Assembly (NCBI GenBank): GCA_016196885.1
Contig: JACPWU010000046.1
Location: 1 to 32,000, forward strand
Length of the DNA stretch: 32,000 nucleotides
Direction of reading: 5' to 3'
Source of the DNA: Chlamydiota bacterium
Lineage (GTDB): Bacteria > Auribacterota > JACPWU01
The position numbers and the translations under genes are program-made. How positions within the stretch are numbered: position 1 is the first letter of the stretch; every line of letters begins with the position of its first letter. Of this stretch, positions 1 through 32,000 are shown piece by piece. The notes below the pieces were generated by a model. It was not told the origin of the DNA, made no database searches, and saw only the letters and a list, made by a program, of their open reading frames with translations.

Positions 1-350
1 AACTGTAAAAGCGGGTTCATGATGGTTCATCGGCTCTCTCATTGGGGAGACCGTAAATCAGGCAATTTAAAAAACAAAAAATTGCTAAGGGGGAGAATTT
101 TTCCTTGACTTACTTTTCCATAGACATTCCCGCAGGTTTCAACGAAATAGCCCCTGTGGGGTAAGCGGGAATCCAGGTGGATGGTCCCCCCGATTAAACA
201 TGTCCCCGAGAGTTTAAATCGGGGAACACTCGGGGATGACCTGATTTGCAGGTGCTTTGATCCCATGGTAAGCTTTCACAAGCGTCACTAACACGTAGCA
301 GAATAACCCTGATGAGAAACGTAGACTACAAAGCAGGCTACTGAATGTTT

Positions 351-449
351 TTACAAGCAGGGGTTAAAAAGATCTCTTTCTAATAGAATATGAGCAGAGC
401 GTAAATTTTCTTGAGCATATTTCAACCATCTTTGTGCTTCATCTTTCAT
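351..449 (-). pseudogene. HEPN-domain protein, N-terminal remnant (32 codons, then the frame collapses)
   Basis: The minus-strand ATG at 449-447 overlaps the end of the nucleotidyltransferase ORF by 11 nt. The translation MKDEAQRWLKYAQENLRSAHILLERDLFNPCL-stop looks like the first helix of HEPN partners of minimal nucleotidyltransferases. Downstream frames carry stops and no HEPN-like sequence. Confidence 0.4.
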
Positions 450-744
450 AAACCACTTCTCCGCGTTTCACTTCAGAAAGAAAAGAATCATTTTCGACTC
501 CCATTCTGATGGGAAAAATATCTACAGCAATTCTGCGCGAAATAGGTCGAATGTCTTTACGATATTTTAAGGCCAAGGACAGATAAGATTGGTGACTATC
601 CTGAAAGACTGCAACATCTAAATCATGGGGATTTAAAGAATCCAAAAAAGAACCGAAGATTACAATTTTTCTGATTTCTTTTTCTACAGCTAAATATAAA
701 ACCAGATCTCTTTTTATCTCTTTTTTTTCGTCTTCTGTCAGCAC
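439..744 (-). CDS. minimal nucleotidyltransferase-domain protein (MntA-like antitoxin type)
   Basis: 101-aa ORF with the pol-beta-type NTase signature IVIFGSFLDSLNPHDLDVAVF (GS ... DxD), followed by a HEPN-like remnant. Confidence 0.8.
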   Translation of the reverse strand: MLTEDEKKEIKRDLVLYLAVEKEIRKIVIFGSFLDSLNPHDLDVAVFQDSHQSYLSLALKYRKDIRPISRRIAVDIFPIRMGVENDSFLSEVKRGEVVYER

Positions 745-807
745 ATTGTCACCCCCTTCGCCACTCTTACAAAAAAACCTCAGCAGATTGAATCTAAGCA
801 GACTGTA

Positions 808-1056
808 TTAAGAGTTCAATACCTGCATTCGATCTCGCAAAAATTCTGGAGCCAGATCAGCTCCATTTTTCCAGACCAGGGTTTCTAGTTCTGGATCTAC
901 TCGAAAGGATTTAAATCTTTTAATATTTTTTAATGGCTCAAACATCTCTCCATAGAGTTCGTCTTTTAAATCTACGATCCCTTCAGACCCGTCATTGAGC
1001 CGCAACCAAATCATATATTTTTTTTTATATTTTGCTTTTACAATATGTAAAATCAT
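808..1056 (-). CDS. DUF2442 domain protein
   Basis: 82 aa. The pattern LRLNDGSEGIVDLKDELYGEMFEPLKN...FRVDPELETLVWKNGADLAPEFL is typical of DUF2442. It sits directly downstream of a DUF4160 gene, the usual pairing. Confidence 0.85.
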   Translation of the reverse strand: MILHIVKAKYKKKYMIWLRLNDGSEGIVDLKDELYGEMFEPLKNIKRFKSFRVDPELETLVWKNGADLAPEFLRDRMQVLNS

Positions 1057-1060
1057 ATTT

Positions 1061-1321
1061 TCACTCTAAGGGTGGAATACAACGAAGAGGGCTCCTTTTT
1101 CTTGCCCGATCCCAATCATCCATCAACTCACTCAGATGAATTTTTCTCCACGCATTCACCAATCCCAAGGCTCGTTTGGACAAAGATCCTTTGATAATTT
1201 TTCCGCTTTCGATCTCAATCACGGCCTCCTCACCGCCATACTTGGCGTGAAAATGGGGTGGAGCATGATCATTCCAATAAATCGCAATGAGAATTCCGAA
1301 AAACCTACTAATGATTGGCAT
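1061..1321 (-). CDS. DUF4160 domain protein
   Basis: 86 aa. MPIISRFFGILIAIYWNDHAPPHFHAKYGGEEAVIEI matches the DUF4160 signature (dH-PPHfHa-Y). Confidence 0.9.
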   Translation of the reverse strand: MPIISRFFGILIAIYWNDHAPPHFHAKYGGEEAVIEIESGKIIKGSLSKRALGLVNAWRKIHLSELMDDWDRARKRSPLRCIPPLE

Positions 1322-1374
1322 GAGCTGATTTTACCATAAAAAGAGATGGACTTTTCAAAAAAAACTTAAACTCA

Positions 1375-4300
1375 TTACATGCTTTTTTCCGTCATCTCCG
1401 TCGTTTCACGAAATTTCTGCATCCTATCACGCCAATGGCTTACGCTTGTGAAGGGCGTGACTTGATGCTCGCCCAAATCCACAAGCAACCCTTTTAGCTC
1501 ATCAGCTTTAAAACCATGCTGAAGCAATGCTCGCGTCATTGCTTCGGCATCCCCATAACAAATAGCTGCCATCACGGAAACCATCTCTTGACCGTACATA
1601 AATTTATCAAAGAGCCCTTGAATGGGCTCGTACAAGTTTCTATTTTCACGATGCCCCAGCAGCCACTTTTCCACTTCCTTCCCCTGAAAAAGTTCCCTCA
1701 CTTTTGTATCAACTGCAGCTCTCGCATCCTGCTCATTCAAATCTGTCAGGAAAAGAACTCTATCTTGAGGAATGTGATGTTCCTTGCAAAGGGCATCAAA
1801 CTCTTCTCTAGATCTTTTTCGTTCCACAAAAACCATTTTGCGATTTTCTGTTCCAGATTCTTTAATGAATTCTGTCGGACTCAAGCCCCCCAAACTTTGA
1901 ACCAGTAAATCCATATCGGGGAATAGACACACAGGTTTTTGATCTGCAGATGGTTTTAAGGCCCCTAAAACTTTTTTCTGAAAATGACGAAGCTTTGTTT
2001 TTAATCCCATCAGATAAGCGAGGGCCAAAGATAAATCTTTAGGCCGTGACACTTGAACATGCGTAACACCCAGCGTCTCGGAATTCAATTGCTCAGTCAT
2101 CTCCCCTATTTCCATTTCAGATAACGCACCCTTCGTATCCTGTCTGATAGACCAGGTCACGTCTGAACTGAAATCAAGGGTAACCAAACCCTTCTGAAAC
2201 TCTCCTCTTTCTACCTTTCCTTCAAGCTCTTGTTCAACATTTCTAACTGTTTGATCTAACCCCTCCTCAGCCAGCAATCTCCTAGTCTCTAGCCCAAGAG
2301 AAAGTCTCTGGGCCTTTGCCTGAAAAGCCTTTGCCTGTTCAATAAGATCCGGATGTTTGACTTGGATCATGAGTTCGACCAGTGCAGCATCTAAAACGCT
2401 AAGATCATTTTCTGAGACAGCAAATGAACGTGTCCCCCTTCCCAACGTCCAAAGAATGTCATAAACCGTTTGGCTCTCCATCCACTCTTTGAGCGAAAGT
2501 CCACCCGTTATTTTCTCCTTTGCCCAGGATTCGAAAGAAAAAATTTCTTTCTTCTTCGTAATCAATATTTTGGAAGGAGCCGCACCACGCATAAAGCCAG
2601 GAGAGAGTAAATAGCTACCGTTGGCAAAAATCTTTGCATTCCCTCCGTGGTCTAGAAGCATCGCCTGAACACAACCTTTCTCGGCCGCAAGCTGAGCAAT
2701 TTCCCCAAGTGTCGTTCCTTCTCTGCCAGATTTTCCGCCATTGCCAAGAAGCACAAAACTCCCATCCTGAGTCACCCCAACAACCGTTCTAGGGTAAACT
2801 CCTTCCTTAAGGAAAATATCAATTCCATTCCCTTTAAAAGCAAATTCTCCTTTTCTTCGAACAGCCCCAGCTTCTTTTTCTTGATATCCCATTTTTTCTA
2901 AAAGCTTACGCAACACCTCTTGAGAAACTGCCTTCTCTTGAAACTCAATACGATCTCCCACTCTTAAACCTACTTTTACCTTAAGAGAAAGATGAATCGC
3001 ATGTATCCATGCCTCTTTTGCCGAGGCATAGTCATTTTCTGAAAGCTCAGATACGCCAAAATAGACTTCTCCTCGCGAGACTATTTCACCTTGAACATCA
3101 GAAATATCTTTAATGAAAATTCTAGGCAACTGAAAGACATGCCTTAAATCTTGAAACTGAGGAATAATATTTTCAATATCTTTCCGAGGATTTCCTCCAC
3201 CCTCTAGAAGAAATTGTCCAAACGTTACACCCTCAACTTCATCCGTAATATCCTGCCCCGCCATTAAAACCTGAATGCGAGCATCCTGCTGTGAATAGGT
3301 AACCTCCCCCATCTCAACTTTTCCATCCTTCTTAATCACAAGAGAACTATACGAATGAGCCGTTGGGTTTTCACTGTCTATATGAAAGAGTTGACCCTGA
3401 GTAAAAGTAACAAAACCTTGATTGAAGAAAAGACACGCATTGTCCGCAAAAGCGATCACATGAAGATCTGGATGTTCTGCTTCAAAAACTTTTACAGCTT
3501 CTTCGTCACTCCGTAAATGCTTTACAACTTCCTTAGGATCATTCGTGCGAACACCCCCTGGACCTGTATAAGTAAATGTTTGCGTATCGTGATCTGCAGT
3601 GATACGCCCCTGAAGATCGGCCTGAACAACCACATGCACTGCATACGCTTGAGGATTCACTTGCACCATTGCGATAGGGACCCCATTGGATGTGGCAGTG
3701 GTAGATATTTTAACTGGCTCTTCGACTGGAGAAAGAATAGGTTCTGGAATTCCTGCATTAATAAAAATTTGGAAAAGGGCCTGAGCTTTAGCCTCAGAAG
3801 ATCCAATAATTGCCGCTCTTATTTCAGACTCATTCGTAAATCGCCTCAATTGCTCTAATAAAGACTGAGAACCCCCTTCATGAGCGATTTGCAGCCATGT
3901 TCTAACCTGATTTTCATCGACACGATAATGAATGGGCCAAGGTAGTATATCTTTTAATTCTTTGAGCAATGAGTCCACAGATATTTCACCAACGCCCTTC
4001 CCCGCCATCGCCAAAGGCTTACTAATTTTTTGCGCAATCACCGCATCGTAGAAGCTATGGGCAAGGCCCACCAGCCCAAGAGCAGCTCCTATCGCAATCA
4101 ATGGGCCAAATGCAGTGAGTCCACCTACGAGAACGACATACGCCTGCCGAAGACCCAGGGCGATCACGAAAAGCCAGCCCCAATCTTTCCAAGTGGCCCT
4201 TGCTCCTTTTAACTCCAGTTTTCCATTCTCTCTCACCCACCGTTTCACTTCTGGATGGAACAAGGGAAACATCAAAGCACTGCCCCAAGAGCCCACATAA

Positions 4301-5427
4301 CGTCCCATCGAACGATCCACGCCAAAAAGATAATGCAAGGCAAGAGAAATTCCCTCTATCATCATCAATGAAAATAAAATTTCCTCCGTCCCGGAAAACC
4401 AGGCAATCGCTCGATCTGAAAAGCCCCATCGTTTTAAAAATTGATAATATCCTGACGCCAGCCCTAGGGAAGAAGCGCTGCCAAATGCTTCCCCATAAAT
4501 ACTCTTGACTTGCCTCGGACTTGATTCTAAGATTTTTCTCATGAATGAGAGAAAGACTCCAAAACCTATTCCTACTCCAGAAGAAACCCAGCGATACAAC
4601 TCCGTCATCATTGAGGAGATGAGAAGCCAATTTAAGGTTTTTGGCGAAGGACTCTCTGGACTGAGAGAGCGCATGGACCTGGGATTTGATGAGACCAGGA
4701 GAGAATTTTTAAAAATCGATAAGCGATTTGAAAAAGTTGACCAAAGATTTGCTAAAGCGGAAGAAACCCTTAAATTCCTTTCCTCTGGATTTTTAGAACT
4801 GAGCGACGGCCAAACCCGAACCCAATCCCAGCTCCAGAAATTAGATGAAAAAGTCTCGAAAATTGACTCTAGAGTCGCAAAGCTAGAAGAAAGCAACGCC
4901 CGTATTGAATCCGATATTCGCCTCATCAAAAACGACATCAAAGTTAAAGTAAGTTTAGAAGAATTTAAAGTGCTTGAAAATAGGCTTGCGATCGTTGAAA
5001 AAAGACTCGCTGCCCTTCCCATCTCTGCTTGATTAGCGCTATTTGAAATCCTTCTGGAACCCCCTATACTGCGTATCAAGCCATCCACATCCCCTTCATA
5101 TCCGCCTAACTCCAGCACTCTTTTCAGATAAATTTCTACGGGATGAGTGGTTTCTTTATCACTCAGAAAAAATCGCATCTGATCTTGCGTGAGCGTGGTC
5201 ACACGCTCAAGCCAGAGAAGAGGATTTTTCTGCAATTCTCCAGGAATTTGCAAATGATCGCCCTTAAGCACTTTTCGCTCTATTTCTCGAATAACCCCTT
5301 CTAAATCTCTCGCCCCCGCTTCCCCATATTCTAAATTAAGTTCTCGGGCCAAAGCTTCTTGATCCCTTTGCCATTGGTCAAATTGGAGAGCAGTGAGCCC
5401 CGCGGCAAGAGCAGCCTCTTCGCCCAA
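1375..5427 (-). CDS. giant multidomain membrane protein: CPBP/Abi-like TM module plus a phosphodiester glycosidase (NAGPA/DUF2233)-like domain; paralog of 22811..27523 in its N-terminal part
   Basis: Uninterrupted 1350-codon frame with a TTG start in the ORF track. CPBP-like motifs: EEILFS, FPLFH and HSFYD inside a hydrophobic block. NAGPA-like stretch: YPRTVVGVTQDGSFVLLGNGGKSGREGTTLGEIAQLAAEKGCVQAMLLDHGGNAKIF. Codons about 130-310 are Ser/Leu/Trp-rich low complexity, being the antisense of the ORF at 4541..5032, so it is uncertain whether one continuous protein is made. The first ~45 codons are homologous to the C-terminal tail of the 666-aa ORF (shared FDQW motif). Confidence 0.6.
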   Translation of the reverse strand: MGEEAALAAGLTALQFDQWQRDQEALARELNLEYGEAGARDLEGVIREIERKVLKGDHLQIPGELQKNPLLWLERVTTLTQDQMRFFLSDKETTHPVEIYLKRVLELGGYEGDVDGLIRSIGGSRRISNSANQAEMGRAASLFSTIASLFSSTLNSSKLTLTLMSFLMRRISDSIRALLSSSFATLESIFETFSSNFWSWDWVRVWPSLSSKNPEERNLRVSSALANLWSTFSNRLSIFKNSLLVSSNPRSMRSLSPESPSPKTLNWLLISSMMTELYRWVSSGVGIGFGVFLSFMRKILESSPRQVKSIYGEAFGSASSLGLASGYYQFLKRWGFSDRAIAWFSGTEEILFSLMMIEGISLALHYLFGVDRSMGRYVGSWGSALMFPLFHPEVKRWVRENGKLELKGARATWKDWGWLFVIALGLRQAYVVLVGGLTAFGPLIAIGAALGLVGLAHSFYDAVIAQKISKPLAMAGKGVGEISVDSLLKELKDILPWPIHYRVDENQVRTWLQIAHEGGSQSLLEQLRRFTNESEIRAAIIGSSEAKAQALFQIFINAGIPEPILSPVEEPVKISTTATSNGVPIAMVQVNPQAYAVHVVVQADLQGRITADHDTQTFTYTGPGGVRTNDPKEVVKHLRSDEEAVKVFEAEHPDLHVIAFADNACLFFNQGFVTFTQGQLFHIDSENPTAHSYSSLVIKKDGKVEMGEVTYSQQDARIQVLMAGQDITDEVEGVTFGQFLLEGGGNPRKDIENIIPQFQDLRHVFQLPRIFIKDISDVQGEIVSRGEVYFGVSELSENDYASAKEAWIHAIHLSLKVKVGLRVGDRIEFQEKAVSQEVLRKLLEKMGYQEKEAGAVRRKGEFAFKGNGIDIFLKEGVYPRTVVGVTQDGSFVLLGNGGKSGREGTTLGEIAQLAAEKGCVQAMLLDHGGNAKIFANGSYLLSPGFMRGAAPSKILITKKKEIFSFESWAKEKITGGLSLKEWMESQTVYDILWTLGRGTRSFAVSENDLSVLDAALVELMIQVKHPDLIEQAKAFQAKAQRLSLGLETRRLLAEEGLDQTVRNVEQELEGKVERGEFQKGLVTLDFSSDVTWSIRQDTKGALSEMEIGEMTEQLNSETLGVTHVQVSRPKDLSLALAYLMGLKTKLRHFQKKVLGALKPSADQKPVCLFPDMDLLVQSLGGLSPTEFIKESGTENRKMVFVERKRSREEFDALCKEHHIPQDRVLFLTDLNEQDARAAVDTKVRELFQGKEVEKWLLGHRENRNLYEPIQGLFDKFMYGQEMVSVMAAICYGDAEAMTRALLQHGFKADELKGLLVDLGEHQVTPFTSVSHWRDRMQKFRETTEMTEKSM
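4505..4533 (+). promoter_or_regulatory. candidate sigma70-type promoter for the embedded plus-strand ORF (TTGACT-17 nt-TAAGAT)
   Basis: TTGACT at 4505-4510, a 17-nt spacer, and TAAGAT at 4528-4533. The ATG at 4541 lies 7 nt after the -10 box and has no SD, which fits a leaderless or near-leaderless transcript. Confidence 0.35.
4541..5032 (+). CDS. coiled-coil protein embedded antisense within the giant ORF
   Basis: 163 codons from the ATG (the ORF track starts at TTG 4505). The composition is protein-like and heptad-like: LRERMDLGFDETRREFLKIDKRFEKVDQRFAKAEETL...LDEKVSKIDSRVAKLEESNARIESDIRLIKNDI...LENRLAIVEKRLAAL. The opposite-strand translation over the same bases is atypical (roughly 25% Ser, several Trp). 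Confidence 0.5.
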   Translation: MNERKTPKPIPTPEETQRYNSVIIEEMRSQFKVFGEGLSGLRERMDLGFDETRREFLKIDKRFEKVDQRFAKAEETLKFLSSGFLELSDGQTRTQSQLQKLDEKVSKIDSRVAKLEESNARIESDIRLIKNDIKVKVSLEEFKVLENRLAIVEKRLAALPISA

Positions 5428-5891
5428 AGAGCCTATTTCCTCAAGAAAGTGAAGCCTCGCGATTTTCTGAAGGGTCGGAAGTGAGGCCTCTTTAAGGCAT
5501 CAGGAGCGCCCGAAACAAATCCAAACTGCTCTTTCATCTTCCTAAAATAGGCGCTGCGATCATTATGACCCGTCATACGAGGCGCAATCACCCAATAACC
5601 GATCTTGGCCTCTTTCAATTTCTTCGTAATCCCTTCCGTATGAAACCCACCCACCACAAGCGCTGCACAGGTGAGTTTCTTTTCCTGAATAATTTCAAGA
5701 GACTTCTCGAACATGATTTGGTCTCGCTTCAGAACTTGGGCATAGAATTTTTGGGAGAGGACGAAGATCTCTCCAAAATCTTCAAGAATAGGGGATGATA
5801 GATTATTTGCTTCAGAATTGACTTCTTTTGTTAAGGTCTTCAGACGATAAAGGAAGTCTTTTACATATTCTTCTTCTCTTTGTGAGTCTTT

Positions 5892-6025
5892 CCTCCCCCT
5901 TATTTTTTTAAGGGGGACTGGGGGGGTTAACTCCTCTTCTTTCATAACTCCCCTAACCCCTCTCAAGCTTTTACAAGATTTTATAGTCCCCACGGGATAG
6001 TCCCCTTGGGATATCTTAAGAGGGG
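5892..6025. repeat. multi-hairpin palindromic element lying in frame inside the coding sequence (same family as 27979..28064 and 28326..28426)
   Basis: Hairpins CCCCCTTA-loop-TAAGGGGG, GGGGGTTAA...TAACCCCTC, and CCCCTCT...AGAGGGG. Translated as SPLK...LRGVRGVMKEEELTPPVPLKKIRGRK. Confidence 0.6.
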
Positions 6026-6925
6026 AAAAAGAACCACCCCATACAACTTTTACATCCCCCCTTTTCCCTTCCAAATTTACAATACGCTTCAACCGTCTAT
6101 AATCGTCCTGAAGTTGAAAAAGTTCTTTCTCTCGATCCTCTCTCAGCAACACTTTAAAGATTTTCTCTTCCACTTGATGAATTTCATTGTCCAACTGTGT
6201 CCATGAGATTTCACTTAAAAACTTCATTTGCTGAAACAGCAATTCCAAATTTTTGTATTTTTGTGAATCCTGAACTCTACTTAAATATTTACTTAAATAT
6301 AAATAATGTTCCTCATCGCTCACCTGTCCTAAGCGATGCTCTAATACTTGTCTCAAAAGTTCTTTCAATTCCTCTTTTGGAAGTTGCTTTTCTAACACTT
6401 CAAGAAATTCTAAATACTCACTCTCTAATTTCTTATGGTTTGTATCCATTTCCAAAGCTTTCAAGGTTTGAAATTTTCCTAACACCGGATTTCTTTCACC
6501 TATTTTTTCTGAAATACTCTCTCGTATAATCCCACCAAATAAGAAACATATGCATCCATGCCTAATTTCAATGTTTCGTAATTTTCTTTCTTTTTCATCA
6601 ACTCCTGAATCTCTTCAGAATAAATTTTCTCTGACAACTTTTGAAATACATGCTCCAAATCCTGCCAGACCTGTTCTTGCCGCCCCTTTTCCTCCAAAAG
6701 CTCACCCATCACTTTGAGGTTCTGAACATAATCAGGCAAATTTTCGACGCCCACCCCTTTCACTTTTTCAGGGCCCTGCTCAATGAGAAAAGCTTCTACC
6801 GCATCCAATTCATTTTTATCCAAGAATTTCTTTAGGCAAGAGGTCAACACCTTTTGATCCGGAAAGGACCAAAAAAAGGACATGTCCATGTCTTTGCTGG
6901 CGGCTTCGGAGAGAACATAAAAAAG

Positions 6926-6989
6926 GCTGGGGAGCTAGGAGGCTAGAGGACTTCCTCTCCCTAGCTTCCCAGCTTCCTAACTTCCTAGC
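6926..6989. repeat. inverted repeat built from 8-nt units (GCTRGGAG arrays facing CTCCYAGC arrays), inside the coding sequence
   Basis: gctggggagctaggaggctagagga / tcctctccctagcttcccagcttcctaacttcctagc. Equivalent element at 29086..29157. Translated as KLGSWEARERKSSSLLAPQ. Confidence 0.7.
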
Positions 6990-7529
6990 TCTGATTGTCA
7001 TTTCTTCTAATATTTCCAATATCCTTTTGATATTCCCTTGTGCTTCAGCATTACAATGAATGTCTTCAATGATAAAAACATGAGGTTGACCTGGAACTGT
7101 GAATGGGTCTATCACTTCTCCAATGGAGGAAGAAAGGTGAAAAGTCTCAAAAGAAGGTTTTAGCTTCCCATATTTGAGAGAGGACGTTCCCTGAGTAGGA
7201 GTTAGAGTTTTTAGAGGGGTTATAAATTGTGAATCTTAGCCCAACGCATAGGAAAAATCGTAGAACAGAAAGGAAATACAAATAAATAGGCTTATGAACG
7301 ACTGAAGACATCGTTTGCGCCCTTTTTGACAAAGCCTCATAAATCCCCCCAGCCTCAGTGTCCTATTATAAAGACGCAATTGAAGGCTCAAATGCCAAAA
7401 AAATAACGTCAAATTGACCCTTCAGTACCCCTTAAACTCCTATTTTTTACCTAAGTCAAAAAAAGAGTAGACTTTTTTATACTTTGGTATAAACTGTAAG
7501 AGATCGTCGGAAACCTTTGGAAAAGTGAT

Positions 7530-8705
7530 ATGTTTATACGATATTTGGAAAAAGCTATCTTAGAAACTTTGCCCAATAAAATGGTTTTTATTTCGGGACC
7601 CCGTCAAGTGGGTAAAACCACCTTGGCTCGTGAAATTGGGAATCGCCTCTATCACAATAGTCATGCCTATCTTAATTGGGATTACATCGAGGATCGAAGA
7701 ATCATTTCCAAGGGCCTACTTCCAACGGATAAAAAGCTTTTTATCTTTGATGAAATCCACAAATATAAGAATTGGAAAAATTACTTGAAGGGACAATACG
7801 ATAAATACAAAGACACGTTTCGCATCCTTGTTACCGGTAGCGCTAGGCTGGATATTTACAGACGTGGTGGAGACTCGCTTCTCGGACGGTATTATTCCTA
7901 TCGTCTGCATCCATTATCTGTCCATGAGCTTAGCAAAGAAGACGTTCATGTCACACCCATGAAAGAACTCCATTTTATTGAAAGAAATGAACAAGAAAAA
8001 ATTTTTGAAATGCTCCTAAAATTTGGAGGATTCCCGGAAGTTTTCTTTAAACAAAATGAGAAAAATCTTCGCCTTTGGCATCATCAACGCATAGACCGAT
8101 TGGTCAAAGAGGACATTCGAGATGTTGAAAATCTAAGAGACATTTCAGCACTGCAAATTCTGGTAGATATTTTACCCGAAAAAGTGGGTTCTCTCTTTTC
8201 GCTCAACAGCCTCCGAGAAGATTTTAACGTCGCTTATAAAACCATTGCCCTCTGGATGGAGGTGTTGGAAAAATTTTATTATCATTTTCGAATTTATCCC
8301 TATCAGAACACCTTGATTAAATCCCTTCGAAAGGAACCCAAGCTTTATTTATGGGATTGGTCTCAAGTCAAAAACGAAAACGCAAGATTGGAAAATATGG
8401 TAGCCTCTCATCTCTTAAAATTCGTGCACTATCTATCGGATGTTGAAGGGTTTAAAACTCAACTGTCTTATTTAAGAGATAAAGAACAGAGGGAAGTAGA
8501 CTTTATGGTTAGCTTGGACGGGAAACCATGGTTTTGTGTTGAGGTCAAACAAAGTTCAACAGAAGTCCCCAGCTCCTTAAAGTATTTTGCTTCAAAACTT
8601 AAAATCCCTTTTGTTTATCAAGTGACCGGAGAAAAAGATTTTGATTTCATGAAGGACAATGTTCGCATCATTAGCGCATCGAAGTTTTTGAGCGCATTGG
8701 TATAA
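7530..8705 (+). CDS. AAA-family ATPase with a DUF4143-type C-terminal domain
   Basis: Walker A GPRQVGKTT, Walker B LFIFDEIH, ILVTGSARLDIYRRGGDSLLGRYYSYRLHPLS; length 391 aa is typical of the AAA_14/DUF4143 family. Confidence 0.9.
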   Translation: MFIRYLEKAILETLPNKMVFISGPRQVGKTTLAREIGNRLYHNSHAYLNWDYIEDRRIISKGLLPTDKKLFIFDEIHKYKNWKNYLKGQYDKYKDTFRILVTGSARLDIYRRGGDSLLGRYYSYRLHPLSVHELSKEDVHVTPMKELHFIERNEQEKIFEMLLKFGGFPEVFFKQNEKNLRLWHHQRIDRLVKEDIRDVENLRDISALQILVDILPEKVGSLFSLNSLREDFNVAYKTIALWMEVLEKFYYHFRIYPYQNTLIKSLRKEPKLYLWDWSQVKNENARLENMVASHLLKFVHYLSDVEGFKTQLSYLRDKEQREVDFMVSLDGKPWFCVEVKQSSTEVPSSLKYFASKLKIPFVYQVTGEKDFDFMKDNVRIISASKFLSALV

Positions 8706-8728
8706 TAAAAAAATGCGATTCTATTAGC

Positions 8729-10363
8729 ATGACCCTCTCAAAAAAACATCTTTTTTCACTTCTCTTCATTGTTGTCGTCATCCTGATTGCTTACGCCAAC
8801 AGCTTCCAGAACCACTTTGTTTGGGACGATGACCTGCTCATTGTTCAAAATCAATACCTTCAGAGTCCTCATCACATCTCCAACTTTTTCACAGAAAATA
8901 TTTTTAAGGGTTCAGATCACGAAAGCAATTTTTGGAGGCCTTTACAATTGATCAGTTTCTTCATGGATCAAAAAATCTGGGGAGCAAATGCTTACGGATT
9001 TCATTTAACGAATCTTTTACTGCATATCCTTGCATCCTTAGAGGTTTATCTGTTTATCTTTCTTCTCTTTCGAAGAAAGGGTCTGGCCCTTCTCACCAGC
9101 CTTTTATGGGCCCTACACCCCATTCAAACGGAAGCTGTCACTTATATTTCAGGCCGCGCAGATCCTCTGGCTGCCTACTTCATCCTTTCATCTCTTTGCC
9201 TGTATCTCTATCATCGTCAAAGAGCATCACTTCTTGCCTATCTGGGAAGTCTTATTTCATTTGTTCTTGCTCTTCTCTCCAAAGAAATGGCACTTATGCT
9301 TCCGGTTTATCTTATGCTGTTCGAAACGGTCCTTTATCAAAAGGGAGAAAAAAAATTCTGGAATATTTTTTTAAGATTACTTCCCTTCATCTCAATTGTG
9401 TCACTATATATAAGCCTTCGTCTGACAGTTCTTAACTTCTCAGACAGTCCCCTGATCCAAGATAATCCCTTTCGCCTCATTCCTCTTCCATTAAGACTGC
9501 TCACTTTCACCAAAACCCTTTTTGGCATTTCGTTTAATTCCATCACCCATCACTGGGAAACAGGCTATTTTTGGCTTCTTCTTTTTCCCTTTAATCTTCA
9601 CATGGAAAGAAGCACCGCTTACGCCAAAAGTTTCTTTCAATGGCCCTATCTTTCAACCCTCATCCTTTTTGGAATATGGATATTTGCCCTCTTTCGAACC
9701 TCTCAGAAATCTAAACTTCAATTTTTTGGCCTAACCCTTTTTCTCATCGCCCTTCTGCCTTTTTCAGACCTTATCCCCCTCAACGCAAACATGGCAGAGC
9801 ATTGGCTGTACATTCCTTCTATCGGAATTTTTCTCATCTTGTCTGATTTAGTCTTCCAAGGGTTCAAAAAATATCCAATCACAGTTTCATGCCTTTTCAT
9901 CCCCTATCTCCTCTATCTCGGAACAACAACCTATTTTAGGAATCAAGATTGGAAAGATGAAATGACAATTTGGCAGCAAACGGCAGAACTCTCACAGAGC
10001 TCTCACATCCATGGAAATTTAGCAGTTGCTTATGGCCGGCAAGGAAATCTTCAAAAAGCAGAGAAAGAACTTAAAAAAGCCGTCGCACTACAATTTAATT
10101 ATCCCGAGGCCCACAACAATCTCGGGCTCCTTTATATTGCCAAAGGAAATTTAACGGAAGCTCTCCAAGAATTTTCCTGGGCCATTCAATTTAATCCCAC
10201 CTATTCCAATGCCTATAAAAATCTGGGAGACGTTTATGAGGCCATGAACAATTTAGACGAAGCAAAGAAAATGTGGAAAAAAGCACTTGAAATCAATCCA
10301 ATGAATGAAGGAGCGAAGGAAAAACTAAAAAAATCATCTCACCAACCCCTCTCCACCACCTAA
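8729..10363 (+). CDS. polytopic membrane protein with C-terminal TPR repeats (TMTC/PMT-like glycosyltransferase family)
   Basis: N-terminal FVWDDDLLIVQN ... FWRPLQLISFFMD ... HLTNLLLHIL ... HPIQTEAVTYISGRADPLA with many TM segments. C-terminal TPR units (AEKELKKAVALQFNYPEAHNNLGLLYIAKGNLTEA...). Confidence 0.8.
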   Translation: MTLSKKHLFSLLFIVVVILIAYANSFQNHFVWDDDLLIVQNQYLQSPHHISNFFTENIFKGSDHESNFWRPLQLISFFMDQKIWGANAYGFHLTNLLLHILASLEVYLFIFLLFRRKGLALLTSLLWALHPIQTEAVTYISGRADPLAAYFILSSLCLYLYHRQRASLLAYLGSLISFVLALLSKEMALMLPVYLMLFETVLYQKGEKKFWNIFLRLLPFISIVSLYISLRLTVLNFSDSPLIQDNPFRLIPLPLRLLTFTKTLFGISFNSITHHWETGYFWLLLFPFNLHMERSTAYAKSFFQWPYLSTLILFGIWIFALFRTSQKSKLQFFGLTLFLIALLPFSDLIPLNANMAEHWLYIPSIGIFLILSDLVFQGFKKYPITVSCLFIPYLLYLGTTTYFRNQDWKDEMTIWQQTAELSQSSHIHGNLAVAYGRQGNLQKAEKELKKAVALQFNYPEAHNNLGLLYIAKGNLTEALQEFSWAIQFNPTYSNAYKNLGDVYEAMNNLDEAKKMWKKALEINPMNEGAKEKLKKSSHQPLSTT

Positions 10364-10494
10364 GGCGGGTGGCACGACTGGGGGTCCCCTGCTAACGCCA
10401 GCAGGTCGAGACTTACGTCCCAAAAGTTCTAAACGAAAAACCACCAACGAGACCGATGCCGTTAGTGGGGGTGAGGAGGGACAGGACCCGCCTT
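10362..10494. ncRNA. candidate structured RNA / conserved repeat element, copy A (short form)
   Basis: Shares four conserved blocks with 16595..16790: GGCMCGACTGGGGGTCCC, GCCAGCAGGTMGAG, ACCGATGCCGT, GGGTGAGGAGGGACAGGMCC. Closing stem AAGGCGGGT/ACCCGCCTT. Inner stem CTAACG (10392-97) / CGTTAG (10460-65). It fills the gap between two convergent stop codons. Strand not determined. Confidence 0.45.
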
Positions 10495-10496
10495 CC

Positions 10497-11303
10497 CTAC
10501 ATATTCACGCACCGATGCGTTTTCTGAGGAATGTCACGATGATGGATAATGCGATTTCGGCCCTCTTCTTTCGCCATGTAAAGCGCCTCATCGGCCTGGC
10601 GCAAAAGTTCATCCGCATCCAAGGCATCTGAAGGGCAGGTTGCAATCCCTCCGCTCACCGTCACATGCACAATCTCCTTCGAGCCAGGGATCAAAAACTC
10701 TTGAGTTTTAATATGAACTCTCAAACGGTCTGCGACTTCCATGGCCACACGCCCCAATGTTTGAGACATCACCACTACAAATTCTTCCCCCCCAAAACGA
10801 GCGACCAAATCCGCCCCCCTTGAATAACACGATAAAATCTTCGCAATTCTCTGAAGCACACGATCCCCCACCAAATGCCCCCACTTGTCGTTCAGGCGTT
10901 TGAAATGATCCACATCCAGAAACAACAATGAAAAGGCGAGCGGATAACGGCGGCTCTTGTCAAATTCCTTTTCCAGATAATCCTTCAAGAAACGCCGGTT
11001 GTAAAGACCTGTGAGGGAATCTCGGATGGCGCAATCTTGAGTCCTGCGATACTGATCTCTTTCAATGAGCACAGGCCCACGGATTTTACGCACACGGTTC
11101 ATAAAATAATCGGCGAGGGCAACGGTAAAACCCACAGGACGGCTTAAAGCTTCTTCCAACTGCTTCTGATGGCTGAGGATCGAATACCAGTGCTGTTCGG
11201 CTTCTTCTTCGCTGAGGGTCAGGCTGCAGAATTGACTTAAAAGAGTCTTAAAACTCCTTTTCATCATATCCCCCCTTTTCGTTAGTCGTTCGTTATTCGT
11301 CAT
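10497..11303 (-). CDS. diguanylate cyclase (GGDEF domain, with an RxxD I-site)
   Basis: RFGGEEFVVVM active-site motif, with RGAD five residues upstream (I-site), and LDVDHFKRLNDKWGH. The first 12 codons (MTNNERLTKRGD) come from a heptamer repeat array. The more likely start is ATG 11267 (MMKRSF), preceded by AAAAGGGGGG. Confidence 0.9.
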   Translation of the reverse strand: MTNNERLTKRGDMMKRSFKTLLSQFCSLTLSEEEAEQHWYSILSHQKQLEEALSRPVGFTVALADYFMNRVRKIRGPVLIERDQYRRTQDCAIRDSLTGLYNRRFLKDYLEKEFDKSRRYPLAFSLLFLDVDHFKRLNDKWGHLVGDRVLQRIAKILSCYSRGADLVARFGGEEFVVVMSQTLGRVAMEVADRLRVHIKTQEFLIPGSKEIVHVTVSGGIATCPSDALDADELLRQADEALYMAKEEGRNRIIHHRDIPQKTHRCVNM

Positions 11304-11364
11304 GAGTCGTTAGTTAAAAAATTATGTGTTTCTACTAACGACAAACGACTATAAACTAACGACT
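11280..11364. repeat. hairpin made of two facing arrays of 7-nt units (cgttagt-type / actaacg-type)
   Basis: Left arm cgttagt cgttcgt tattcgt catgagt cgttagt (11280-11314). Right arm actaacg acaaacg actataa actaacg act (11334-11364). It lies between the mraZ stop and the GGDEF start. Confidence 0.75.
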
Positions 11365-11369
11365 GTTTT

Positions 11370-11813
11370 TTAAATCGAGAACCCTACACTCTTTTCTGCA
11401 ATTCCTTTGGAGGTCTCGCGTATTTTCTTGGACTCTCGATTCCACTCCTCCTGATCCCAAATTTCAATCCGGTGGCGAACCCCCACCATAAAAATCCCGT
11501 CCTTTAACTGAGCATACTCCCTCAGATTTTTGGGAACGAGCATTCTTCCCTGTGGATCCACAGGACATTCACTGGCATTGGCAAAGAGAAATCGTTCAAG
11601 CCGGCGGGCATCTTCGTGACTGTTCTGAAGGGTCTCCACCTCATTGGCAAACTTCTCCCAGCGAGGTCTGGAGTAAATGTAAAGGCATTTTTCGAATCCT
11701 ATGGTCATGATCGGATGTTTCGTTGTCCCGCTGTACAGTTCCTCCCGCATCTTGGCTGGAACGCTGATTCGGTCTCTGGTGTCAATGCGATGTTCAAACG
11801 TCCCTAGAAACAT
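11370..11813 (-). CDS. mraZ: transcriptional regulator MraZ
   Basis: MFLGTFEHRIDTRDRISVPAKMREEL plus a second half with VDPQGRMLVPKNLREYA (duplicated SpoVT/AbrB-type MraZ repeats). 147 aa. Confidence 0.9.
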   Translation of the reverse strand: MFLGTFEHRIDTRDRISVPAKMREELYSGTTKHPIMTIGFEKCLYIYSRPRWEKFANEVETLQNSHEDARRLERFLFANASECPVDPQGRMLVPKNLREYAQLKDGIFMVGVRHRIEIWDQEEWNRESKKIRETSKGIAEKSVGFSI

Positions 11814-11821
11814 CGAGTTTT

Positions 11822-11855
11822 CCCATTGTTTCCACTAAAAACCCACATTTGCCCA
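11822..11855 (-). promoter_or_regulatory. four direct TGGG/GTGG boxes at an exact 10-nt period (candidate MraZ operator)
   Basis: Plus-strand CCCA at 11822, CCAC at 11832, CCCA at 11842 and CCCA at 11852. On the mraZ strand this reads aTGGGcaaatgTGGGtttttaGTGGaaacaaTGGGa, between the -10 box and the start codon. Confidence 0.55.
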
Positions 11856-11856
11856 T

Positions 11857-11885
11857 ATTCTAGGGATAAGCGAGCTCCGTGTCAA
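11857..11885 (-). promoter_or_regulatory. near-consensus sigma70 promoter of mraZ (TTGACA-17 nt-TAGAAT)
   Basis: Reverse complement of 11880-11885 is TTGACA. The spacer 11863-11879 is 17 nt. Reverse complement of 11857-11862 is TAGAAT. Confidence 0.55.
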
Positions 11886-11929
11886 TAGAAAAAAATGAAA
11901 AAAATAGGGGCAAGCAGCAAGGAGAGCAT

Positions 11930-11988
11930 TGTAGTCGCCCCATTTATGGGGCCGTCTATGGATTTGCCCGATGAATCGGGCGACTACA
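11930..11988. repeat. REP-like double-hairpin element, copy 1
   Basis: Perfect 10-nt terminal inverted repeat TGTAGTCGCC/GGCGACTACA enclosing hairpins CCCCATTTATGGGG and GCCCGATGAATCGGGC. The reverse complement matches 16521..16567 apart from a ~12-nt internal indel. Confidence 0.85.
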
Positions 11989-12012
11989 CATTCTTGACCC
12001 TCAACCCTGTTT

Positions 12013-14637
12013 TTAGGTCTTCAAAATAATCTCGGGCAAGCTTTCAAGCGCGGCTTTTAACTTGGAAGGATCTTTACCACCGGCTTGAGCAATATCAGGT
12101 TTTCCACCACCTCCACCGTCCACTTTTTTGGCCAGTTCTTGAACAATTTTTCCGGCATGTATTCCTTTTTTGACCCAATCAGGCGTCACAAGAACGAGAA
12201 ATGTAACTTTTCCTTCAGCCCGAGAAGCCAAAACAAGAACTCCAGAGGAAGTTTTTGCTTTAAAATCGTCTGCCAAATGGCGTAAAACGTCTTGTCCCAA
12301 TCCGTCAAAAGAAGCAACAAAAACATTTGTGTCTTTCACTTGAAGTGGTTTGACCAAAATTTCCGCCATTTGGTTTTTGGCCCTTGTTACTTGACTTTCT
12401 TCAATCTCTTTTTCGAGACGTTTTTTCTCGGCAAGCAATTTTTCCATCCGGTCAAGTGCTTGATTTGGAGAAGCGCTGAGCAGAGAACAAAGTTCGGTGA
12501 GTTTTTGTGTAGTCTGGCGCAAAGACTCATAGGCTTTTAATCCTGAAAGTGCCTCAATGCGTCGTACCCCACTGGCCACACTGGATTCGGCCATGATTTT
12601 AAAAAGCCCTATTTCGCCGGTCGCCTTCACATGCGTACCCCCGCATAATTCCAGGCTATATCCCCCAATATCCAGCATGCGGACCACAGCGCCATATTTA
12701 TCGCCAAAAAACATGAGGGCGCCCCTTTTTTTGGCCTCTTCAATGGGGACCACCACCGTTTTAAGCGTGGTATTCTCCAAAATTTTTTCATTGATCAGGG
12801 ATTCAATATGCGCCAATTCTGATTCATTTACTTTAGAGAAATGAGCAAAGTCGAAACGCAAACGGTCCGGTGCCACCAAAGACCCAGACTGCTTGACGTG
12901 CTCTCCCAATATTTTTCTCAAGGCATAATTCAAAAGATGTGTCGCAGTGTGATGCCGAGCAATCGCATGTCGAATGGGAGAATCCACTGAAGCCAAAACC
13001 TCGTCTCCCGAATGCAGCAAACCTTTTTTCACGACACCATAATGGACCGTCAAACCATCAATCGGCCACTGCGTATCCTTAATTTCAACTTGCCCCGAAG
13101 GCGTTTCAATCACTCCTTGATCACCCACTTGTCCGCCGGATTCCCCGTAAAAGGGGGAGCGATTCAAAATCAGTTGAACCTCTTCCCCTTCATGCACCTC
13201 TGAAATTTGATTTTCATTCTTTAACAGGGTCAGAATTTTTCCATCCGCCGATAAAGTTTGATAACCCAAAAATTCTGTTTCACCCAATTTTTCTTTGATC
13301 TTCTCTAACGCCACTGTTTTTCCAACTTGCGCCTTTCCAACCCAACTGGCTCGAGATCTTTCCTTCTGCTCTCTCATGAATTTTTGAAAACCTTCTTCAT
13401 CTAATTTAAAGCCTTCTTCCTCGGCGACTTCGCAGGCCATATCAATCGGGAAACCATAAGTGTCATAGAGCCGAAAAAGATCTTCTCCGGAAATGACTTT
13501 CGATTTGCTCGACTTCATCAAGTCCTCAAGAATGGCAAGACCCGATGAAATAGTCCCTAAAAACCGGTCCTCTTCGAATTTAATCACACGAGCCACATTT
13601 TCTCTCGCCTGTAGCAGATCTGGATAAACTTCTTTCATGATATCGACAGCCACCGCCACGAGCCGATATAAAACGGGACCTTTAATTTCTAATCTCTGGG
13701 TATACCGACTGGCCCTTCTCAAAATGCGCCGCAGAACATAGCCACGACCCTCATTGGAAGGAATCACATGGTCGGAAATGGCAAAAGTTAAGGCCCTCAC
13801 ATGATCAGCAATCACATGGTAGGCCATCCGCGTCTCAGGTCCATAAGGCAAAGACGTGTGCTGAGCAATTTCTAAAATGATCGGTTTAAAAAGATCCGAC
13901 TCAAAATTATTGGAAAGTCCCTGAGCAATGAAAGAAATACGTTCCAGGCCCATGCCTGTGTCAATTCCACGGCGGGCCAAGGGTTTTCGACTTCCGTCCG
14001 GGAATTGATCAAATTGAGGAAATACCAAATTCCAGATTTCAATGAATCGCTCACAGTCACAACCCGGCGCACAATTTGCCTTTCCGCATCCGCGTGAAGG
14101 ACCCAAATCAAAATAGATTTCAGACGAAGGGCCACAAGCCCCTGTTTCTCCAGCGGGACCCCAGAAATTATCTTTTTCATCCAGACGAACAATACGATCT
14201 TTTTTTAGCCCTACTTTTTCATTCCAAATTTTAAAGGCCTCATCGTCTTCTCGAAAAACAGAAGGCCAAAGTTTATCTTTAGGCAATCTCACAATTTCCG
14301 TCAAAAATTCCCAGGCCCATAAAATAGCCTCTTCTTTAAAATAATCCCCAAAAGAAAAATTGCCGAGCATTTCAAAAAAAGTGTGATGACGCAAAGTCTT
14401 GCCTACATTTTCAAGATCACTCCCCTTGCCACCCGCCCTCAAACATTTTTGGCAACTGGCTGCACGACTGAATTGGAGAGGGGCTCCCGCATAAAGAGGT
14501 TTAAATTGAACCATGCCTGCGGTGGTGAAAAGCAGCGTGGGATCCCCTTTGGGAATCAGCGTATCGCTGGCCACAATGGTATGCTGACGCTCAGCAAAAA
14601 AATCTAAAAATTTTTGTCGAATTTCTCTAGAGTTCAT
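12013..14637 (-). CDS. alaS: alanine--tRNA ligase
   Basis: RHHTFFEMLGNFSFGDYFK, FWGPAGETGACGPSSEIYFD, editing-domain HTATHLLN and CGGTHV, and a C-terminal DHHA1-like GGGGGKPDIAQAGG. Start set at ATG 14637 (MNSREIRQKFLDFF). The 15 upstream codons of the track ORF are repeat-derived. Confidence 0.95.
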   Translation of the reverse strand: MNSREIRQKFLDFFAERQHTIVASDTLIPKGDPTLLFTTAGMVQFKPLYAGAPLQFSRAASCQKCLRAGGKGSDLENVGKTLRHHTFFEMLGNFSFGDYFKEEAILWAWEFLTEIVRLPKDKLWPSVFREDDEAFKIWNEKVGLKKDRIVRLDEKDNFWGPAGETGACGPSSEIYFDLGPSRGCGKANCAPGCDCERFIEIWNLVFPQFDQFPDGSRKPLARRGIDTGMGLERISFIAQGLSNNFESDLFKPIILEIAQHTSLPYGPETRMAYHVIADHVRALTFAISDHVIPSNEGRGYVLRRILRRASRYTQRLEIKGPVLYRLVAVAVDIMKEVYPDLLQARENVARVIKFEEDRFLGTISSGLAILEDLMKSSKSKVISGEDLFRLYDTYGFPIDMACEVAEEEGFKLDEEGFQKFMREQKERSRASWVGKAQVGKTVALEKIKEKLGETEFLGYQTLSADGKILTLLKNENQISEVHEGEEVQLILNRSPFYGESGGQVGDQGVIETPSGQVEIKDTQWPIDGLTVHYGVVKKGLLHSGDEVLASVDSPIRHAIARHHTATHLLNYALRKILGEHVKQSGSLVAPDRLRFDFAHFSKVNESELAHIESLINEKILENTTLKTVVVPIEEAKKRGALMFFGDKYGAVVRMLDIGGYSLELCGGTHVKATGEIGLFKIMAESSVASGVRRIEALSGLKAYESLRQTTQKLTELCSLLSASPNQALDRMEKLLAEKKRLEKEIEESQVTRAKNQMAEILVKPLQVKDTNVFVASFDGLGQDVLRHLADDFKAKTSSGVLVLASRAEGKVTFLVLVTPDWVKKGIHAGKIVQELAKKVDGGGGGKPDIAQAGGKDPSKLKAALESLPEIILKT

Positions 14638-14653
14638 AATCTTCATTAAAATC

Positions 14654-14780
14654 CGAAGCACGAAATCCGAAATTCGAAACAAACTCTAAAACCCAAATTC
14701 AAAATTCTAAACGTTTTGACTCTTTAAATATTTGAATTTTGAATTTGTTTCAGATTTCGATATTAGGATTTCGTGCTTTT
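14654..14780. repeat. long imperfect inverted repeat built from 7-nt units, between the recA stop and the alaS start
   Basis: Left arm cgaagca cgaaatc cgaaatt cgaaaca (14654-14681) plus ttcaaaattc. Right arm gaattttgaa, then tgtttca gatttcg atattag gatttcg tgctttt (14746-14780). The arms are mutually complementary. Confidence 0.75.
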
Positions 14781-15830
14781 TTAGGGTTTCAACCCTGCTT
14801 TTTCTTTTATCTCTTTCACAATCTGCTGCATCAAGGGCTTATTTTGCTTTAAGAGATCACGTGCCTGATCTCGGCCTTGGCCCAATTTTTCATTCTTATA
14901 AGCAAACCAGGCCCCCTTCTTTTCGATGACACCCAAAAGAGCGCCCACGTCTACGACCGTCCCCTCACGGGATATCCCTTCTCCAAAGATAATGTCAAAT
15001 TCCGCTTCTCTGAAAGGAGGCGCGACTTTGTTTTTTACAACCTTCACGTTCACATGATTTCCAACGGGGATTCCCTTGGCATCTTTAATTGAACCCGTCC
15101 GGCGAATATCCAGCCGAACAGAAGAATAAAATTTCAAGGCTCTTCCGCCCGGTGTTGTCTCAGGATTGCCAAACATGACACCAATTTTTTCCCGAAGCTG
15201 ATTGATAAAAATAGCGCAGGTTCTGGATTTACTAATCGAGGCGGTCAGTTTTCTCATGGCCTGACTCATAAGCCTCGCTTGAAGCCCCATGTGACTGTCG
15301 CCAATATCTCCCTCAATCTCCGCTTTAGGAACGAGTGCAGCAACCGAATCCACAACCACCACATCCAGGGCATTGGAACGAACCAAAACCTCAACAATGT
15401 TCAAAGCGTCCTCTCCACAATCCGGCTGAGACACCAAAAGATTTTCTATATCCACACCTAAGGCCTTGGCATATCCTGAATCCATGGCATGCTCAGCGTC
15501 CACAAAAGCTGCGCGTCCCCCAGCCTTCTGAGCATTCGCAACAATTTGAAGCGCCAAAGTTGTTTTACCCGAAGATTCAGGACCAAAAATTTCAACCACA
15601 CGACCCCGAGGAACGCCTCCGATCCCCAAGGCAATATCCAAGGACAAAGCACCCGTTGAAATCGAAGAAACAGGAACAATCGGTTGATTGGCCCCCAAAC
15701 GCATAATCGCCCCTTGACCAAATTGCTTTTCAATTTGCGAAAGCGCGACATCCAAAGCCTTATCCCGCCCCGTATCCTTCGCCACCTCTTTTTGCTTCTC
15801 TTGCTTTTCCTGAACGGCTGATTCTGCCAT
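14781..15830 (-). CDS. recA: recombinase RecA
   Basis: [22 protein letters not shown], Walker [26 protein letters not shown]. Start set at ATG 15830 (MAESAVQ), with AAGGAG 7 nt upstream. The longer track ORF would overlap thpR. Confidence 0.97.
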
Positions 15831-15841
15831 GACCGTACTCC

Positions 15842-16405
15842 TTATTTGAGTGTCCATCTGTGAAGGCATTTGTAAGATGCCCCTGCCCGGCTTAAGAAAC
15901 TTTGCATGAATGATATCACATGGATAGAATGACTCGCAAAGCTTGTTTTATCAAATCTTGAGGCCCTTTCACCAAAACCTTCAACCTTTTGATCATCTTT
16001 GACGCGACCTATTGTTAAATGAGGAGAAAAAGCCCCTTTCTCCCTTTCAAAACCTAGATTTTCTAATTTAGACTCCAGAATTTCAGCTAATTTTAAAAGA
16101 GCGTCTCCTCCTTTAGAAAGCCCAATCCAAATCACAGACGGCCGATTCAAATTTGGAAAGGCACCTAAGCCCGTAAATTCCATTTCAAAAGAGGAAAGGT
16201 CCGACTGCTGAAGGGCTTGAGCCACAGAACTTTTAATCGCATCCACTTGATGTGGATTCACTTCTCTCAGAAACTTGAGCGTCAAATGCAAATTTTCTTT
16301 GGGCACCCAGCGAACTTTGCTTACAGAATTTTTTAAATCTGCGAGAGCAACATCTATTGCTTCTTTCACTTTTTCAGGAATCTCAATGGCAATAAAAAGA
16401 CGCAT
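15842..16405 (-). CDS. thpR: RNA 2',3'-cyclic phosphodiesterase (2H family, ThpR/LigT)
   Basis: [10 protein letters not shown] start and two HxT motifs (HLTLKF and PHLTIGR). 187 aa. Confidence 0.88.
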
Positions 16406-16412
16406 GTAAAAA

Positions 16413-16447
16413 CCGTATATCGTTGTTCGTCATCCGTCGTCCGTATA
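16413..16447. repeat. array of five imperfect 7-nt units immediately 5' of the thpR start
   Basis: ccgtata tcgttgt tcgtcat ccgtcgt ccgtata. It ends 7 nt from the ATG at 16405. Confidence 0.7.
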
Positions 16448-16520
16448 CTCTACCCCAATAATTTCAATGATCTTTCAAGATCATCGTATACGATAAAAGT
16501 TCTCCCCATCATGCTTTTTT

Positions 16521-16567
16521 TGTAGTCGCCCGATTCATCGGGCAGCCCCATAAATGGGGCGACTACA
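16521..16567. repeat. REP-like double-hairpin element, copy 2 (inverted relative to copy 1)
   Basis: TGTAGTCGCC-CGATTCATCGGGC-A-GCCCCATAAATGGGGC-GACTACA. Same termini and both hairpins as 11930..11988 in the opposite orientation. Confidence 0.85.
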
Positions 16568-16594
16568 AAATGAGCCTCACTTTCATAACAAAAT

Positions 16595-16790
16595 AAGCGA
16601 GTGGCCCGACTGGGGGTCCCCCATTGAGCGCCAGCAGGTAGAGGCAAATAACTTTCAATTTCTATCAACAACAAATTCGATACCGATGCCGTCTCAGCAT
16701 AAGGAAAAAAACATCTACTATCGCAGTCGGCCCTTTTTCTGCCACAGGCAGCGGGCCTCCTTTGCTGGGTGAGGAGGGACAGGCCCCACT
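16595..16790. ncRNA. candidate structured RNA / conserved repeat element, copy B (long form with a ~70-nt extra segment)
   Basis: Same four conserved blocks as 10362..10494. Inner stem TGAGCG (16625-30) / CGTCTCA (16690-96) differs from copy A but stays complementary. The element abuts the cinA stop codon. Confidence 0.45.
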
Positions 16791-18019
16791 TATTTTAAAA
16801 ACCTCCTCACACAATCAAACGCCGCCTGTGTCGCTTTAAAGCGAACAGTATCGCGGTCTCCGGAAAAATGAAAAGATTTTGCTGTCGTTTTCTTTCCATC
16901 GCTCAAGCCAATCCACACCAAGCCCACAGGTTTCTGAGGAGAACCGCCTTCCGGCCCCGCAATCCCAGTAATAGAAAGCCCTAAATCCGCTTTGAACTCT
17001 TTGCAAACCCCTTGGGCCATTTCTAAAGCGACCTTTTCGCTCACCGCTCCATATTTTTTTAAACTCTTTTCGTCAACGCCTAAAAAGTGTTTTTTTGAAT
17101 CATTCGAATAACTCACCACCCCACCCCGAAAAATTTTTGACACCCCCGAAACCGAAGTCAAACGCTGAGAGAAAAGACCGCCTGTACAGGATTCAGCCAC
17201 CGTAAACTGTTTATTTTTTTTGATCAAAAGATTTGCTATGACCTCATGCAAAGAGTTATTGTTTTCTCCATAAAGCCAAGGTTGAAGTGCCCTTTCTATT
17301 TTTTTAAGACGTTCTTGAAAGATCCTTTTCTTTCCTTGAGGAATGGCAACGCGAACACTGACACCTGAGGGGGCGGAAACATAACCCAAACTTCTTAAAA
17401 ATGGATCATCATTTCTAAAAGTCCGATTCATCAATTCTTGAACACTCGACTCCACAATTCCATAAGTTTTGAATGTACAAAATTCAAAAATCCCTTTTCC
17501 AAAAAACTTTTTAACTCTGGGAAGAACATCCCTTTCAAACATCGGCCCCATTTCATAGGGAGGACCCGGCAGGAGAAAAATTTGTTTCCCCTGATATTCT
17601 AAGAACATGCCAGGGGCTGTTCCCACCTTATTCCAAATGACCTGAGCCCCTTTTAAAATAAGGGCCTGTGCCTTGGCAATTTTGGGAAGCGGAAGATTTC
17701 GAGTATGGAATTTTTTCTGAATATCTTTCAAAACTTTTGAATTAGATTTTAAAGGAAGATTTAAAACTTGAGAGGTTACTTCACGGGTTAAATCATCGGT
17801 GGTGGGTCCTAAACCACCCGTCAGAATGATAATATCGGCAAAGCGAACACACGCAGAGAAAACACTTTTTAAGTCTTGATCATCATCTCCAACCACCACA
17901 TGACGATGGAGAGGAATTCCCACTTCGGAAAGCCAACCTGCCATGAGGTAAAAATCTTGATCCTGGACTTTCCCCAACATCAACTCTGTTCCTGTCGCAA
18001 TCGTGACAATCTTTTTCAA
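16790..18019 (-). CDS. cinA: competence/damage-inducible protein CinA (MoCF-type N-domain plus nicotinamide-nucleotide amidase C-domain)
   Basis: N-terminal ILTGGLGPTTDDLT. C-terminal VAESCTGGLFSQRLTSVSGVS and GLSITGIAGPEGG. Confidence 0.92.
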   Translation of the reverse strand: MKKIVTIATGTELMLGKVQDQDFYLMAGWLSEVGIPLHRHVVVGDDDQDLKSVFSACVRFADIIILTGGLGPTTDDLTREVTSQVLNLPLKSNSKVLKDIQKKFHTRNLPLPKIAKAQALILKGAQVIWNKVGTAPGMFLEYQGKQIFLLPGPPYEMGPMFERDVLPRVKKFFGKGIFEFCTFKTYGIVESSVQELMNRTFRNDDPFLRSLGYVSAPSGVSVRVAIPQGKKRIFQERLKKIERALQPWLYGENNNSLHEVIANLLIKKNKQFTVAESCTGGLFSQRLTSVSGVSKIFRGGVVSYSNDSKKHFLGVDEKSLKKYGAVSEKVALEMAQGVCKEFKADLGLSITGIAGPEGGSPQKPVGLVWIGLSDGKKTTAKSFHFSGDRDTVRFKATQAAFDCVRRFLK

Positions 18020-18032
18020 AGAGTTTATTCCT

Positions 18033-18998
18033 CTAGACCTTGCTCTTAAAATACTCTATCACTCTCTTTAAAATGCCATCCAAGGAAATCTTGGGCTCAA
18101 ACTGGATGATTTTTTTCACCTTAGAAATATCAGGAACTCTGGCGTGCATGTCTTCAAAACCCTGAGCATAGGCCTTTTCATAAGGGACAAATTCTACCTT
18201 GGAAGAGCTTCCGGAAAGGCGAATCACGCGTTCAGCCAATTTTTGAATCGAAATTTCTTCCTGAGAACCAATGTTAAAGACTTCTCCCACAGCCTTGTCC
18301 TGCAAAGATAAATCTATCAGCGCTTTTGTAACATCCTCTACATCGCAAAAACTGCGACTCTGACTTCCATCGCCATAAACCGTTAAAGCTTCTCCAGCCA
18401 ATGCCTGCTGAACAAATCGAGGGATCACCATCCCATAACGGCCTGTCTGACGGGGGCCTACTGTATTAAAAAGTCTTACAATCACGACAGGAAGTTTTTT
18501 CTCATGCCAATAGGCCAAGGCTAAAAATTCATCAATCGCCTTGGAACAGGCATAACTCCACCTGCTTCGGGTGGTAGGTCCTAAAACCATATCGTCATCT
18601 TCTTTAAAAGGGATCTTGTTGTTTTTTCCATACACCTCAGAGGTAGAAGCCAAAATAACTTTCTTTCCTTTCATGTTGGCCGCGTCCAAAACCTTTTCTG
18701 TTCCCCGAATATTCGTCTCAATCGTCCGAACAGGACTGTCCACAATCAATCGCACACCGACCGCAGCTGCTAAATGATAAACCACATCTGACCGGTCTAT
18801 CCATTCGCAAAGCAAAGAATAATTCATAATGCTTTCAATGATGTAATGAAAATTTGGATAAGCTTTAAGATGTTCAATGTTCTCAATACTGCCCGTGGAT
18901 AAATCATCCATCACATAGATGTGATGATTTTGCTTGAGCAAGGCCTCTGCTAAATGAGAACCAATAAAACCTGCGCCACCTGTGATGAATACTTTCAT
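18033..18998 (-). CDS. NAD-dependent sugar-nucleotide epimerase/dehydratase (extended SDR)
   Basis: [16 protein letters not shown] Rossmann motif, catalytic YACSK, STSEVYG. The start overlaps the GT2 stop (ATGA). Confidence 0.9.
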
Positions 18999-19774
18999 AT
19001 CGTCGTGAGTCGTGAGTCGTGAGTCGTGAGTTGATTGTTCTTAGATTCAAAAATTCTAAATTGGCATAATTTAAATTTTTGGAGCATATACTGTACCAAT
19101 GTCAACAAAACCCGACATCCGTAAATGATGCTTCTTTTAAGATTAATAGAGGAAGCTTCTTTCATATAGCGAACAGGCACAGGAATATCTCCGATGCGAA
19201 ATCCAAAATACACACATTGAGCTAAAAACTGGGCATCAAAAGCATAATCATTCGAATTATTTTCAAAGGGAATTGTTTCTAACACTTTTCGTGTATAGGC
19301 TCGCAAACCACTGTGTCCATCTCCCATATTCTGCCCCAAAATCACATTCATCACAAAGGTTAAAAAGCGATTCGCAAAATATTTATAGACAGGCATCCCT
19401 CCCTGCAAAGTTTCTTCACGGGTTCGAATCCGATTGCCCAACACCACATCGCACACCCCCGTTTGGAGAAATCCTGCAATGTAGGGAACCAGGCGACTGT
19501 CGTATTGATAATCCGGGTGAATCATCACCACCACATCCGCGCCTCGCTTCAAGGCCTCTTCGTAACATGTCTTTTGATTGCCCCCATAGCCGCGATTTTT
19601 CGAATGAGTGATGACCGTCAACCCTAGATGTTTGGCAATTTCAACAGTCTGACCTCCACTGGCATCATCCACCAAGATTATTTCTGAATAAGACCCCTTC
19701 GGAATATCTCGAAATGTTTTTTCTAAAGTTTTTTCCGCATGATAGGCGGGCATGACGATGATGATTTTACTCAT
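18995..19774 (-). CDS. family 2 glycosyltransferase
   Basis: [16 protein letters not shown] ... [13 protein letters not shown] ... NRGYGGNQK. The C-terminal tail ([11 protein letters not shown]) is encoded by a 7-nt tandem repeat. Confidence 0.9.
19004..19031. repeat. perfect tandem repeat (cgtgagt) x4
   Basis: Read directly. It lies 5 nt upstream of the epimerase ATG and inside the last codons of the GT2 gene. Confidence 0.9.
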
Positions 19775-19776
19775 TA

Positions 19777-19902
19777 AAACCTCTCAAAAAGGTCCCAGAG
19801 GGAAGCGCGCCCGCGAGCGACCGCGGAGGCGTACGTTTTCGAGTACGCCGCACAAGGGAGCGAAGTGGGCAACGCCGCAGATGGGCCTTTTTCAGAGGTT
19901 TT
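19777..19902. other. long GC-rich imperfect hairpin filling the whole mnmA-GT2 intergenic space
   Basis: Outer arms aaaacctctcaaaaaggtccca (19777-19798) and tgggcctttttcagaggtttt (19882-19902). Inner hairpin ggcgtac-gttttcga-gtacgcc (19828-19849). The local GC content is far above that of the flanks. Confidence 0.5.
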
Positions 19903-21007
19903 ATTCAATGAATCCTCCGCCCAACACCTGATCCCCATCATAAAAGACAGCCGCCTGCCCAGGCGTTACTGCTTTTTCTGGACTCAACAATTGGACCTGT
20001 GCGTGACTCTCATCCAAAAACGAAACGGTCACTCTCGCCCCTTCATGCATACTTCGAATTTTCACAGTACATTCCACAAGGTCTTTTGGTTTTTGATTTG
20101 AGATCCAATGTGTGTCTTTTGTCCTAAATCCTGAAACATAAAGGTCTTTTTCTTCTCCCACAATCACGGTGTTTGTTTTTCCATCTAAAGCCACTACATA
20201 CGCAGGATGTCCAAATGCAATCCCCAACCCTTTTCTCTGGCCAATGGTAAAATTCTGAATGCCTTCATGCGTTCCAATCATATTTCCAGCCATGTCTTTC
20301 ATAGGCCCTTTTTGAAACTCACCGGGGACCGCCTTCTTCAAGAAGTTGACATATTTTCCATCCGGTACAAAACAAATCTCCTGGCTGTCTGATTTATCGA
20401 AAACTTTAAGCCCTGCTTTTTTGGCCAATTCACGACTTTCAGATTTTGTCCTATTTCCCAAAGGAAAATAAAGTTTGGAAAGCTTGCCTTGAGTCAGGGT
20501 ATAAAGAAAATAGGACTGATCTTTCTTTAAATCCTTTCCCTTACGTAAAATAAATTCTCCTTTTTTTTCTTCTACATTGGCATAGTGGCCTGTCGCTAAT
20601 TTCCAAGCTCCTAATTTTTCAGCAAATTCAAGCATGCTTCCAAATTTTAATTTCCGATTGCACACAACACAAGGATTGGGGGTTCTCCCCTCACGATATT
20701 CATTACAAAAATAATCAATGACATTTTCTTGAAAAGCCTCTTTGTGATCAATCACATAAAAAGGAATGCCCAATTGATAGGCCACAGACCGACCATCTTC
20801 CACCGCTCGAGGCCCACAGCAGGCATGTTCTCCTGTATCCGAGCAATCCCCAAGCCAAACTTTGAGTGTGATCCCAATCACCTCATAGCCCTGCTCTTTT
20901 AGAAGCAAAGCCGCAACACTGGAATCCACTCCACCGCTCATGCCAACGACAATGCGAAGCGATTTTGGATTTTGGATTTTGGATTTTGGATTTAACGATT
21001 CCATCAT
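19901..21007 (-). CDS. mnmA: tRNA 2-thiouridine(34) synthase MnmA
   Basis: PP-loop VVGMSGGVDSSVAALLL, CCGPRAVEDGRSVA, GHYA. The start overlaps the stop of the upstream cysteine desulfurase gene. Confidence 0.95.
   Translation of the reverse strand: MMESLNPKSKIQNPKSLRIVVGMSGGVDSSVAALLLKEQGYEVIGITLKVWLGDCSDTGEHACCGPRAVEDGRSVAYQLGIPFYVIDHKEAFQENVIDYFCNEYREGRTPNPCVVCNRKLKFGSMLEFAEKLGAWKLATGHYANVEEKKGEFILRKGKDLKKDQSYFLYTLTQGKLSKLYFPLGNRTKSESRELAKKAGLKVFDKSDSQEICFVPDGKYVNFLKKAVPGEFQKGPMKDMAGNMIGTHEGIQNFTIGQRKGLGIAFGHPAYVVALDGKTNTVIVGEEKDLYVSGFRTKDTHWISNQKPKDLVECTVKIRSMHEGARVTVSFLDESHAQVQLLSPEKAVTPGQAAVFYDGDQVLGGGFIE
20961..20993. repeat. tandem repeat (gattttg) x4.7 inside the first codons of mnmA
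   Basis: Read directly. Translated as NPKSKIQNPKS. Confidence 0.9.
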
Positions 21008-22215
21008 TTTCTTAACCTTCCCACCACTTCAGAAACTTTTTCAATTGTAAAATCTATATCCTCCTCCCTATTCCCCCACCCCAAAGAAAATCGAATCGCA
21101 CCTTGGGCTCTTTCGCGAGACAAGCCCAGCGCCATCAGAACAGGAGAAGGTTCAATCCCTCCGGATAAACAAGCCGAGCCGCTCGATGCCGCAATTCCCT
21201 CTAAATCCAAATTTAAAAGAAGCGCCAGACCATCGACTTCGCCAAAAGAAAGATTGAGCGTATTCGGTAAGGATTTCGAAGGATGTCCATTCAAAAAACA
21301 ATCCTTGATGCGATTTTGAAGGCCTTCACATAATTTCTGTTTCAATTTTTCCATTTTAAGAAACTCGCTTGGGTCTTTGCTGGAAAGTATTTCTGCCGCC
21401 TTCCCAAATCCCACAATGCCTGCAACATTTTCAGTCCCGGCCCTCATGTCCCGCTCATGATGCGCTCCATGAATGAGCGAATGAATTTTTAAATCATCTC
21501 TGACATAAAGAGCGCCTACGCCTTTAGGCCCTCCCATTTTATGAGATGAAATAGAATAAAGATCCACCCCCAAAGCTCGCAAATCAAGAGTCATTTTCCC
21601 TGCAGCCTGAACTCCATCCAAATGGACCCCAATCCCCTTCTCATTGGCAAAAGCAATCACTTCTTCCACAGGCTCAATCGTCCCAATTTCATTTTGCGCA
21701 TGAATCAATGAAATTAAAGTTGTCTGGGACGTAATAGACCTCTTCGCATCTTCGAGAGAAATCAAACCCGTAGAATCTACAGGTAAAACACTCAGTGAAA
21801 AATCAAACTCATTTTCCAAATAATGGCATGTTTCCAAAGTGGCAGAATGTTCAACCACAGACGTGATTAAATGTTTTCCCTTAGTACGCTTCGCAAACGC
21901 GACACCCTTAATCGCCGTGTTAATGGACTCAGAGCCCCCACTCGTAAAAATAATTTGGTCCCGTCGAACCTTGAGCCATTGAGCCACTTGATTCCTAGCA
22001 TTTTCCACCGCCTGCTTCGCATGACGCCCTTCTCCATGCACGCTGAAAGGATTGCCGTAAACCCCGTCCAGATAAGGACGCATGGCGTCGGCTACCCCTA
22101 AAAGCATGGGCGAAGTGCTGTTGTAATCCAGATAAACACGGAACTGAAAAGCAGTCATAGGGAAAGATCCTACACCATCTTGAGGGGTAAGCCTATAGGG
22201 ATTTTTGTATGCCAT
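21004..22215 (-). CDS. cysteine desulfurase (NifS/IscS family)
   Basis: YLDYNSTSP, PLP-lysine motif SSHKMGGPKGVGALYVR, active-site loop SSGSACLSG. An alternative start is ATG 22158 (MTAFQFRVYLDYN). Confidence 0.92.
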   Translation of the reverse strand: MAYKNPYRLTPQDGVGSFPMTAFQFRVYLDYNSTSPMLLGVADAMRPYLDGVYGNPFSVHGEGRHAKQAVENARNQVAQWLKVRRDQIIFTSGGSESINTAIKGVAFAKRTKGKHLITSVVEHSATLETCHYLENEFDFSLSVLPVDSTGLISLEDAKRSITSQTTLISLIHAQNEIGTIEPVEEVIAFANEKGIGVHLDGVQAAGKMTLDLRALGVDLYSISSHKMGGPKGVGALYVRDDLKIHSLIHGAHHERDMRAGTENVAGIVGFGKAAEILSSKDPSEFLKMEKLKQKLCEGLQNRIKDCFLNGHPSKSLPNTLNLSFGEVDGLALLLNLDLEGIAASSGSACLSGGIEPSPVLMALGLSRERAQGAIRFSLGWGNREEDIDFTIEKVSEVVGRLRK

Positions 22216-22245
22216 GAAAAGGAGAAAAAGATGGAATGGAATTTT

Positions 22246-22578
22246 TCATCCACATTTCTTAACCACATCATCCATAAAAGCCCTAAAACATGAAAGAACA
22301 TCTTTTGGATAGGGGGAGGATTCAACAGTATGATCCTGACCCTTATGAAAATGATAAGGAAAGGTGGAAACACCTTTCCATTCAGGGTCTGGAAAATTAT
22401 CTAAGCGATAGATCAAACCATCTATATGCCGCCGTTCCCAATGAATTGCAAAACGTTCCTCAATTATTTTAGCGAGATATACATCAATAAAACTATGATC
22501 ACAAAGCTGAATTCTGAGTTTTGAACCCAGGTATTCTGTGAAGGATACAACGGCAGGAAACTCCAGCTCGGCAACTCG
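22246..22578 (-). pseudogene. TumE-like (DUF6516) toxin-family ORF without a usable start codon
   Basis: 110-codon open frame that is absent from the ORF track because it has no ATG/GTG/TTG near its 5' end: RVAELEFPAVVSFTEYLGSKLRIQLCDHSFIDVYLAKIIEERFAIHWERRHIDGLIYRLDNFPDPEWKGVSTFPYHFHKGQDHTVESSPYPKDVLSCFRAFMDDV. The HW..(n)..YR.DN.P......FP.H.H core resembles DUF6516. A GTG directly after the upstream stop (22598-22596) is in another frame. Confidence 0.55.
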
Positions 22579-22598
22579 CTAATCTCATTTAATCCCAC

Positions 22599-22814
22599 TT
22601 AAACATTCTCCAGAAGAGAACTGATCTGTTTACGGCGAGTCTCCAATTCATCCAATTCGAAAAAGTCTTCCCAACCCTCTTCTTCGCGAATCTTACCCGA
22701 TTGTATGAATTGATCCAACTGAAACACATCTTTTACTTCATGACGAGATGCAATTCTAAAAATCTCCGATTCCACATGACGCAACTGTTGCTCCAAATAA
22801 GTCCGCAGACTCAT
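22599..22814 (-). CDS. small acidic hypothetical protein, start overlapping the giant ORF stop (ATGA)
   Basis: 71 aa. ATG 22814-22812 overlaps TGA 22813-22811. No family recognised. Confidence 0.5.
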   Translation of the reverse strand: MSLRTYLEQQLRHVESEIFRIASRHEVKDVFQLDQFIQSGKIREEEGWEDFFELDELETRRKQISSLLENV

Positions 22815-25800
22815 TTGACACGGATTTGGTCTTTTTCGCCGCCCATAACTAAAACAAGATTTCCTGCAATATCATTTTGATTAGTCATGGGCCAAAAATC
22901 TGAATCTTTTAAACCATGTTGATCTTTATCTACATCCCCTTTTGCGTCAAAGAAACGAGCATCTATTTTCATTTGCCTTAAGAAATGTACCATAGCCAAA
23001 ACTTCTTGAGCCCGTTCAGGATTCTCAAGCGACCTTACATCAAATGCAAATTTGAGAGGCACTCTTAAATCTGTGATCCTGCCTTGAATCGCCTTTTTTA
23101 AATTTGCCTTCAAGCTCCAAAGCTTTTTCACAGAAAGTGCAGCCCCCAAGCCCCATCTCATTTTTTCTTGAGGAGAAAGATCAGAAGAAGCCACTTCTAC
23201 ATGAACACTCGCGTCTCGAAGACTCAAAGCATCTCTCAAGGAAGTATCCAACGTTACAGAATCTTCGGAAATTCCAGCAGCCTCTTCACTCAAAGCTCGT
23301 ACTTCCCCGTCGCGAATGTTTAAAACAATCCCTTCTTTATGCGTAAAAGTGTCTCCTGCCAAACGCTCCATTCTCTGAACTTGATCTGCTACACCCGTCT
23401 GAGCAAACCCATACATCATGCGAAGCTCTAAAGCTAAACGCTGTATTTCCCCTCCTCTCTGCTCATATATTGAAAGACTCAATTCTTCTATTAAAACATC
23501 CAGCGTATTGCGCGATAGACGAGGATGATCACGTAGATATTTATCCAAAATATCTGCGAATGTCCTAAGAACTTCTGCATCTGAAATATCTCTGCGAGAT
23601 AAATAATCATCGAAGGCCCTATTTTCTATCAACGCATCATTATCTGTCAACCAGCCCATAAACTTGAGCATAACTCTTTGACGGAGGTCTAAAAAGTAAA
23701 GACTCCTGCTATCCAACAGCCTATGAACTAGAGAAACATCTTCATCTCTCATTTGCTTGACCAACCTAGATTCAGACGACAAAGTCTCAAGAAATGCTGT
23801 TTTGAAATCATCTGAATTCTCTATAAGACTTATATCTTGCACGAGACCTGTCCTTAAAATCTCAATATCTTGATATGTCAAAACTCCATGCAACTCATCG
23901 CCTTTTTTACTCATCTCATGCATAGCCTCATGCGAAGTGCCATAAATCCAGTCGGCTTGGCGATGTTCTTGAGGAATGTTGGTGAGATGCTTTAGATTAA
24001 CGAAAAATTTCCCATCGCCCACACAGTTTCCGTAGGGCGAGCGAAAGTCATAACCCTCTTTGAGATGCTTTTCATCTCCAAAATAAAAGGTGTATTCCCC
24101 ATCCGCTAAAGTTGTTGTTTCAAATTCTAAATCCTCTGCCCTTGCTCGAATAAAATCGCCCCATTTCTTCAGGAACTCTTGCTCTTGATCCGCTTTAATT
24201 CCTAAAAGTCGATAGAGCGCTTTTTTCTCATCAGAATCGGGAACACTAAACTGGCCGTCCGTCACTGTTATTGTGATCGGGTTGCCATCCAAGAGTATAT
24301 TCACCTGAGCCATTTCTTGAGAAGGATATTCTAAGTCCGACCTGTTCTGAGCGTCAAAATGGGCGTATGATCCCCCTTCAACAAGAACATTCTTCTCAGT
24401 GTCATACCTCACACTGATTTGCTCTAAATATTTCTGAAACGCCTGCTGAACGTTACGTAACAATTGCCAATCCTGATCTGTCAAAGGAACACTCACAACA
24501 TTTTGATTATGCTCATGTTGTGTTCCTCTTAGCTCGCTCCATTTATTGAGAGAGGGATAGAGCCTTGTGTATTTTTCAGGATAACCGGCCAGATAGCCTG
24601 CGAGTTCGATTAACTCTGTATCTGAAAGACCTTTTAAATCCATTGGGTAGGTTTTCACTTTTAGAATTTGCCATCCCGTCCCTTCAAAAGTCTTTTGTGC
24701 CGTGGCTCCCACCCGCAATAAGAGCGGAGGAGAAGTGACCAATTCCACTTTAAGATCAGAACGGCCGAGAAAAAGTCTCTCGACCCCTTGTTTGCTGTTG
24801 ACCAAAGTATCCACCGTCACGCGTGATGGTTGTTCTTCTATATGAATCAATTCAGGCTCATCAAATTTAGATAAAATCCCTTCTTTTTCAAAACAAAATT
24901 TTAGGATATCCGATTCTAAAAAACTTTCATCCGTGATACCTTTCTCCAACCGCTTCTTCTCAGCAGGAGTTAATGTTCCCAAAGCTTCATAGTGGACAAT
25001 GGTTTTTTCTATCAAAGGAATCGTTCCTCTTCCTCGGCCAGCAGCGATGACAATGGGAATACGCAGGCCTCTCTCATCTCGAATTCCCTTCCATGTATTC
25101 GCAAACTCTATAAAAGCTCGAAGATCCGGATTTCCTAAAGCGAGAAAAACATCCGGTAACTGATCCGAAAGTTCATCTCCTTGCGAAAGAAAATCCACGT
25201 AATCTTGAAAAACTGTTTTGAAATTTTCCCTTGCTTCCTGCAAAGGTTCTTTTCCTAAAGCAACAGTATCACTGAAAAATTTCCGCTCCTCAGGCGTTCC
25301 ATGATCACGAAGCCAACCCTTAACGTACCCCTCAGATTCGTCATATCCTCTCTGAGCTAGCTCTAAAATTTCTCTTTCCTCCCAACGAGACGCTATAGCA
25401 CCTATAAATTCAAAAACCTGAACTGTATTTTTTTTCCCAAGACGTCTAGAAATCTTACCTAGTACAGAACATACTGGTTCTTGAAGATAAACCTTTTGTT
25501 TTTCCTCCTCTGAAATTTCATCTCCTATGGCCAAGCGCGCAGAAATACCCCCCACGCCTCCAGTCTGCATAAGTTTCCGCTGATTCGCGCTCGATCTTCC
25601 CTGAATAACCGGACTCCCTCGTTCCTGAAGCGCTTCCAAAATCCCAAAATGAGCTGCACCATAAAGCAATATGACCGCATAACCTTTCTGCGATGCTTCT
25701 AAAACCTGTTCGACGATGCGACGATTCCTATTAGTCGCATACACGCTCCAAGCACTAACAACTTCATCCATCCATTGAAAATATTGAAGGCTTTGTTCTG

Positions 25801-27523
25801 GTGTTCTAAGGCCAGTAGAAAAAAAATACTCCAAAGCCCGTGTCCTTCTTCCTTCCTTCCAGAAGCCGGACAACCAATCTTGGAACTGAATGTCCTCAAG
25901 AATAACCCTCGTATGTGTTTGAGCTATCCATTGCATGAGCATTGCTTCAAAATCTGAAACACATTTTTGAACCCAGTTAAAAACAACCCCGCTGTTTAGA
26001 ATAGACTCGTATGCCTTTCTCATAGCCTGAAGTTGAAAATCAAAATGATGCCTCTTCAATACATTCTCAATGAAATCAGGGATTTGTTCCACCGTCTTAA
26101 TAAATTCGTCTGGTAATAAAGATAAAAGAGAACGATATTCTCCTGAAATGTCTGCTGGACTAAGCCGGGCAGGTCCACCATTGTCTAATATCAAAACAAG
26201 TCTCCGCCCTTCTTCACTGGCCTTACGCCTTGCTTCTTCTAAATCTGGAAGATGCTTTTCAAAATCCTCCTTCGATTGATTAGCCATTGCAATGTATGTA
26301 ATGGAACCTGGTGGAATGCCTGCAGAGGTATCTATTTTTTTAGGCATTTGTAGCTTTTTTCTATTCCATTCATTCACCAAATTCGCGATACGACCAGCCG
26401 GAGCATTTCCTCCTGTAAAATCTAAAACTCTGAGTATTTTCTGAACAATCTTTGTATTTAACGCTTTTCCCTGGCTCCTGGTTAAAAGTTCTCTGAGCTG
26501 GCGATCTAAGTCCGCGTCACTTGATCTTTTTTTCCGTTTAATCCCATTGACTTTTAAAATCTCTCGTTTCAGTTTTTGAAAATCATCATCTGCTAATACC
26601 AACTGATAGGGTTTCGGCATAACGAGGTTATAAATCACATGCCCCGCATACGCCCACAAAGCCTGATTCCACCCCGAACTCCCTTTAGAATATTCAGCAA
26701 ATTTGTCGAAGAAACTCAAACTCTCGGGATCAAAAGAAGCAAGCGCTACGGGAAGTAAACTACTGATGAGAGTGGCAGCAAACCAACGAACTAAAAATTG
26801 TGTGAACTTTTCTTTAGTAGTTAATCCCGGTGGCGCATGAATCAAATGAATCAGGGCAAAAATGAAAGCCCCCACCGGAATCCCCCACACGCCCAATACC
26901 GGCGCCAAAAAACGCGCAAACCCCGGCAAGCCCAAAAGTTCTAACGCTGGAATTACACCTACTCTCACCCAGCGCTTCTTTAAAATCTCATCAGCCCTGG
27001 CCTGGGCCTTATCTTTCTCCATTCCACCCAGCCTCAGAACTCCGTCTAGAACCCAGTTCCAGAGGGGGAGAACGAGTTGAGATAAACCATCTTCCGCCAA
27101 CCCTTCTTGATCCATAGGTAAGCTGATCCTTACAAGATCTTTTTTCTCCAAGCCAGGGGGTCGCGATACTTCCACCTCACTTGATCCAGTTTCACTTGGT
27201 GCAGCGGACACCACCCCTACCATTTCTCCCATCAACTGAAGCGTTCTAACCCCTAGAAAATTTTTTGAATTTCTTTTCCCATCTTTAGCGTCGCCTCCCA
27301 CATATTTCTCCATCAAATCACGAAACTCTTCATATCCCTCCCCCAAAGATTCTTTTAAATAGGCCTCTGTCAATTTTTGAATCGTTCCACCCTCATGCAA
27401 AAGTTGATTCATTTGTTTCAATTTATTGGTTAATTCTGGATCTAAAATGGAGCTTGTCGAATGCCCATGTTTTTTTTGAGCGCTTGAATCACAGGTTTTA
27501 GAGAGGGAACTGATTTTTCCCAT
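22811..27523 (-). CDS. giant multidomain membrane protein: CPBP/Abi-like TM module, TraB/GumN-like C-half, DUF218/YdcF-like domain, HExxH motif
   Basis: 1570-codon frame. CPBP-like FIFALIH and AGHVIYNLV sit in a hydrophobic block. TraB/GumN-like NRNRRIVEQVLEASQKGYAVILLYGAAHFGILEAL. DUF218-like DVFLALGN...IPIVIAAGRGRGT...ESDILKFCFEKEGI...IHIEEQPSRVTVDTLVNS...VELVTSPPLLLRVG. Zincin-like GTSHEAMHEM. The first 27 codons overlap the upstream ORF; an alternative start is ATG 27412 (MNQLL). Confidence 0.75.
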   Translation of the reverse strand: MGKISSLSKTCDSSAQKKHGHSTSSILDPELTNKLKQMNQLLHEGGTIQKLTEAYLKESLGEGYEEFRDLMEKYVGGDAKDGKRNSKNFLGVRTLQLMGEMVGVVSAAPSETGSSEVEVSRPPGLEKKDLVRISLPMDQEGLAEDGLSQLVLPLWNWVLDGVLRLGGMEKDKAQARADEILKKRWVRVGVIPALELLGLPGFARFLAPVLGVWGIPVGAFIFALIHLIHAPPGLTTKEKFTQFLVRWFAATLISSLLPVALASFDPESLSFFDKFAEYSKGSSGWNQALWAYAGHVIYNLVMPKPYQLVLADDDFQKLKREILKVNGIKRKKRSSDADLDRQLRELLTRSQGKALNTKIVQKILRVLDFTGGNAPAGRIANLVNEWNRKKLQMPKKIDTSAGIPPGSITYIAMANQSKEDFEKHLPDLEEARRKASEEGRRLVLILDNGGPARLSPADISGEYRSLLSLLPDEFIKTVEQIPDFIENVLKRHHFDFQLQAMRKAYESILNSGVVFNWVQKCVSDFEAMLMQWIAQTHTRVILEDIQFQDWLSGFWKEGRRTRALEYFFSTGLRTPEQSLQYFQWMDEVVSAWSVYATNRNRRIVEQVLEASQKGYAVILLYGAAHFGILEALQERGSPVIQGRSSANQRKLMQTGGVGGISARLAIGDEISEEEKQKVYLQEPVCSVLGKISRRLGKKNTVQVFEFIGAIASRWEEREILELAQRGYDESEGYVKGWLRDHGTPEERKFFSDTVALGKEPLQEARENFKTVFQDYVDFLSQGDELSDQLPDVFLALGNPDLRAFIEFANTWKGIRDERGLRIPIVIAAGRGRGTIPLIEKTIVHYEALGTLTPAEKKRLEKGITDESFLESDILKFCFEKEGILSKFDEPELIHIEEQPSRVTVDTLVNSKQGVERLFLGRSDLKVELVTSPPLLLRVGATAQKTFEGTGWQILKVKTYPMDLKGLSDTELIELAGYLAGYPEKYTRLYPSLNKWSELRGTQHEHNQNVVSVPLTDQDWQLLRNVQQAFQKYLEQISVRYDTEKNVLVEGGSYAHFDAQNRSDLEYPSQEMAQVNILLDGNPITITVTDGQFSVPDSDEKKALYRLLGIKADQEQEFLKKWGDFIRARAEDLEFETTTLADGEYTFYFGDEKHLKEGYDFRSPYGNCVGDGKFFVNLKHLTNIPQEHRQADWIYGTSHEAMHEMSKKGDELHGVLTYQDIEILRTGLVQDISLIENSDDFKTAFLETLSSESRLVKQMRDEDVSLVHRLLDSRSLYFLDLRQRVMLKFMGWLTDNDALIENRAFDDYLSRRDISDAEVLRTFADILDKYLRDHPRLSRNTLDVLIEELSLSIYEQRGGEIQRLALELRMMYGFAQTGVADQVQRMERLAGDTFTHKEGIVLNIRDGEVRALSEEAAGISEDSVTLDTSLRDALSLRDASVHVEVASSDLSPQEKMRWGLGAALSVKKLWSLKANLKKAIQGRITDLRVPLKFAFDVRSLENPERAQEVLAMVHFLRQMKIDARFFDAKGDVDKDQHGLKDSDFWPMTNQNDIAGNLVLVMGGEKDQIRVK

Positions 27524-29442
27524 TGATCAAATTCTTGAGAAGAAAGATTAGCCTTCTGAAGCATTTTTTCTCCTAGGCCTTCCATTACTTCATAAAATCC
27601 CTCTTTCGATGGCTCTTCTATAAATTCATTAAATTCTTTCATTTTTTGAAAATAAACGCGGCGATCATCTATTTTTTCTGAATGGGGGGCAATGACGCAG
27701 TAGCCCATCTCAGCTTCTTTTAATTTTTCTTTGAGGGCATCTGTATGAAAACCTCCGACGACGACAGCGGCATTTTGAAGTTTCTTTTCTTTGATCTCTT
27801 GAGAAAGTTTCTGATAGAAAATTTTGTCTCGATCAAGCACTTTTTTGTAAAACTTTTTGGCGGTCTGGAAGATGTTTTCAAAGTCAGGGGATTCGAAAGA
27901 GAGGTTATTTTCTTCGCACAACTTTCTTAAGGCTTGAGAAAAGTTTATTACGTACTCTTCTTCTCTTTGTGAGTTTTTCCTCCCCCTTATTTTTTTAAGG
28001 GGGATTGAGGGGGTTACTTCCTCCTCTTTCATAACTCCCCTAACCCCTCTTAACTTAAGAGGGGAACGAAGGCCACTCCATATAGCTTTTAAATCTTCTC
28101 TCTTTCCCTCCATCGATATCACTCGCTTCAAAACAGTGTAATCATTTTCAAGCTTCAGCAGTCTCTTGATTTCCTTTTCATTTCCTTTTCCCCTGTACGC
28201 TGAACGCTCTACGCTGCCCGCTAATTTTTCAACCTCTGAGTCCAATTTTTCCCATGAGATTTTTTTCATAAGGGACATCTGCTCGATAAAAAATTTGAGA
28301 TTGGGATAGAGTTCTTTTTGTTTTTCCCTCCCCTTAATATAAGGGGAGCCGGTGGGGTTATTGACTTCTTCCATAACTCCCCCTACCCCTAACTCCCCAG
28401 GCCCCTCTTTAAAAAAAAGAGGGGGGACGTTCTCTTCATGTTCTGGTTCTAGATATTTACTTAAGAAAAGATAATGCGCTTCATCCCCAATTCTCCCCAA
28501 ACGATGTTCCAGCACATTTTTCATCACTTCGTTAAGTTCTTCTTTCGTCAACTGTTTCTCTAATGTTTGAAGAAATGAAAGATATTCGCTTTCGACTCTC
28601 GACATATCTGTTTTCTTCTCAAGAGTTTGAAGTTTTAAATAAAGACTTATTTGAGGAAAATCCTCTTCTAACTTCAAACCTCTAACATTTAACTGCTGTA
28701 GATATTCCCCCATTCCAATTTTGAAATCTTCATATTGCTTCTTTTTTTTCATCAACTCTAAAAGTTCTTGAGGATAAATTTTTTCTCTCAAACTTTGAAA
28801 CAATTCTTCCAAATCGCTCCACACATGCTCTTGAAGTTCTCGCTCTTCCATCAATTCATTCATGAGTTTTACATTCTCAAGATAGGGCTGAAGTTCTTCA
28901 ACGCCCAAACCGATTGCTCCACCAGTTTTTTCTCCCATTAAAAAGGACTCCACGCCATTGATGTCTCTATCCTGAATGAACTGATCTTGAACCAAAGGCA
29001 GTATTTCTTTTTTTGGAAAAGCTGTAAAAAAACTCATGTCCATCCATCCCGTCGCAGCCTCGGAAAAAACACAAAAAGACTGGCTGGAAAGCTGGGAGGC
29101 TAGGAGGCTGGGAGAAAGCTTTTGCTGTTTAGCTTCCCAGCTCCCCAGCTTCCTAGCATCTTTTGTTTCTTCCTTCAACACCTTCAATATCCTCGCTATG
29201 TTCCTCTCAACCTCTGGATTACAATGAATATCCTCAATTAAGAAGACGGTAGGATTCCCCGATAAAAGCACTTGATCTGTGATTTCTCCCATATCTGCAG
29301 GGATTGGGTTGGAATTCAAGAACATGTCCGGCTGGGAGGGGAGATAAGTCTTAATTGCTTGATGTGGAATGGGTTGTGAATAAGGCTCTATTTGTTGACT
29401 CCAACTTGGTTGAATATCATAAGAGACAAAGCAAAGACACAA
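27442..29442 (-). CDS. Tiki/TraB/ChaN-superfamily protein (intact paralog of 5433..7332)
   Basis: N-terminal VFLIEDIHCNPEVERNIARIL (ChaN/erythromycin-esterase-type GE-H-N motif). C-terminal LDRDKIFYQKL...AAVVVGGFHTDALKEKLKEAEMGYCVIAP (TraB/GumN-type motif). The track start is TTG. An ATG at 29470 with a hydrophobic leader lies one frame off. Confidence 0.75.
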   Translation of the reverse strand: MCLCFVSYDIQPSWSQQIEPYSQPIPHQAIKTYLPSQPDMFLNSNPIPADMGEITDQVLLSGNPTVFLIEDIHCNPEVERNIARILKVLKEETKDARKLGSWEAKQQKLSPSLLASQLSSQSFCVFSEAATGWMDMSFFTAFPKKEILPLVQDQFIQDRDINGVESFLMGEKTGGAIGLGVEELQPYLENVKLMNELMEERELQEHVWSDLEELFQSLREKIYPQELLELMKKKKQYEDFKIGMGEYLQQLNVRGLKLEEDFPQISLYLKLQTLEKKTDMSRVESEYLSFLQTLEKQLTKEELNEVMKNVLEHRLGRIGDEAHYLFLSKYLEPEHEENVPPLFFKEGPGELGVGGVMEEVNNPTGSPYIKGREKQKELYPNLKFFIEQMSLMKKISWEKLDSEVEKLAGSVERSAYRGKGNEKEIKRLLKLENDYTVLKRVISMEGKREDLKAIWSGLRSPLKLRGVRGVMKEEEVTPSIPLKKIRGRKNSQREEEYVINFSQALRKLCEENNLSFESPDFENIFQTAKKFYKKVLDRDKIFYQKLSQEIKEKKLQNAAVVVGGFHTDALKEKLKEAEMGYCVIAPHSEKIDDRRVYFQKMKEFNEFIEEPSKEGFYEVMEGLGEKMLQKANLSSQEFDQWEKSVPSLKPVIQALKKNMGIRQAPF
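27979..28064. repeat. multi-hairpin palindromic element in frame within the CDS (family copy)
   Basis: cctcccccttatttttttaaggggg / gagggggtta...ctaacccctc / cccctcttaacttaagagggg. Translated as SPLKLRGVRGVMKEEEVTPSIPLKKIRGRK. Confidence 0.65.
28195..28222. repeat. array of four 7-nt units inside the CDS
   Basis: gtacgct gaacgct ctacgct gcccgct. Translated as AGSVERSAYRG. The paralog has unrelated sequence at this position. Confidence 0.6.
28326..28426. repeat. multi-hairpin palindromic element in frame within the CDS, absent from the paralog
   Basis: ccctccccttaatataagggga ... ggtggggtta...ccctacccct ... cccctctttaaaaaaaagagggggg. It corresponds to a ~36-40 aa insertion (NVPPLFFKEGPGELGVGGVMEEVNNPTGSPYIKGREK) relative to the 350-aa paralog fragment. 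Confidence 0.7.
29086..29157. repeat. inverted repeat of 8-nt units in frame within the CDS
   Basis: gctgggag gctaggag gctgggag - aaagcttttgctgttt - agcttccc agctcccc agcttcct agc. Translated as KLGSWEAKQQKLSPSLLASQLSSQ. Confidence 0.75.
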
Positions 29443-29675
29443 AATGACACTGATGAGTTTTTGAACTCATTTCATAAAAATGTCTTTACCTCTATAAAAA
29501 TTCATAACTTATTTATATACAAAAAGATACGACATTATTATTTTTTAAAAAACAAGGCCGCACGAGATTATCATTCAATGAGAATAGACATTTTATGAAG
29601 GGGAAAGGTCAAAGGAGAAAAAATGTGATTTTGGATTTTAAATAGGATAGAATGACTCTTAGTAAGGAGTTTTTC

Positions 29676-29966
29676 ATGCCTCTCTACGAGTTTCTCAAGA
29701 AAAGAAGAAATGACATCCTTCAAGCTGCTCTGCGACATGGGGCAAAAAACGTACGCTTGTTTGGCTCGGTTACACGTAAAGAAGAAAATACCCAAAGTGA
29801 CATTGACCTTCTCGTCGAAATGGAAAAAGGGAGAAGTTATCTTGACTTAGTTGAGTTATGGCAAGAATTAGAGGAACTTCTTGGGAAGAAAGTAGACCTT
29901 CTGACAGACGGAGGGATCAGTCCTTATTTAAAAGATCGCATTTACTCTGAAGCCATTCCCTTATGA
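29676..29966 (+). CDS. mntA: nucleotidyltransferase antitoxin (MntA type)
   Basis: RLFGSVTRKEENTQSDIDLLVEM (GS-x10-DxD). Start set at ATG 29676, preceded by AAGGAG at a 6-nt spacing (the track start 29652 is also possible). The stop overlaps the hepT start (ATGA). Confidence 0.85.
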   Translation: MPLYEFLKKRRNDILQAALRHGAKNVRLFGSVTRKEENTQSDIDLLVEMEKGRSYLDLVELWQELEELLGKKVDLLTDGGISPYLKDRIYSEAIPL

Positions 29967-30292
29967 AGGACAACTCCCTTTATCTTCTGCATATTCGAGA
30001 CGCACTCGATCTCATCCTGGAATATGCTTCTTCAGGGAAAGAGTTTTTCATGCAAGATAAGAAAACTCAAGATGCAATCATTCGCAATCTTGAAATTCTT
30101 GGAGAAGCAACGAAAAATATCCAGGAAGATTTTAGACAAGTGCATTCAGAAATTCCTTGGAAGGCTTTGGCCGGAATGAGAGATAAACTAGCCCATGATT
30201 ATTTTGGCGTTAATCTTGAGATTGTATGGGAAGTTGTGGACAAAAGAATTCAAGAACTTAAGGAAAAGATTAATAACCTTTTAAACAACTGA
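29963..30292 (+). CDS. hepT: HEPN/DUF86 toxin (HepT type)
   Basis: 109 aa with the Rx4HxY motif (MRDKLAHDYFG) and the typical IIRNLEILGEA segment. Confidence 0.88.
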   Translation: MKDNSLYLLHIRDALDLILEYASSGKEFFMQDKKTQDAIIRNLEILGEATKNIQEDFRQVHSEIPWKALAGMRDKLAHDYFGVNLEIVWEVVDKRIQELKEKINNLLNN

Positions 30293-30315
30293 CATCTTTC
30301 ACTTTGCAAAAAAAT

Positions 30316-30492
30316 TTAGCGATTAGAATAGCACTCTCGATACAGAATCTCTCTTTCTTCTTTTAGACCTACGAGCAACTCGTTAAGAGTTTTTCCTGAA
30401 GCTGTGAGGAGCTCCCGAAGCTTTCTCCGAGATTTTTTCAATTCAAGCTTTTTAGAGCTACGGCATTTTCGATCAAATCTTTCTCTCTCCAT
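30316..30492 (-). CDS. possible 58-aa basic protein overlapping the 3' end of coaX
   Basis: Below the ORF-track size cut-off. The ATG at 30492 is preceded by AGAGGA. Translation MERERFDRKCRSSKKLELKKSRRKLRELLTASGKTLNELLVGLKEEREILYRECYSNR. No family recognised. Confidence 0.3.
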   Translation of the reverse strand: MERERFDRKCRSSKKLELKKSRRKLRELLTASGKTLNELLVGLKEEREILYRECYSNR

Positions 30493-31279
30493 TTTGGTCC
30501 TCTTTTTTCTCCTCCAAAATATCGTAAATGGCCTTAAGTCCTTTTATCGTCAGATTTGAATCAAAATGATGAACCTCTTCAATGTCGGAAAGAAAATAAG
30601 AAACGTAGCCTCCAGTCGCGATGACTTTAACGTCCATCTCGTAACCTGGGAAAACTTCTGCTTTTAATCTTTTCAGCAAAAATTTGACCATGCCCACGAA
30701 CCCCCAATAAATACCAGATTGAATCGCAGAAATGGTGTCTCTACCCAAAACTTCATTTGGTTTTATGATATTGACCCAAGGTAGGAGCGCTGTTCTCTCG
30801 TGCAAAATATCTCGGCTCAGGCCCATCCCTGGCAGAATCACCCCTCCCAAATATTCCCCGCCAAAAGAAATGATATCGAAGGTCACCGCAGTTCCAAAAT
30901 CAACGACAATGGCAGGTGTTCCATAAAGTTTTCGAGCTGCAATCGCATTGGCAATCCGGTCGGCTCCGACTTGTCTTGGATTTTTGTACCAAATCTTAAG
31001 GTCTATATTGAGATCACTGGAAACACAAACGGGCTTGACTGAAAACAATTTTTCACAGAGTGATTCGAAAACTTCTTTCAGCTCTGGAACGACCGTGGCA
31101 ATGACAACCCCTTTGATTTCCTTTTGCTCTTTCAAACCATCTGGTAAATTCTTGAGATAATAGACTTCATCTTTTTTGACCGTCGCAATTCTCCAAAAAT
31201 CCACCACGGCATCCCCTTTAAAAACACCCATCACTATATTTGTATTGCCAATATCCACAACTACAATTTTACCGGACAT
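30473..31279 (-). CDS. coaX: type III pantothenate kinase
   Basis: VVDIGNTNIVMGVF, VGADRIANAIAA, VVDFGTAVTFD, ATGG. AAGGA 8 nt upstream of the ATG. Confidence 0.93.
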   Translation of the reverse strand: MSGKIVVVDIGNTNIVMGVFKGDAVVDFWRIATVKKDEVYYLKNLPDGLKEQKEIKGVVIATVVPELKEVFESLCEKLFSVKPVCVSSDLNIDLKIWYKNPRQVGADRIANAIAARKLYGTPAIVVDFGTAVTFDIISFGGEYLGGVILPGMGLSRDILHERTALLPWVNIIKPNEVLGRDTISAIQSGIYWGFVGMVKFLLKRLKAEVFPGYEMDVKVIATGGYVSYFLSDIEEVHHFDSNLTIKGLKAIYDILEEKKEDQNGERKI

Positions 31280-31296
31280 AATGGATCCTTTTTTAT

Positions 31297-31326
31297 AGCG
31301 TACAGCGATCAGCGTTCAGCGGTCAG
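31297..31326. repeat. array of four imperfect 7-nt units 5' of the coaX start
   Basis: agcgtac agcgatc agcgttc agcggtc ag. Located in the 73-nt birA-coaX spacer. Confidence 0.7.
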
Positions 31327-31352
31327 TTTGAAAGGAACGATTTTATTTTTCG

Positions 31353-32000
31353 CTACACGCTCATTCGATCTAAAATTTTTACATCTCCACTTAAGAAAGC
31401 CTCAATAAAGCCTCCCTCTCTTCTTAAAAGCAAAGCCCCTTTCGCATCCGTTCCCAAAACAGTCCCCTCCCATTTTTTATCACTCACCTTCACCTCTACC
31501 CAATGTCCGACAAGTGATGAAAGCCTGGACCATTGAGACAGAAGAAAATCGTACTCCTGATTCTGGAGATGCTCATAAGTCTTTTCTAATTGTAGTAGTA
31601 ACTCTCTCACAAGAACTGTTCTGTCCCATAAATGTCCACTGAGCATCGCCAAAGAAGTGACTGTTTTTTGGATATCTTCAGGGCATTCAGAAGAATCCAT
31701 ATTCACATTAAGTCCGATACCCACAATCACATGCTTGACCTCATTTTTTTCGGATTTCATCTCTGTTAATATTCCTGCCACCTTTTTCCCTTCCACATAA
31801 ATATCATTCGGCCATTTAATGAAGGCGTGAAAACCCTCTTCCCGTAAAAGAGAAGCCACCGTAACAGAGCTCATGACAGTGATCAAGGAAACCTCTTCGA
31901 GCCGTAGCGAAGGCCTCAAAATTAAAGACAAAAGAATGTTCTTGCCCTTGGGTGAAGACCAAGACCGCATCATCCGTCCCCGTCCTTGCCTTTGATATTG
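31353..32000 (-). CDS. birA: biotin--[acetyl-CoA-carboxylase] ligase BirA (5' end beyond the window)
   Basis: The frame stays open to the window edge. It reads GRGRMMRSWSSPKG (the GRGRxGRxWxSPxG motif), KWPNDIYVEGKKVAGILTE and GIGLNVN. Confidence 0.92.
   Translation of the reverse strand, partial: QYQRQGRGRMMRSWSSPKGKNILLSLILRPSLRLEEVSLITVMSSVTVASLLREEGFHAFIKWPNDIYVEGKKVAGILTEMKSEKNEVKHVIVGIGLNVNMDSSECPEDIQKTVTSLAMLSGHLWDRTVLVRELLLQLEKTYEHLQNQEYDFLLSQWSRLSSLVGHWVEVKVSDKKWEGTVLGTDAKGALLLRREGGFIEAFLSGDVKILDRMSV

Follow-up and report, generated by a model that had tools for sequence, protein, structure and literature searches.

A decaying giant-protein paralog in a Chlamydiota genome and the antisense gene nested in its composite reading frame

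Two copies of a giant-protein family

The Omnitrophota are described in two preprints (West-Roberts et al. 2023, bioRxiv 10.1101/2023.11.21.568195; Nielsen & Lui 2026, bioRxiv 10.64898/2026.06.07.730766) as encoding multi-enzyme proteins with a signal peptide and transmembrane segments that exceed 10,000 aa in length. Two loci in the 32,000-nucleotide stretch of Chlamydiota DNA analysed here as a whole (the window; contig JACPWU010000046.1) belong to a family that resembles these giants in having modules interspersed with membrane segments, a variety of unrelated enzymes on one chain and an N-terminus that may be a signal peptide. The two loci differ from the giants in that they are short (~2000–2236 codons), broken and found in MAGs labelled Chlamydiae, with relatives of at most 7768 aa. 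Keyword searches found no mention of Chlamydiae in the 2023 preprint, nor, in either preprint, of the ~650-aa N-terminal module of the two loci (the N-module).

In HMMER and BLAST searches against the giants that we collected, the N-module forms the N-terminus of proteins of 1707–7768 aa, among which NAGPA-like, membrane-block and cap modules recur, and both the N-module and the NAGPA-like domain are found in Omnitrophota proteins of 1.7–5 kaa. The family spans a clade of groundwater Chlamydiota MAGs together with Omnitrophota MAGs, and relatives sharing the N-module are annotated variously as phosphodiester glycosidase, SDR, protein kinase, (d)CMP kinase, methyltransferase, GDSL esterase, GNAT and NUDIX proteins; a GTDB genome scan with the N-module alignment returned no locus. 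Inspection of relatives finds N-termini that are basic and then hydrophobic, hydropathy places membrane segments at residues 350–368 and 419–449 of the 1350-aa product of copy 2 (ORF1350) and at residues 210–261 of the 1570-aa product of copy 1, and the membrane block occurs three times in P0035, the sister-species ortholog of copy 1, and also in P0042. Read from these sequences, the family order is signal peptide, N-module, linker, membrane block, enzyme modules and C-terminal cap.

An earlier note on this DNA had proposed that the window holds two paralogous loci with a common N-terminal module and different distal modules, and this description holds (all coordinates are on the minus strand unless stated). 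When the 666-aa protein of copy 1 was compared by tblastn with window 1300–7600, the HSPs were collinear with a linked E-value of 1e-105: residues 1–117 at 7283–6927 (41%), 99–251 at 6988–6536 (48%), 257–608 at 6506–5514 (44% over 376 columns) and 616–648 at 5448–5350 (36%). By this comparison, 7340–5350 is a true paralog of the 666-aa protein region, collinear and 40–48% identical. Three-frame translation and peptide mapping place the start of copy 2 at ATG 7340 (7236..7340), where MRLCQKGRKRCLQSFISLFICISFLFYDFSYALG resembles a signal peptide, basic and then hydrophobic, and aligns with the N-termini of P0010, P0011, P0036 and P0166. Segment 1 of the N-module (6927..7235; tblastn) uses the frame of a 99-aa ORF, open upstream to 7235, and carries the conserved motif IEDIHCN; segment 2 (6500..6925; tblastn 48%) uses that of a 129-aa ORF and ends in TAG; and segment 3 (5433..6503; tblastn 44%) uses that of a 350-aa ORF and carries the motif VVGGFHT. 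A relic of the 666-aa tail and a conserved linker follow at 5056..5448 in the ORF1350 frame as its codons 1–124, the annotated start of ORF1350 being TTG 5427. That this ORF begins with a homolog of the 666-aa tail, as the earlier note had it, is borne out by local alignment (LGE..FDQW, z=6.7 over shuffles). The proposed collinearity of ORFs of 61, 99, 129 and 350 aa with the 666-aa protein stands for all except the 61-aa ORF (7147–7332), whose frame is not the homologous one; homology there runs through a 58-aa ORF at 7412–7236 (the signal peptide) and the upstream extension of the 99-aa ORF. Stitched across its breaks, copy 2 measures ~2000 codons and aligns with the intact P0166 and P0036 through residue ~750.

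Hairpin-forming repeats in the N-module are translated in frame, within loops of low AlphaFold confidence; one of them, a 113-nt element in segment 3 (repeat D1, 5854–5966), is 90% identical to 27941–28053. Rickettsia palindromic elements are in-frame repeat insertions within genes, and the repeats here resemble them in being translated in frame but are unrelated to them in sequence. Rfam and tRNA scans of the window gave no matches. The genomic neighbours are housekeeping genes.

Copy 1 is also damaged by the evidence of its sequence: its third codon is TGA, its frame shifts at an A8 tract and its cap is missing, so that it is no intact reference. Its N-module, the 666-aa ORF (27442..29475), runs from ATG 29475 and is open after the TGA (29469–29467). 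The A8 tract (27470..27477) lies inside the 82-nt overlap of the 666-aa ORF with the 1570-aa distal ORF (22811..27523), and one added A fuses the two into a joined length of 2236 codons; P0035 reads uninterrupted across this junction (..KPVIQSLREKHKGV..). The distal ORF holds a membrane block, an HExxH-containing repeat unit (HEAMH) and other modules, and lacks the last ~100 residues of P0035, which constitute a C-terminal cap common to P0035, P0036, P0166 and ORF1350. Copy 1 also has internal deletions relative to P0035, and both of its lesions lie within the initial 2 kb of a total of 6.7 kb. Pairwise BLASTP of the 1350- and 1570-aa ORFs found no significant similarity beyond the 666-aa tail, and local alignments of their membrane blocks and N-termini did not rise above shuffles (z=1.3–1.5).

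Distal modules of the two copies

The distal part of copy 2 comprises 1055 codons (1375..4542), from an in-frame ATG at 4542 to a stop at 1375. It contains the membrane block (~4470–3988; hydropathy, and HMMER and BLAST against the collected giants), a NAGPA-like domain (~3702–2548, Pfam core 2817–2599, with PDB matches) and, by comparison among giants, the conserved cap ending in ...EKSM (2547–1378). The phosphodiester-glycosidase-like domain that the earlier note recognized is well supported: Pfam PF09992 matches ORF1350 with 47–49.6 bits, where the cutoff is 25 (E=4e-12 to 7e-13), covering only model positions 87–154 of 169, the C-terminal half, at residues ~871–943, and PDB NAGPA chains of the 6PKU type match at E=3e-4. 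An exhaustive HMMER search found this ~385-aa domain in ~250 proteins, and it is 42–45% identical to Omnitrophota proteins over ~380 residues, with neither gaps nor stops. ORF1350 thus has significant sequence matches to the NAGPA family (PF09992; human uncovering enzyme 6PKU; Slr0280, 5H3K), and is unlike it in matching only half of the model, in a UB2H-like insert (a Pfam match below threshold) and in its membrane-block-plus-cap architecture. Pfam, run with full-length proteins as well as with nine segments taken separately (E<=5), and NCBIfam identified no family other than NAGPA, which is the one enzyme domain assigned in copy 2. The distal part as a whole is identical in the other assembly described below, and its next relatives are 26–45% identical. 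Downstream of copy 2 lie a DUF4160/DUF2442 pair and a 71-aa ORF that matches no family.

Other family names suggested by the earlier note fared less well. The motifs of its CPBP-like block (EEILFS, FPLFH, HSFYD) are present in copy 2, in the CPBP order and within a hydrophobic block, and the HEAMH of its HExxH module is present in the 1570-aa ORF, but CPBP, TraB and DUF218 found no Pfam match, even with isolated segments at E<=5, and no NCBIfam match; these labels rest on short motifs in the sequence and are not confirmed. The three motifs recall EExxxR, FxxxH and HxxxN/D, which lie in successive helices of CPBP/Abi intramembrane proteases (Rce1-like, PF02517); the Arg of EExxxR is absent. Their columns are kept in the blocks of P0042 and P0161, and FALIH and HVIYN are their aligned counterparts in the 1570-aa protein. 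PDB profile searches with the N-module and the membrane block gave no matches. The AlphaFold model of the membrane block is of low confidence (pLDDT 64, pTM 0.38), and with it Foldseek found no PDB match at E<=0.001, Rce1 being absent among the best 50 matches; the N-module model has a good core (pLDDT 71.6) and returned from the same database no fold match, only coiled-coil noise. For a TraB/Tiki/ChaN-like identity of the N-module and a module of the 1570-aa protein, Pfam gave only DUF5694 (E=0.03) and DUF5682 (E=0.027), both below threshold, and hhalign of the N-module profile with residues 380–680 of the 1570-aa protein was not significant (probability 1.4%). The EDIHC...RD...GGFHT pattern of the N-module may resemble the TraB/Tiki/ChaN-like superfamily.

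Paralogs of one genome with a conserved N-terminal part and non-homologous distal parts recall polymorphic toxin, Rhs and CDI systems; the earlier note had drawn a likeness to polymorphic or modular surface systems. In contrast to those systems, the distal parts here are housekeeping-type enzyme modules; Pfam and NCBIfam found no toxin family in either distal part, and neither an adjacent immunity gene nor orphan distal cassettes with junction homology were found. There is no sign of a switching system of the polymorphic-toxin type.

Frame breaks and the nested gene

The four frame breaks that the earlier note counted in the first ~1.9 kb of copy 2 all map to the ~650-codon N-module, as one nonsense codon and three frameshifts. 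The nonsense codon, TAA at 7238–7236, stands where relatives have Gln and is a CAA-to-TAA-type substitution. Frameshift 1 (~6926) falls in the hairpin-forming GGAAGCTGGGAAGC repeat with which segment 1 ends, as repeat and fold analysis shows, and adjoins a T6 run (6919–6924); frameshift 2 is at an A6 run (6503–6508), where one added A restores QKKIGERN / ...VFQKKIGERNPV...; and frameshift 3, within 5449–5495, is at no homopolymer run. These lesions are genuine and present in the population, because they are identical in three assemblies: a Logan contig independently assembled from SRR12113387 (L008) is 100% identical over 5086 nt and covers three of the breaks, and a second MAG from another sample (HYZ67) encodes identical 127-aa, 343/350-aa, 1350-aa, 1570-aa and 625-aa products. 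The product of segment 2 is 127 aa in this second MAG also, and a Logan contig has the 129-aa version. When metagenome DNA was scanned for the A6 break, allowing the run to vary in length, no match was found.

Simple arithmetic on the break coordinates bears out the earlier remark that the pattern is unlike uniform decay, as all four lesions lie in 1.9 kb of ~5 kb of native frame ((1.9/5.0)^4 ~0.02). Homopolymer runs of at least 6 are denser in the N-module (3.1 against 1.9 per kb), which partly accounts for the clustering without selection. The remark that no break occurs in the following 4 kb misleads: for ~0.5 kb the open frame merely runs antisense to an intact gene of the other strand. 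The lesions being confined to the N-module, the distal part may be functional.

This opposite-strand unit (4505..5032, plus strand) consists of a promoter-like site, TTGACT-17-TAAGAT at 4505–4533, whose motif is kept in three copies, and a 163-aa coiled-coil gene, intact from ATG 4541 to TGA 5032, within the linker of copy 2; its ATG overlaps the distal ATG 4542 of the minus strand in a CATG, and no convincing ribosome-binding site was found in the sequence before the latter. Standalone homologs include P0003–P0008 (E 1e-16 to 1e-24) and occur in Chlamydiota, Planctomycetia and Patescibacteria MAGs. Its dN/dS is 0.03–0.25 in sense versus 0.12–0.71 in antisense, and 0.03 versus 0.12 between the two embedded copies, values indicating that, read in sense, the small gene has continued to evolve under purifying selection. 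The unit is flanked by neither terminal inverted repeats nor target duplications, and the Ser/Thr-rich linker of a third paralog (L009) contains no antisense coiled-coil gene. Scans with the small-protein alignment found only three distant loci in GTDB genomes and no matches in metagenomes.

In the antisense register in which third codon positions coincide, the small gene has no stops in copy 2, and this frame constitutes the Ser/Leu-rich codons ~125–296 of ORF1350 (e.g. ASLFSTIASLFSSTLNSSK). Through this stop-free antisense frame the linker relic of 125 codons runs on into the distal part of 1055 codons, giving the annotated ORF1350; on its sequence the 1350-codon ORF is thus a composite frame and not a single coding sequence, contrary to the earlier note, which had treated it as one unbroken ORF. 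The same frame is likewise stop-free in the standalone P0008 and in L010, whereas P0004 and L012, also standalone, have 2–3 stops in it. For the Ser/Leu-rich stretch the database holds a single homolog, P0002, which carries the same gene in antisense; there too the native coding sequence continues in frame on either side. Codon shuffling puts the probability of a stop-free antisense frame at 0.064 in copy 2 and 0.04 in P0002, and the chance that both flanks are also in frame is ~1/9; with both required, bridging by pure chance is unlikely and selection on read-through is possible. In the sister species, a single stop codon stands between the giant ORF P0002 and the open frame antisense to P0008, the copy downstream of it, and on a Planctomycetia contig the small gene is wholly overlapped by an opposite-strand ORF with an intein-like N-part. 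The small gene thus lies antisense within or right behind other ORFs in copy 2, in the interior of P0002, at P0008 behind P0002 in the same frame, and at the intein-like ORF of Planctomycetia. In the database, the 1350-aa product is annotated as ‘phosphodiester glycosidase family protein’.

Wobble-aligned antisense frames are the usual location of shadow ORFs. The frame described here is like them in being long, stop-free and opposite a real gene with third codon positions coinciding, and unlike them in sharing its phase with the native coding sequence to either side and in having entered giant-protein annotation in two lineages.

Readings of the locus and their meaning

As a decaying paralog, copy 2 is ordinary, and giant proteins of its kind are known; its nested antisense gene is unusual. 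By a modest preference, we read 1375–7340 as a degenerating member of the giant family in which a small gene is nested, the N-module would be dead and the distal part probably continues to be produced, with in-frame ATG 4542 or TTG 5427 as its start. The distal product would be a membrane-anchored NAGPA-type phosphodiester glycosidase acting on cell-surface sugar-phosphate polymers, a function that would account for the distal part alone staying open, and transcription of the small gene would begin within the composite frame and converge on that of the relic. We give a lower, though still appreciable, chance to the entire locus, distal part included, being a recently dead pseudogene whose 3.1-kb frame is open for want of time. 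The upstream lesions, the loss of signal peptide and N-module, the foreign gene interrupting the linker and the similar decay of copy 1 with its internal deletions would all fit such a death, with the homopolymer excess as a neutral cause of clustering; yet all four lesions miss the distal 3.1 kb (p ~0.02 under uniform decay), those of copy 1 also sit near its start, and the NAGPA-like domain has remained gapless and stop-free at 42–45% identity to Omnitrophota. Sequencing or assembly error in one ordinary long gene, conceivable for a metagenome-assembled genome with two shifts at homopolymer runs, is the least credible account, given the identical Logan assembly, the identical fragment proteins of a second sample, a lesion that is a base substitution and an opposite-strand gene that would interrupt the frame regardless. 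Scarcely more probable is that the breaks are switched or bypassed, by homopolymer phase variation or by transcriptional or ribosomal slippage, with full-length proteins being made. Endosymbionts are known to rescue frames by slippage at poly(A) tracts, and three of the four frameshifts across both copies are at or beside runs of 6–8 (A6, T6, A8); copy 2, however, would need read-through of TAA and three shifts, one of them away from any run, the third codon of copy 1 is TGA, and the out-of-frame state does not differ among the three assemblies.

True dual coding is doubtful, less probable than a dead locus and more so than switching. In this case the whole 1350-codon frame, or a longer product, would be translated with the Ser/Leu-rich stretch as a tolerated linker. 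Equally doubtful is its extension, in which the 163-aa gene is a promoter-bearing cassette that repeatedly settles antisense in or behind giant genes in a stop-free, frame-preserving register, the giant being translated through it. The low shuffling probabilities, the phase with native coding on both sides in both giant ORFs, the position of P0008 one stop codon beyond the sister-species giant and the overlapped Planctomycetia gene all speak for dual coding, but P0002 was found only through its open frame, an ascertainment bias, and constraint is weaker in the antisense than in the sense frame. The stops in P0004 and L012, the destroyed N-module upstream, which leaves no obvious drive for translating the full composite, and the coincidence with the usual shadow-ORF register weigh further against it.

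Compared with this, a degenerating paralog whose distal part is probably still made remains our preferred reading. If the small gene does behave as such a cassette, loss of a single stop codon would fuse neighbouring giant genes, a route by which giant ORFs could grow, and if it coexists with opposite-strand translation, nature would here offer one of few examples of long dual coding, which would also suggest a mechanism of fusion in giant genes. That a 1350-aa database protein is a composite frame calls for caution with MAG catalogues of very long proteins, in which coding stretches that are really separate can be united by a small gene whose antisense frame is open. For the family itself, a ~650-aa N-module and a C-terminal cap are now defined, and the giant-protein class is extended beyond the Omnitrophota to a clade of Chlamydiota.

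Two paralogous giant-gene loci

Copy 2 (1375–7340, minus strand) is a paralog of copy 1 (22811–29475, minus strand), as the earlier note had correctly spotted: with the 666-aa protein of copy 1 (27442–29442, minus strand) as query and positions 1300–7600 as target, tblastn returned four minus-strand HSPs in collinear order (residues 1–117 at 7283–6927, 41%; 99–251 at 6988–6536, 48%; 257–608 at 6506–5514, 44%; 616–648 at 5448–5350, 36%). The last lies in the frame of ORF1350, the 1350-codon ORF of copy 2, which does begin with a homolog of the 666-aa tail (LGE..FDQW match, z = 6.7 against 300 shuffles). The proposed collinearity of the 61-, 99-, 129- and 350-aa ORFs with the 666-aa protein also holds, except that the 61-aa ORF (7147–7332) is in the wrong frame and the homologous frame comprises a 58-aa ORF (7412–7236) and the stretch by which the 99-aa ORF extends upstream. 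Mapping of conserved peptides places the minus-strand start at an ATG at 7340 and recovers all four frame breaks noted earlier: a TAA (7238–7236) where relatives have Gln, a frameshift at ~6926 adjoining a T6 run, a second in an A6 run (6503–6508), where one added A gives back ..VFQKKIGERNPV.., and a third somewhere within 5449–5495.

Copy 1 is damaged too. Its signal peptide carries a TGA at codon 3 (29469–29467; ATG at 29475), and its 666-aa ORF (the N-module) and 1570-aa ORF (the distal part) overlap by 82 nt that hold an A8 run (27470–27477). A sister-species protein, P0035 (5912 aa; 65–82% identical across matched blocks, 44% in the C-terminal block), is continuous across this junction, reading ..KPVIQSLREKHKGV.., and the window therefore has a frameshift there. 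The 1570-aa product also lacks the final ~100 residues of P0035, which are the conserved C-terminal cap. A 71-aa ORF (22599–22814), overlapping the stop of the 1570-aa ORF (22811) by 4 nt, has no family match and was rejected as the missing cap.

In an exhaustive HMMER search with the distal part as query, and then BLAST against the proteins so collected, every module was found again in giant proteins. About 250 proteins, many of 1.7–7.8 kaa, have the NAGPA-like domain (ORF1350 residues 576–960); the cap (residues 975–1346) forms the extreme C-terminus of both P0036 (6910 aa) and P0166 (3146 aa), which, like ORF1350, terminate in ..SM or ..QM; and the N-module is the N-terminus of 1707–7768-aa proteins with assorted enzyme annotations from Chlamydiota and Omnitrophota MAGs. 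The membrane block is found in three copies in P0042, a 5976-aa protein of the same genome, and again at the C-terminal end of P0161 (988 aa; contig L009, 6001–8966), a third paralog in this genome with an intact signal peptide and a frame unbroken into the membrane block, inside which the contig ends. Because P0042 starts at a contig start and overlaps the end of P0161 over 33 residues with one mismatch, the two sequences are probably one ~6.9-kaa gene, split in assembly at an internal repeat. In the sister species, the P0166 gene is split in one of two MAGs into 938 + 2200 aa (P0167 and P0037) by a frameshift within a GDDDxTS tandem repeat, which is either repeat-length polymorphism or an assembly artefact.

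Of the suggested likeness to polymorphic or modular surface systems, a polymorphic-toxin system was rejected for this locus, and the copies match the signal-peptide-led, multi-transmembrane, multi-enzyme giant proteins described from Omnitrophota (bioRxiv 10.1101/2023.11.21.568195; 10.64898/2026.06.07.730766), although here they are short, degenerate and in MAGs labelled Chlamydiae. A keyword search of the two papers did not find the shared N-module and cap. Among the enzyme labels proposed earlier, the NAGPA/phosphodiester-glycosidase-like domain is secure (Pfam 47 bits, cutoff 25; PDB NAGPA chains also match), and the TraB-like and DUF218 labels are not confirmed, neither giving a Pfam or NCBIfam match even with isolated segments. 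The CPBP-like block likewise has no match in these databases, and its poor model (pLDDT 64) has no Rce1-like match, but its EE.., F..xH and H..Y(D/N/S) motif columns are conserved across membrane blocks; a CPBP identity is a lead, not a finding. The N-module model (12-sequence AlphaFold alignment; pLDDT 71.6, pTM 0.65) has an alpha/beta core with a large helical insert and no Foldseek match in the PDB.

Repeats and chromosomal setting

The low-confidence loops of the N-module model (99–117, 334–376, 458–492) are the sites of in-frame hairpin repeats. A ~100-nt element (5854–5966, 27941–28053, also 28320–28390; L009 7450–7527) folds into a pair of GC-rich hairpins (GGGGTTA..TAACCCC and CCCCCTTA..TAAGGGGG); its in-frame translation is ..RGVRGVMKEEE.TP..PLKKIRGRK.., and it maps to such a loop. 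It is 88–94% identical across three paralogs with flanks only ~67% identical, which suggests gene conversion or a constraint acting on the DNA or RNA. A GGAAGCTGGGAAGC-type palindromic repeat (6915–7000 and 29075–29170; translated as KLGSWEA...SLLASQL; folding energy −34 to −43 kcal/mol) is absent from the paralog P0010, analogous in-frame palindromes occur in relatives (LEARGSKLEAKAKTGEAFTSSLEPRASS), and the first frameshift of copy 2 lies at its 3′ edge.

The window is ordinary chromosome, beginning at a contig end (position 1) and carrying alaS, recA, cinA, mnmA, mraZ, coaX, birA, a GGDEF protein and several toxin–antitoxin pairs. Toxin–antitoxin-type pairs flank both copy 2 (439–1321; DUF4160/DUF2442 plus a Pol-beta nucleotidyltransferase) and copy 1 (29652–30292; MNT/HepT). 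Intergenic palindromic repeats (TGTAGTCGCCCGATTCATCGGGC hairpins; 11952–11988, 16513–16575) and a 45-nt direct repeat (GCGGGTGGCACGACTGGGGGTCCCC...; 10365–10410, 16597–16643) at gene ends may be REP-like or terminator elements.

A small gene in antisense within ORF1350

Residues ~125–296 of ORF1350 are Ser/Leu-rich and are the exact antisense of a plus-strand ORF (4505–5032), whose true start is ATG 4541 and which encodes a 163-aa, heptad-patterned coiled coil. This protein has standalone homologs of 101–137 aa (E 1e-16 to 1e-24), including P0008, which in two sister MAGs lies tail-to-tail with a giant gene, directly behind it, and more distant homologs in Planctomycetia and Patescibacteria MAGs. 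A TTGACT-17-TAAGAT site 8–12 nt 5′ of its ATG is kept in the three Chlamydiota copies. Across the conserved C-terminal block, the sense frame has a dN/dS of 0.03–0.25 and the antisense frame 0.12–0.71 (0.03 versus 0.12 between the window copy and that embedded in P0002), which makes the small gene the reading under selection. By these comparative measures the small ORF is evidently a real gene.

ORF1350 is thus a composite frame on the minus strand: a 125-codon tail and linker relic alignable to the linkers of P0166 and P0036, both intact; the nested gene's shadow; and a 1055-codon distal part beginning at an in-frame ATG (4542), which overlaps the start codon of the small gene in a CATG. The apparently intact 4-kb ORF, put forward earlier as free of frame breaks, is an artefact of the open shadow frame. 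The Ser/Leu-rich stretch has a single database homolog, P0002 (a 2240-aa protein of the sister species), which itself holds an intact 164-aa copy of the small gene in antisense. The wobble-coinciding antisense register has no stops in the window copy, P0002, P0008 or the Planctomycetia contig L010, and 2–3 stops in two other copies; by codon shuffling, the chance of a stop-free register is 0.04–0.09 (0.32 for L010).

In the sister MAG GCA_016196915.1 (L002, 6775–7260), a single stop codon separates P0002 from ~150 more codons that stay open in its frame; these are the antisense of the downstream P0008 gene. The internal copy in P0002 has a 3′ flank similar to this junction (..EM|NLEYLK.. versus ..AM*..SEYLK..), a hint of fusion through stop-codon loss. 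On L010 (1814–2494), an opposite-strand 226-aa ORF, its N-part matching an intein splicing domain under the Pfam cutoff (E = 1e-5), fully overlaps the small-gene homolog, which adjoins a candidate transposase-like ORF.

Decay and the state of copy 2

All four lesions of copy 2 fall within 1.9 kb of its ~5.0-kb native frame (uniform decay expectation (1.9/5.0)^4, ~0.02), and both lesions of copy 1 within the first 2 of its 6.7 kb (~0.09). The lesions are more clustered than uniform decay predicts. Part of this may be mutational, as the N-modules are richer in runs of at least six identical bases (3.1 versus 1.9 per kb in copy 2; 8.3 versus 3.2 per kb in copy 1). Continued selection on the distal parts is suggested by the clustering but not proved.

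The reading towards which we lean, by a small degree, is that the N-module of copy 2 would be dead, its linker would house a functional opposite-strand gene, and its distal part, a predicted membrane-anchored NAGPA-type glycosidase, would probably still be expressed independently. That the entire locus is dead, the distal frame being open at present, we regard as unlikely. Less likely again is genuine dual coding, with translation running through the nested gene: the stop-free register in four copies fits it, and the stops in two others and the lower sense-frame dN/dS do not. Slippage or phase variation, considered beside the T6 and A6 runs at the breaks, seems highly improbable, the same broken products recurring in a second MAG. 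Assembly error, which the earlier note named as a way its reading could fail, is scarcely credible, and the frame breaks are real: a Logan contig from an independent assembly (run SRR12113387) is 100% identical to 5891–10976 over 5086 nt, taking in the TAA and two of the three frameshifts, and a second MAG, HYZ67 (67,284-nt contig), encodes identical 127-aa, 343/350-aa, 1350-aa, 1570-aa and 625-aa products, so that reproduction extends to the fourth break and to the 666/1570 junction. The 1350-aa ORF exactly matches NCBI protein MBI1883291.1 (contig JACOUD010000031.1 of GCA_016178005.1), titled 'MAG: phosphodiester glycosidase family protein [Chlamydiae bacterium]'.

We are highly confident in the structural statements (paralogy, real breaks, composite ORF and damaged copy 1); the uncertain step is whether the distal part still functions. 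The part worth pursuing is the gene nested in antisense and the fact that it recurs at giant genes.

Follow-up and report, generated by a model that had tools for sequence, protein, structure and literature searches.

A coiled-coil protein gene predicted from sequence to lie antisense within a giant open reading frame of a Chlamydiota bacterium

The locus and its two opposed reading frames

The window, i.e., the whole stretch of 32,000 nt that was analysed, contains an open reading frame (ORF) on the plus strand that lies fully inside a much longer ORF on the minus strand, and thus displays two ORFs nested on opposite strands. The longer frame is referred to as the host. The features of the locus are listed below, with positions as in the window.

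1375..5427, minus strand: host ORF of 1350 aa, annotated "phosphodiester glycosidase family protein" in MAG GCA_016178005.1, contig JACOUD010000031.1
2542..3675, minus strand: NAGPA-containing conserved core of the host, 44% identical to the 1742-aa homologue P0005
4036..4380, minus strand: predicted transmembrane helices of the host, aa 350-370 and 416-464 (Kyte-Doolittle), directly past the passenger stretch
4504..5040, minus strand: Ser/Leu/Phe/Trp-rich stretch in the host frame (the putative passenger stretch), approximately host aa 130-308, mirroring both the nested gene and its promoter
4505..4510, plus strand: putative -35 box TTGACT (consensus scan), with the same or nearly the same hexamer at equal distance in 8 related copies
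4528..4533, plus strand: putative -10 box TAAGAT, 17 nt past the -35 box and 7 nt ahead of the ATG, with TAnnAT kept in 8 copies
4541..5032, plus strand: predicted nested coiled-coil gene, ATG start, 163 aa and TGA; the product has a basic N-terminal tail, the motif VIIEEMRSQFKVFGEGL, RF-x-x-VD-type repeats and the C-terminal motif RIESDIRLIKNDIKVKVSLEEFKVLENRLAIVEKRLAA
5040..5499, minus strand: host-frame flank upstream of the nested gene, coding-like and with no stop of its own
5433..7319, minus strand: fragments of the N-terminal domain of an ancestral giant gene, paralogous to ORF 27442..29442 (tblastn, BLASTP)

On recheck, the positions and content of the ORFs were as given in an initial annotation of this DNA. 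With a TTG start the plus ORF would extend over 4505..5032 (175 aa). Between approximately 4520 and 5060 the codon log-odds are positive in the plus frame alone, and the AlphaFold2 model of the 163-aa protein (pLDDT 90.6) displays a long helix from residues 13-136 and a further helix from 139-158. Other plus ORFs inside the host (1516..1908, 3517..3858 and 4200..4508) were considered as genes and rejected, as they have negative codon scores and junk-like translations. A search for structured RNAs with Rfam at the gathering threshold gave no matches anywhere in the window.

The host protein is identical to database protein P0004 and has a Pfam NAGPA domain at aa 871-943; with its predicted helices, it would represent a giant membrane-associated gene of the phosphodiester glycosidase family. 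CPBP/Rce1-like motifs, suspected by eye beside the segment, find no support in Pfam. The host flank upstream of the nested gene has a codon log-odds of +0.38 per codon, equal to that of control coding regions, and the other flank has +0.19. The first 33 codons of the upstream flank align to aa 616-648, the C-terminal tail, of the 666-aa ORF at 27442..29442 (36% identity, with E 7e-6 from a search space that was very small). Further upstream, the fragments at 5433..7319 are distributed over at least three frames; the last frame change is near 5490-5500, approximately 70 nt before the annotated TTG start of the host. The host gene thus shows at least two or three frame changes upstream in the window, a feature absent from the initial annotation, and its present translation is therefore uncertain.

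The nested gene: family, promoter and selection

A homology search with the nested protein yielded three homologues (E 3e-11 to 3e-19). A profile search with the family returned 7,695 proteins at E<=1e-3, of which 644 are at E<=1e-10; these reach distant phyla, and the full-length matches among the best profile hits are mostly 100-170 aa long. In alignments, the nested protein shares with the family the length of 100-170 aa, the basic N-terminal tail, the repeats, the motif V-[IVL]-[LIV]-E-[ED]-[MIL]-R-[SAG]-Q-F-K-V-F-G-E and the C-terminal motif K-V-[DS]-x-[ED]-E-[FV]. The motifs EEMRSQFKVFGE and KVKVxxEEFKxLE are common to the family matches, which disfavours an explanation of the matches as a coiled-coil artefact. 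Searches of the nested protein against Pfam, NCBIfam and PHROGs gave generic coiled-coil matches below the cutoffs and no family model, so that no function can be assigned to it. The gene neighbourhoods of distant family members are inconsistent and include recA, a Ser/Thr kinase and bactofilins. A scan of a genome collection with the family alignment confirmed no relatives; when the collection was scanned with a back-translated DNA pattern, one match (L007) was true and three were due to chance. A scan of metagenomes yielded a single distant relative, the GC-rich L002. Small homologues encoded elsewhere, which the initial annotation had anticipated, are thus present, and some are free-standing with antisense stops. 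From these comparisons the family appears to be old, widespread and uncharacterised.

The initial annotation had also assigned the plus ORF a promoter of its own, TTGACT-17-TAAGAT. In the window alone, a consensus scan finds 2 promoter-like sites with 1.9 expected, so that the hexamer match is at chance level. The part of the claim that stands is the geometry: TTGACT-17-TAnnAT-7-ATG is kept across 8 related copies while the spacer sequence varies. The arrangement, as read from the sequence, is of the sigma-70 type, with hexamers 17 nt apart and the ATG at the expected start, and the 7 nt ahead of the ATG are pyrimidine-rich and have no Shine-Dalgarno sequence. The mRNA of the nested gene is probably leaderless or near-leaderless, with a predicted transcription start set by these two boxes.

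The host frame opposite the plus ORF encodes 23% Ser, 14% Leu, 7% Phe and 4.3% Trp, with no Cys and no His; Ser makes up 6.4% of the remainder of the host protein. The stretch, which includes the peptide ALLSSSFATLESIFETFSSNFWSWDWVR, has a negative codon log-odds in the host frame and is 45-46% identical to aa 2193-2365 of a 3123-aa ORF in a sister MAG (locus L001). No stop codon interrupts the host frame across the nested gene, and the description of the minus frame through 4541..5032 as open and Ser/Leu/Trp-rich is thus borne out.

Substitutions separate the two frames. In 5 copies compared over 83 ungapped codons, the plus frame shows 301/192/460 differences at positions 1/2/3, and the identity and BLOSUM score of the plus frame are above those of the minus frame in all 10 pairs of these copies. 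An overlap-aware count gives a plus-frame ratio (dNN/dSN, dN/dS-like) of approximately 0.2 and a minus-frame ratio (dNN/dNS) of approximately 1.0; synonymous sites are saturated, so that these ratios between site classes are rough and do not represent a formal dN/dS. The nested ORF thus appears to be under purifying selection at the protein level. Homologues, frame-specific substitutions, codon log-odds and the AlphaFold2 model indicate a genuine protein gene. For the host stretch across it, the best reading is that of a passenger linker with no detectable constraint at the amino-acid level. The scenario in which the plus ORF is a by-product of a conserved minus-strand protein, named at the outset as the one that would overturn the claim, is excluded by the plus-strand homologues and by the absence of such constraint on the minus stretch.

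The two frames are related such that codon position 3 of the plus frame pairs with codon position 3 of the minus frame. With this alignment, stops can arise in the minus frame only at T|CA, T|TA and C|TA junctions, i.e., before Gln, His and Tyr codons, and the nested protein has 8 such at-risk junctions. The Gln codons all follow a C-ending codon (7/7), as had been pointed out initially, and the lone Tyr codon is preceded by CGA. The base ahead of an at-risk codon is mostly C, and a would-be TGA thereby becomes TGG (Trp). Avoidance of antisense stops beyond chance, which had been suspected, was assessed by a permutation test. Given the plus protein and the genome codon usage, the probability that the minus frame is open is 0.025 for the window copy, and taking the observed context bias into account lowers it to 0.003, since the base ahead of CAN is T in 47% (47-51%) of background cases and C in 15%. 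The corresponding values for the L001 copy are 0.071 and 0.004. Stops are present at 0 of 32 at-risk junctions in six open copies and at 4 of 17 in free copies, although the six include a second L001 copy that is a duplicate of another, and the junction counts are not independent as the copies share ancestry. Across the overlap, then, the host frame shows significant stop avoidance and coding flanks, together with a dNN/dNS of approximately 1 and frameshifts upstream. The pattern suggests a host frame kept open beyond what composition explains.

Recurrence of the nesting and its possible explanations

The same antisense nesting is found in the sister MAG, where the 3123-aa ORF of L001 is intact. 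Two ORFs with Hint domains (L003 and L007) also carry an antisense nested copy, and in all three loci the open frame is continuous with coding flanks. The 1742-aa protein P0005 from another MAG, which is collinear with the host, has no nested segment. The initial annotation had compared the host with a paralogous giant protein said to lack the segment. This comparison is invalid as stated: a BLASTP search of the 1570-aa ORF 22811..27523 against the 1350-aa host ORF gave no match at E<0.01, and only the ORFs upstream of the host (5433..6889) are paralogous, to 27442..29442. The informative comparator is P0005, from which the segment is missing.

The copies are homologous from the -35 box to the stop codon and not beyond. 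No similarity was detected between the host flanks of the window and those of L001, and common ancestry of the nesting is therefore inseparable from independent insertion; either may apply to these two loci. The second L001 copy, at 10001-10336, was considered as an independent free-standing gene and rejected, as it represents a segmental duplication that took in the nested copy and its host flanks alike; it follows the stop of the giant ORF closely and in frame. This copy and L011 are open over the gene only and closed on either side, and some free-standing copies have one or two antisense stops each. A search for terminal repeats or a target duplication around the cassette found none above chance, and the unit does not resemble a transposable element or MITE in this respect.

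The L003 and L007 ORFs contain the N-terminal part of an intein splicing domain (partial PF14890 match, E ~1e-6, below the Pfam gathering score). In L007 the cassette occupies the usual insertion site of endonuclease domains, and the L003 ORF also holds a DUF433/DUF5615 pair. A Hint context for the window and L001 hosts was rejected, since these have no Pfam match to a Hint domain and a BLASTP search of the L003/L007 Hint parts against them was empty.

Taken as a whole, the best explanation, which we hold to be probable though well short of certain, is that an old gene has become nested by insertion in a giant gene, that the plus ORF, with predicted transcription and translation, functions as a gene with a transcript of its own and encodes a small coiled-coil protein, and that the host stretch opposite is a passenger linker. 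The conserved unit would be a minimal cassette extending from the -35 box through the stop codon, captured by the giant gene most likely via insertion or recombination. The host ORF would read through the cassette in the antisense frame with shared third positions. The family would lend itself to this by being poor in Gln, His and Tyr, and each at-risk junction of the open copies bears a stop-avoiding base, mostly C. The sequence of approximately 170 aa of the host would then be dictated by the nested gene, with staying open as its only detectable constraint, and selection acting on each strand would since have kept the arrangement. As the internal promoter would drive transcription convergent with that of the host, RNA complementary to the host mRNA would also be made, and mutual interference of the two genes is thus possible. 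The core of the initial annotation, a genuine gene with its own promoter lying antisense inside the giant ORF without closing its frame, holds. Of the three readings that it offered, an insertion that stayed open on the opposite strand and a true antisense gene pair are both supported, and are compatible with each other.

The third of these readings, three ordinary genes in which the plus gene lies between two independent minus genes and the minus frame runs through by a coincidence that a coiled coil poor in Tyr, His and Gln makes likely, is improbable. In the position-3-aligned antisense frame, stops arise only before these three residues and can be removed by synonymous changes alone, the nested protein has just 8 at-risk junctions, and L011 and the second L001 copy are indeed open only across the gene. 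Nevertheless, the upstream minus gene would be without a stop codon, this part is coding-like (+0.38) and homologous to the tail of the 666-aa ORF, and the frame is continuous with coding flanks in L001, L003 and L007, with the 3123-aa ORF of the sister MAG intact through the same nesting. Chance openness has a probability of 0.003-0.025 in the window and a similar one in L001, and the 0/32 junctions with stops are set against a T background of approximately 50%. Still less credible is that the giant minus gene alone is real, with the plus ORF a by-product of a Ser/Leu-rich domain and the hexamers present by chance. The chance-level hexamer match within the window does agree with it, as does the 45-46% identity of the Ser/Leu-rich stretch between two giant ORFs. 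This account is already contradicted by free-standing homologues with antisense stops in a large family that extends to distant phyla, by substitutions that track the plus frame with a minus ratio of approximately 1, by the promoter geometry kept in 8 copies and by codon usage that favours the plus frame.

A different possibility, to which we give some weight but which we think unlikely, is that the coiled-coil gene is functional and the host is not, at least here. The host gene may be a recent pseudogene, decaying, or only its part past the nested gene may be expressed, e.g., from an in-frame ATG at 4542; the stretch would then be untranslated and its open frame a relic, inherited from an earlier state. 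The ancestral gene's upstream part in at least three frames, with its last break approximately 70 nt before the annotated TTG, points in this direction, as do the overlap of the minus ATG at 4542 with the plus ATG and the lack of amino-acid-level constraint on the host frame in the overlap. Against this, a stop-free 4-kb ORF is not expected to last long in a pseudogene, the coding score of the flank at 5040-5427 matches that of control regions, the ATG at 4542 has no properly spaced Shine-Dalgarno sequence (only GGAG 14 nt upstream), and the 3123-aa ORF of the sister MAG is intact through its copy.

The explanation by insertion of an old gene can also be taken further, to a self-contained "frame-preserving" cassette of promoter and ORF that repeatedly colonises very large ORFs of the PVC group (Planctomycetes-Verrucomicrobia-Chlamydiae) in antisense; we regard this extension as speculative and rather doubtful. 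The hosts in this case would include giant surface/membrane proteins and Hint/intein-like domains. The cassette would be tolerated because it is pre-adapted to be stop-free, being poor in Tyr, His and Gln with C ahead of every CAN codon, and free copies with only one or two antisense stops may be recent escapes from the nested state. If so, this would represent a new way for a gene to hide in another, with Hint domains perhaps offering safe harbours and with control over the host gene built in through the internal antisense promoter.

It should be noted that comparative evidence alone separates the two strands, into a nested gene that appears old and conserved with its promoter and a host frame that appears unconstrained and is kept stop-free. 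There is also a consequence for annotation. Gene callers report the giant ORF alone, as PGAP did here, so that nested members of the family would be systematically missed, and Ser/Leu/Trp-rich stretches of giant proteins in such genomes may mirror hidden genes and not be domains.

Comparison with known systems

Leaderless bacterial genes are normally intergenic. The nested gene resembles them in having a -10 box 7 nt ahead of the ATG and no Shine-Dalgarno sequence, an arrangement kept across its copies, and differs in that it sits, with a predicted start, within the coding sequence of another gene. With inteins that carry a homing endonuclease it shares an insertion that is tolerated as the host frame stays open, and the L003 and L007 cassettes are in Hint-bearing ORFs. 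Intein endonucleases are in frame, on the same strand, and are taken out by protein splicing. The nested gene, in contrast, is on the opposite strand, and the window and L001 hosts show no detectable Hint domain.

In the antisense frame that the host uses, whose third positions align with those of the nested gene and which we take to be sas12 in the OLGenie nomenclature, stops are rare, and synonymous changes suffice to remove them. "Shadow" ORFs, the long frames that stay open on the strand opposite a real gene, are attributed to statistical properties of reading frames (PMC3454372). Unlike such ORFs, the "shadow" described here is continuous with coding sequence on both sides, inside an ORF of 1350 or 3123 aa, and its stop avoidance exceeds composition (P 0.003-0.025; 0/32 junctions).

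Few long antisense gene pairs of bacteria have good support, and these are disputed; their embedded partner tends to be young and without relatives. In the Pseudomonas aeruginosa and Escherichia coli pairs the host is reportedly the older, conserved gene. Like olg1/olg2 of P. aeruginosa (PMC8850804) and the antisense overlapping genes of E. coli O157:H7 (PMC9927249; review PMC7457138), the nested gene is an ORF of approximately 0.5 kb that a longer gene on the other strand encloses completely, with promoter-like signals of its own and evidence of purifying selection. In PMC8850804 the embedded ORF is described as an evolutionarily novel gene. The present pair has the opposite polarity: the family of the embedded gene would be old and widespread and has free-standing members, the host frame through the overlap would be an unconstrained passenger that is only kept open, and the nesting recurs in unrelated hosts. 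The reversed polarity suggests that a pre-existing gene can lodge in a giant ORF at the cost of a junk linker, under a testable rule of aligned third positions, few Tyr, His and Gln codons, and the change of TGA to TGG.

The nested gene and its promoter

Both of the reading frames described in the initial annotation were found as described, a plus ORF nested antisense within a giant minus ORF (the host). The NCBI annotation of the minus ORF is from contig JACOUD010000031.1 of GCA_016178005.1, an uncultured Chlamydiae MAG.

4505-4510, plus strand: -35 box TTGACT, read from the sequence and kept in related copies
4528-4533, plus strand: -10 box TAAGAT, 17 nt after the -35 box, read from the sequence; TAnnAT is kept in related copies
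4505-5032, plus strand: nested ORF with its ATG at 4541, 163 aa, from the ORF reading of the window
1375-5427, minus strand: host ORF, 1350 aa, NCBI "phosphodiester glycosidase family protein"

Three small-protein homologues of the plus ORF were detected in a homology search (E 3e-19 to 3e-11). When a profile was run against 1.8 billion representatives, 7,695 proteins scored E<=1e-3 and 644 scored E<=1e-10; among the best profile matches, the full-length ones are mostly 100-170 aa. Common to the family are a basic tail at the N-terminus, the motif VxLEDMRSQFKVFGEAL, repeats of the form RFxxVD and, at the C-terminus, a K-V-D-x-E-E-F/V helix. The AlphaFold2 model, built from an alignment of 22 sequences, has two helices, a long one at residues 13-136 and a short one at 139-158, and a pLDDT of 90.6. 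Curated libraries contain no model of this coiled-coil family and returned only generic coiled-coil matches below cutoff. In two independent metagenome contigs, recA lies directly upstream of a GC-rich family member (L017, 1904-2416; L018, 3252-3764).

Five PVC-type copies, i.e., copies from loci of the Planctomycetes-Verrucomicrobia-Chlamydiae group that carry the C-terminal motif KVKVxxEEFKxLE, were compared. Over 83 ungapped codons, differences at plus codon positions 1, 2 and 3 number 301, 192 and 460, and both identity and BLOSUM score are higher in the plus frame than in the minus frame in all ten pairs. When the count allows for the overlap, the ratio is ~0.20 in the plus frame and ~1.0 in the minus frame; saturation of synonymous sites makes both values rough. 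With codon-usage log-odds trained on the other genes of the window, the plus frame scores positive only at ~4520-5060, where the minus frame is negative. On this evidence the plus ORF is a genuine gene, and a chance ORF is ruled out.

By consensus scan, a lone promoter match in the window is not above chance. Eight related copies retain [TCG]TGAC[TC]-17 nt-TAnnAT-7 nt-ATG, with a last gap of 9-10 nt in two of them, and in these eight the spacer and short leader are variable in sequence and the leader is devoid of a Shine-Dalgarno sequence. In the window the 7 nt between TAAGAT and the ATG are pyrimidine-rich. Hexamers and spacing that are kept while the intervening sequence varies are the signature of a functional promoter, and TTGACT-17-TAAGAT is predicted to be one. 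From the 7-nt distance, transcription is expected to start at the ATG, and the mRNA of the nested gene would thus be leaderless.

Stop avoidance in the opposite frame

Third codon positions of the plus and minus frames coincide, therefore a minus-frame stop is possible only at T-CA, T-TA or C-TA (before Gln, His or Tyr). The C-ending codon noticed earlier before every Gln codon of the plus ORF is present in 7 of 7 cases. Given the plus protein and genome codon usage, the probability of an open minus frame in the window copy is 0.025; since the base before CAN in background genes is T in 47-51% and C in only 13-15%, the context-aware value is 0.003. Six open copies have no stop at any of 32 at-risk junctions, although these counts are not independent owing to shared ancestry. 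Three free-standing PVC-type copies have stops at 4 of 17 junctions (24% against ~50% expected; again not independent counts), a scarcity that would fit recent escape from the nested state. The share of Tyr, His and Gln is 2-5% in open copies, at most 5.9% in free PVC-type copies and 9.3% in background genes. Taken together, these values suggest that the minus frame is held open.

In the open copies the base before CAN is almost always C, which gives the host codon TGG (Trp), the outcome of a minimal T-to-C repair of TGA. As the host-frame ratio is ~1, such repair explains the Trp codons more simply than would selection favoring Trp over Cys. The host stretch facing the plus ORF is 23% Ser (6.4% in the remainder of the protein), 14% Leu, 7% Phe and 4.3% Trp, and lacks Cys and His. 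At 4540-4543 the palindrome CATG contains the ATG of the plus ORF (4541-4543) and, in the frame of the host, a minus-strand ATG (4542-4540); the two start codons are divergent and overlap by 2 nt. At this point of the host frame the same Phe-Met also occurs in L011, another locus with a family copy, and in the nested copy of L001.

Other copies and the host gene

In L001, the locus of the sister MAG GCA_016178055.1, an intact 3123-aa ORF holds a 164-aa antisense copy whose frame relation to the host is that seen in the window. The mirror stretch is 45-46% identical to that of the window, and the host flanks of the two show no detectable similarity. A second L001 copy lies just past the stop of the giant ORF, in the same frame, and represents a segmental duplication that took in the first copy and its host flanks. 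At 9177-10390 of L001 the stop of the 3123-aa ORF (10387) is followed by the same-frame antisense of this internally deleted copy, and the downstream hydrophobic host segment is also duplicated (81-86% nt identity); the region resembles a 3′ module that was duplicated in tandem and recently acquired a stop.

In L003, a 1.2-kb contig, a single minus frame is open end to end (1-1223), antisense to three plus-strand genes (DUF433, DUF5615 and the coiled-coil gene). An intein splicing (Hint) N-terminal part lies between the coiled-coil gene and the DUF433/DUF5615 pair, and the locus may be a Hint domain with antisense passenger genes. In L007 (1-1931, a contig of a Planctomycetia MAG) a homologous Hint N-part (PF14890 positions 32-99) passes without a break into the gene's antisense, at the usual intein endonuclease insertion point; beyond the antisense stretch the ORF ends, and next to it lies an IS4-type DDE transposase. 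A Hint domain was not detected in the window or L001 hosts.

Antisense stops are found inside the gene in five free copies, three of PVC type (L012, L013/14 and L015) and two GC-rich relatives (L004 and L002). Homology among copies extends from the -35 box to the stop codon, and no terminal repeats were found around the promoter-plus-ORF unit.

The host flanks are coding, with minus-frame log-odds per codon of +0.38 (5040-5427) and +0.19 (4102-4540), and +0.32 to +0.34 in same-gene controls. Host frame 5499..5400 aligns to aa 616-648 of the paralogous 666-aa ORF 27442..29442, and earlier parts of the latter share 44-47% identity with the upstream ORFs 5433..6485 and 6500..6889. P0005, a 1742-aa host homologue from another MAG (GCA_964451625.1), has no copy of the nested gene at its locus and carries the N-terminal domain and NAGPA core on one chain, collinear with window 7319..2542. 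This single chain and the paralogy of the upstream ORFs indicate that the ancestral host was one gene of ~2000 aa. Frame changes near 6950, 6490 and 5495 may be real mutations or MAG indels.

The ancestral N-terminal domain at 5433-7319 (minus strand), paralogue of 27442..29442, lies in at least three frames and from ~5499 in that of the 1350-aa ORF; it is either a decaying frameshifted giant gene or the product of MAG indel errors. The 666-aa ORF and the 1570-aa ORF 22811..27523 (minus strand) share 82 nt, read in different frames. Their layout at 22811-29442, an N-terminal-domain ORF and a large ORF, is also that of the host locus, which raises the question of a recurrent frame change (coupling or a programmed shift) instead of damage. 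Accessory or mobile-type genes are abundant in the neighborhood, with several small toxin-antitoxin-like pairs at 439-744 (minus), about 1000-1320 (minus) and 29652-30292 (plus); these comprise a nucleotidyltransferase-like ORF and its partner, and DUF4160/DUF2442 and Polbeta genes directly downstream of the giant ORF.

Origin of the overlap and comparison with known cases

The locus is probably, on sequence grounds, a nested antisense gene pair with an old, constrained inner gene and a host overlap that is a passenger, its only detectable constraint being openness. The converse, a plus ORF that is a by-product of the host, was the outcome named in the initial annotation as refuting a real gene; it is excluded by plus-frame selection, homologues and the conserved promoter. 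The proposal made there of two minus genes split by a plus gene is unlikely, as the upstream minus flank has no stop of its own and a gene lacking a stop would be required. A serious rival is a relic, in which the host is untranslated through the overlap in this particular genome; the upstream frame breaks favor it and make host translation through the overlap today uncertain.

For a nested pair, the most economical origin would be a promoter-plus-ORF cassette inserted into the giant gene, or captured by recombination, with antisense stops purged before or after insertion.

The searchable literature yielded no report of the coiled-coil family or of the nesting arrangement. Documented examples of long antisense overlapping genes come from Pseudomonas aeruginosa and E. 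coli O157:H7 (PMC8850804, PMC9927249; review PMC7457138), and there the embedded ORF is described as the novel partner. Compared with those pairs as described, the present one has the opposite polarity, and its nesting is seen again in unrelated hosts. Like intein-borne selfish genes, the nested gene would be tolerated because the frame stays open; unlike them, it lies on the opposite strand, and no splicing domain was detected in the window host.

Follow-up and report, generated by a model that had tools for sequence, protein, structure and literature searches.

In-frame palindromic elements are an established phenomenon, represented by the RPEs of Rickettsia (Ogata et al. 2000, 2002, summarised in PMC10969869). 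The element considered here, found as copies A and B in a 32,000-nt stretch of a Chlamydiota metagenome-assembled genome (MAG; the window, meaning the whole stretch analysed) and as homologues elsewhere, resembles RPEs in being a short, non-coding, hairpin-forming repeat, dispersed in reduced genomes without a known transposase (PMC10969869), and in occurring both between genes and in frame within unrelated housekeeping genes, where a peptide segment is added and the protein is not destroyed. This likeness was judged by structure and distribution, and several features differ: the present family crosses phyla (Patescibacteria and the Chlamydiota MAG), its core measures ~80 nt against ~100-150 nt in RPEs, it is GC-rich in AT-rich genomes, its unpaired junctions are near-invariant and its stems covary, and its orientation flips at one site. 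Bacterial MITEs (Correia/NEMIS, ERIC, BOX/RUP and Coxiella QMITE) are likewise small, lack an ORF, have inverted termini, occur in multiple copies, including identical ones at unrelated loci, and lie at gene ends, where they can act as terminators or mRNA stabilisers. The elements described here (80-207 nt, without coding capacity of their own) share the small size (< ~500 bp) and the multiple dispersed copies of MITEs; however, their termini do not appear to be a conserved TIR, since they covary or take in sequence from the flanks, no target-site duplication was clear and consistent across copies, and no transposase, autonomous partner or related parent IS was identified in the DNA examined. 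Mobile GC-rich palindromes are also found in the compact AT-rich mitochondrial genome of yeast, as GC clusters. The coding palindromes of Nematomorpha mitochondria are comparable as GC-rich invaders of compact AT-rich genomes whose coding sequence is still translated (PMC6649704), but these systems are organellar and unrelated in sequence, and in Nematomorpha the inverted repeats are perfect and long. Finally, the RAYT-associated GTAG/CGTC palindromes (REP/BIME) are GC-rich, located at gene 3' ends, recognised as hairpins and oriented by their asymmetry; they are, however, 20-40 bp long, headed by GTAG or CGTC and extragenic (PMC3733652), whereas the present element spans 80-200 nt (at least 79 nt as read from the sequence), lacks such heads and also lies within ORFs.

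In the window, a sequence-only reading had proposed two look-alike segments, each directly 3' of a stop codon, as copies of a new structured RNA. Copy A was recovered at exactly the proposed limits, and copy B at limits slightly wider than the 16595-16790 first given. The features of both copies are as follows.

10362-10494, plus strand: copy A, whole element (47 bits, E = 3e-8 with covariance model R1, built from compact homologues)
10362-10370, plus strand: A, 5' strand of closing stem P1, AAGGCGGGT; partner ACCCGCCTT at 10486-10494, 9 nt, 100% complementary; equivalent to GGGGU/ACCCC of the compact copies
10371-10385, plus strand: A, conserved junction block 1, GGCACGACTGGGGGT, with GGCCCGACUGGGG near-invariant in 16/16 copies
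10386-10470, plus strand: A, P2 domain, CCCC(TG)CTAACG / CGTTAG(T)GGGG, P2 covarying in the family; also internal loop CCAGCA/GATGC, P3 GGTC/GACC and a 43-nt A-rich loop (10408-10450)
10471-10485, plus strand: A, conserved junction block 4, GTGAGGAGGGACAGG
10441-10468, minus strand: A, hairpin resembling a terminator, then TTTTTCGTTT; lies downstream of the GGDEF gene (from a consensus scan only)
16590-16796, plus strand: copy B, whole element with its outer stem AAAATAA/TTATTTT, the 3' arm containing the stop codon of cinA
16601-16617, plus strand: B, degenerate P1 5' strand GTGG (partner CCAC at 16786-16789), overlapping block 1, GGCCCGACTGGGGGT
16618-16696, plus strand: B, P2 domain, CCCCCA..TGAGCG / CG(T)CTCA, compensatory relative to A; also loop CCAGCA/GATGC, P3 GGTA/TACC and a 40-nt A-rich loop (16641-16680)
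16697-16765, plus strand: B-specific 69-nt insertion with its own hairpin GGCCC..TGCC ACA GGCA..GGGCC; holds CAGTCGGCCC (16724-16733), complementary to block 1
16766-16789, plus strand: B, P2 3' end TGGG, block 4 TGAGGAGGGACAGG and P1 3' strand CCCCAC

Copy A exactly fills the gap between the plus-strand TPR stop (10361-10363) and the minus-strand GGDEF stop (10497-10499), and copy B adjoins the cinA stop codon (16790-16792). Both copies lie antisense, directly after the stops of minus-strand genes; the closeness to these stops had been noted. The coordinates also bear out four shared blocks in the same order: GTGGC(A/C)CGACTGGGGGTCCCC (10368-10389 in A, 16600-16621 in B), GCGCCAGCAGGT(C/A)GAG, ACCGATGCCGT and GGGTGAGGAGGGACAGG(A/C)CCC (10469-10489 and 16767-16787). 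A 15-mer and a 17-mer taken from the blocks each occur exactly twice in the 32 kb, where 0.32 and 0.07 matches, respectively, are expected by chance with up to three mismatches. No copy beyond A and B was found in this genome when the contig was extended to 41 kb. A separate GTAG-headed repeat is present in the window at 11929-11989 and 16518-16572.

The compensatory stem differences claimed for the two copies proved genuine. The closing stem exists in two versions, the 9-bp one of A and GTGG/CCAC plus AAAATAA/TTATTTT in B, and the inner stem pairs CTAACG with CGTTAG in A and TGAGCG with CG(T)CTCA in B. A third covarying helix had been missed (GGTC/GACC in A, GGTA/TACC in B), and the extra segment of B, estimated at ~70 nt, is the 69-nt insertion, placed within the 3' strand of the inner stem. 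Because the folding energies are no better than those of shuffled sequences on either strand (z = -0.19 and -0.26), the structural support comes from the comparison between copies and not from energy. The blocks of A and B are identical while the stems have changed in a compensatory fashion, a pattern unexpected for decaying selfish DNA unless the copies were homogenised or recently replaced.

One question raised by these data is whether the element belongs to a known RNA class. The sequence-only reading had seen no match to RNase P, SRP, tmRNA, 6S or riboswitches, and an Rfam covariance-model scan agreed, no family being matched: there were no gathering-level Rfam 15 matches in the window or in 12 compact-copy loci, E-value scans of A, B and one compact locus (L061) stayed at chance level (best HgcC, 14.8 bits against a threshold of 50, and permuted tmRNA, 10 against 47), and ARAGORN found no tRNA or tmRNA gene in the window. 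The copies known so far lie within ORFs or at either end of a gene, 3' or 5', and in both orientations, which does not fit a riboswitch or 5' leader, and the neighbouring genes are incoherent (tRNA synthetases, repair genes, the GGDEF gene). No U-tract follows the compact core; copy A has one terminator-like minus-strand site in its expanded loop and none was reported for B, while the consensus scan counted six such sites in the region against a shuffle mean of 9.2. Several specific candidates were also rejected: a K-turn in the P2 tip (the bulge length varies between copies), an archaeal bulge-helix-bulge intron (the 3-4-3 geometry is missing, the orientation is wrong and the frame is kept), a SECIS or recoding signal (wrong genes and orientation), a G-quadruplex (loops too long) and an RNase P P4-like role for ACAGGACCCGCCUU (not conserved in B). 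Literature searches turned up no description of such an element in CPR or Chlamydiae.

A scan of metagenomes revealed a compact hairpin of ~80 nt, GGGGU-GGCCCGACUGGGG-(P2 hairpin)-UGAGGAGGGACAGG-ACCCC, of which A and B are enlarged versions. Block 1 was found ~46 nt upstream of block 4 in 12 of the 69 metagenome loci matching block 4, a sample biased by the exact match to block 4 that was required, and model R1 additionally recovered L025, L088 and window copy A. With the 14 additional copies, of which some at least belong to Patescibacteria (CPR), ultra-small bacteria of groundwater, the family numbers 16. Its core is an irregular hairpin with a short closing stem P1, two junction strands and a covarying P2; the junction strands, purine-rich and near-invariant, can zip through CCC/GGG, tandem G.A and CU/AG pairs. 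The P2 tip tolerates insertions, and optional hairpins occur at loops or junctions in L025 and window copy B. The copies in the window exceed this core by 50-120 nt, located in or next to the P2 tip, and make up an expanded form specific to their lineage. Collecting homologues and testing covariation, as the sequence-only reading had proposed, showed stem P2 to be kept: in the family alignment, 95.8% of P2 cells are paired (36-50% in slid controls), seven pairs have changed on both sides, and the covariation score was reached by 0/500 shuffles. The P1 termini are inverted but variable, and they covary (GGGGT/ACCCC, GAGGGT/ACCCTC, GGCGGGT/ACCCGCC), the closing stem often extending into locus-specific sequence. 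Differing termini, which had been taken to argue against a simple MITE, are a feature of the whole family. Both strands fold equally well, and neither this nor the counts of G.U versus A.C pairs gave a clear strand asymmetry.

Other searches delimited the family. With filters off, model R1 scored the window copies lower than by default and gave no additional copy. A strict pattern of blocks 1 and 2 had zero matches in metagenomes; thus, the expanded A/B subtype was not found elsewhere. Six matches to blocks 1 and 2 in genome contigs, all in GC-rich genomes, were put down to chance, since none had block 4; in viral contigs blocks 1 and 2 had no match and block 4 three chance matches, and BLAST of the 80-nt core against phages and plasmids matched nothing. 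A protein-database search with element-encoded peptides, which is no broad census, returned only two matches, a GatA fragment and a glycosyltransferase fragment.

The homologues are distributed in the manner of a mobile palindromic element. In one metagenome, three cores of 78-80 nt (L017, L034, L075) are 100% identical within unrelated flanks, which points to recent mobility. The GC content of the element is 0.54-0.74 and that of the hosts 0.38-0.49. In related loci, as distinct from the window itself, copies lie in frame within ORFs: MnmA (L044, L046), GltX (L033), 3-methyladenine glycosylase (L075), GatA (L022, L071, P0121) and a glycosyltransferase (P0122/L088). On both sides of the element, MnmA, GltX, Mpg, GatA and the glycosyltransferase give full-length alignments with orthologues or PDB chains, and when the MnmA of L044 is compared by BLASTP with that of the window, a 25-aa gap falls exactly where the element sits. 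The GltX orthologue at 97% identity alone carries the element, and every orthologue at ≤74% identity lacks it. The element is also absent from the orthologous cinA-LigT and GGDEF-TPR gaps of related Chlamydiota contigs (L009, L011); those of L011 hold other, unrelated palindromes. Both orientations relative to genes occur, even at the same gatA site. The L088 element sits between 125-nt inverted arms of one gene, and assemblies are broken at the elements of L061/L066 and L088. The dinucleotide GA stands before and after most compact cores (L017, L025, L032, L033, L034, L061, L067) and may be part of the element; it is missing in L022, L044, L046, L071, L075 and the window copies.

Copies inside essential genes could be miniature intervening sequences excised from transcripts in the manner of introns, which would explain their strong conservation. 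P1 joins the two boundaries, an in-ORF copy is conserved above its flanking codons, and a gene for a LigT-like 2',5' RNA ligase adjoins copy B. Nevertheless, we consider this highly improbable: in none of the six in-ORF loci does the element close or shift the host reading frame, even though hairpin lengths vary (80, 82 and 84 nt), which implies selection for translation through the element; five of the seven in-ORF copies are antisense to the host gene; and no ribozyme or intron family in Rfam is similar.

Another important question is whether the hairpin is a structured RNA useful to its host. It would be transcribed and would either work in cis, by stabilising or terminating 3' ends or by offering a site for processing or protein binding, or be released as a small RNA; it would have spread because a useful module was recruited. 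The strong covariation, the invariant unpaired junctions and the optional hairpins, which many RNA families have, point in this direction, as do the five copies just 5' of start codons, all in sense orientation. Resident copies are moreover conserved above neighbouring coding DNA (in the orthologous mnmA loci L044 and L046, 77 of 80 element positions are identical against 74-81% in 300 nt of coding sequence on each side), the antisense copies A and B follow minus-strand stops at once, A with its terminator-like hairpin and T-run on that strand, and the unrelated palindromes in the L011 gaps suggest that these positions favour a hairpin. We nonetheless think such an RNA unlikely, since the element occurs in both orientations relative to host mRNAs, with junctions that are G-rich on one RNA strand and C-rich on the other, is translated through in ORFs, folds no better than shuffled sequence and equally well on either strand, has no U-tract after its core and is not consistently associated with any gene class. 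The element is probably not a classical regulatory RNA gene. Of the original claim, a conserved folded nucleic acid with compensatory changes and no Rfam, tRNA or tmRNA counterpart survives, whereas both a discrete structured-RNA gene and the dismissal of a MITE-like origin are contradicted by the homologues.

The indifference to strand would also suit a site acting at the DNA level, that is, an imperfect palindrome that would extrude into a hairpin or cruciform, to which a protein of the host or of a mobile element would bind. By analogy, REP/BIME, integron attC, the ends of IS200/IS605, single-strand initiation sites and uptake signals might serve as models, and a tie to genome-maintenance genes might exist. 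Orientation is independent of transcription and apparently flips in situ, and bulges and mismatches that make the hairpin asymmetric are conserved, a trait shared with hairpins that are recognised as single-stranded DNA. Six of 14 loci lie next to genes for DNA repair or recombination (an nfo-like AP-endonuclease-family gene, ruvA/uvrB, a glycosylase, polA, ssb with recA nearby, and cinA-ligT-recA), but this association was drawn post hoc, and the sample of reduced genomes behind it is small and biased. With no recombinase or HUH-type gene seen beside any copy, and both the attC core sites (RYYYAAC/GTTRRRY) and the REP heads GTAG/CGTC absent from the sequence, we regard a DNA-level site of this kind as quite unlikely.

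Occurrence in either orientation, in-frame carriage in at least five unrelated protein-coding genes, identical copies in unrelated flanks and absence from orthologous sites together form the pattern that marks mobile palindromic elements such as RPEs and MITEs. We therefore favour, with some reserve, the interpretation that A and B are resident copies of a family of insertion elements not catalogued before, which are non-coding, rich in GC and imperfectly palindromic. Several facts count against it: neither a transposase or autonomous partner nor a consistent target-site duplication was found, the blocks of A and B stayed identical while the stems changed in a compensatory way, only two copies were seen in 41 kb of the window genome, and the resident copies, conserved more than the surrounding coding sequence, look constrained, which speaks against purely selfish DNA.

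How such insertion elements would move, which enzyme would mobilise them and what role they may have for the host we infer from the observed homology, structure, distribution, in-frame carriage and presence or absence between relatives. They may spread within genomes and between phyla (the Chlamydiota MAG, Patescibacteria) through recognition of the folded hairpin, as single-stranded DNA or RNA, rather than of fixed terminal repeats; recognition of this kind would account for covarying stems beside unpaired junctions that do not change. Insertions would survive only where they are harmless, in tiny intergenic gaps after stops or before starts, or in protein surface loops if the insert is in frame and free of stops. 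A and B would have landed directly after the GGDEF and cinA stops and are presumably co-transcribed as 3' stem-loops, copy A possibly serving as a terminator.

A more far-reaching proposal, which we put forward as doubtful, is that the hairpin is a cross-phylum, structure-constrained module under purifying selection at its resident sites. It could represent a new hairpin-directed mobile class that acts on single-stranded DNA or RNA by a recognition or catalytic chemistry peculiar to it, or a signal used by the genome-maintenance or DNA-uptake machinery of CPR and other groundwater bacteria. Compatible with this proposal are the near-invariant junctions, the compensatory stems, the slow evolution of resident copies relative to essential coding DNA, the apparent in-situ orientation flips and the apparent excess beside repair and recombination genes.

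If the reading as mobile palindromic insertions is right, selfish DNA carried within protein-coding genes, of which the RPEs of Rickettsia are the best-documented case to date, would also exist in the Candidate Phyla Radiation and in an environmental lineage of Chlamydiota. The sequence core is common to different phyla, which implies that the element has spread horizontally or that its recognition structure is under very strong constraint. The covariance model can be used for masking and annotating in MAGs such inserts, which lengthen essential proteins, break assemblies and could pass for novel ncRNAs. The finding also raises a question that can be tackled, namely by which enzyme an imperfect hairpin of 80 nt whose purine-rich junctions are fixed is recognised.

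Copies A and B, the two look-alike segments of the window, share four sequence blocks in the same order, as the sequence-only reading had proposed, together with a closing stem (P1) and an inner stem (P2) whose sequences differ between the copies while complementarity is kept. A third helix, absent from that reading, is also compensatory (GGTC/GACC in A vs. GGTA/TACC in B). Within the window there are exactly two occurrences of the 15-mer CGACTGGGGGTCCCC and two of the 17-mer GGGTGAGGAGGGACAGG (chance expectations with up to three mismatches of 0.32 and 0.07, respectively). The extra segment reported for B is a 69-nt insertion (16697-16765) that interrupts the inner stem on its 3' strand, and the reported adjacency to stop codons was found for both copies:

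Copies A and B and their gene context in the window
10362-10494: copy A, whose 133 nt fill exactly the gap between the convergent stop codons of the GGDEF and TPR genes
16590-16796: copy B (limits including the outer stem), abutting the cinA stop codon
Minus-strand gene order: cinA, copy B, LigT-like gene, recA, alaS, mraZ, GGDEF gene, copy A; then the convergent TPR gene

No further copy was found at contig positions 1-41279. The region contains other repeats. A GTAG-headed compound palindrome, unrelated to the element, occurs at 11929-11989 and 16518-16572 in opposite orientations, once in the mraZ-alaS gap and once ~20 nt from copy B; in order, it comprises TTGTAGTCGCC, the two small hairpins GCCCCATTTATGGGGC and GCCCGATGAATCGGGC, and GGCGACTACA, and it is similar to the GTAG-tagged REP superfamily (PMC3733652). 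Two regions separated by 22 kb, flanking or within very large ORFs (1350 aa; 666/1570 aa), have in common a 113-nt direct repeat (5854-5966 and 27941-28053, 90% identical) and tandem repeats of the CTTCCCAG type with an 8-nt period (6957-6992 and 29125-29168). Toxin-antitoxin-like pairs (nucleotidyltransferase/HEPN, PIN, HepT-like) sit in the contig continuation (L086 2019-2742, 5479-6146 and 10988-11604, corresponding to contig 29.7-39.3 kb), and one of them, at 29.7-30.3 kb, falls inside the 3' end of the window.

Scanning a collection of genome contigs with blocks 1 and 2 gave only chance matches, and the strict pattern of these blocks had zero matches in metagenomes. Block 4 (GGTGAGGAGGGACAGGNCC) retrieved 69 loci in a second metagenome scan, 12 of which carry block 1 only ~46 nt upstream, revealing a compact element of ~80 nt: (GA)GGGGU-GGCCCGACUGGGG-N-[P2 hairpin]-UGAGGAGGGACAGG-ACCCC(GA). 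A covariance model built from these 12 copies (R1) also recovered L088 (85 bits), L025 (52 bits; an extra hairpin lies between GAC and CUGGGG), a copy in L070 interrupted by the contig end, and window copy A (47 bits, E = 3e-8), while B was recognised by eye only, because of its insertions. Thus, the window copies are expanded members of the compact family. A further helix and an A-rich loop of 40-43 nt are present at their P2 tip, and the compact P2 pattern (pyrimidine mismatch, 2 bp, G.A, C-G) is retained with other base pairs. No copy was found in phage and plasmid collections. In B, the insertion stretch CAGTCGGCCC (16724-16733) is complementary to block 1 GGCCCGACTG (16603-16612), and in the L025 insertion (~634-671, minus-strand read) CCCCAG is complementary to block 1 CTGGGG; such stretches might be left over from a nested inverted copy or represent an alternative pairing.

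Covariation in P2 is strong. In the MAFFT alignment, P2 is 97% paired, with both sides changed in five pairs. In the model-based alignment (A6; 12 distinct copies fitted to R1, window A, L025 and L088 among them), pairing reaches 95.8% of cells and seven pairs have changes on both sides, compared with 36-50% pairing in slid controls; none of 500 shuffles matched the observed score. The pattern used in the search held block 4 constant. P1 varies (GGGGU/ACCCC; GAGGGU/ACCCUC in L071; GGCGGGU/ACCCGCC in window A) and in several copies runs on into locus-specific sequence, up to 18 bp in L071. The junction strands, whose columns are invariant, are predicted by RNAfold to be able to pair (CCC/GGG, tandem G.A and CU/AG). 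Both strands fold about equally well, so that either one, as RNA or as single-stranded DNA, is possible as the folded form.

Folding energies of A and B are no better than those of shuffled sequence. On the minus strand, that of cinA and the GGDEF gene, A includes a terminator-like hairpin with a T-run; terminator-like sites in the region are not more numerous than in shuffled sequence, and B yielded no such site. The window copies may plausibly act as 3' stem-loops, a role that is inferred. Rfam 15 gave no gathering-level match in the window, E-value scans of A and B returned noise only, and ARAGORN found nothing in the window, so that A and B match no catalogued RNA; the compact-copy loci and a short excerpt of one of them likewise matched no Rfam family.

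At six loci, the element lies within an ORF that is open and in phase throughout:

Copies inside ORFs
MnmA: L044, L046
GltX: L033
3-methyladenine DNA glycosylase: L075
GatA: L071, L022

Five of these six copies are antisense to the gene and encode GPVPPHP, followed by ...PSRATP in four and by ...PQSGHP in L071, where the hairpin is longer; the sense copy in L022 encodes GVTRLGVPHGAQ...GGEEGQ, a peptide also present in two proteins of the database, fragments of GatA and of a glycosyltransferase. When the L044 MnmA was compared by BLASTP with the MnmA of the window, a 25-aa gap fell precisely at the element, and GatA and the glycosylase are otherwise intact in PDB alignments. The host frame is restored by each hairpin length (80, 82 and 84 nt), which indicates selection for translation through the element and counts against excision. 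The element is present in a single GltX orthologue, the 97%-identical one, and missing from those of ≤74% identity; the named best matches are Patescibacteria/Parcubacteria. Four GltX orthologues (P0124, P0126, P0127 and P0131) have an NPKSKIQNPK-like low-complexity insert in the loop that holds the element in L033, and the same motif begins the window MnmA ORF (N-terminus ~20950-21007, minus strand).

Several observations concern mobility. In L017, L034 and L075, from one metagenome, the 78-80-nt core is 100% identical and the flanks are unrelated; the GC content is 0.54-0.74 in the element vs. 0.38-0.49 in the hosts. In gatA, the copies of L022 (1521-1602) and L071 (679-762) occupy the same position, between NAYLxVF and GIPCAIKDN, in opposite orientations and are translated in both; an 18-bp perfect inverted repeat reaching into host codons flanks the L071 copy. 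In L088 (370-706), the element lies between two inverted arms of 125 nt with 86% complementarity. Each arm is a diverged copy of the 5' portion of the same glycosyltransferase gene, and the arrangement is either a real foldback duplication or a chimera assembled from two strains whose elements are flipped. L061 (2519-3678) and L066 (2237-3396), from different metagenomes, are 99.9% identical over 1160 nt and diverge exactly at the 5' edge of the element, which suggests that sequence was rearranged, or the assembly broken, at the repeat. For the element, neither a transposase nor an autonomous partner was found, nor a consistent target duplication.

Intergenic copies occupy short gaps (tsaE/polA; lysS/serS; upstream of an nfo-like gene; uvrB<>ruvA; upstream of rplC; the 3' end of ssb). 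In small numbers, copies immediately preceding a start codon are sense (5/5), and those directly after a stop codon (A to GGDEF, B to cinA, L061 to ssb) are antisense, like most in-ORF copies. All frames of the antisense strand are free of stop codons, and the sense strand has UGA in one frame plus GGAGG; the orientation bias is compatible with filtering. DNA repair or recombination genes adjoin 6 of 14 loci, a post-hoc count in a small biased sample:

Maintenance-gene neighbours (L017, L034, L075, L032, L061/L066; window 15842-18019)
AP-endonuclease-family (nfo-like) gene
uvrB/ruvA
polA
ssb, with recA nearby
cinA-ligT-recA
3-methyladenine glycosylase gene (copy inside)

Synteny is kept in related Chlamydiota contigs, where CinA is 54-56% identical. 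The cinA-LigT and GGDEF-TPR gaps measure 66 and 18 bp in L009 and 133 and 150 bp in L011, both of the latter holding unrelated low-complexity palindromes, and the R1 search of L009-L013 recovered no copy. The element is thus missing from the orthologous gaps, indicating that A and B are insertions specific to the window's lineage. The palindromes of the L011 cinA-LigT gap (1500-1632) are of the AAATC/CAAAA type, called related to the NPKSKIQNPK-like insert.

Is the element, then, selfish DNA or a functional site? At the orthologous mnmA loci of L044 and L046, it is identical at 77 of 80 positions, compared with identities of 81% and 74% in the 300-nt flanks on its two sides (roughly 85-88% over the nearest 150 nt), an excess with a binomial probability of ~3e-6 against the 300-nt flanks. 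Neither this conservation nor the identical junction blocks of A and B, with their compensatory stem divergence, fits simple selfish DNA. Selection may act on resident copies, active copies may homogenise or replace them, or palindrome-specific templated repair may give the appearance of compensation. Since resident copies are conserved beyond expectation, a functional RNA is retained as an unlikely reading and a DNA site as a slightly less likely one.

The structured RNA originally proposed is partly supported, in that the structure is real and the element is not in Rfam and has no description that we found in the literature; the distribution points instead to a mobile palindromic element. 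The combined distribution features of the element match those described for Rickettsia palindromic elements (RPEs) and for intragenic MITEs (PMC10969869); our literature search found no account of a comparable element from CPR or Chlamydiae. Copies A and B probably belong to a new RPE/MITE-like family of palindromic, GC-rich insertion elements, common to the Chlamydiota MAG and Patescibacteria, of which the window would hold two expanded intergenic copies.

Follow-up and report, generated by a model that had tools for sequence, protein, structure and literature searches.

The window analysed here, that is, the whole stretch of 32,000 nucleotides, carries nine short arrays of 7-nt units among minus-strand genes. 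They lie in the mraZ-GGDEF, recA-alaS, cinA-thpR and biotin ligase-coaX spacers, at the ends of the coding sequences of a GT2 protein (followed by an epimerase gene) and of MnmA, and inside a coding sequence of 666 aa. All arrays named in the initial annotation are present:

11280–11314, minus strand: imperfect heptamer array, 3' hairpin arm; mRNA units ACTAACG ACTCATG ACGAATA ACGAACG ACTAACG
11334–11364, minus strand: inverted partner array, 5' hairpin arm, beginning about 5 nt past the mraZ stop codon
14649–14713, minus strand: heptamers of the AAATCCG/AAATTCA type (plus-strand reading), hairpin arm in the recA-alaS spacer
14723–14780, minus strand: complementary arm of TTTGAAT/GGATTTC-type units, adjoining the recA stop codon
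16413–16447, minus strand: direct array with CGT fixed in five of five units; plus-strand units CGTATAT CGTTGTT CGTCATC CGTCGTC CGTATAC
19002–19031, minus strand: perfect array (GTCGTGA)×4.3, equal to CGTGAGT ×4, encoding the GT2 C-terminal tail
20961–20993, minus strand: perfect array (GATTTTG)×4.7, equal to TTGGATT ×4, 33 nt (11 codons) in the mnmA frame
28195–28222, minus strand: imperfect array of the family GNACGCT; plus-strand units CTGTACG CTGAACG CTCTACG CTGCCCG
31297–31326, minus strand: imperfect array in the biotin ligase-coaX spacer; plus-strand units AGCGTAC AGCGATC AGCGTTC AGCGGTC

With at least three head-to-tail 7-nt copies, the arrays belong to the heptanucleotide long simple sequence repeat (SSR), or STRR, type. 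A column test, in which four or more of the seven columns must be invariant over four consecutive 7-nt units, found 6 period-7 loci in the window, whereas 30 dinucleotide shuffles averaged 0.1 such loci (maximum 1). The same test returned 0 loci in the window for periods 5, 6 and 9–11, and 4 for period 8. Octamer arrays are present besides the heptamer ones, and one of them (29125–29168) matches the position of an 18-residue gap in the L082 homolog. By the column test, the window has 18.8 arrays per 100 kb versus 1.8 in a control set of 80 unrelated alaS loci (1.34 Mb; AlaS identity at most 49%, among the matches listed); taken over the 32 kb of the window and 17 kb of a sister metagenome-assembled genome (MAG), L081, the excess is 10- to 25-fold over unrelated loci. 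TRF reported 19002–19031 and 20961–20993 as perfect, and 14649–14679 and 31297–31326 as imperfect period-7 arrays. The arrays at 11280–11314 and 16413–16447 are weaker and fall below the four-column threshold, both being recognisable by eye, and 11279–11314 scores on lag-7 identity.

Perfect and degenerate arrays, which we read as recent and old, respectively, stand side by side in the window and represent at least three unit families. Six of the nine listed arrays lie in the roughly 10% of the window that is non-coding, as do all eight in the sister MAG. Of the three coding arrays, one is at the N-terminus of a protein, one at a C-terminus and one in an interior stretch of low conservation. 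The first lies between the mnmA ATG (21007), which overlaps the stop codon of the upstream aminotransferase gene (ATGA), and the conserved RIVVGMSGG, and the N-terminal extension it encodes is absent from a homolog of 68% identity; the mnmA start had been called at an internal Met. The array at 28195–28222 encodes AGSVERSAYRG within the 666-aa protein, a homolog of which aligns on either side of it.

Unit sequences and known heptamer repeats

Among the long SSRs of many bacteria, heptamers show the strongest over-representation, and polymerase slippage has been proposed for them (Mrazek 2007, as cited in PMC4679880 and PMC4692102). That the unit differs from array to array in the window, as initially described, is borne out by the sense units ACUCACG, ACUAACG, AAAUCCA, GAnCGCU, GAyGACG and UUUCGGA. 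Several of the units can be placed among heptamers known from the P6b stem of the Nostoc tRNA-Leu(UAA) intron, where class I reads TDNGATT and class II NNTGAGT (PMC4476775). The two perfect arrays are exact instances, TTGGATT ×4 of class I and CGTGAGT ×4 of class II, and the corresponding patterns, (TDNGATT)×3 from 20965 and (NNTGAGT)×3 from 19004, gave 0 matches in the 1.34 Mb of control loci. In addition, the arm at 14723–14780 holds one exact class I unit (TAGGATT), and the plus-strand CGTTAGT-type units of 11280–11314 are near class II. The chance probability of the class I/II match is only about 1e-2 to 1e-3, for a match noticed post hoc among several known heptamer families. The resemblance extends to architecture, in that an array faces its complement in a stem and variable positions stand beside a fixed core. 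The window arrays differ in lying outside a group I intron, in operon spacers and at the ends of coding sequences, and an Rfam search of the window found no intron and no other RNA family.

The units described by Mazel et al. in 1990 for cyanobacterial STRRs were reportedly CCCCAGT and CAACAGT, which the units CCACAGT and CAACGGT of the sister MAG resemble. Cyanobacterial STRRs include hairpins of 7-bp units between genes, whose function was called unknown (PMC2670836). Like the window arrays, they are short 7-nt arrays (e.g., at hupS-hupL) that occur in several families per genome, are mostly intergenic and form hairpins where arrays are inverted; the differences are that the arrays here are short (4–5 units) and that the host is an uncultured member of the PVC group. 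The closest AlaS homologs come from a "Chlamydiae bacterium" MAG (74%) and from genera of Candidatus Auribacterota (about 53%), which rules out the window as cyanobacterial, so that the heterocystous host of the strict STRR definition (Mazel 1990) is lacking. The GGGNATC/GGGGAYT repeats of Xanthomonas and Nostoc (Rehm et al. 2015, PMC4692102) are likewise intergenic heptamer arrays for which slippage was proposed; in Xanthomonas they lie between the same genes of related strains and vary widely in length and sequence (PMC4692102). Their GGGGATT is close to the class I-like TGGGATT and TTGGATT, whereas the window arrays are too G-poor for quadruplexes.

Two broader groupings were considered and rejected. 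An "NNNNAGT" super-family uniting STRR1/3, class II, TAACTGA and the units of the sister MAG failed because its metagenome count was confounded by the family searched for, and controls had no AGT preference. TCGTKAG as a favoured unit failed in viral contigs, where the shuffled (TGCTKGA)×3 gave 32 matches versus 12; since the shuffled control is the commoner one there, the at least 120 metagenome matches for TCGTKAG cannot be read as special.

Array placement beside start codons and folding

The initial annotation placed the arrays mostly just 5' of start codons. This is accurate for five of them, which end 3–17 nt before the starts of the minus-strand genes for GGDEF, alaS, thpR, epimerase and coaX, but three of the listed arrays lie inside coding sequence. 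The 12 nt between 11280–11314 and the GGDEF start (ATG at 11267) hold a G-rich Shine-Dalgarno, and 31297–31326, in a biotin ligase-coaX spacer of 73 nt, is separated from the coaX ATG by 17 nt that include AAGGA. The array at 14649–14713 ends 7 nt before alaS if the ATG at 14646 is the start and 16 nt before it if that at 14637 is; 16413–16447 ends 7 nt before the thpR/LigT start; and 19002–19031 ends 3–5 nt short of the epimerase ATG, itself in overlap with the GT2 stop codon (ATGA). These last three of the five genes have no obvious Shine-Dalgarno.

Single and facing arrays fold differently. The two long hairpins that had been proposed between adjacent genes are well supported: the mraZ-GGDEF hairpin (11278–11366) has a predicted energy of −30.8 kcal/mol (z −5.4), and the recA-alaS hairpin, which with about 130 nt fills its spacer, reaches −44.8 kcal/mol (z −6.4), hairpin z-scores overall ranging from −5 to −9. 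Direct arrays are less structured than their shuffles (z +0.6 for 16413, +1.5 for 31297 and +2.1 for 19002). Class I and class II units in the mRNA orientation cannot fold (0.0 kcal/mol), versus −2 to −8 kcal/mol for their complements, and the sense units ACUCACG, ACUAACG and AAAUCCA are unable to fold while their complements can. This test is weak, as about 32% of random heptamers show just as little structure.

A similar combination of placement and lack of structure has been described for the TAACTGA direct repeats of Beggiatoaceae (MacGregor 2015, PMC4679880). These occur in 2–6 copies that end a few nt before start codons, often without a Shine-Dalgarno, and no structure is predicted for them; some run into the end of the preceding ORF, they are found in ribosomal protein operons, and their phylogeny is patchy. 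The start-proximal, unstructured arrays of five genes in the window share this pattern. However, in Beggiatoaceae a single unit dominates, mostly in perfect copies and with a strong preference for one orientation, and inverted pairs are almost absent, whereas the window has at least three families that are mostly imperfect, lie in both orientations and are frequently paired into hairpins.

A translation-element role was proposed for the TAACTGA repeats (PMC4679880). By the same reasoning, the window arrays could be cis-acting translation-initiation elements, i.e., unstructured heptad standby or enhancer platforms just 5' of the start codon, a possibility that we consider unlikely but the most serious competitor. 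The distances to the five start codons, the three genes without a clear Shine-Dalgarno, the positive z-scores of direct arrays and the non-folding sense units all speak for it. Cold-shock domains have an RNA footprint of about 7 nt, and single-strand RNA binders with such a footprint (cold-shock-domain proteins, ribosomal protein S1) might bind the units in register. Furthermore, among 80 metagenome loci with (TCGTKAG)×3, 8 of the 17 same-orientation arrays end 4–8 nt from a putative start. Against this idea, start-adjacent arrays in these loci split 17:12 by orientation, which is not significant, unit sequences vary between arrays, and roughly a third of random heptamers would qualify as unstructured. 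Some arrays, moreover, are inside coding sequence or form 5' hairpin arms beside stop codons, and relatives with the same genes do without arrays.

Turnover among relatives and occurrence in other lineages

The comparison of orthologous sites with relatives (about 74% AlaS identity) reveals array turnover with replacement of units. The sister MAG L081 is richer in arrays than the window (8 in 17 kb, or 47 per 100 kb, all intergenic). Both have arrays at mraZ>GGDEF, at cinA>LigT and downstream of recA, in each case with different unit families, and the G-rich Shine-Dalgarno behind the mraZ-GGDEF hairpin is conserved between them. In contrast, arrays are absent from four of the five close relatives that have these genes; AlaS identity to the four is 71–74%. 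Where both genes are present in the array-free relatives, the genes at the same junctions overlap or are 18–55 nt apart (with the exception of the 190-nt mraZ-GGDEF spacer of L085), compared with window spacers of 384 nt for cinA-thpR and 143 nt for recA-alaS. The difference in unit class between the window and L081 at mraZ>GGDEF recalls Nostoc trnL P6b, where one heptamer class replaced another throughout the stem at a single site (PMC4476775).

Such whole-stem replacement would also suit a reading of the paired arrays as REP/BIME or MITE-like palindromes, built from heptamers and spread by transposition or gene conversion, whose intercistronic hairpins would act as mRNA stabilisers, RNase III sites or terminators. 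In support of this idea, two hairpins at different loci of L081 and the mraZ-GGDEF spacer of L085 share the non-heptamer segments AAATCCAAAAATCAAAAT..AAAATGACA...TTGTCATTTTGA, and a hairpin stands at mraZ>GGDEF in three lineages, that of the window being of a different unit class. The strongly negative z-scores of the hairpins fit as well, and in L081 a T-run comes after the hairpin at 15675–15757 when read in the sense direction. The window hairpins, however, share no such segments, and the hairpins of one genome have no common consensus; array-independent terminal inverted repeats, target-site duplications and transposase were not seen, and many arrays are single and direct. As to terminators, the window's two hairpins were not flagged by a terminator scan and are not followed by a U-run in the sense direction, their T6 runs being on the antisense strand. 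Of 17 hairpins folded in both senses, the sense strand was the stabler in only 8 (mean difference +1.0 kcal/mol), i.e., there is no G.U strand asymmetry. A mobile origin of the pairs appears improbable.

The perfect arrays raise another question, since 20961–20993 and 19002–19031 are 100% perfect, lie in reading frames and have a unit length that is no multiple of three. They could be contingency (phase-variation) loci, in which a change of ±1 unit shifts the mnmA frame or the overlap of the GT2 tail with the epimerase gene. We regard this as very unlikely: the neighbouring mnmA, recA, alaS and coaX are housekeeping genes and concern neither surface nor virulence, most arrays are intergenic and imperfect and hence stable, and copy-number variants were not found in a scan with the flanks of the 19002 array set 9–39 nt apart, which matched no other contig.

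The same unit families and paired-array hairpins also occur in contigs that were assigned to Acidobacteriota, Chloroflexota and Candidatus Yanofskybacteria on the basis of protein clusters at 90% identity. In Acidobacteriota and Candidatus Yanofskybacteria contigs they fill operon spacers, and in one acidobacterial contig all spacers of the tuf-S10 ribosomal protein cluster with more than a few bases contain a hairpin, so that a strongly expressed operon at least takes no harm from them. Class I and class II units co-occur in Nostoc, in the window's MAG and in one acidobacterial contig. Contigs picked for one unit have 45.6 period-7 arrays per 100 kb; array proneness is a trait of the genome. 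HIP1 counts were low in related metagenome loci.

CpG phase and the probable origin of the arrays

Most arrays had been described as keeping a CG-containing core at a constant phase. CpG is indeed 3.3-fold enriched in the arrays (frequency 0.117 versus 0.036 in the window), with about one CpG per unit in six of the nine, but the invariant columns of the 11280 array are T..GT, with CpG not among them, and the phase is not kept in the sister MAG, most arrays of which have no CpG. In the 12-unit array of L081 (16979–17065), the longest one, mismatches are concentrated in 2–3 columns (p = 0.0008); column-specific conservation was not significant in the other arrays. This test is affected by an array selection that is partly circular and by duplicated variant units, which can mimic a fixed core.

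The CpG enrichment and the lack of sense/antisense asymmetry in folding would be compatible with a role at the DNA level, the arrays offering phased CpG sites to a DNA-binding or DNA-modifying protein such as a methyltransferase, a nucleoid protein or an iteron-like binder. Such a role is highly doubtful: with a 7-bp period the sites do not line up along a single helical face, neither the sister MAG nor the class I arrays share the CpG phase, and the CpG contexts differ (TCGT, AGCG, CCGA). Least credible of all is the idea, raised initially for HutP-type proteins, that the arrays are read by an oligomeric RNA-binding regulator such as HutP or TRAP, for although HutP sites in the Bacillus hut operon (triplet plus N4) have the same 7-nt spacing and class II arrays read GAG-N4 or TAG-N4 on the plus strand, antisense to the genes, the mRNA sense has no NAG series and no triplet in fixed phase or common to the arrays, there are neither two spacer-separated blocks of three triplets upstream of a terminator nor a terminator/antiterminator layout, no hutP-like gene lies within the window, units vary by site, three arrays are translated, the AGCGTNC/GNACGCT family occurs in both orientations within minus-strand genes (31297 versus 28195), four of five relatives lack arrays, and arrays occur in several phyla while HutP is known mainly from Bacillus and relatives.

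The reading that we favour as the probable one is that the arrays are heptanucleotide STRRs, or long SSRs, born by slippage, that colonise transcribed spacers and permissive gene ends. Slippage is the most likely origin: short 7-nt arrays would arise and be remodelled through replication slippage, inverted duplication would produce facing pairs, and array-prone genomes would gather arrays wherever extra sequence is tolerated, i.e., in the transcribed spacers of co-directional genes, at the extreme N- and C-terminal ends of coding sequences and in variable protein segments. Because arrays form a large share of the DNA of the spacers that contain them in this PVC-group MAG, they would come to adjoin start codons. 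Their effects may be passive, a single direct array giving an unstructured mRNA stretch directly 5' of the ribosome-binding region and an inverted pair a long imperfect intercistronic hairpin in a polycistronic mRNA, and probably no sequence-specific oligomeric regulator reads them. We speculate that hairpins and leaders could be used in transcript stability, processing or independent translation initiation, as was speculated for cyanobacterial STRRs. That the arrays are slippage products used as intergenic hairpins had been offered initially as an alternative, and it fits the data; only the qualification "lineage-specific" has to be dropped, as the same units and hairpins occur in other phyla and match Nostoc classes.

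Several observations sit less comfortably with slippage-born arrays. Five array ends at 3–17 nt from a start, three of them at genes without an obvious Shine-Dalgarno, would fit a role in initiation, as would direct arrays that are less structured than shuffles and class I and II units whose sense orientation is the non-folding one. The clustering of mismatches in the L081 array could reflect selection on a core, the roughly threefold CpG enrichment in the window arrays is left unexplained by this reading, and the co-occurrence of unit classes across Nostoc, the MAG and an acidobacterium is not predicted by pure random slippage. This last point invites a more speculative thought, to which we give a small but real chance: intercistronic hairpins of facing arrays built from shared classes (TDNGATT, NNTGAGT and relatives) may constitute one widespread and unrecognised class of operon-internal element. 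It would span Nostocales, PVC-group MAGs, Acidobacteriota (in the longer tuf-S10 spacers) and Candidatus Yanofskybacteria, and would imply that a shared mechanism generates the hairpins or that a shared partner acts on them in trans, instead of random slippage having arisen separately lineage by lineage.

For annotation, two consequences follow: arrays of this kind mislead the calling of start codons, as happened for mnmA, and they should not be read as regulator binding sites. In summary, this is a known kind of repeat in a new host lineage, an uncultured bacterium of the PVC group. The role of STRRs has been debated since about 1990, almost only for cyanobacteria, Beggiatoaceae and Xanthomonas. 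To this debate the window adds a PVC-group case with direct arrays that abut start codons and facing arrays that form intercistronic hairpins, built from the same unit classes (TTGGATT, CGTGAGT) and with unit replacement at the same junctions in a sister genome. Together with the acidobacterial and Candidatus Yanofskybacteria contigs, it widens the host range of these repeats, and it provides a compact natural comparison of array-bearing and array-free relatives with the same gene order.

Heptamer arrays and their gene context

All heptamer arrays listed in the initial annotation were found at their coordinates. Several were reported by Tandem Repeats Finder, while those at 11280-11314 and 16413-16447 are weaker, yet recognisable.

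Period-7 arrays reported by Tandem Repeats Finder
14649-14679, imperfect
19002-19031, perfect, GTCGTGA, 4.3 copies
20961-20993, perfect, GATTTTG, 4.7 copies
31297-31326, imperfect

By a column test requiring at least four of seven columns to be invariant across four consecutive units, the window holds six period-7 loci versus a mean of 0.1 (maximum 1) in 30 dinucleotide-preserving shuffles, and none at periods 5, 6 and 9-11. The resulting density is 18.8 per 100 kb, compared with 1.8 per 100 kb in a control set of 80 unrelated alaS loci (1.34 Mb). CpG frequency is 0.117 within arrays versus 0.036 in the window; the fixed CpG phase described initially holds in this genome only. Octamer arrays of the CTTCCCAG / GGCTGGGA family occur at 6957-6992 and 29080-29168, and period-8 loci (four, versus 0.13 in shuffles) are far above chance. 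The set at 29080-29168, within a 666-aa coding sequence, looks like an insertion into the gene, since the homolog in a relative, L082, has an 18-residue gap there.

According to Pfam and public gene calls, the genes near the arrays all lie on the minus strand, in the order GGDEF, mraZ, alaS, recA, thpR/LigT, cinA, epimerase, GT2, mnmA, class-V aminotransferase, two large hypothetical proteins, coaX and biotin ligase. On the plus strand, 29652-30292 holds overlapping nucleotidyltransferase (MNT-like) and HepT-like RNase genes, a typical HepT/MNT toxin-antitoxin pair. The proposal that five arrays stand close before start codons was confirmed, with array ends 3-17 nt away.

Distance from array end to start codon
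GGDEF, 12 nt
alaS, 7 or 16 nt
thpR, 7 nt
epimerase, 3-5 nt
coaX, 17 nt

This proximity is largely a by-product of arrays filling short spacers. The spacer upstream of mraZ, without a heptamer array, carries a near-consensus sigma-70-type promoter match (11857-11885, minus strand; TTGACA, 17 nt, TAGAAT; 11/12).

Facing arrays fold into long imperfect hairpins that occupy nearly the whole spacer, which bears out the two long hairpins proposed between adjacent genes: mraZ>GGDEF (-30.8 kcal/mol, z -5.4) and recA>alaS (-44.8 kcal/mol, z -6.4). Single direct arrays by start codons fall below shuffles in structure (z +0.6 for thpR, +2.1 for epimerase and +1.5 for coaX). On the plus strand, which is the antisense of the genes, a T6 run follows each hairpin (11364-11372; 14778-14786); in the mRNA sense it is an A-run placed directly behind the TAA stop codon of mraZ or recA. 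Read in antisense, these hairpins look like strong intrinsic terminators; hairpins of this length exceed the loop and stem limits of a simple terminator scan, which accordingly left them unlisted. An Rfam search of the window gave no match. G+C-rich palindromic dispersed repeats also lie in A+T-rich spacers (11929-11988 with 16513-16575, 10365-10389 with 16597-16621, and 19790-19900), for example TTGTAGTCGCCCCATTTATGGGGC with its complement and GCGGGTGGCACGACTGGGGGTCCCC (copies 92% identical), and a G+C-rich hairpin with AAAAA/TTTTT flanks lies upstream of the GT2 gene. These palindromes resemble REP elements and appear to make up a second family of repeats.

Arrays in reading frames and in close relatives

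As a correction to the initial description, three of the listed arrays lie inside reading frames. The array at 20961-20993, 33 nt (11 codons) long, separates the conserved RIVVGMSGG from the mnmA start codon, the ATG at 21007 whose overlap with the upstream stop reads ATGA; in a homolog at 68% identity, just four residues occupy this position. Public gene calls place the mnmA start within GMSGG, at its internal Met (ATG at 20941), cutting off the conserved RIVVG strand, and the sole in-frame alternative after the array is an ATT codon. The true start is likely the ATG at 21007, in which case the array would be translated as MMESLNPKSKIQNPKSL. The array at 19002-19031 encodes the final residues of the GT2 protein, whose stop overlaps the epimerase ATG, and that at 28195-28222 lies in the interior of the 666-aa ORF, with a relative's homolog aligning on either side. 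A 113-nt direct repeat (5854-5966 and 27941-28053; 90% identical) inside the hypothetical coding sequences for 350-aa and 666-aa proteins suggests paralogous domains; Pfam gave no match for these two proteins or for the 1570-aa protein next to them.

An identical copy of the window AlaS is encoded on contig JACOUD010000031.1 (GCA_016178005.1), with which the window shares its coordinates. The nearest AlaS homologs (71-74%) include one from a 'Chlamydiae bacterium' MAG, and the next (~53%) come from Candidatus Theseobacter, Ancaeobacter, Erginobacter and Euphemobacter; these affiliations indicate that the host is an uncultured PVC-group lineage and not, as first supposed, a Nostoc-type cyanobacterium. 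The sister MAG locus L081 (GCA_016178055.1) has eight arrays in the 17 kb sampled, all intergenic and most in facing pairs, while the column test detects none in four further, equally distant relatives (L082, L084, L085 and L086; 49 kb in total). Where these array-free relatives have both genes, the corresponding junctions overlap or span 18-55 nt, except for a 190-nt mraZ-GGDEF spacer in L085; the window spacers measure 384 nt (cinA-thpR) and 143 nt (recA-alaS). At orthologous junctions, a comparison suggested in the initial annotation, the same sites are filled in the window and L081 (mraZ>GGDEF, cinA>LigT and downstream of recA), but with different unit families. In each of the two array-rich genomes, roughly half of the longer spacers, or more, contain arrays; this three-junction coincidence is therefore expected and gives no evidence of positional conservation. 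Behind the mraZ>GGDEF hairpin, window and L081 have a conserved G-rich ribosome-binding sequence.

The same units in distant phyla

In the tRNA-Leu intron of Nostoc, the P6b stem consists of heptamers of class I (TDNGATT) or class II (NNTGAGT), one class being repeatedly swapped for the other (PMC4476775). Perfect arrays of the window are exact instances of both, TTGGATT x4 (class I) and CGTGAGT x4 (class II), and neither TDNGATT x3 nor NNTGAGT x3 occurs in the 1.34 Mb of control loci. As this match was noticed post hoc and several heptamer families are known, we estimate the probability that it arose by chance at just ~1e-2 to 1e-3.

A metagenome scan for (TCGTKAG)x3 returned at least 120 contigs, of which 80 loci were kept; these range from 34 to 69% G+C, hold 45.6 period-7 arrays per 100 kb, and include six class I arrays. 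Cluster look-ups assigned four contigs, to Candidatus Yanofskybacteria and Terriglobales by an exact protein and to Pyrinomonadaceae/Blastocatellia and Chloroflexota via other proteins in the 90%-identity cluster. In the acidobacterial contig L157 (1634-5367), every spacer above a few bases in tuf-rpsJ-rplC-rplD-rplW-rplB-rpsS-rplV-rpsC holds facing heptamer arrays, mostly class I-like with one CGTGAGT (units TTGGATT / ATTTGGG and CGTGAGT), whose 3' arm adjoins the next gene. All spacers above a few bases in the rpsK-rpsD region of the Yanofskybacteria contig L098 (9589-11372) are likewise facing heptamer arrays, and both contigs share the architecture of the window. In viral contigs, a shuffled control heptamer gave 32 matches versus 12 for TCGTKAG, a caution against reading TCGTKAG as a unit favoured overall. 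Within the control set, a Deltaproteobacteria MAG contig (L004; 55% G+C) carries six similarly built arrays (nGTnACT) in which a core stays fixed as other positions drift (50-138, 8582-8661 and 10054-10340), and L012, L017 and L079 carry two to three each.

Probable colonisation of permissive sequence

The arrays are best supported as heptanucleotide simple-sequence repeats of the STRR or long-SSR kind, which would colonise permissive, transcribed sequence instead of serving as regulator sites. This reading is favored because arrays occupy places that can accommodate added sequence, are missing from close relatives, differ in unit at shared junctions, and include perfect examples alongside decayed ones.

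The main rival is that arrays contribute to translation initiation or mRNA processing. If selection acted on the hairpins at the RNA level, the sense transcript should be stabler than the antisense because of G.U pairs; it was so in only 8 of 17 hairpins from four genomes (mean difference +1.0 kcal/mol). In the metagenome loci, arrays located at most 60 nt before a putative start fell 17:12 into the two orientations under a crude ORF-based gene model, and the AGCGTNC family occurs in both orientations within minus-strand genes. ACUCACG, ACUAACG and AAAUCCA cannot fold in the sense orientation and their complements can, although the same lack of structure is seen in 32% of random heptamers. A single 12-unit array of L081 is alone in showing significant column-specific conservation (p = 0.0008), for which duplication of variant units could be an alternative source. 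Beside this stands spread of hairpins by REP/MITE-like dispersal. The L085 mraZ>GGDEF spacer retains a decayed version of the L081 element, and hairpins at L081 1500-1632, L081 9259-9378 and L085 4092-4270 have the non-periodic segments AAATCCAAAAATCAAAAT and AAAATGACA ... TTGTCATTTTGA in common, a sharing that hints at dispersal or gene conversion of entire elements. The HutP-type sites proposed initially are not supported, as the arrays lack both a common motif and, in the mRNA sense, the NAG-N4 series that a HutP site requires, NAG triplets being confined to the antisense strand of class II arrays.

Colonisation by simple-sequence repeats has precedents, which the window arrays resemble in behaviour in a new host lineage. 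Among the long SSRs of many bacteria, heptamers are described as showing the strongest over-representation, with polymerase slippage put forward as its cause (Mrazek 2007, as cited in PMC4679880 and PMC4692102). In cyanobacteria, STRRs give rise to hairpins between cistrons, for which a part in transcript stability or translational coupling has been speculated (PMC2670836); in Xanthomonas, heptamer arrays separate the same gene pairs across related strains but vary widely in length and sequence (PMC4692102); and Beggiatoaceae TAACTGA repeats, predicted to be unstructured and present within ribosomal protein operons, end a few nucleotides 5' of start codons (PMC4679880). For the window arrays, we infer both a slippage origin and any function they may have. 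The other initial proposal, lineage-specific slippage hairpins, is supported as to slippage hairpins and not as to lineage specificity, since the same units and architecture recur in distant phyla. It is this unit repertoire and hairpin architecture, common to distant phyla, that keeps the arrays of interest.

Follow-up and report, generated by a model that had tools for sequence, protein, structure and literature searches.

Three ORFs of 666, 1570 and 71 codons lie on the minus strand in the right-hand part of the window (the whole 32,000-nt stretch of Chlamydiota contig JACPWU010000046.1 that we analysed), at the positions given in a preliminary description made from the sequence alone. The smallest of the three starts in an ATGA overlap with the stop of the 1570-codon ORF, as that description had also stated, and every motif quoted in it is present. 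In the product of the 666-codon ORF these are IEDIHCNPE at residue 69, DRD at 537 and VVVGGFHT at 560; in the 1570-aa product they are FALIH at 222, HVIYN at 295, NRNRR at 598, YGAAHFG at 621, AAGRGRG at 827, LVTSPP at 928 and HEAMH at 1198 (23918-23932). The ORFs and motifs were also placed on the Chlamydiae MAG contig JACOUD010000031.1. NCBI annotates two genes for the long ORFs, of 625 and 1570 aa. Table 1 lists these ORFs, the domains assigned within them and a related, decayed locus at the left of the window.

Table 1. Features of the locus, with positions in the window and the basis of each assignment; residue numbers are those of the 1570-aa product.
Feature	Coordinates	Strand	Basis
Whole reconstructed gene, 2,221 codons after addition of one A in the A8 run	22811..29475	minus	repaired translation and alignment to sister protein
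ATG AAA TGA, ancestral start followed by nonsense at codon 3	29467..29475	minus	alignment to P0003 and P0004
Remnant Sec-type signal peptide or signal anchor (predicted)	29395..29466	minus	alignment to P0003 and P0004
666-codon ORF	27442..29442	minus	TTG start
Head: TraB/GumN (TIKI-superfamily)-like domain split by a ~330-aa helical insert	27613..29280	minus	hhalign, motifs
In-frame palindromic DNA patch, two GC-rich hairpins, peptide SPLKLRGVRGVMKEEEVTPSIPLKKIRGRKNSQ	27960..28070		DNA comparison
A8 homopolymer, site of the frame change	27470..27477	minus	DNA alignment to sister contig
1570-codon ORF	22811..27523	minus	ORF call
Membrane block, residues 143-318, 4-5 hydrophobic helices	26570..27097	minus	hydropathy, 7-sequence alignment
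Module B, complete TraB/GumN-type (TIKI-superfamily) domain, residues ~400-760	25244..26326	minus	alignment, hhalign
Module C, DUF218 (YdcF/SanA/ElyC-type), residues ~761-1050	24374..25243	minus	relatives above Pfam threshold
Module D, S-H-E-x-x-H-E domain, residues ~1051-1260	23744..24373	minus	alignments
Module E, C-terminal domain, residues 1306-1569	22817..23608	minus	similarity to P0006
71-codon ORF	22599..22814	minus	start in ATGA overlap with stop of 1570-codon ORF
Left paralogue, decayed	1375..7313	minus	alignments, frame analysis

The two long ORFs overlap by 82 nt (27442-27523), a segment that spans a run of eight A residues. Adding one A to this run produced a 2,221-codon frame whose sole internal stop is codon 3 and which is colinear with P0006 (5,912 aa), encoded in a sister MAG. 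P0006 begins at the end of its contig, inside the tail of the N-terminal domain (hereafter the head), and then runs on in one frame. Across the repaired junction the continuous sister ORF is 67% identical to our translation without a gap, and residues 640-968 of the latter align with P0006 1-342 in a single BLASTP segment that spans the junction, again at 67% identity. DNA alignment with the sister contig located the frame change to the A8 run. In a further relative, P0003, the head is fused to at least 300 additional residues. The ATG at 27523, with which the 1570-codon ORF opens, falls within a QW conserved in the tail of the head, and no Shine-Dalgarno-like sequence precedes it. Codon usage is gene-like throughout the 1570-codon ORF, and no stable RNA structure was detected 3' of the A8 run (z = +1.1). 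Sequence comparison thus indicates that the 666- and 1570-codon ORFs are one gene of ~2,220 codons, split by the loss of a single base in the A8 run. The two-gene cassette first proposed for this locus is largely refuted by the single frame in the sister genome and P0003 and by the gap-free repair with one A.

Upstream of the TTG start of the 666-codon ORF, the reading frame stays open to an ATG at 29475, save for the TGA at codon 3, a codon that this genome reads as an ordinary stop. The signal peptides of P0003 and P0004 can be aligned to the translation MK-(stop)-VQKLISVILCLCFVSYD. Its hydrophobic stretch pairs with MNLLRKLMSSFLILTFLVYDL...ALAQ in P0003 and with the corresponding part of P0004, from which we infer a remnant signal peptide. 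As it stands, the gene would yield only a signal-less head, unless slippage on the A8 run regained the frame. Here it is likely to be inactive or expressed at a very low level, and because both copies of the gene are interrupted in this genome, the protein may perhaps not be made at all.

That the frame change falls exactly in an A8 run, and that the downstream frame of 1,554 codons is still open with normal codon usage, so that any inactivation must be very recent, raises an alternative: the gene may be intact in the living organism, with the missing A, and perhaps the TGA, reflecting consensus or assembly error, strain heterogeneity or homopolymer phase variation. We consider this unlikely. 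Identical 625-aa and 1570-aa products are on record on two contigs (67,210 and 67,284 nt), so this indel was seen no fewer than two times; a homopolymer error would not explain the TGA, which is a substitution; and the left paralogue, with its own frame changes and stop, shows that the family decays in this genome.

This left paralogue comprises a signal peptide, a TAA stop at 7236-7238, a TraB-like head spread over three frames and a linker. Its head fragments are 44-58% identical to the right head at the protein level and are interrupted by one stop and no fewer than three changes of frame. Past a frameshift near 5448-5514, the head frame directly enters a 1350-codon ORF, and a stretch of ~530 nt is antisense to a plus-strand coiled-coil ORF (4505-5032). 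In the body, the membrane block is not the same as that of the right-hand gene, and an NAGPA phosphodiester-glycosidase region is present. Similarity between the 1350-aa left body and the 1570-aa body was undetectable, and residues 476-1031 of the left body match P0006 3040-3600 (25% identity, E 5e-31). The left copy is a plain pseudogene. The duplication described earlier therefore holds for the N-terminal head and linker but not for the body, and hence not for the whole unit. The palindromic patch of the right head has a degenerate second copy at 28320-28425, and a further palindrome lies at 29083-29157. Between the patch and positions 5873-5963 of the left paralogue, identity reaches 93% over 91 nt, as against ~67-70% in the other aligned stretches.

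To the right-hand head, the preliminary description had assigned a Tiki/TraB-like identity, which the motifs and profile comparisons tend to support. The motifs EDIH (29212-29238), SEAA and RD...GGFH (27742-27834) are kept in the paralogues. Against a profile built from six annotated TraB/GumN proteins, the whole head scored 26.6 with hhalign (P 0.013), and the head freed of its ~330-aa insert scored 32.9 (P 5.9e-4, probability 29%), a value reached by none of 60 shuffles. The similarity of the head to TraB is moderate and needed removal of the insert. Its sole Pfam match was DUF5682, at an E value of 0.11, and no PDB sequence matched. An AF2 model of the head was not confident (mean pLDDT 46.5), with strands at FLIEDI, VFSE, VVVGG and YCVIAP, including motif positions, reaching a local pLDDT of 70-84; a Foldseek search of this model against the PDB returned nothing. 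The head family was found only in three locus-tag series of Chlamydiae MAGs (HYS08, HYS07 and HYZ67).

A second domain of this type lies within the body as module B. What had been described as a second TraB-like C-terminal half is indeed TraB-like, but it is a whole domain. A 14-sequence alignment of module B scored 48.4 against the same TraB/GumN profile (hhalign E 1.4e-5, probability 80%, 238 columns), compared with 14.0 ± 1.9 and a maximum of 18.5 for block shuffles. Across the family R599, G622 and H625 do not vary, E543 hardly does, and at the family level the first-motif His, RN and GxxH are in register with TraB/GumN proteins. Relatives whose sequences extend over the site keep the first catalytic His, but the window protein has an Asn there (IAMANQS), so the window copy may be inactive or work differently. 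Pfam matches were sub-threshold (DUF5694, E 0.033; TraB_PrgY_gumN, E 0.015 in relatives), and the neighbours of stand-alone module B genes gave no functional hint.

Between the linker and module B lies the membrane block, in which E195, F222/H226, R246 and H295/N299 are invariant in all seven aligned sequences. FxxxH is a defining motif of CPBP proteins. The Glu, FxxxH and HxxxN of the block are in register with nine annotated CPBPs, and the block scored 18.5 against a profile of these nine (hhalign P 0.071, probability 0.8%), a score that 0 of 80 block shuffles reached. One of the seven relatives of the block gave a Pfam Rce1-like match (E 0.028), and a true Pfam Rce1-like domain (PF02517) occurs together with module B in the relative P0059. 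Two CPBP motifs are EExxxR and HxxxN (PMC11980579); of the former, the block retains only E195 (IPALE, P-x-x-E) and lacks both a second Glu and an Arg at +4 or +5. An AF2 model of the block was not confident (pLDDT 62), and Foldseek returned nothing for it. The CPBP reading of the block is thus weak: FxxxH and HxxxN are present as first described, in CPBP order and register, but the window block has no Pfam match even at E ≤ 10, EExxxR is reduced to one Glu and the statistics are weak.

The DUF218 assignment of module C, also made at the outset, stands transitively. The window protein itself has no direct Pfam DUF218 match, and module C has ~60 relatives with E values down to 1e-85. Six of these (P0041, P0013, P0016, P0017, P0038 and P0070; E 1e-20 to 1e-61) score above the DUF218 gathering threshold within the matched region, at 28.1-38.3 bits against 27.6; for relatives above the threshold, E values of 1e-37 to 1e-69 were also obtained. 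Module D carries H-E-x-x-H-E in 11 of 12 family members; the alignment shows no variation at E160, H163 and E164 and almost none at H159 and D180, and the downstream Asp of LTxQD is nearly invariant. We regard module D as a putative zincin-type metallopeptidase, the conserved motif agreeing with the initial zincin call for HEAMH, whereas no Pfam or PDB sequence match was obtained. Module E matches only the C-terminus of P0006 (5542-5809, 44% identity) and has no Pfam match. The 71-codon ORF has a recorded precomputed Pfam match, PF27273 (MJ0235), which our own Pfam scans did not return. Behind the sister gene lie other small genes, one of 95 aa and a PIN_3 gene, and the 71-codon ORF is not conserved there; it is probably an unrelated small gene.

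A search with the modules returned 97 matches among 1.84 billion representatives, mostly in proteins of 2-7.8 kaa. The modules recur in shuffled order in proteins of 0.8-7.8 kaa, one of which is named Omnitrophota (P0010, with a DUF218-type module) and one Chlamydiae. In the sister protein P0006, which is at least 5,912 aa long, both the membrane block and the HExxH module occur three times. Partner domains include NDK, GDPD, NUDIX, UDPGP, QRPTase, glycosyltransferases, metallophosphatase, trypsin, M48 and ABC1. This distribution suggests a pool of modules shuffled among large and giant proteins of the PVC group.

Our favoured reading, to which we assign a probability of roughly 0.6, is a single gene of an uncultured member of the Chlamydiae for a modular, membrane-embedded multi-enzyme protein. 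Its predicted order would run from a Sec-type signal peptide through the TraB/GumN head with its insert, the linker, the CPBP-like membrane block, the second TraB/GumN domain, the DUF218 domain and the HExxHE domain to the C-terminal domain. When intact, the protein would be inserted in the inner membrane and would keep TraB-type (peptide- or ester-cleaving), DUF218 and, in paralogues, NAGPA glycosidase modules together there, while the protease-like modules (HExxH and possibly the CPBP-like block) could target either substrates or the protein that carries them. SanA and ElyC, which carry DUF218 domains, are membrane-anchored factors in peptidoglycan and envelope biogenesis (PMC3879167, PMC12176290). 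We infer that the protein would serve as a membrane-tethered multi-enzyme assembly. Two cues, a charge distribution that places the C-terminal modules in the cytoplasm and the signal peptides on stand-alone module B relatives, leave its topology ambiguous. The link to peptide signalling or bacteriocin immunity drawn earlier is not supported.

Chlamydiae are generally host-associated, a habit that would suit a host-directed multi-effector toxin or polyprotein of the MARTX kind, in which an exported precursor would be cut by its own HExxH and CPBP-like modules and the TIKI and glycosidase modules would hit the eukaryotic host. A precedent exists in RRSP, a TIKI-family endopeptidase effector within the multi-effector MARTX toxin (PMC6254334). 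The sister protein, with its three membrane blocks and three HExxH modules between varying cargo, and the paralogues, with a common head and differing bodies, would also fit. We nevertheless think a toxin quite improbable: Pfam and NCBIfam found no MARTX domains (RTX repeats, cysteine protease) in the window proteins or P0006, and no secretion-system signals were found; the modules also occur in Omnitrophota and other uncultured bacteria, beside housekeeping-type enzymes (NDK, NUDIX, UDPGP, QRPTase), and sit in ordinary chromosomal neighbourhoods; and multi-pass membrane blocks favour retention in the producer's membrane.

It would be something of a long shot that the family consists of self-processing membrane polyproteins, each unit combining a CPBP-like block, variable cargo and an HExxHE peptidase, with the precursor cut at the membrane; if true, this would amount to a modular, shufflable delivery of enzyme sets. 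On this view the sister precursor would have three units, and the paralogues would pair an exported TraB-like head with differing cargo. Very improbable, and already largely refuted, is a conserved, duplicated cassette of two genes and a small ORF for peptide processing, immunity or envelope remodelling: the two annotated genes, an ORF overlap of a length seen at times in translationally coupled genes and a related head upstream of another long ORF within the window speak for it, but head and body share one frame in the sister genome and P0003, one added A regains a colinear, gap-free frame, the ATG of the second ORF lies in conserved head sequence without a ribosome-binding site, the two copies have unrelated bodies and the 71-codon ORF is not conserved.

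If the reading as one modular multi-enzyme protein holds, the recently noticed multi-enzyme giants of Omnitrophota extend to Chlamydiota. The shuffled modules that they share would contain TraB/TIKI and DUF218 domains of divergent subfamilies, which in the window protein escape the standard Pfam and NCBIfam models. They would also contain two modules for which neither Pfam, NCBIfam nor the PDB offers a match, the HExxHE domain and the membrane block with its Glu/His/His/Asn residues. The repeated membrane-block/HExxH unit offers a concrete hypothesis for how such giants might be anchored or processed. More generally, a homopolymer in a MAG can split one gene into what looks like a pair of long "orphan" ORFs, and homology missed by standard HMM scans is recoverable with small hand-built family profiles.

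Among known systems, MARTX toxins share with the reconstructed protein a very long precursor and several enzymatic modules, one of them of the TIKI family (RRSP), but here there is no type I secretion context and there are internal multi-pass membrane blocks instead. The membrane block resembles CPBP/Rce1-like intramembrane glutamic endopeptidases (PF02517) in its four consecutive hydrophobic helices and in an invariant Glu, FxxxH and HxxxN in CPBP order, and differs in lying in the middle of a giant protein and in its three copies in the sister protein. Module C is homologous to domains that pass the DUF218 threshold (PF02698; E. coli YdcF, SanA and ElyC), yet it forms a divergent subfamily of ~290 aa found mostly within giant proteins. 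The catalytic constellation of the TIKI superfamily (Pfam PF01963 and relatives) consists of 2His/2Glu plus Arg (PMC6254334), with one His following strand 1 and another in GxxH. Our two domains align with the superfamily domain-wide, with the first-strand His, the RN/RD helix and the GxxH strand in register, and their R-to-H spacing of 26-29 residues matches R4001/H4030 of RRSP (PMC6254334); unlike known members, neither meets a Pfam model at threshold and both are parts of a 2.2-kaa multidomain protein, not stand-alone. Where TraB, GumN, PrgY, ChaN and Tiki proteins have GxxH, the head shows EDIH, and it differs from them also in its long helical insert. The stand-alone module B relatives and, by prediction, the head resemble TraB/PrgY/ChaN proteins in carrying signal peptides.

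Multi-enzyme giant proteins have been reported for Omnitrophota (10.64898/2026.06.07.730766). The window protein differs from these giants ('class 1', 10.64898/2026.06.07.730766; also 10.1101/2023.11.21.568195) in size (2.2 kaa, with at least 5.9 kaa for the sister protein and as much as 7.8 kaa for relatives, where the catalogue starts at 10 kaa) and in being chlamydial with an exported TraB-like head and repeated membrane-block/HExxH units; DUF218, TraB and CPBP are absent from the main text of both preprints. It is like them in tiling unrelated enzyme domains and repeated modules, in belonging to the PVC superphylum and in partner domains (glycosyltransferases, NUDIX and others) that overlap the preprint's list.

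The two large minus-strand ORFs that the preliminary description read as a two-gene cassette, 666 and 1570 codons long, are one gene split by a frame change. Read in different frames, they share 82 nt, and the annotated ATG of the 1570-codon ORF (the giant) sits within the conserved "DQW" of the tail of the head, a TraB/GumN-like N-terminal domain, with no Shine-Dalgarno-like sequence upstream. In the sister MAG GCA_016178055.1, a contig opens inside a 5,912-aa ORF, P0006 (MBI1869940.1; its annotation is phosphodiester glycosidase family protein, partial). Residues 1-39 of P0006 correspond to the tail of the 666-aa ORF, and its frame then carries on unchanged into a stretch that shares 65% identity with giant residues 9-317. 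DNA alignment of the window with the sister contig places the frame change in or beside GCGCTC-AAAAAAAA-CATGGGC, with A8 at 27470-27477. Adding one A to A8 opens a frame of 2,221 codons that starts with an ATG at 29475 and stops at 22811, and a single BLASTP segment crosses the junction (repaired 640-968 versus P0006 1-342, 67% identity). P0003, a 929-aa relative (locus tag series HYZ67) truncated by the edge of its contig, combines the head with 300 or more further residues in a single ORF. Identical 625-aa and 1570-aa products are recorded on two contigs (67,210 and 67,284 nt), so the indel has been recovered at least twice.

We treat the frame change as a mutation, a 1-nt deletion. The A AAA AAC context at A8 fits a -1 slippery heptamer, but the downstream RNA is without structure (z = +1.1), and programmed -1 frameshifting was rejected; rescue of the frame by slippage is possible, if unsupported. 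Confident genes terminate with TGA, TAA and TAG alike, so the standard genetic code applies, and codon usage of the giant ORF is gene-like across all 1570 codons. All three minus-strand ORFs described earlier exist, with every quoted motif in place. The smallest, of 71 codons, has a precomputed Pfam match on record (PF27273, MJ0235) and none in our own Pfam scans; that model may be newer than our local library.

A second lesion lies upstream of the TTG start, where ATG AAA TGA GTT CAA AAA... reads MK*VQKLISVILCLCFVSYD; except for the stop, this agrees with the signal peptides found in P0003 (MNLLRKLMSSFLILTFLVYD...ALAQ) and in P0004, another relative. If intact, the protein would have been exported or else anchored by its N-terminus; in the gene's present state the signal peptide is truncated. 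We regard this gene structure and its lesions as established, and in the window's genome the gene most likely has no activity or only low expression. Both paralogues have a stop inside the signal peptide or directly behind it, as TGA at codon 3 on the right (29467-29469) and as TAA after ...FSYALG on the left.

The left copy is a pseudogene. In tblastn with the head as query over 1300-7400, its left counterpart (7313 to about 5350) is spread over frames 1, 2, 1 and 3, and after the last shift its frame runs directly into a 1350-codon ORF. The first residues of this ORF (LGEEAALAAGLTALQFDQWQRD) correspond to the right head's tail (LGEKMLQKANLSSQEFDQWEKS) and residues ~97-112 to the right giant's start (EIYLKRVLELGGYEG versus EAYLKESLGEGYEEF). 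The right body and C-terminus showed no similarity to their left counterparts, nor did the two membrane blocks show any that was significant. The left body carries a NAGPA phosphodiester glycosidase domain (PF09992, E 4e-12) and matches P0006 3040-3600. The genome thus holds paralogues that share a head but differ in body, unrelated beyond the linker, and the earlier claim that the cassette had been duplicated as a unit is not supported. A CPBP assignment for the left membrane block was rejected as not significant (7/80 shuffles reach the score). Over residues 101-300, codon usage of the 1350-aa ORF on the minus strand is non-coding, and ~132-307 are antisense to a plus-strand coiled-coil ORF that scores better; the stretch under it has no counterpart in the right gene. 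The coiled-coil ORF has 175 codons (4505-5032), the overlapped stretch is open on both strands, and neither flanking repeats nor a plasmid homologue was found for it.

The head also contains in-frame palindromic DNA patches, which may be of the kind of in-frame palindromic element known from Rickettsia genes. One patch is 93% identical over 91 nt between the paralogues, their other aligned stretches being ~67-70% identical; another occurs in some family members and is absent from P0003. A dispersed repeat was rejected, as no further copies were found in the window or in L004, the sister MAG contig; the patches could alternatively reflect local gene conversion.

The window is an ordinary chromosomal region encoding AlaRS, RecA, CinA, MnmA, a cysteine desulfurase-type aminotransferase, CoaX, BirA and MraZ, with toxin-antitoxin-like pairs and an AAA_14/DUF4143 ATPase scattered among these genes. 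Giant genes are flanked by toxin-antitoxin-like pairs both in this genome and in the sister MAG. An AAA_14/DUF4143 ATPase gene adjoins a giant gene in both, at 7530-8705 (+) beside the left copy and at L004 18730-19878.

Features of the right and left genes, their surroundings and their relatives
Feature	Location	Strand	Remarks
666-codon ORF	window 27442..29442	minus	
1570-codon ORF (giant)	window 22811..27523	minus	
71-codon ORF	window 22599..22814	minus	start overlaps giant ORF stop (ATGA)
TAA stop after left signal peptide	window 7236-7238		
HepT/MNT pair	window 29652-30292		
DUF4160/DUF2442 pair	window 808-1321		
Two 95-aa + PIN_3 pairs	L004		sister MAG
Palindromic patches, right head	window 27960-28070, 28320-28425, 29083-29157		in frame
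Palindromic patches, left copy	window 5873-5963, 6926-6989		in frame
Palindromic patch, L002	L002 2973-3062		in frame
Module A, membrane block	giant 143-318		P0006 (three copies), P0090 (4,566 aa), P0091, P0099
Module B	giant ~400-760		about 20 relatives, including small secreted proteins
Module C	giant ~760-1050		about 60 relatives, mostly inside 0.8-7.8 kaa proteins
Module D	giant ~1050-1260		about 10 relatives
Module E	giant 1306-1569		P0006 only
Membrane block copies	P0006 159-351, 2383-2581, 3913-4104		
Module D copies	P0006 2928-3132, 4260-4510, 5057-5273		

A word-indexed search of 5.8 billion proteins matched the giant only to itself; with the head it recovered the query, a 343-aa fragment of the left paralogue and two incomplete relatives from chlamydiae; scans of genome contig and metagenome contig collections returned no relatives of the head family. 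Searched in full with HMMER, 1.84 billion representatives yielded 97 proteins related to giant residues 140-1339; local phmmer resolved these into modules. Among 20 relatives whose organism names were looked up, P0006 and P0020 are from Chlamydiae and P0010, a 3,968-aa "glycosyltransferase", is from Omnitrophota. Partner domains in the relatives include metallophosphatase, GT1, GT2, NDK, GDPD, NUDIX, HEAT, UDPGP, QRPTase, trypsin, M48 and ABC1, as well as a true Rce1-like CPBP domain.

When the ORFs and five sub-segments were scanned with Pfam and NCBIfam, all matches were below threshold (DUF5694, E 0.033, and DUF5682, E 0.11), and no meaningful PDB sequence match came from profiles of the head, the membrane block and modules B and D. 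Power was sufficient only with multi-sequence family profiles: hhalign showed nothing for the head versus module B, or for either versus E. coli YbaP alone. Against a TraB/GumN profile built from six annotated proteins (YbaP of E. coli plus five from plasmids), module B aligned by hhalign across the entire domain (score 48.4, E 1.4e-5, probability 80%; shuffle controls 14.0 +/- 1.9), with "ITYI..aH" on "LiGsIH" and "RN...llyGaaH" on "RN...vGAlH"; module B is thus a complete TraB-type domain. Its first His is Asn in the window protein; the TIKI family features 2His/2Glu plus a basic residue and a parallel sheet core (PMC6254334). The head scored 26.6 against the same profile (P 0.013) and, minus its helical insert, 32.9 (P 5.9e-4; 0/60 shuffles reach the score), a moderate similarity; the preliminary description read both TraB-like regions well. 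Its DUF218 call for module C was borne out through six relatives that pass the Pfam gathering score within the matched region, which supports a DUF218 assignment; the window protein itself has no Pfam DUF218 match. The HExxH motif also stood, as H-E-x-x-H-E and a downstream Asp are conserved in the module D family, for which no Pfam or PDB relative was found. We count the homology of modules B and C, the module boundaries and the conservation patterns as established.

The membrane block is best described as CPBP-like rather than as a demonstrated CPBP family member. A seven-member alignment shows E195, F222, H226, R246, H295 and N299 to be invariant, and against a profile of nine annotated CPBPs the Glu, FxxxH and HxxxN each fall in register, the latter two motifs having been noted first, but the canonical EExxxR is absent and the score is only 18.5 (P 0.071; block-shuffled controls 12.1 +/- 2.1, maximum 17.2 among 80). 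One relative has a Pfam Rce1-like match (E 0.028), and hhalign of the block against the single CPBP domain of the relative P0059 showed nothing. Loop K+R counts (7 before TM1, 2 in TM2-TM3, 12 after TM4), an acidic TM3-TM4 loop and an amphipathic helix at 148-167 favour a topology with the N-terminus out and the C-terminus in, but the evidence conflicts, as stand-alone module B proteins carry signal peptides, which counts against a C-terminus in.

In P0099 (metagenome, 3,709 aa), residues 1485-1819 contain the membrane block and, less than 100 residues behind it, a Pfam Peptidase_M48 match (HtpX/Ste24-type, E 1e-12), so that the CPBP-like block adjoins a zinc membrane-protease module. P0091 (376 aa, JGI metagenome), the only small protein found with the block, has it fused to a C-terminal XRE-type helix-turn-helix. 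P0090 (L005/L006 6001-19701) has no precomputed Pfam match at all, and its gene lies on a metagenome contig of 2.15 Mb, with leucine-biosynthesis genes on one side and histidine-biosynthesis genes on the other. Gene neighbourhoods of stand-alone module B genes gave nothing informative on function.

Intact, the right gene's product would be a membrane-tethered assembly of hydrolases, whose protease-like modules might serve in processing of substrates or of the same protein. The DUF218 proteins SanA and ElyC act in peptidoglycan/envelope precursor metabolism (PMC3879167, PMC12176290), TIKI enzymes cleave peptides or esters (PMC6254334), and Pfam names NAGPA domains phosphodiester glycosidases; on that basis, an envelope or surface-glycan role is plausible. 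The earlier functional speculation is not supported. The terms DUF218, TraB and CPBP are absent from the main texts of the preprints on Omnitrophota giant proteins (10.64898/2026.06.07.730766, 10.1101/2023.11.21.568195). The module shuffling seen here is the pattern of the Omnitrophota "multi-enzyme" giant proteins (10.64898/2026.06.07.730766), and we regard the right gene as a chlamydial representative, in a new form, of the modular giant proteins of the PVC group.

Follow-up and report, generated by a model that had tools for sequence, protein, structure and literature searches.

Frameshifted pseudogenes occur among the large multi-copy surface or effector genes of Chlamydiae, for instance the pmp genes and the large plasticity-zone cytotoxin genes. 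In programmed -1 ribosomal frameshifting of the dnaX or IS3 type, an A_AAA_AAG site is accompanied by an upstream Shine-Dalgarno (SD) motif and a downstream hairpin. Transcriptional slippage at long A or T runs is also established in bacteria, with about 9 or more identical bases in the known efficient cases, for which A8 would be short. Contingency loci and transcriptional slippage at homopolymers are exemplified by the poly(A) rescue in insect endosymbionts and by the T9 run of mxiE. The locus described here lies in a window of 32,000 nt, the whole stretch of DNA that was analysed, in which two long open reading frames (ORFs) on the minus strand overlap in different frames across a run of eight adenines. 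It resembles the chlamydial pmp and cytotoxin pseudogenes because it is a large paralog in a Chlamydiae-related host, single-base homopolymer indels occur together with nonsense codons, and intact and decayed copies are adjacent, but it belongs to a different and uncharacterised family and to an environmental metagenome-assembled genome (MAG). The structure of the locus and the comparison with its relatives suggest that the two ORFs probably represent a recently inactivated paralog, carrying a fixed one-base frameshift, from a family of giant secreted proteins with apparently rapid turnover.

The upstream ORF (29442..27442, minus strand) has 666 codons from a TTG start and the downstream ORF (27523..22811, minus strand) has 1570 codons. 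They share 82 nt at 27442-27523 on the minus strand, with the downstream ORF in the -1 frame relative to the upstream one (29442 mod 3 = 0; 27523 mod 3 = 1). The A8 tract occupies 27470-27477 in the minus-strand context GCG CTC AAA AAA AAC ATG GGC, which provides an A_AAA_AAC slippery heptamer of the X_XXY_YYZ type in phase with the zero frame of the upstream ORF. An earlier reading, made from the sequence alone and referred to below as the sequence-only reading, had reported the overlap, its register, the tract, the two ORF lengths and the in-phase heptamer, and all of these were confirmed. Ahead of the tract the -1 frame is open for only about 18 codons, and the zero frame ends 8 codons past it, so that read-through in the zero frame yields an 8-codon out-of-frame tail, NMGIRQAPF* (tail sequence ..ALKKNMGIRQAPF). 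The 82-nt overlap is thus a trivial by-product of the frame change without independent signal. One additional A in the tract creates a single ORF of 2210 codons with no internal stops. The tract itself is statistically ordinary; A8 matches are under-represented in the window, with 12 observed against 22 +/- 7 in dinucleotide shuffles. Neither a terminator nor a convincing promoter was found at the ORF junction, and sequence inspection detected no SD-like motif before ATG 27523.

To collect relatives of the locus, an exhaustive search was made in HMMER with a query that spans the junction; it returned 3,438 cluster representatives. A word-indexed protein search with the same type of query found only 4 proteins and missed close relatives, and with the 1570-aa ORF it matched only the query itself. 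We compared the junction with seven relatives (P0006, P0022, P0007, P0008, P0018, P0021 and P0002), in all of which a single frame extends unbroken from the GGFH motif across the linker and further on. P0006 (MBI1869940.1; 5912 aa) is the closest relative with 71% identity, and P0007 (MBI1871109.1) is a complete protein of 2039 aa. When the window protein is repaired by one base, it aligns with P0006 over 100 residues without internal gaps, ..FDQWEKSVPSLKPVIQAL[KKK]HGHSTSSILDPEL.. in the window corresponding to ..FDQWEKSVPHLKPVIQSL[REK]HKGVRNSGFDPEL.. in P0006, and 22 of the 27 residues just before the tract are identical. Frame 0 matches the relatives up to the Leu codon CTC, and frame -1 matches them from the His codon CAT. 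Because the relatives have three residues (9 nt) between this Leu and His and the window has only 8 nt, the missing base must lie inside the A8 tract (27470..27477, minus strand), which is therefore the exact site of the one-base deficit. The tblastn alignments place the frame switch between 27478 and 27442 with P0007, and between 27499 and 27445 with P0006. At the position of the tract, the relatives carry REK, TEN, MKS or SQF instead of the KKK of the repaired window, indicating that the A8 tract is not conserved and that A8 is impossible there. A scan of genome contigs for the DNA of relatives returned no relative, with alignment A1 being too divergent, and a scan of metagenomes returned one 1-kb fragment.

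These comparisons agree with the proposal of the sequence-only reading that the ancestral unit was one protein, as the relatives carry the N-terminal domain (N-domain), the FDQW linker and a long C-terminal part in a single frame. The proposed size of about 2,200 residues matches the repaired ORF (2210 codons), whose product would still be short of about 105 C-terminal residues. The same reading had suggested comparing the junction in related genomes, and two separate, non-overlapping genes together with an unconserved A-tract would have counted against it; only the latter was found, and the seven relatives have a single frame instead of two genes.

The right-hand copy, to which both ORFs belong, is damaged at its start and at its end as well. 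Its ancestral start, identified by frame translation, by comparison with relatives and by tblastn, is ATG AAA TGA at 29467..29475 on the minus strand, with a GAGGT SD-like motif about 12 nt upstream of ATG 29475. The TGA (29467-29469) is in frame at codon 3 of the conserved signal peptide of the family; the window reads MK*VQKLISVILCLCFVSYDIQPSWSQQ, whereas the relatives read MYKIVQKITSILLCLSFFSYDVSSSFAQ and MFKIGQKIISLALCFSFLVYDINFSFGQ. The tblastn alignments with P0002 and P0007 begin at 29475/29481 and continue through the TGA. The next usable start, TTG 29442, would leave no functional-looking signal peptide. From there, the upstream ORF (27442..29442, annotated by NCBI as HYS08_03780 with 625 aa) encodes the N-domain, the FDQW linker and the out-of-frame tail. 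The downstream ORF (22811..27523, HYS08_03775) continues the same protein: the linker is followed by a transmembrane segment and by unique middle modules, and the conserved C-terminal domain is present for its first two thirds. It ends prematurely at AAA TGA (22811..22816, minus strand) with the residues ..EKDQIRVK*, whereas every other sequence in the C-terminal alignment (P0006, P0007, P0008, P0018, P0021, P0022 and the left copy) runs on for about 105 (about 103-110) residues of the C-terminal domain. The tblastn alignment with P0006 halts at residue 5809 of 5912, and the missing C-terminal remainder of P0006 was found nowhere in the window by tblastn or by three-frame reading at the end of the ORF. 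A 71-codon ORF (22599..22814, minus strand) with similarity to the Pfam family MJ0235 adjoins the truncated end; we considered it as a frameshifted C-terminal continuation and rejected this idea, because the ORF proved unrelated and the window does not contain the missing C-terminus. A frame that is broken relative to intact homologs and additional independent lesions are two of the features by which pseudogenes are recognised, and the right copy has both.

The left paralog has decayed further. Its N-terminal domain (5433..7340, minus strand; frame translation and tblastn) is interrupted by an in-frame TAA (7236-7238) shortly behind the signal peptide and by three frame changes: a +1 change at about 6990-6920 with a T6 run at its edge, a -1 change at about 6545-6488 with an A6 run, and a -1 change at about 5503-5433. 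The following left giant ORF (1375..5427, minus strand; 1350 codons) contains the FDQW segment in frame, an N-acetylglucosamine-1-phosphodiester alpha-N-acetylglucosaminidase-type (NAGPA) domain and an intact C-terminal domain, and it is partly open only by chance. Within it, a coiled-coil gene lies on the opposite strand (4505..5032, plus strand), for which codon-position GC and homologs provide the evidence. The codon-position GC of 4505-5032 on the plus strand (0.51/0.33/0.41) fits that of the reference genes (0.54-0.58/0.36/0.37), the minus-strand values (0.34/0.51/0.40) do not, and homologs of the coiled-coil gene occur in a sister MAG (P0156, P0157 and P0158). The nonsense codon, the three frame changes and the foreign antisense gene identify the left copy as a well-decayed pseudogene. 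The sequence-only reading had taken the left paralog as having the FDQW segment already in frame with the giant ORF, which is correct, but the left copy has a frame break of its own 20-40 codons upstream. We also considered whether it is meaningful that each paralog has a -1 break close to the same domain boundary, and rejected this idea. With about 4 lesions in 1.9 kb of the left copy, it is not improbable for one of them to lie within about 100 nt of the homologous site. The positions also differ, the left break being upstream of FDQW and the right one downstream of it by 17 codons. The sequence-only reading had missed the codon-3 TGA, the loss of the 3' end and the extensive decay of the left paralog.

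The three mechanisms offered in the sequence-only reading were programmed frameshifting, phase variation and an assembly error, none of which is the best explanation compared with gene decay with a fixed frameshift. An error in homopolymer length, with a real genome that has A9 and one intact ORF, would explain why the break is inside a homopolymer and why one added base repairs it perfectly. The window is identical to the first 32,000 nt (1-32000) of contig JACOUD010000031.1 (GCA_016178005.1, 'MAG: Chlamydiae bacterium', locus tags HYS08), and window positions 17442-32000 are 100% identical to this contig over 14,559 nt with equal coordinates. Both exact ORF products are also encoded on a second, separately assembled contig (67,284 bp, HYZ67 MAG), and because the products are identical in both overlapping frames across the tract, that contig must carry exactly A8 as well. 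The two assemblies with identical proteins sample one population and are not independent lineages. Six other A8/T8 runs are in frame within ORFs, two of them in the intact and conserved housekeeping genes for CinA (17214) and MnmA (20561) and four inside the right-copy gene. Moreover, the two further lesions of the right copy and the four or more of the left copy are not homopolymer errors, and sister MAGs, which judging from their adjacent NCBI locus-tag series probably come from the same submission, contain intact giant paralogs of 2,000-6,900 aa. Taken together, these observations make an assembly error quite unlikely. Programmed -1 ribosomal frameshifting on A_AAA_AAC, producing a short N-domain protein and a full-length fusion, is the least credible of the readings. 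As in dnaX and IS3-type elements, an A-rich X_XXY_YYZ heptamer is in the correct phase and the downstream ORF is in the -1 frame, but the A-site codon is AAC and not AAG, and both stimulators and conservation are lacking. A stimulatory hairpin downstream of the tract, for which the sequence-only reading had suggested a search, was looked for and not found: the 100 nt downstream fold with -11.7 kcal/mol versus -14.95 +/- 2.69 for shuffles (z = +1.21, thus weaker; minimum free energy without pseudoknots), and the wider region gives z = +0.24. There is no SD-like (GGAGG-like) motif in the 25 nt upstream of the tract, an Rfam search identified no frameshift element, the site is replaced in the relatives by in-frame residues, and the gene is damaged at both ends.

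The locus might alternatively act as a slippage-prone switch, in which the A8 length varies in the DNA (phase variation) or RNA polymerase adds an A, so that a fraction of cells or transcripts would give the full-length protein. The position of the break exactly in a homopolymer, the restoration of the frame by one A and the fully open halves are consistent with such a switch, as are the other breaks of the family at or beside short homopolymers, where the left copy has T6 and A6 runs and a third paralog has a T7 run. We nevertheless regard this reading as unlikely, and for phase variation, which the sequence-only reading had raised, we found no positive evidence. The A8 tract is short for efficient slippage and identical in both assemblies, relatives lack it, A8 runs are under-represented in the window, and a frame-restored protein would still be without the signal peptide and the C-terminal 105 or so residues. 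More specifically, the idea that A8 is a working slippage site, at which an occasional additional A introduced by RNA polymerase or during replication restores the protein of about 2,200 residues, is very doubtful. One A added in the homopolymer could restore the frame here as in contingency and slippage loci, but unlike those loci the tract has only 8 nt, is not conserved, is the same in two assemblies and is accompanied by other fixed lesions. If it were true, the giant-protein family would be tuned or stochastically switched at short homopolymers, with the T6 and A6 runs of the left copy and the T7 of the third paralog as further examples. The products predicted across the tract would distinguish the readings: trans-frame peptides would be ..ALKKN/HGHSTSS.. 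or ..ALKKKHGHSTSS.., with a ribosomal -1 shift giving ..VIQALKKNHGHSTSSILDPELTNK.. and an A9 tract giving ..VIQALKKKHGHSTSS... Two genuine and separate genes, for a stand-alone N-domain protein and for a protein starting from ATG 27523 or a later Met, are highly improbable, although NCBI annotates both as proteins and stand-alone N-domain proteins exist among the relatives (see below). Colinear homology to single-frame relatives extends across the boundary, in frame 0 for the 18 codons before the tract and in frame -1 directly after it; in addition, ATG 27523 has no SD and the N-domain protein has lost its signal peptide.

The preferred reading, gene decay with a fixed frameshift, would account for the locus as follows. 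The two ORFs would together form a single gene encoding a giant, secreted protein of several domains, and in this gene a one-base deficit in the present A8 tract moved the frame by -1. The base might have been lost by slipped-strand loss from A9; equally possible is the loss of a non-A base, such as the G from AAA GAA AAA, in which case the deletion itself would have created A8 and an ancestral A9 would not be needed. Ribosomes coming from the upstream start would stop 8 codons past the tract. The start would be disabled by the codon-3 TGA, which removes the signal peptide, and the end by the absence of about 105 codons of the conserved C-terminal domain. We infer that these lesions are real mutations which have become fixed in the population, and that as a whole the gene no longer functions. 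Pseudogenisation is indicated by the codon-3 TGA, the truncated 3' end and the decay of the left copy taken together. Since both halves are still completely open (660 and 1570 codons), either the inactivation is very recent or some selection persists, and any relaxation of selection would likewise be recent. As an observation pointing the other way, the A8 run could permit some RNA-polymerase slippage that restores the frame.

The family to which the locus belongs has a recognisable layout: a signal peptide is followed by the N-domain, a linker of the FDQW type, a membrane segment, variable enzyme-like modules and finally a conserved C-terminal domain ending in S/N-M. The domain of about 600 residues encoded by the upstream ORF is always N-terminal among the 146 top relatives with the full domain; 102 of these continue beyond it for at least 500 aa, and 24 (about 16%) consist of a stand-alone N-domain. 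The stand-alone proteins are a counter-point to decay, as they show that a split need not mean loss of function. Among the variable modules are NAGPA, Maf, PPDK, low-molecular-weight (LMW) phosphatase, AceK-like and SDR domains. The invariant residues of the N-domain are D30, H32, E87, R497 and H525 of GGxH525 (motifs D-x-H, E, R and GGxH), and an AF2 model of the domain has a pLDDT of 76 and a pTM of 0.70. Searches of Pfam, NCBIfam and the PDB returned nothing for either the N-domain or the 1570-aa part, and profile and fold comparisons of the N-domain with the ChaN/Tiki/erythromycin-esterase-like superfamily gave only weak hints. The sources of the close relatives are sister 'Chlamydiae bacterium' MAGs (HYS07/HYZ66); the distant ones belong to Omnitrophota, which carry distant N-domain relatives such as P0124, with 7727 aa the largest among the 150 best matches listed. 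The preprint on giant multi-domain proteins of Omnitrophota describes C39 and S8 peptidases and dockerin types as N-terminal features, and the present family shares with those proteins a very long, secreted or membrane-bound form, assorted enzyme domains and an origin in groundwater bacteria of the PVC group; the passages searched contain no mention of the present N-domain (West-Roberts et al., bioRxiv 10.1101/2023.11.21.568195).

In summary, the case itself is routine gene decay. For annotation, HYS08_03780 and HYS08_03775 are to be regarded as one frameshifted and truncated gene rather than as two hypothetical proteins, and the left-hand ORFs are likewise remnants. The protein family is a more interesting object than the frameshift itself. 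It is a large and uncharacterised family of giant secreted proteins of Chlamydiota- and Omnitrophota-affiliated MAGs, with shared N- and C-terminal domains and swappable enzyme modules in between, and it appears to turn over quickly within a genome.

The ORF at 27442-29442 on the minus strand and its protein relatives (P0001-P0155) belong to a large uncharacterised family with 3,438 cluster representatives, which is hosted by Chlamydiota and Omnitrophota MAGs; of the 150 best members listed, the longest has 7,727 aa. The N-terminal domain common to the members has invariant D-x-H, E, R, and GGxH, and its AF2 model shows a long, helical insertion. They also have in common a C-terminal domain ending in S/N-M, and swappable enzyme modules (NAGPA, Maf, PPDK, LMW phosphatase, AceK, SDR, and histidine kinase) are placed between the two domains. 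Hints of a ChaN/Tiki-like relationship are only weak for this family.

The third paralog, P0004 (646 aa), is found at a separate locus, JACOUD010000023.1 (2638-6752, with the junction at 4575-4590), followed by a 725-aa ORF comprising AceK regulatory and kinase parts and then by a 2507-aa His_Phos/ARMT1 ORF. The start of the AceK ORF, which is read in the -1 frame, lies 4 nt before the stop of P0004; a T7 run comes directly afterwards. The C-terminal end of P0004 looks like the first helix of the AceK regulatory domain, and the junction may be another split of a formerly fused gene. In the window, the decaying right copy is flanked by small toxin-antitoxin-like genes, namely a nucleotidyltransferase/HepT pair upstream (29652-30292, plus strand) and an MJ0235-family ORF at the 3' truncation point (22599-22814, minus strand). 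The latter might mark the event that removed the end of the right-copy gene.

The left giant ORF (5427..1375, minus strand) harbours an antisense coiled-coil gene of 163-175 codons at 4505-5032 on the plus strand, which is the coding strand there according to codon-position GC. The homologs of this gene are P0156, P0158, and P0157, the last from a sister Chlamydiae MAG and assigned to Pfam PF25541. Across this gene, the minus-strand ORF is open by chance, and its translation is S/L-rich.

Two different partial proteins from the sister MAG, P0006 (5912 aa) and P0022 (933 aa), begin at the identical residue (EKGNLSSEEFDQW), just before the linker, suggesting that the sister-genome assemblies break at the boundary of the near-identical repeated N-domain. 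The membrane segment LVLPLWNWV..HLIHAPP (window 26591-27112, minus strand) and the AHFDAQNR..GTSHEAMHE module (23681-24394, minus strand) are single in the window gene, whereas P0006 contains two copies of the former (residues 2388-2549 and 3916-4079) and three of the latter (2929-3124, 4263-4510, and 5057-5269). It thus appears that the giant-protein family expands and contracts as modules are duplicated or deleted.

Follow-up and report, generated by a model that had tools for sequence, protein, structure and literature searches.

The best documented case so far of repeats that insert in frame into proteins is that of Rickettsia, in which the palindromic elements (RPE) of Ogata et al. 2000 are reportedly translated and tolerated at permissive sites, and are said to differ between orthologues. 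We know of no enzyme associated with RPE, nor of a full-length coding form. Bertels and Rainey in 2011 are said to have treated REP/REPIN sequences together with RAYT genes, and for short hairpin repeats other than REPs no mobilising enzyme is known to us. MITEs are non-autonomous deletion derivatives of insertion sequences. Few bacterial domains of unknown function are commoner than DUF559, which includes E. coli YcjD; to our knowledge neither transposase nor homing activity has ever been demonstrated for it. REP/REPIN sequences have an associated RAYT gene (REP-associated tyrosine transposase) which is flanked by REPs (Nunvar et al. 2010, PMC2817692). Phage genes harbour Vsr-like enzymes such as I-Bth0305I within their group I introns or inteins (PMC3239194; Dassa et al. 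2009, PMC2677866), and multicopy nucleotide families of Geobacter lie between genes and also within genes without disruption of the frame (Aklujkar et al., PMC2700814, PMC2996986).

We analyzed a window of 32,000 nucleotides (the whole stretch of DNA under study) in which three short palindromic elements, E1, E2 and E3, lie within two paralogous genes. With a probability of roughly 0.7 we consider these to be copies, devoid of a gene, of a compact selfish element which is common among uncultivated bacteria from groundwater and sediment and which carries DUF559 in its full form. Overall we regard the system as REP/REPIN- or MITE-like, its candidate enzyme not having been reported before. An association of DUF559 with hairpin modules was not found described in the literature on DUF559, YcjD, Vsr-like enzymes and palindromic elements in CPR/Dehalococcoidia, although coverage of that literature was incomplete and this is no proof of novelty.

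Elements within two paralogous genes

A sequence-only reading of this DNA had reported three related palindromic multi-hairpin elements in paralogous genes. All three were found in place, each as a three-hairpin element (Table 1), and the RNA folding which that reading had suggested as a check recovered the three hairpins with z-scores of -1.7 to -4.7. The 19-mer core matched the window three times at up to three mismatches where 0.03 matches were expected, while CCCCTTA..TAAGGGG and CCCCTCT..AGAGGGG matched three times and twice, respectively, with none expected for either. In all three copies module A comes first and module B follows in inverted orientation (both defined in the next section), the arrangement present around the DUF559 ORF. 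E1 and E3 agree with every specified position of the module A consensus; in E2 the hairpin has diverged and the core is unchanged. The hairpin A loop of E3 holds a nested insert of approx. 51 nt (5964-6014), or 16 additional codons.

Table 1. Positions of the elements, their parts and the genes that carry them
Feature	Position	Strand	Description
Host gene	27442-29442	-	666-aa protein of a large uncharacterised family; carries E1 and E2
Paralog of host gene	5433-7115	-	with E3, without E2
E1	27979-28064	-	short ORF-less element; motif mapping and RNA fold
E1 hairpin B arms	27981-27989 / 27996-28004	+	TCCCCCTTA / TAAGGGGGA
E1 GGGGGTTA	28009-28016	+	followed by 13-nt spacer
E1 core	28030-28040	+	CATAACTCCCC
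E1 hairpin A arms	28044-28053 / 28055-28064	+	CCCCTCTTAA / TTAAGAGGGG
E1 read on the minus strand, first half	28064-28030	-	hairpin A 28064-28044, TTA, GGGGAGTT-ATG 28040-28030
E1 read on the minus strand, second half	28029-27981	-	13-nt spacer 28029-28017, TAACCCCC 28016-28009, TCAAT, hairpin B 28004-27981
E2	28326-28426	-	second short element; order and orientation as in E1
E2 hairpin A	28402-28424		diverged, CCCCTCTTT/AAAGAGGGG
E2 additional GGGGAGTTA copy	28390-28398		degenerate
E2 core	28372-28382		CATAACTCCCC
E2 GGGGTTAT	28354-28361
E2 hairpin B	28328-28348
E3	5892-6025	-	E1 counterpart in the paralog
E3 hairpin	5894-5917
E3 core	5943-5953
E3 third hairpin	5957-6025
Unrelated in-frame palindrome in host gene	29083-29157	-	encodes ARKLGSWEAKQQKLSPSLLASQLSSQ

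It had also been claimed that the elements are translated without breaking the frame, and each was indeed found in an open sense frame, which is the only open frame of six in E2 and E3 and one of two in E1. The translations of E1 and E2 are SPLKLRGVRGVMKEEEVTPSIPLKKIRGR and PPLFFKEGPGELGVGGVMEEVNNPTGSPYIKGR, respectively. The ORF that contains both of them is intact, and the paralog is interrupted and falls into three ORFs (in frames 0/2/0: 6816-7115, 6500-6889 and 5433-6485), the last of which, a minus-strand ORF of 350 aa, contains E3. An intein or intron identity was rejected, the inserts being 86-134 nt long, read through in frame and without an Rfam family; Rfam searches of the whole window at gathering thresholds and of 27900-28500 at permissive E-values gave chance-level matches only.

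At E<=1e-3 the host family comprises 4215 representatives, many of which form the N-terminal region of proteins 2000-7700 aa long. The label "Tiki-like" given to these genes earlier had no Pfam or PDB sequence support and could not be kept. Even with E allowed to reach 10, Pfam yielded nothing for the window protein, for P0002 and P0003 or for the seven distant homologues searched, a test for the Tiki/TraB/GumN superfamily gave no match to PF01963 or a related profile, and a PDB sequence search with the host protein gave no match. A remote structural kinship to Tiki/TraB/GumN is not excluded, and the AF2 model of the host protein (pLDDT 45.6) was too poor for a fold search. In this model, which is weak, the inserts of E1 and E2 appear as coil with pLDDT <50 between more confident helices. 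The two elements were shown to occupy two linker positions of a helical protein.

The description of E2 as a clean insertion relative to the paralog proved correct, with a measured net length of approx. 37 aa. E2 is missing from the paralog and from P0008, P0021, P0068 and P0069, and is carried by P0002, P0004, P0005 and P0016, while E1 is missing from P0008, P0019 and P0022, in which other palindromic peptides fill the site. At both sites homologues were shown to be empty, to carry the same element or to have palindromes unrelated to it. This pattern, together with the absence of E2 from the paralog, bears out the earlier inference of gain or loss after the duplication: E1 is older than the gene duplication, and for E2 a later gain is the simplest account. 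The E1 and E2 insertions are common to proteins at 47%-55% identity, and the orthologue P0002 (47% identical) retains the elements, its stems being inferred from the peptide only. Contigs of two relatives terminate at or inside E2, which is the assembly behaviour expected at a repeat.

At the nucleotide level a 113-nt repeat pair spanning E3 and E1 (5854-5966 / 27941-28053) is 90% identical, and from paralog to paralog the elements are approx. 91% identical (83/90, 82/90) versus approx. 60% (approx. 17-21/30) for the flanking coding DNA. The near-consensus DNA of such old in-gene copies is not predicted by simple passenger decay and is at present unexplained; gene conversion, re-invasion or selection at the nucleotide level is required, and it may be asked whether one of the first two maintains the uniformity.

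A cross-phylum module family with a DUF559 form

Module A consists of the hairpin CCCCTCTTA-nnn-TAAGAGGGG followed by TTA-GGGGAGTTATGA, and was tested as the consensus T-CCCCTCTTA-nnn-TAAGAGGGG-TnA-GGGGAGTTATGA (the base before the hairpin is T in 75%). Module B consists of the hairpin (C)CTCCCCTTA-nnn-TAAGGGGAG(G), then 4-6 nt, then GGGGGTTA, and its inverted form was tested as TAACCCCC-n5/6-hairpin CCCCCTTA..TAAGGGGG. The core CATAACTCCCCNNACCCCT had matches in at least 116 genome loci. All loci from the genome collection were selected by the motif itself, and by chance approx. 69 matches to the core pattern (19 nt, of which 17 are specified) are expected in 596 Gb. Genuine copies account for approx. 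95 of the 116 loci listed, and approx. 16-18 lack the hairpin and are chance matches (Methanosarcina, Flavobacteriaceae, Acidobacteriaceae and others). The independent 3' arm of hairpin A continues 99 of the 128 matches listed, 77 of them at the canonical spacing. The 19-nt core is present in at least 95 loci from Chloroflexota, Patescibacteria, Desulfuromonadales, Nitrospirota, Bacillota and Omnitrophota. Both stems were invariant in 32 module A copies from many phyla, so that covariation could add nothing for this module.

Solo modules were the commonest form (89 of the 128 matches listed). Within these motif-picked loci 22 of 189 modules (approx. 12%) were inside long ORFs, versus 52% of random 40-mers; the copies as a whole were mostly intergenic. 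Coding copies include four modules in a long UvrA ORF of an Uhrbacteria MAG, with a DUF559 element directly downstream, and those in Mfd of Dehalococcoidia. In 156 module A copies none of the boundaries tested showed a consistent direct repeat of 3-5 nt indicative of target-site duplication. The suggestion that hairpin, Shine-Dalgarno sequence and ATG are a mere gene start was rejected, as the CAT was a plausible start of an ORF of at least 100 codons in only approx. 17 of the 128 listed matches, several of which are the DUF559 genes themselves.

In the full-length form hairpin A, TTA and GGGGAGTT lead into the ATG of a DUF559/Vsr-like ORF of approx. 121 aa, which is followed by TCA-TAA, CCCCC and hairpin B. 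The start codon is the ATG of module A and the stop codon is the TAA within TCATAACCCC of inverted module B. The ORF belongs to PF04480 (E 1e-32 to 1e-34); both of its ends match the modules at four loci (L019, L030, L038, L086), and three further copies (L002, L059, L064) either match at one end or are disrupted. The minus strand of E1 has both full-length ends with 13 nt replacing the ORF, and short forms in general have only 4-20 nt between modules A and B. Of 19 convergent module pairs whose inner gap is <=40 nt, 18 were of the A+B type, as were 20 of the 24 with a gap of 251-600 nt, which is the size of the ORF (38/43 for both classes). Some genomes had short as well as long forms (L019 with other MGMS01 loci, L030, L054), although never at one orthologous locus in the sample examined.

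The reverse test used 80 metagenomic DUF559 loci chosen by protein alone. A sense-oriented C-arm/G-arm hairpin with a G-run was present <=100 nt upstream at 55 of 78 loci (71%) but in only 2 of 213 background windows (1%), and inverted similarity of the flanks exceeded the 99th percentile of shuffles at 24 of 66 loci. Residues D54, E65, D67 and H71 were invariant in nine DUF559 proteins (48%-56% identity), and the DUF559 profile matched PDB 3hrl (E 4e-28) and the homing endonuclease I-Bth0305I (3r3p, E 2e-4). Judged from its sequence, and without cleavage data, the element-borne nuclease looks functional. The association with the modules is specific and strong; it offers a testable function for DUF559 and a mechanism to look for in repeats which break metagenome assemblies and yield spurious or extended ORFs. 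As neither a DUF559 gene nor an intergenic copy of the element was found in 39 kb of the 67-kb contig, activity in the present genome is unproven.

The sequence-only reading had stated that confinement to these genes and conservation as protein in distant orthologues would refute a mobile palindrome. Half of this condition is fulfilled, in that within the 39 kb the elements are confined to these genes and P0002 conserves them. The decisive half fails, given the spread of the modules through unrelated phyla and their presence or absence at both sites among host homologues. The elements are not an ordinary protein domain, since the same nucleotide modules are mostly intergenic in unrelated phyla and host homologues differ in their presence.

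Comparison with described systems

The family resembles REP/REPIN/BIME systems in its hairpin units of approx. 35 nt with a conserved non-palindromic extension, in its many, mostly intergenic copies with frequent inverted doublets and mosaics of alternating orientation, and in having a candidate enzyme gene flanked by two inverted units. Here, however, the flanked gene encodes a DUF559/Vsr-like PD-(D/E)xK nuclease (PF04480) and not an HUH Y1 transposase, the GT(A/G)G head 5' of the palindrome is absent and the extension (GGGGAGTTATGA) is 3' of the hairpin. The unit is also near-invariant across phyla whereas REPs are species-specific, and a sizeable minority of its copies are translated inside genes.

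As in MITEs such as Correia elements, the two ends of a longer coding form are preserved in the short form, correctly ordered and oriented, and terminal inverted repeats are common to short form and coding element. Unlike in MITEs, there was no sign of target-site duplication, the encoded protein is none of the known transposases, and single ends, i.e., solo modules, outnumber complete short elements. With the Vsr-like (EDxHD) homing endonucleases the system has in common that a selfish insert encodes a small nuclease, in both cases of one structural family, and its long and short forms may be filled and empty versions of a site, but the present gene is free-standing between hairpin modules, and these modules are dispersed repeats. 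The multicopy families of Geobacter have different sequences and no enzyme linked to them, and the present motif was absent from the G. bemidjiensis supplementary alignments.

The parallel drawn earlier with the Rickettsia palindromic elements was upheld, in that palindromes are inserted in frame into ORFs and differ between orthologues. This comparison is one of behaviour and not of membership. The host is a PVC-group groundwater MAG and not Rickettsia, no shared sequence is known (no RPE consensus was compared), and the present family is mainly intergenic and extends across phyla. Patescibacteria, Chloroflexota and PVC bacteria likewise have repeats inserted in frame into proteins, at linker hot spots that recur.

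Proposed origin and rival explanations

Modules A and inverted B of the full-length form face each other across the DUF559 (Vsr-like, PD-(D/E)xK) gene, and in the proposed mechanism the nuclease would recognise these hairpin/G-run modules. It would then mobilise them in trans, as thought for RAYT with REP/REPIN, or home into them; mobilisation by the DUF559 nuclease is inferred and has not been shown. Copies inside genes would persist only if the frame is open and the site tolerates 30-45 additional, probably disordered residues, and the window copies would be old passengers translated as linker peptide. A broader version, which we put forward only tentatively and consider less likely than not, is that DUF559/Vsr-like nucleases are partners of a whole superfamily of bacterial hairpin-plus-G-run repeats, as the nuclease counterpart of RAYT/REP. 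It would extend from the near-invariant A/B modules of groundwater phyla to the CCCTCT..AGAGGG-TTAGGGTGAGGGG repeats of Proteobacteria, including the dispersed E. coli repeat adjoining ycjD, with the elements repeatedly adding translated linker peptides to proteins, the core repair enzymes UvrA and Mfd included.

The palindrome might instead be the primary element or target, with DUF559 the gene of a free-standing homing endonuclease which cleaves it in the middle, between GGGGAGTTA and TAACCCCC, and copies itself in; E1-E3 would then be "empty sites" rather than deletion derivatives, and the short form would owe its spread to another cause. We regard this as unlikely while acknowledging that the sequence relationship of DUF559 to I-Bth0305I is in its favour, as is the position of the ORF exactly between inverted cores, its first and last codons belonging to the inverted repeat. 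The bimodal inner gaps (<=40 nt or 251-600 nt) and the lack of a target-site duplication also agree with homing, and the paralog identity that reaches approx. 38 nt past E1 on one side is like a co-conversion tract. Dispersal to hundreds of unrelated sites and the abundance of solo modules are nevertheless not explained by homing alone, the variation of the short-form central spacers in length and sequence is awkward for a sequence-specific target, and no cleavage data are available.

That the element DNA is far better kept than the flanking coding DNA, with stems of 9-10 bp still perfect despite 45%-55% divergence of the host protein, could also point to a co-opted function in cis, either as a stable mRNA or DNA structure (ribosome slowing, message protection) or as an internal Shine-Dalgarno-plus-ATG cassette (GGGGAGTTATG, in frame) for a separate C-terminal part. 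GGGGAGTT-ATG is a real start in DUF559 genes, and the ATGs of E1 and E2 are both in the host frame. We nonetheless find such a function improbable: some homologues lack the elements or have palindromes of another kind in their place, the paralog does without E2, E3 tolerates a 51-nt insert in one hairpin, gene conversion among copies could explain the conservation equally well, and there are no expression data. Hardly any credence can be given to the view that the segments are simply a repeat or linker conserved in this protein family, in which palindromy is a by-product of the peptide and no mobile DNA is involved. Confinement to these genes within 39 kb and conserved peptides in the orthologues P0002, P0004 and P0005 would suit it, but identical nucleotide modules that are mostly intergenic in unrelated phyla, nucleotide identity far above that of the flanking coding sequence, presence or absence among homologues and assemblies that break at E2 speak against it.

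The host gene contains one further in-frame palindrome (29083-29157), unrelated to the elements, with arms of 27 nt that are 78% complementary. It is absent from P0002, P0004, P0021, P0068 and P0069, and the paralog has a copy of it at 6926-6991.

Anatomy and reading frames of E1 to E3

The window matched positions 1-32000 of JACOUD010000031.1, from a groundwater MAG with the NCBI label "Chlamydiae bacterium". The sequence-only reading had described three palindromic three-hairpin elements, E1 to E3, within two paralogous genes and translated without a break in frame. All three were confirmed at the coordinates in the table, and the three hairpins were recovered on RNA folding. E2 and E3 follow the plan of E1, of which they are variants, and the core and both hairpin patterns occurred two to three times each in the window vs 0–0.03 expected by chance. 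Only one of the six frames is free of stops in E2 and in E3, and two of six in E1; every element was placed in the open sense frame of a minus-strand ORF (for E3 a 350-aa ORF of the paralog).

The paralog is divided into three ORFs in frames 0/2/0, which means two frame disruptions, by pseudogenisation or assembly error. Nested in the hairpin A loop of E3 (the last hairpin, + strand) is an insert of about 51 nt, or 16 codons, with a tandem pair of 14-mers, AGTCCCCACGGGAT / AGTCCCCTTGGGAT. Copies from other phyla have another nested repeat, gatccttcgacttcgctcaggacatgcc, in this loop (loci L001, L010, L012, L031, L067, L087, L093, L116); the hairpin A loop therefore seems to be a site where further insertions land.

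Positions of elements, genes and repeats in the window (contig JACPWU010000046.1)
Feature	Position	Strand	Remark
E1	27979-28064		
E1 first hairpin TCCCCCTTA/TAAGGGGGA	27981-28004	+ (reading)	
E1 GGGGGTTA	28009-28016	+ (reading)	13-nt spacer next
E1 CATAACTCCCC	28030-28040	+ (reading)	TAA next
E1 last hairpin CCCCTCTTAA/TTAAGAGGGG	28044-28064	+ (reading)	
E2	28326-28426		
E3	5892-6025		
E3 nested insert	5964-6014		
Host gene	27442-29442	-	intact 666-aa ORF; contains E1 and E2
Paralog	5433-7115	-	contains E3
Paralog ORF, frame 0	6816-7115	-	
Paralog ORF, frame 2	6500-6889	-	
Paralog ORF, frame 0	5433-6485	-	
Third-site palindrome, host gene	29083-29157		
Third-site palindrome, paralog	6926-6991		
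Long ORF	22811-27523		1570 aa
Long ORF	1375-5427		1350 aa
Other small intergenic repeats	11966-11988; 16528-16567; 10380-10410; 16613-16643		

The full-length element and its DUF559 gene

A pattern scan with CATAACTCCCCNNACCCCT over 185,579 species genomes gave at least 116 loci. ORF clustering across 116 loci produced a single top cluster, from 12 loci in several phyla. Its ORFs encode a DUF559 protein (PF04480, E about 1e-32) of about 125 aa and begin with the CAT of the search pattern as read on the opposite strand. The full-length element runs from the hairpin of module A, hairpin A (CCCCTCTTA-nnn-TAAGAGGGG), through TTA and GGGGAGTT to the DUF559 ORF (ATG, about 121 codons, TCA-TAA), followed by CCCCC, about 6 nt and the hairpin of inverted module B, hairpin B (CCCCCTTA-nnn-TAAGGGGG). 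On the minus strand E1 reads CCCCTCTTAAGTTAAGAGGGG TTA GGGGAGTT ATG aaagaggaggaag TAA CCCCC tcaat CCCCCTTAAAAAAATAAGGGGG; both ends of the full-length element are kept, their order and orientation unchanged, and 13 nt stand in for the gene. Convergent module pairs from all loci joined A to B in 18/19 cases where the inner gap was at most 40 nt and in 20/24 where it was 251–600 nt, the size of the ORF; a single element therefore exists in two states, short and long. Modules also frequently stood alone or in B-A ("tail-head") pairs, a feature shared with REP mosaics. Conservation of module A extended from the T before the hairpin to GTTATGA with random sequence beyond, and no consistent target-site duplication was found at its boundaries.

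To control for the motif-based choice of loci, 80 metagenomic loci were fetched by DUF559 protein alone. A hairpin with a C-rich and a G-rich arm, followed by a G-run, lay in sense orientation no more than 100 nt upstream of the gene start in 55/78 of these loci vs only 2/213 of their background windows, a strong association. An inverted module was present downstream of the gene in 18/71, and inverted flank similarity exceeded the 99th percentile of shuffles in 24/66. The close DUF559 relatives of the query have these same A/B modules, and more distant DUF559 genes have other modules of the same design, e.g., CCCTCTCCC..GGGAGAGGG-TTAGGGTGAGGG. Nine element-borne proteins shared 48–56% identity, and D, E, D and H positions did not vary among them; their profile matched PDB 3hrl (E 4e-28) as well as I-Bth0305I, a homing endonuclease (E 2e-4).

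About 150 nt downstream of ycjD, the DUF559 gene of E. coli K-12, we observed CCCCTCT-GGGG-AGAGGG-TTA-GGGTGAGGGG, a dispersed repeat (15 places in the median E. coli genome) whose core resembles module A (AGAGGGG-TTA-GGGGAG). This repeat is probably "box C", which was first seen next to envM/fabI, the neighbor of ycjD. In the K-12 locus (NC_000913.3, 1351039-1351830) ycjD is followed by a duplicated piece of its 3' end and by the repeat, CCCCTCGCCCCTCTGGGGAGAGGGTTAGGGTGAGGGG. In the literature searched, DUF559 was nowhere linked to hairpin repeats.

Distribution and possible mobility

The sequence-only reading would have failed had the element been unique to these genes and conserved as protein in distant orthologs; the elements are specific neither to the host gene nor to its lineage. 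Chance alone would give about 69 matches to the 17 specified bases of the pattern in 596 Gb (calculated). Among the matches listed, the independent 3' hairpin arm continued in 99/128, with exactly canonical spacing in 77, and about 95/116 loci were real copies; their hosts were Dehalococcoidia and other Chloroflexota, many Patescibacteria classes, Desulfuromonadales/Geobacteraceae, Nitrospirota, Bacillota, Omnitrophota and a few MAGs labelled proteobacterial. Complete copies also occurred on seven IMG/VR contigs, and in 32 copies of the unit, drawn from different phyla, neither stem varied.

With at least 60 open codons required on each side, 22/189 pattern-found modules (12%) lay in ORFs vs 52% of random 40-mers, and most of the family is therefore intergenic, while a minority of in-frame copies recurs in either orientation. 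An Uhrbacteria MAG (contig JACPJN010000009.1) has four in-frame modules in a long UvrA ORF (e.g., HNPSQPPLTLRGGEKQNPPLRVRGGRGSYE) and a full DUF559 element immediately after it; other in-gene copies were found in Mfd of several Dehalococcoidia (SPLKIRGVGGVM) and in a membrane protein (locus L026). The other small intergenic repeats of the window are a hairpin, GCCCGATGAATCGGGCGACTACA, in three copies and GGGGGTCCCCTGCTAACGCCAGCAGGTCGAG in two; two Dehalococcoidia loci (L078, L098) contain the very similar gcccgataaatcgggcaactaca.

The anatomy of the element, the relation of its short to its long form, the strong DUF559 association, the restriction to open frames and the presence or absence at linker hot spots are established here; recognition of the modules by the nuclease, their mobilization and homing are all inferred. 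The nuclease might mobilize modules in trans, as a RAYT would, or home into short forms like a homing endonuclease. In-gene copies would be survivors whose frame was kept open at tolerant sites, here presumably translated as a linker peptide; a co-opted role, such as in-frame GGGGAGTT-ATG as an internal start, is possible but unsupported. The present family works like REP/REPIN-RAYT systems and like MITEs, but it lacks the Y1 transposase and GTAG head of the former and the target-site duplication of the latter. The suggested parallel with Rickettsia palindromic elements holds for in-frame behavior within genes but membership in those families has not been demonstrated. Other multicopy families inserted in genes have been described in Geobacter genomes (PMC2700814, PMC2996986).

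Insertion history in the host protein family

A word-indexed protein search returned three relatives only, while a full HMMER search revealed a large family (4215 representatives), many of them the N-terminal part of 2000–7700-aa proteins; the "Tiki-like" label once given to the host genes has no sequence support. Most HMMER alignments end near residue 330, the E2 junction, and two relatives have contigs that break off at E2 or within it, as is typical of repeats.

The presence and absence of E1 and E2 were scored on an alignment of 13 family members. In P0002 (47% identity), one of the three relatives from the word-indexed search, E1 and E2 occupy the same positions as in the host gene, and E2 is longer. 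E2 was also present in P0004, P0005 (nearly canonical, SPLKLRGVGGVM..SPYFKGRE) and P0016, missing from the paralog, and replaced by unrelated, variable sequence in P0008, P0021, P0068 and P0069. E1 was present in the host gene, paralog, P0002, P0004 and P0005. It was missing from P0008, P0019 and P0022, where its place is taken by another pair of palindromic peptides, LEARGSKLEAK / SSLEPRASS, and P0021 and P0068 (25–29% identity) have other module-like peptides there, SPLKLRGEEKQ and PPLSLRGDGGVT. At a third site a different in-frame palindrome (27-nt arms, 78% complementary), encoding ARKLGSWEAKQQKLSPSLLASQLSSQ, was found in the host gene, paralog and P0003 and was missing from P0002, P0004, P0021, P0068 and P0069. 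Judged from this alignment, the linkers, third site included, are therefore repeated insertion hot spots. The pair LEARGSKLEAK and SSLEPRASS, located at the E1 and third sites, look like two strands of another palindromic repeat.

Outside E1 the host gene is 55% identical to P0002 vs 46% to the paralog, which makes the paralog the outgroup and E1 older than the gene duplication. Gain or loss of E2 after the duplication had been proposed, and its absence from the paralog is most simply read as a gain. In an AF2 model both inserts lay in coil between better-predicted helices; the model was poor (pLDDT 45.6) with the inserts at low confidence.

The stems of E1 are still perfect despite its old insertion, and its DNA identity is 83/90 to E3 and 82/90 to L082, a 1.3-kb contig of an Omnitrophota MAG with a relative of the host gene, vs about 17–21/30 in flanking coding DNA. 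This near-consensus state is unexplained; it is compatible with gene conversion, with re-invasion and with selection at the nucleotide level. In L082 (1000-1314) sequence like the right half of the window E2 stands in place of the right half of E1, the reading frame is disrupted at this point, and E2 is cut off by the contig end, a pattern that hints at exchange or recombination between element copies.

The host gene and paralog are each directly followed by a very long ORF, and the ORF after the host gene overlaps it by 82 nt; because homologues are often the N-terminal part of much larger proteins, each pair may represent a giant protein that has been split.
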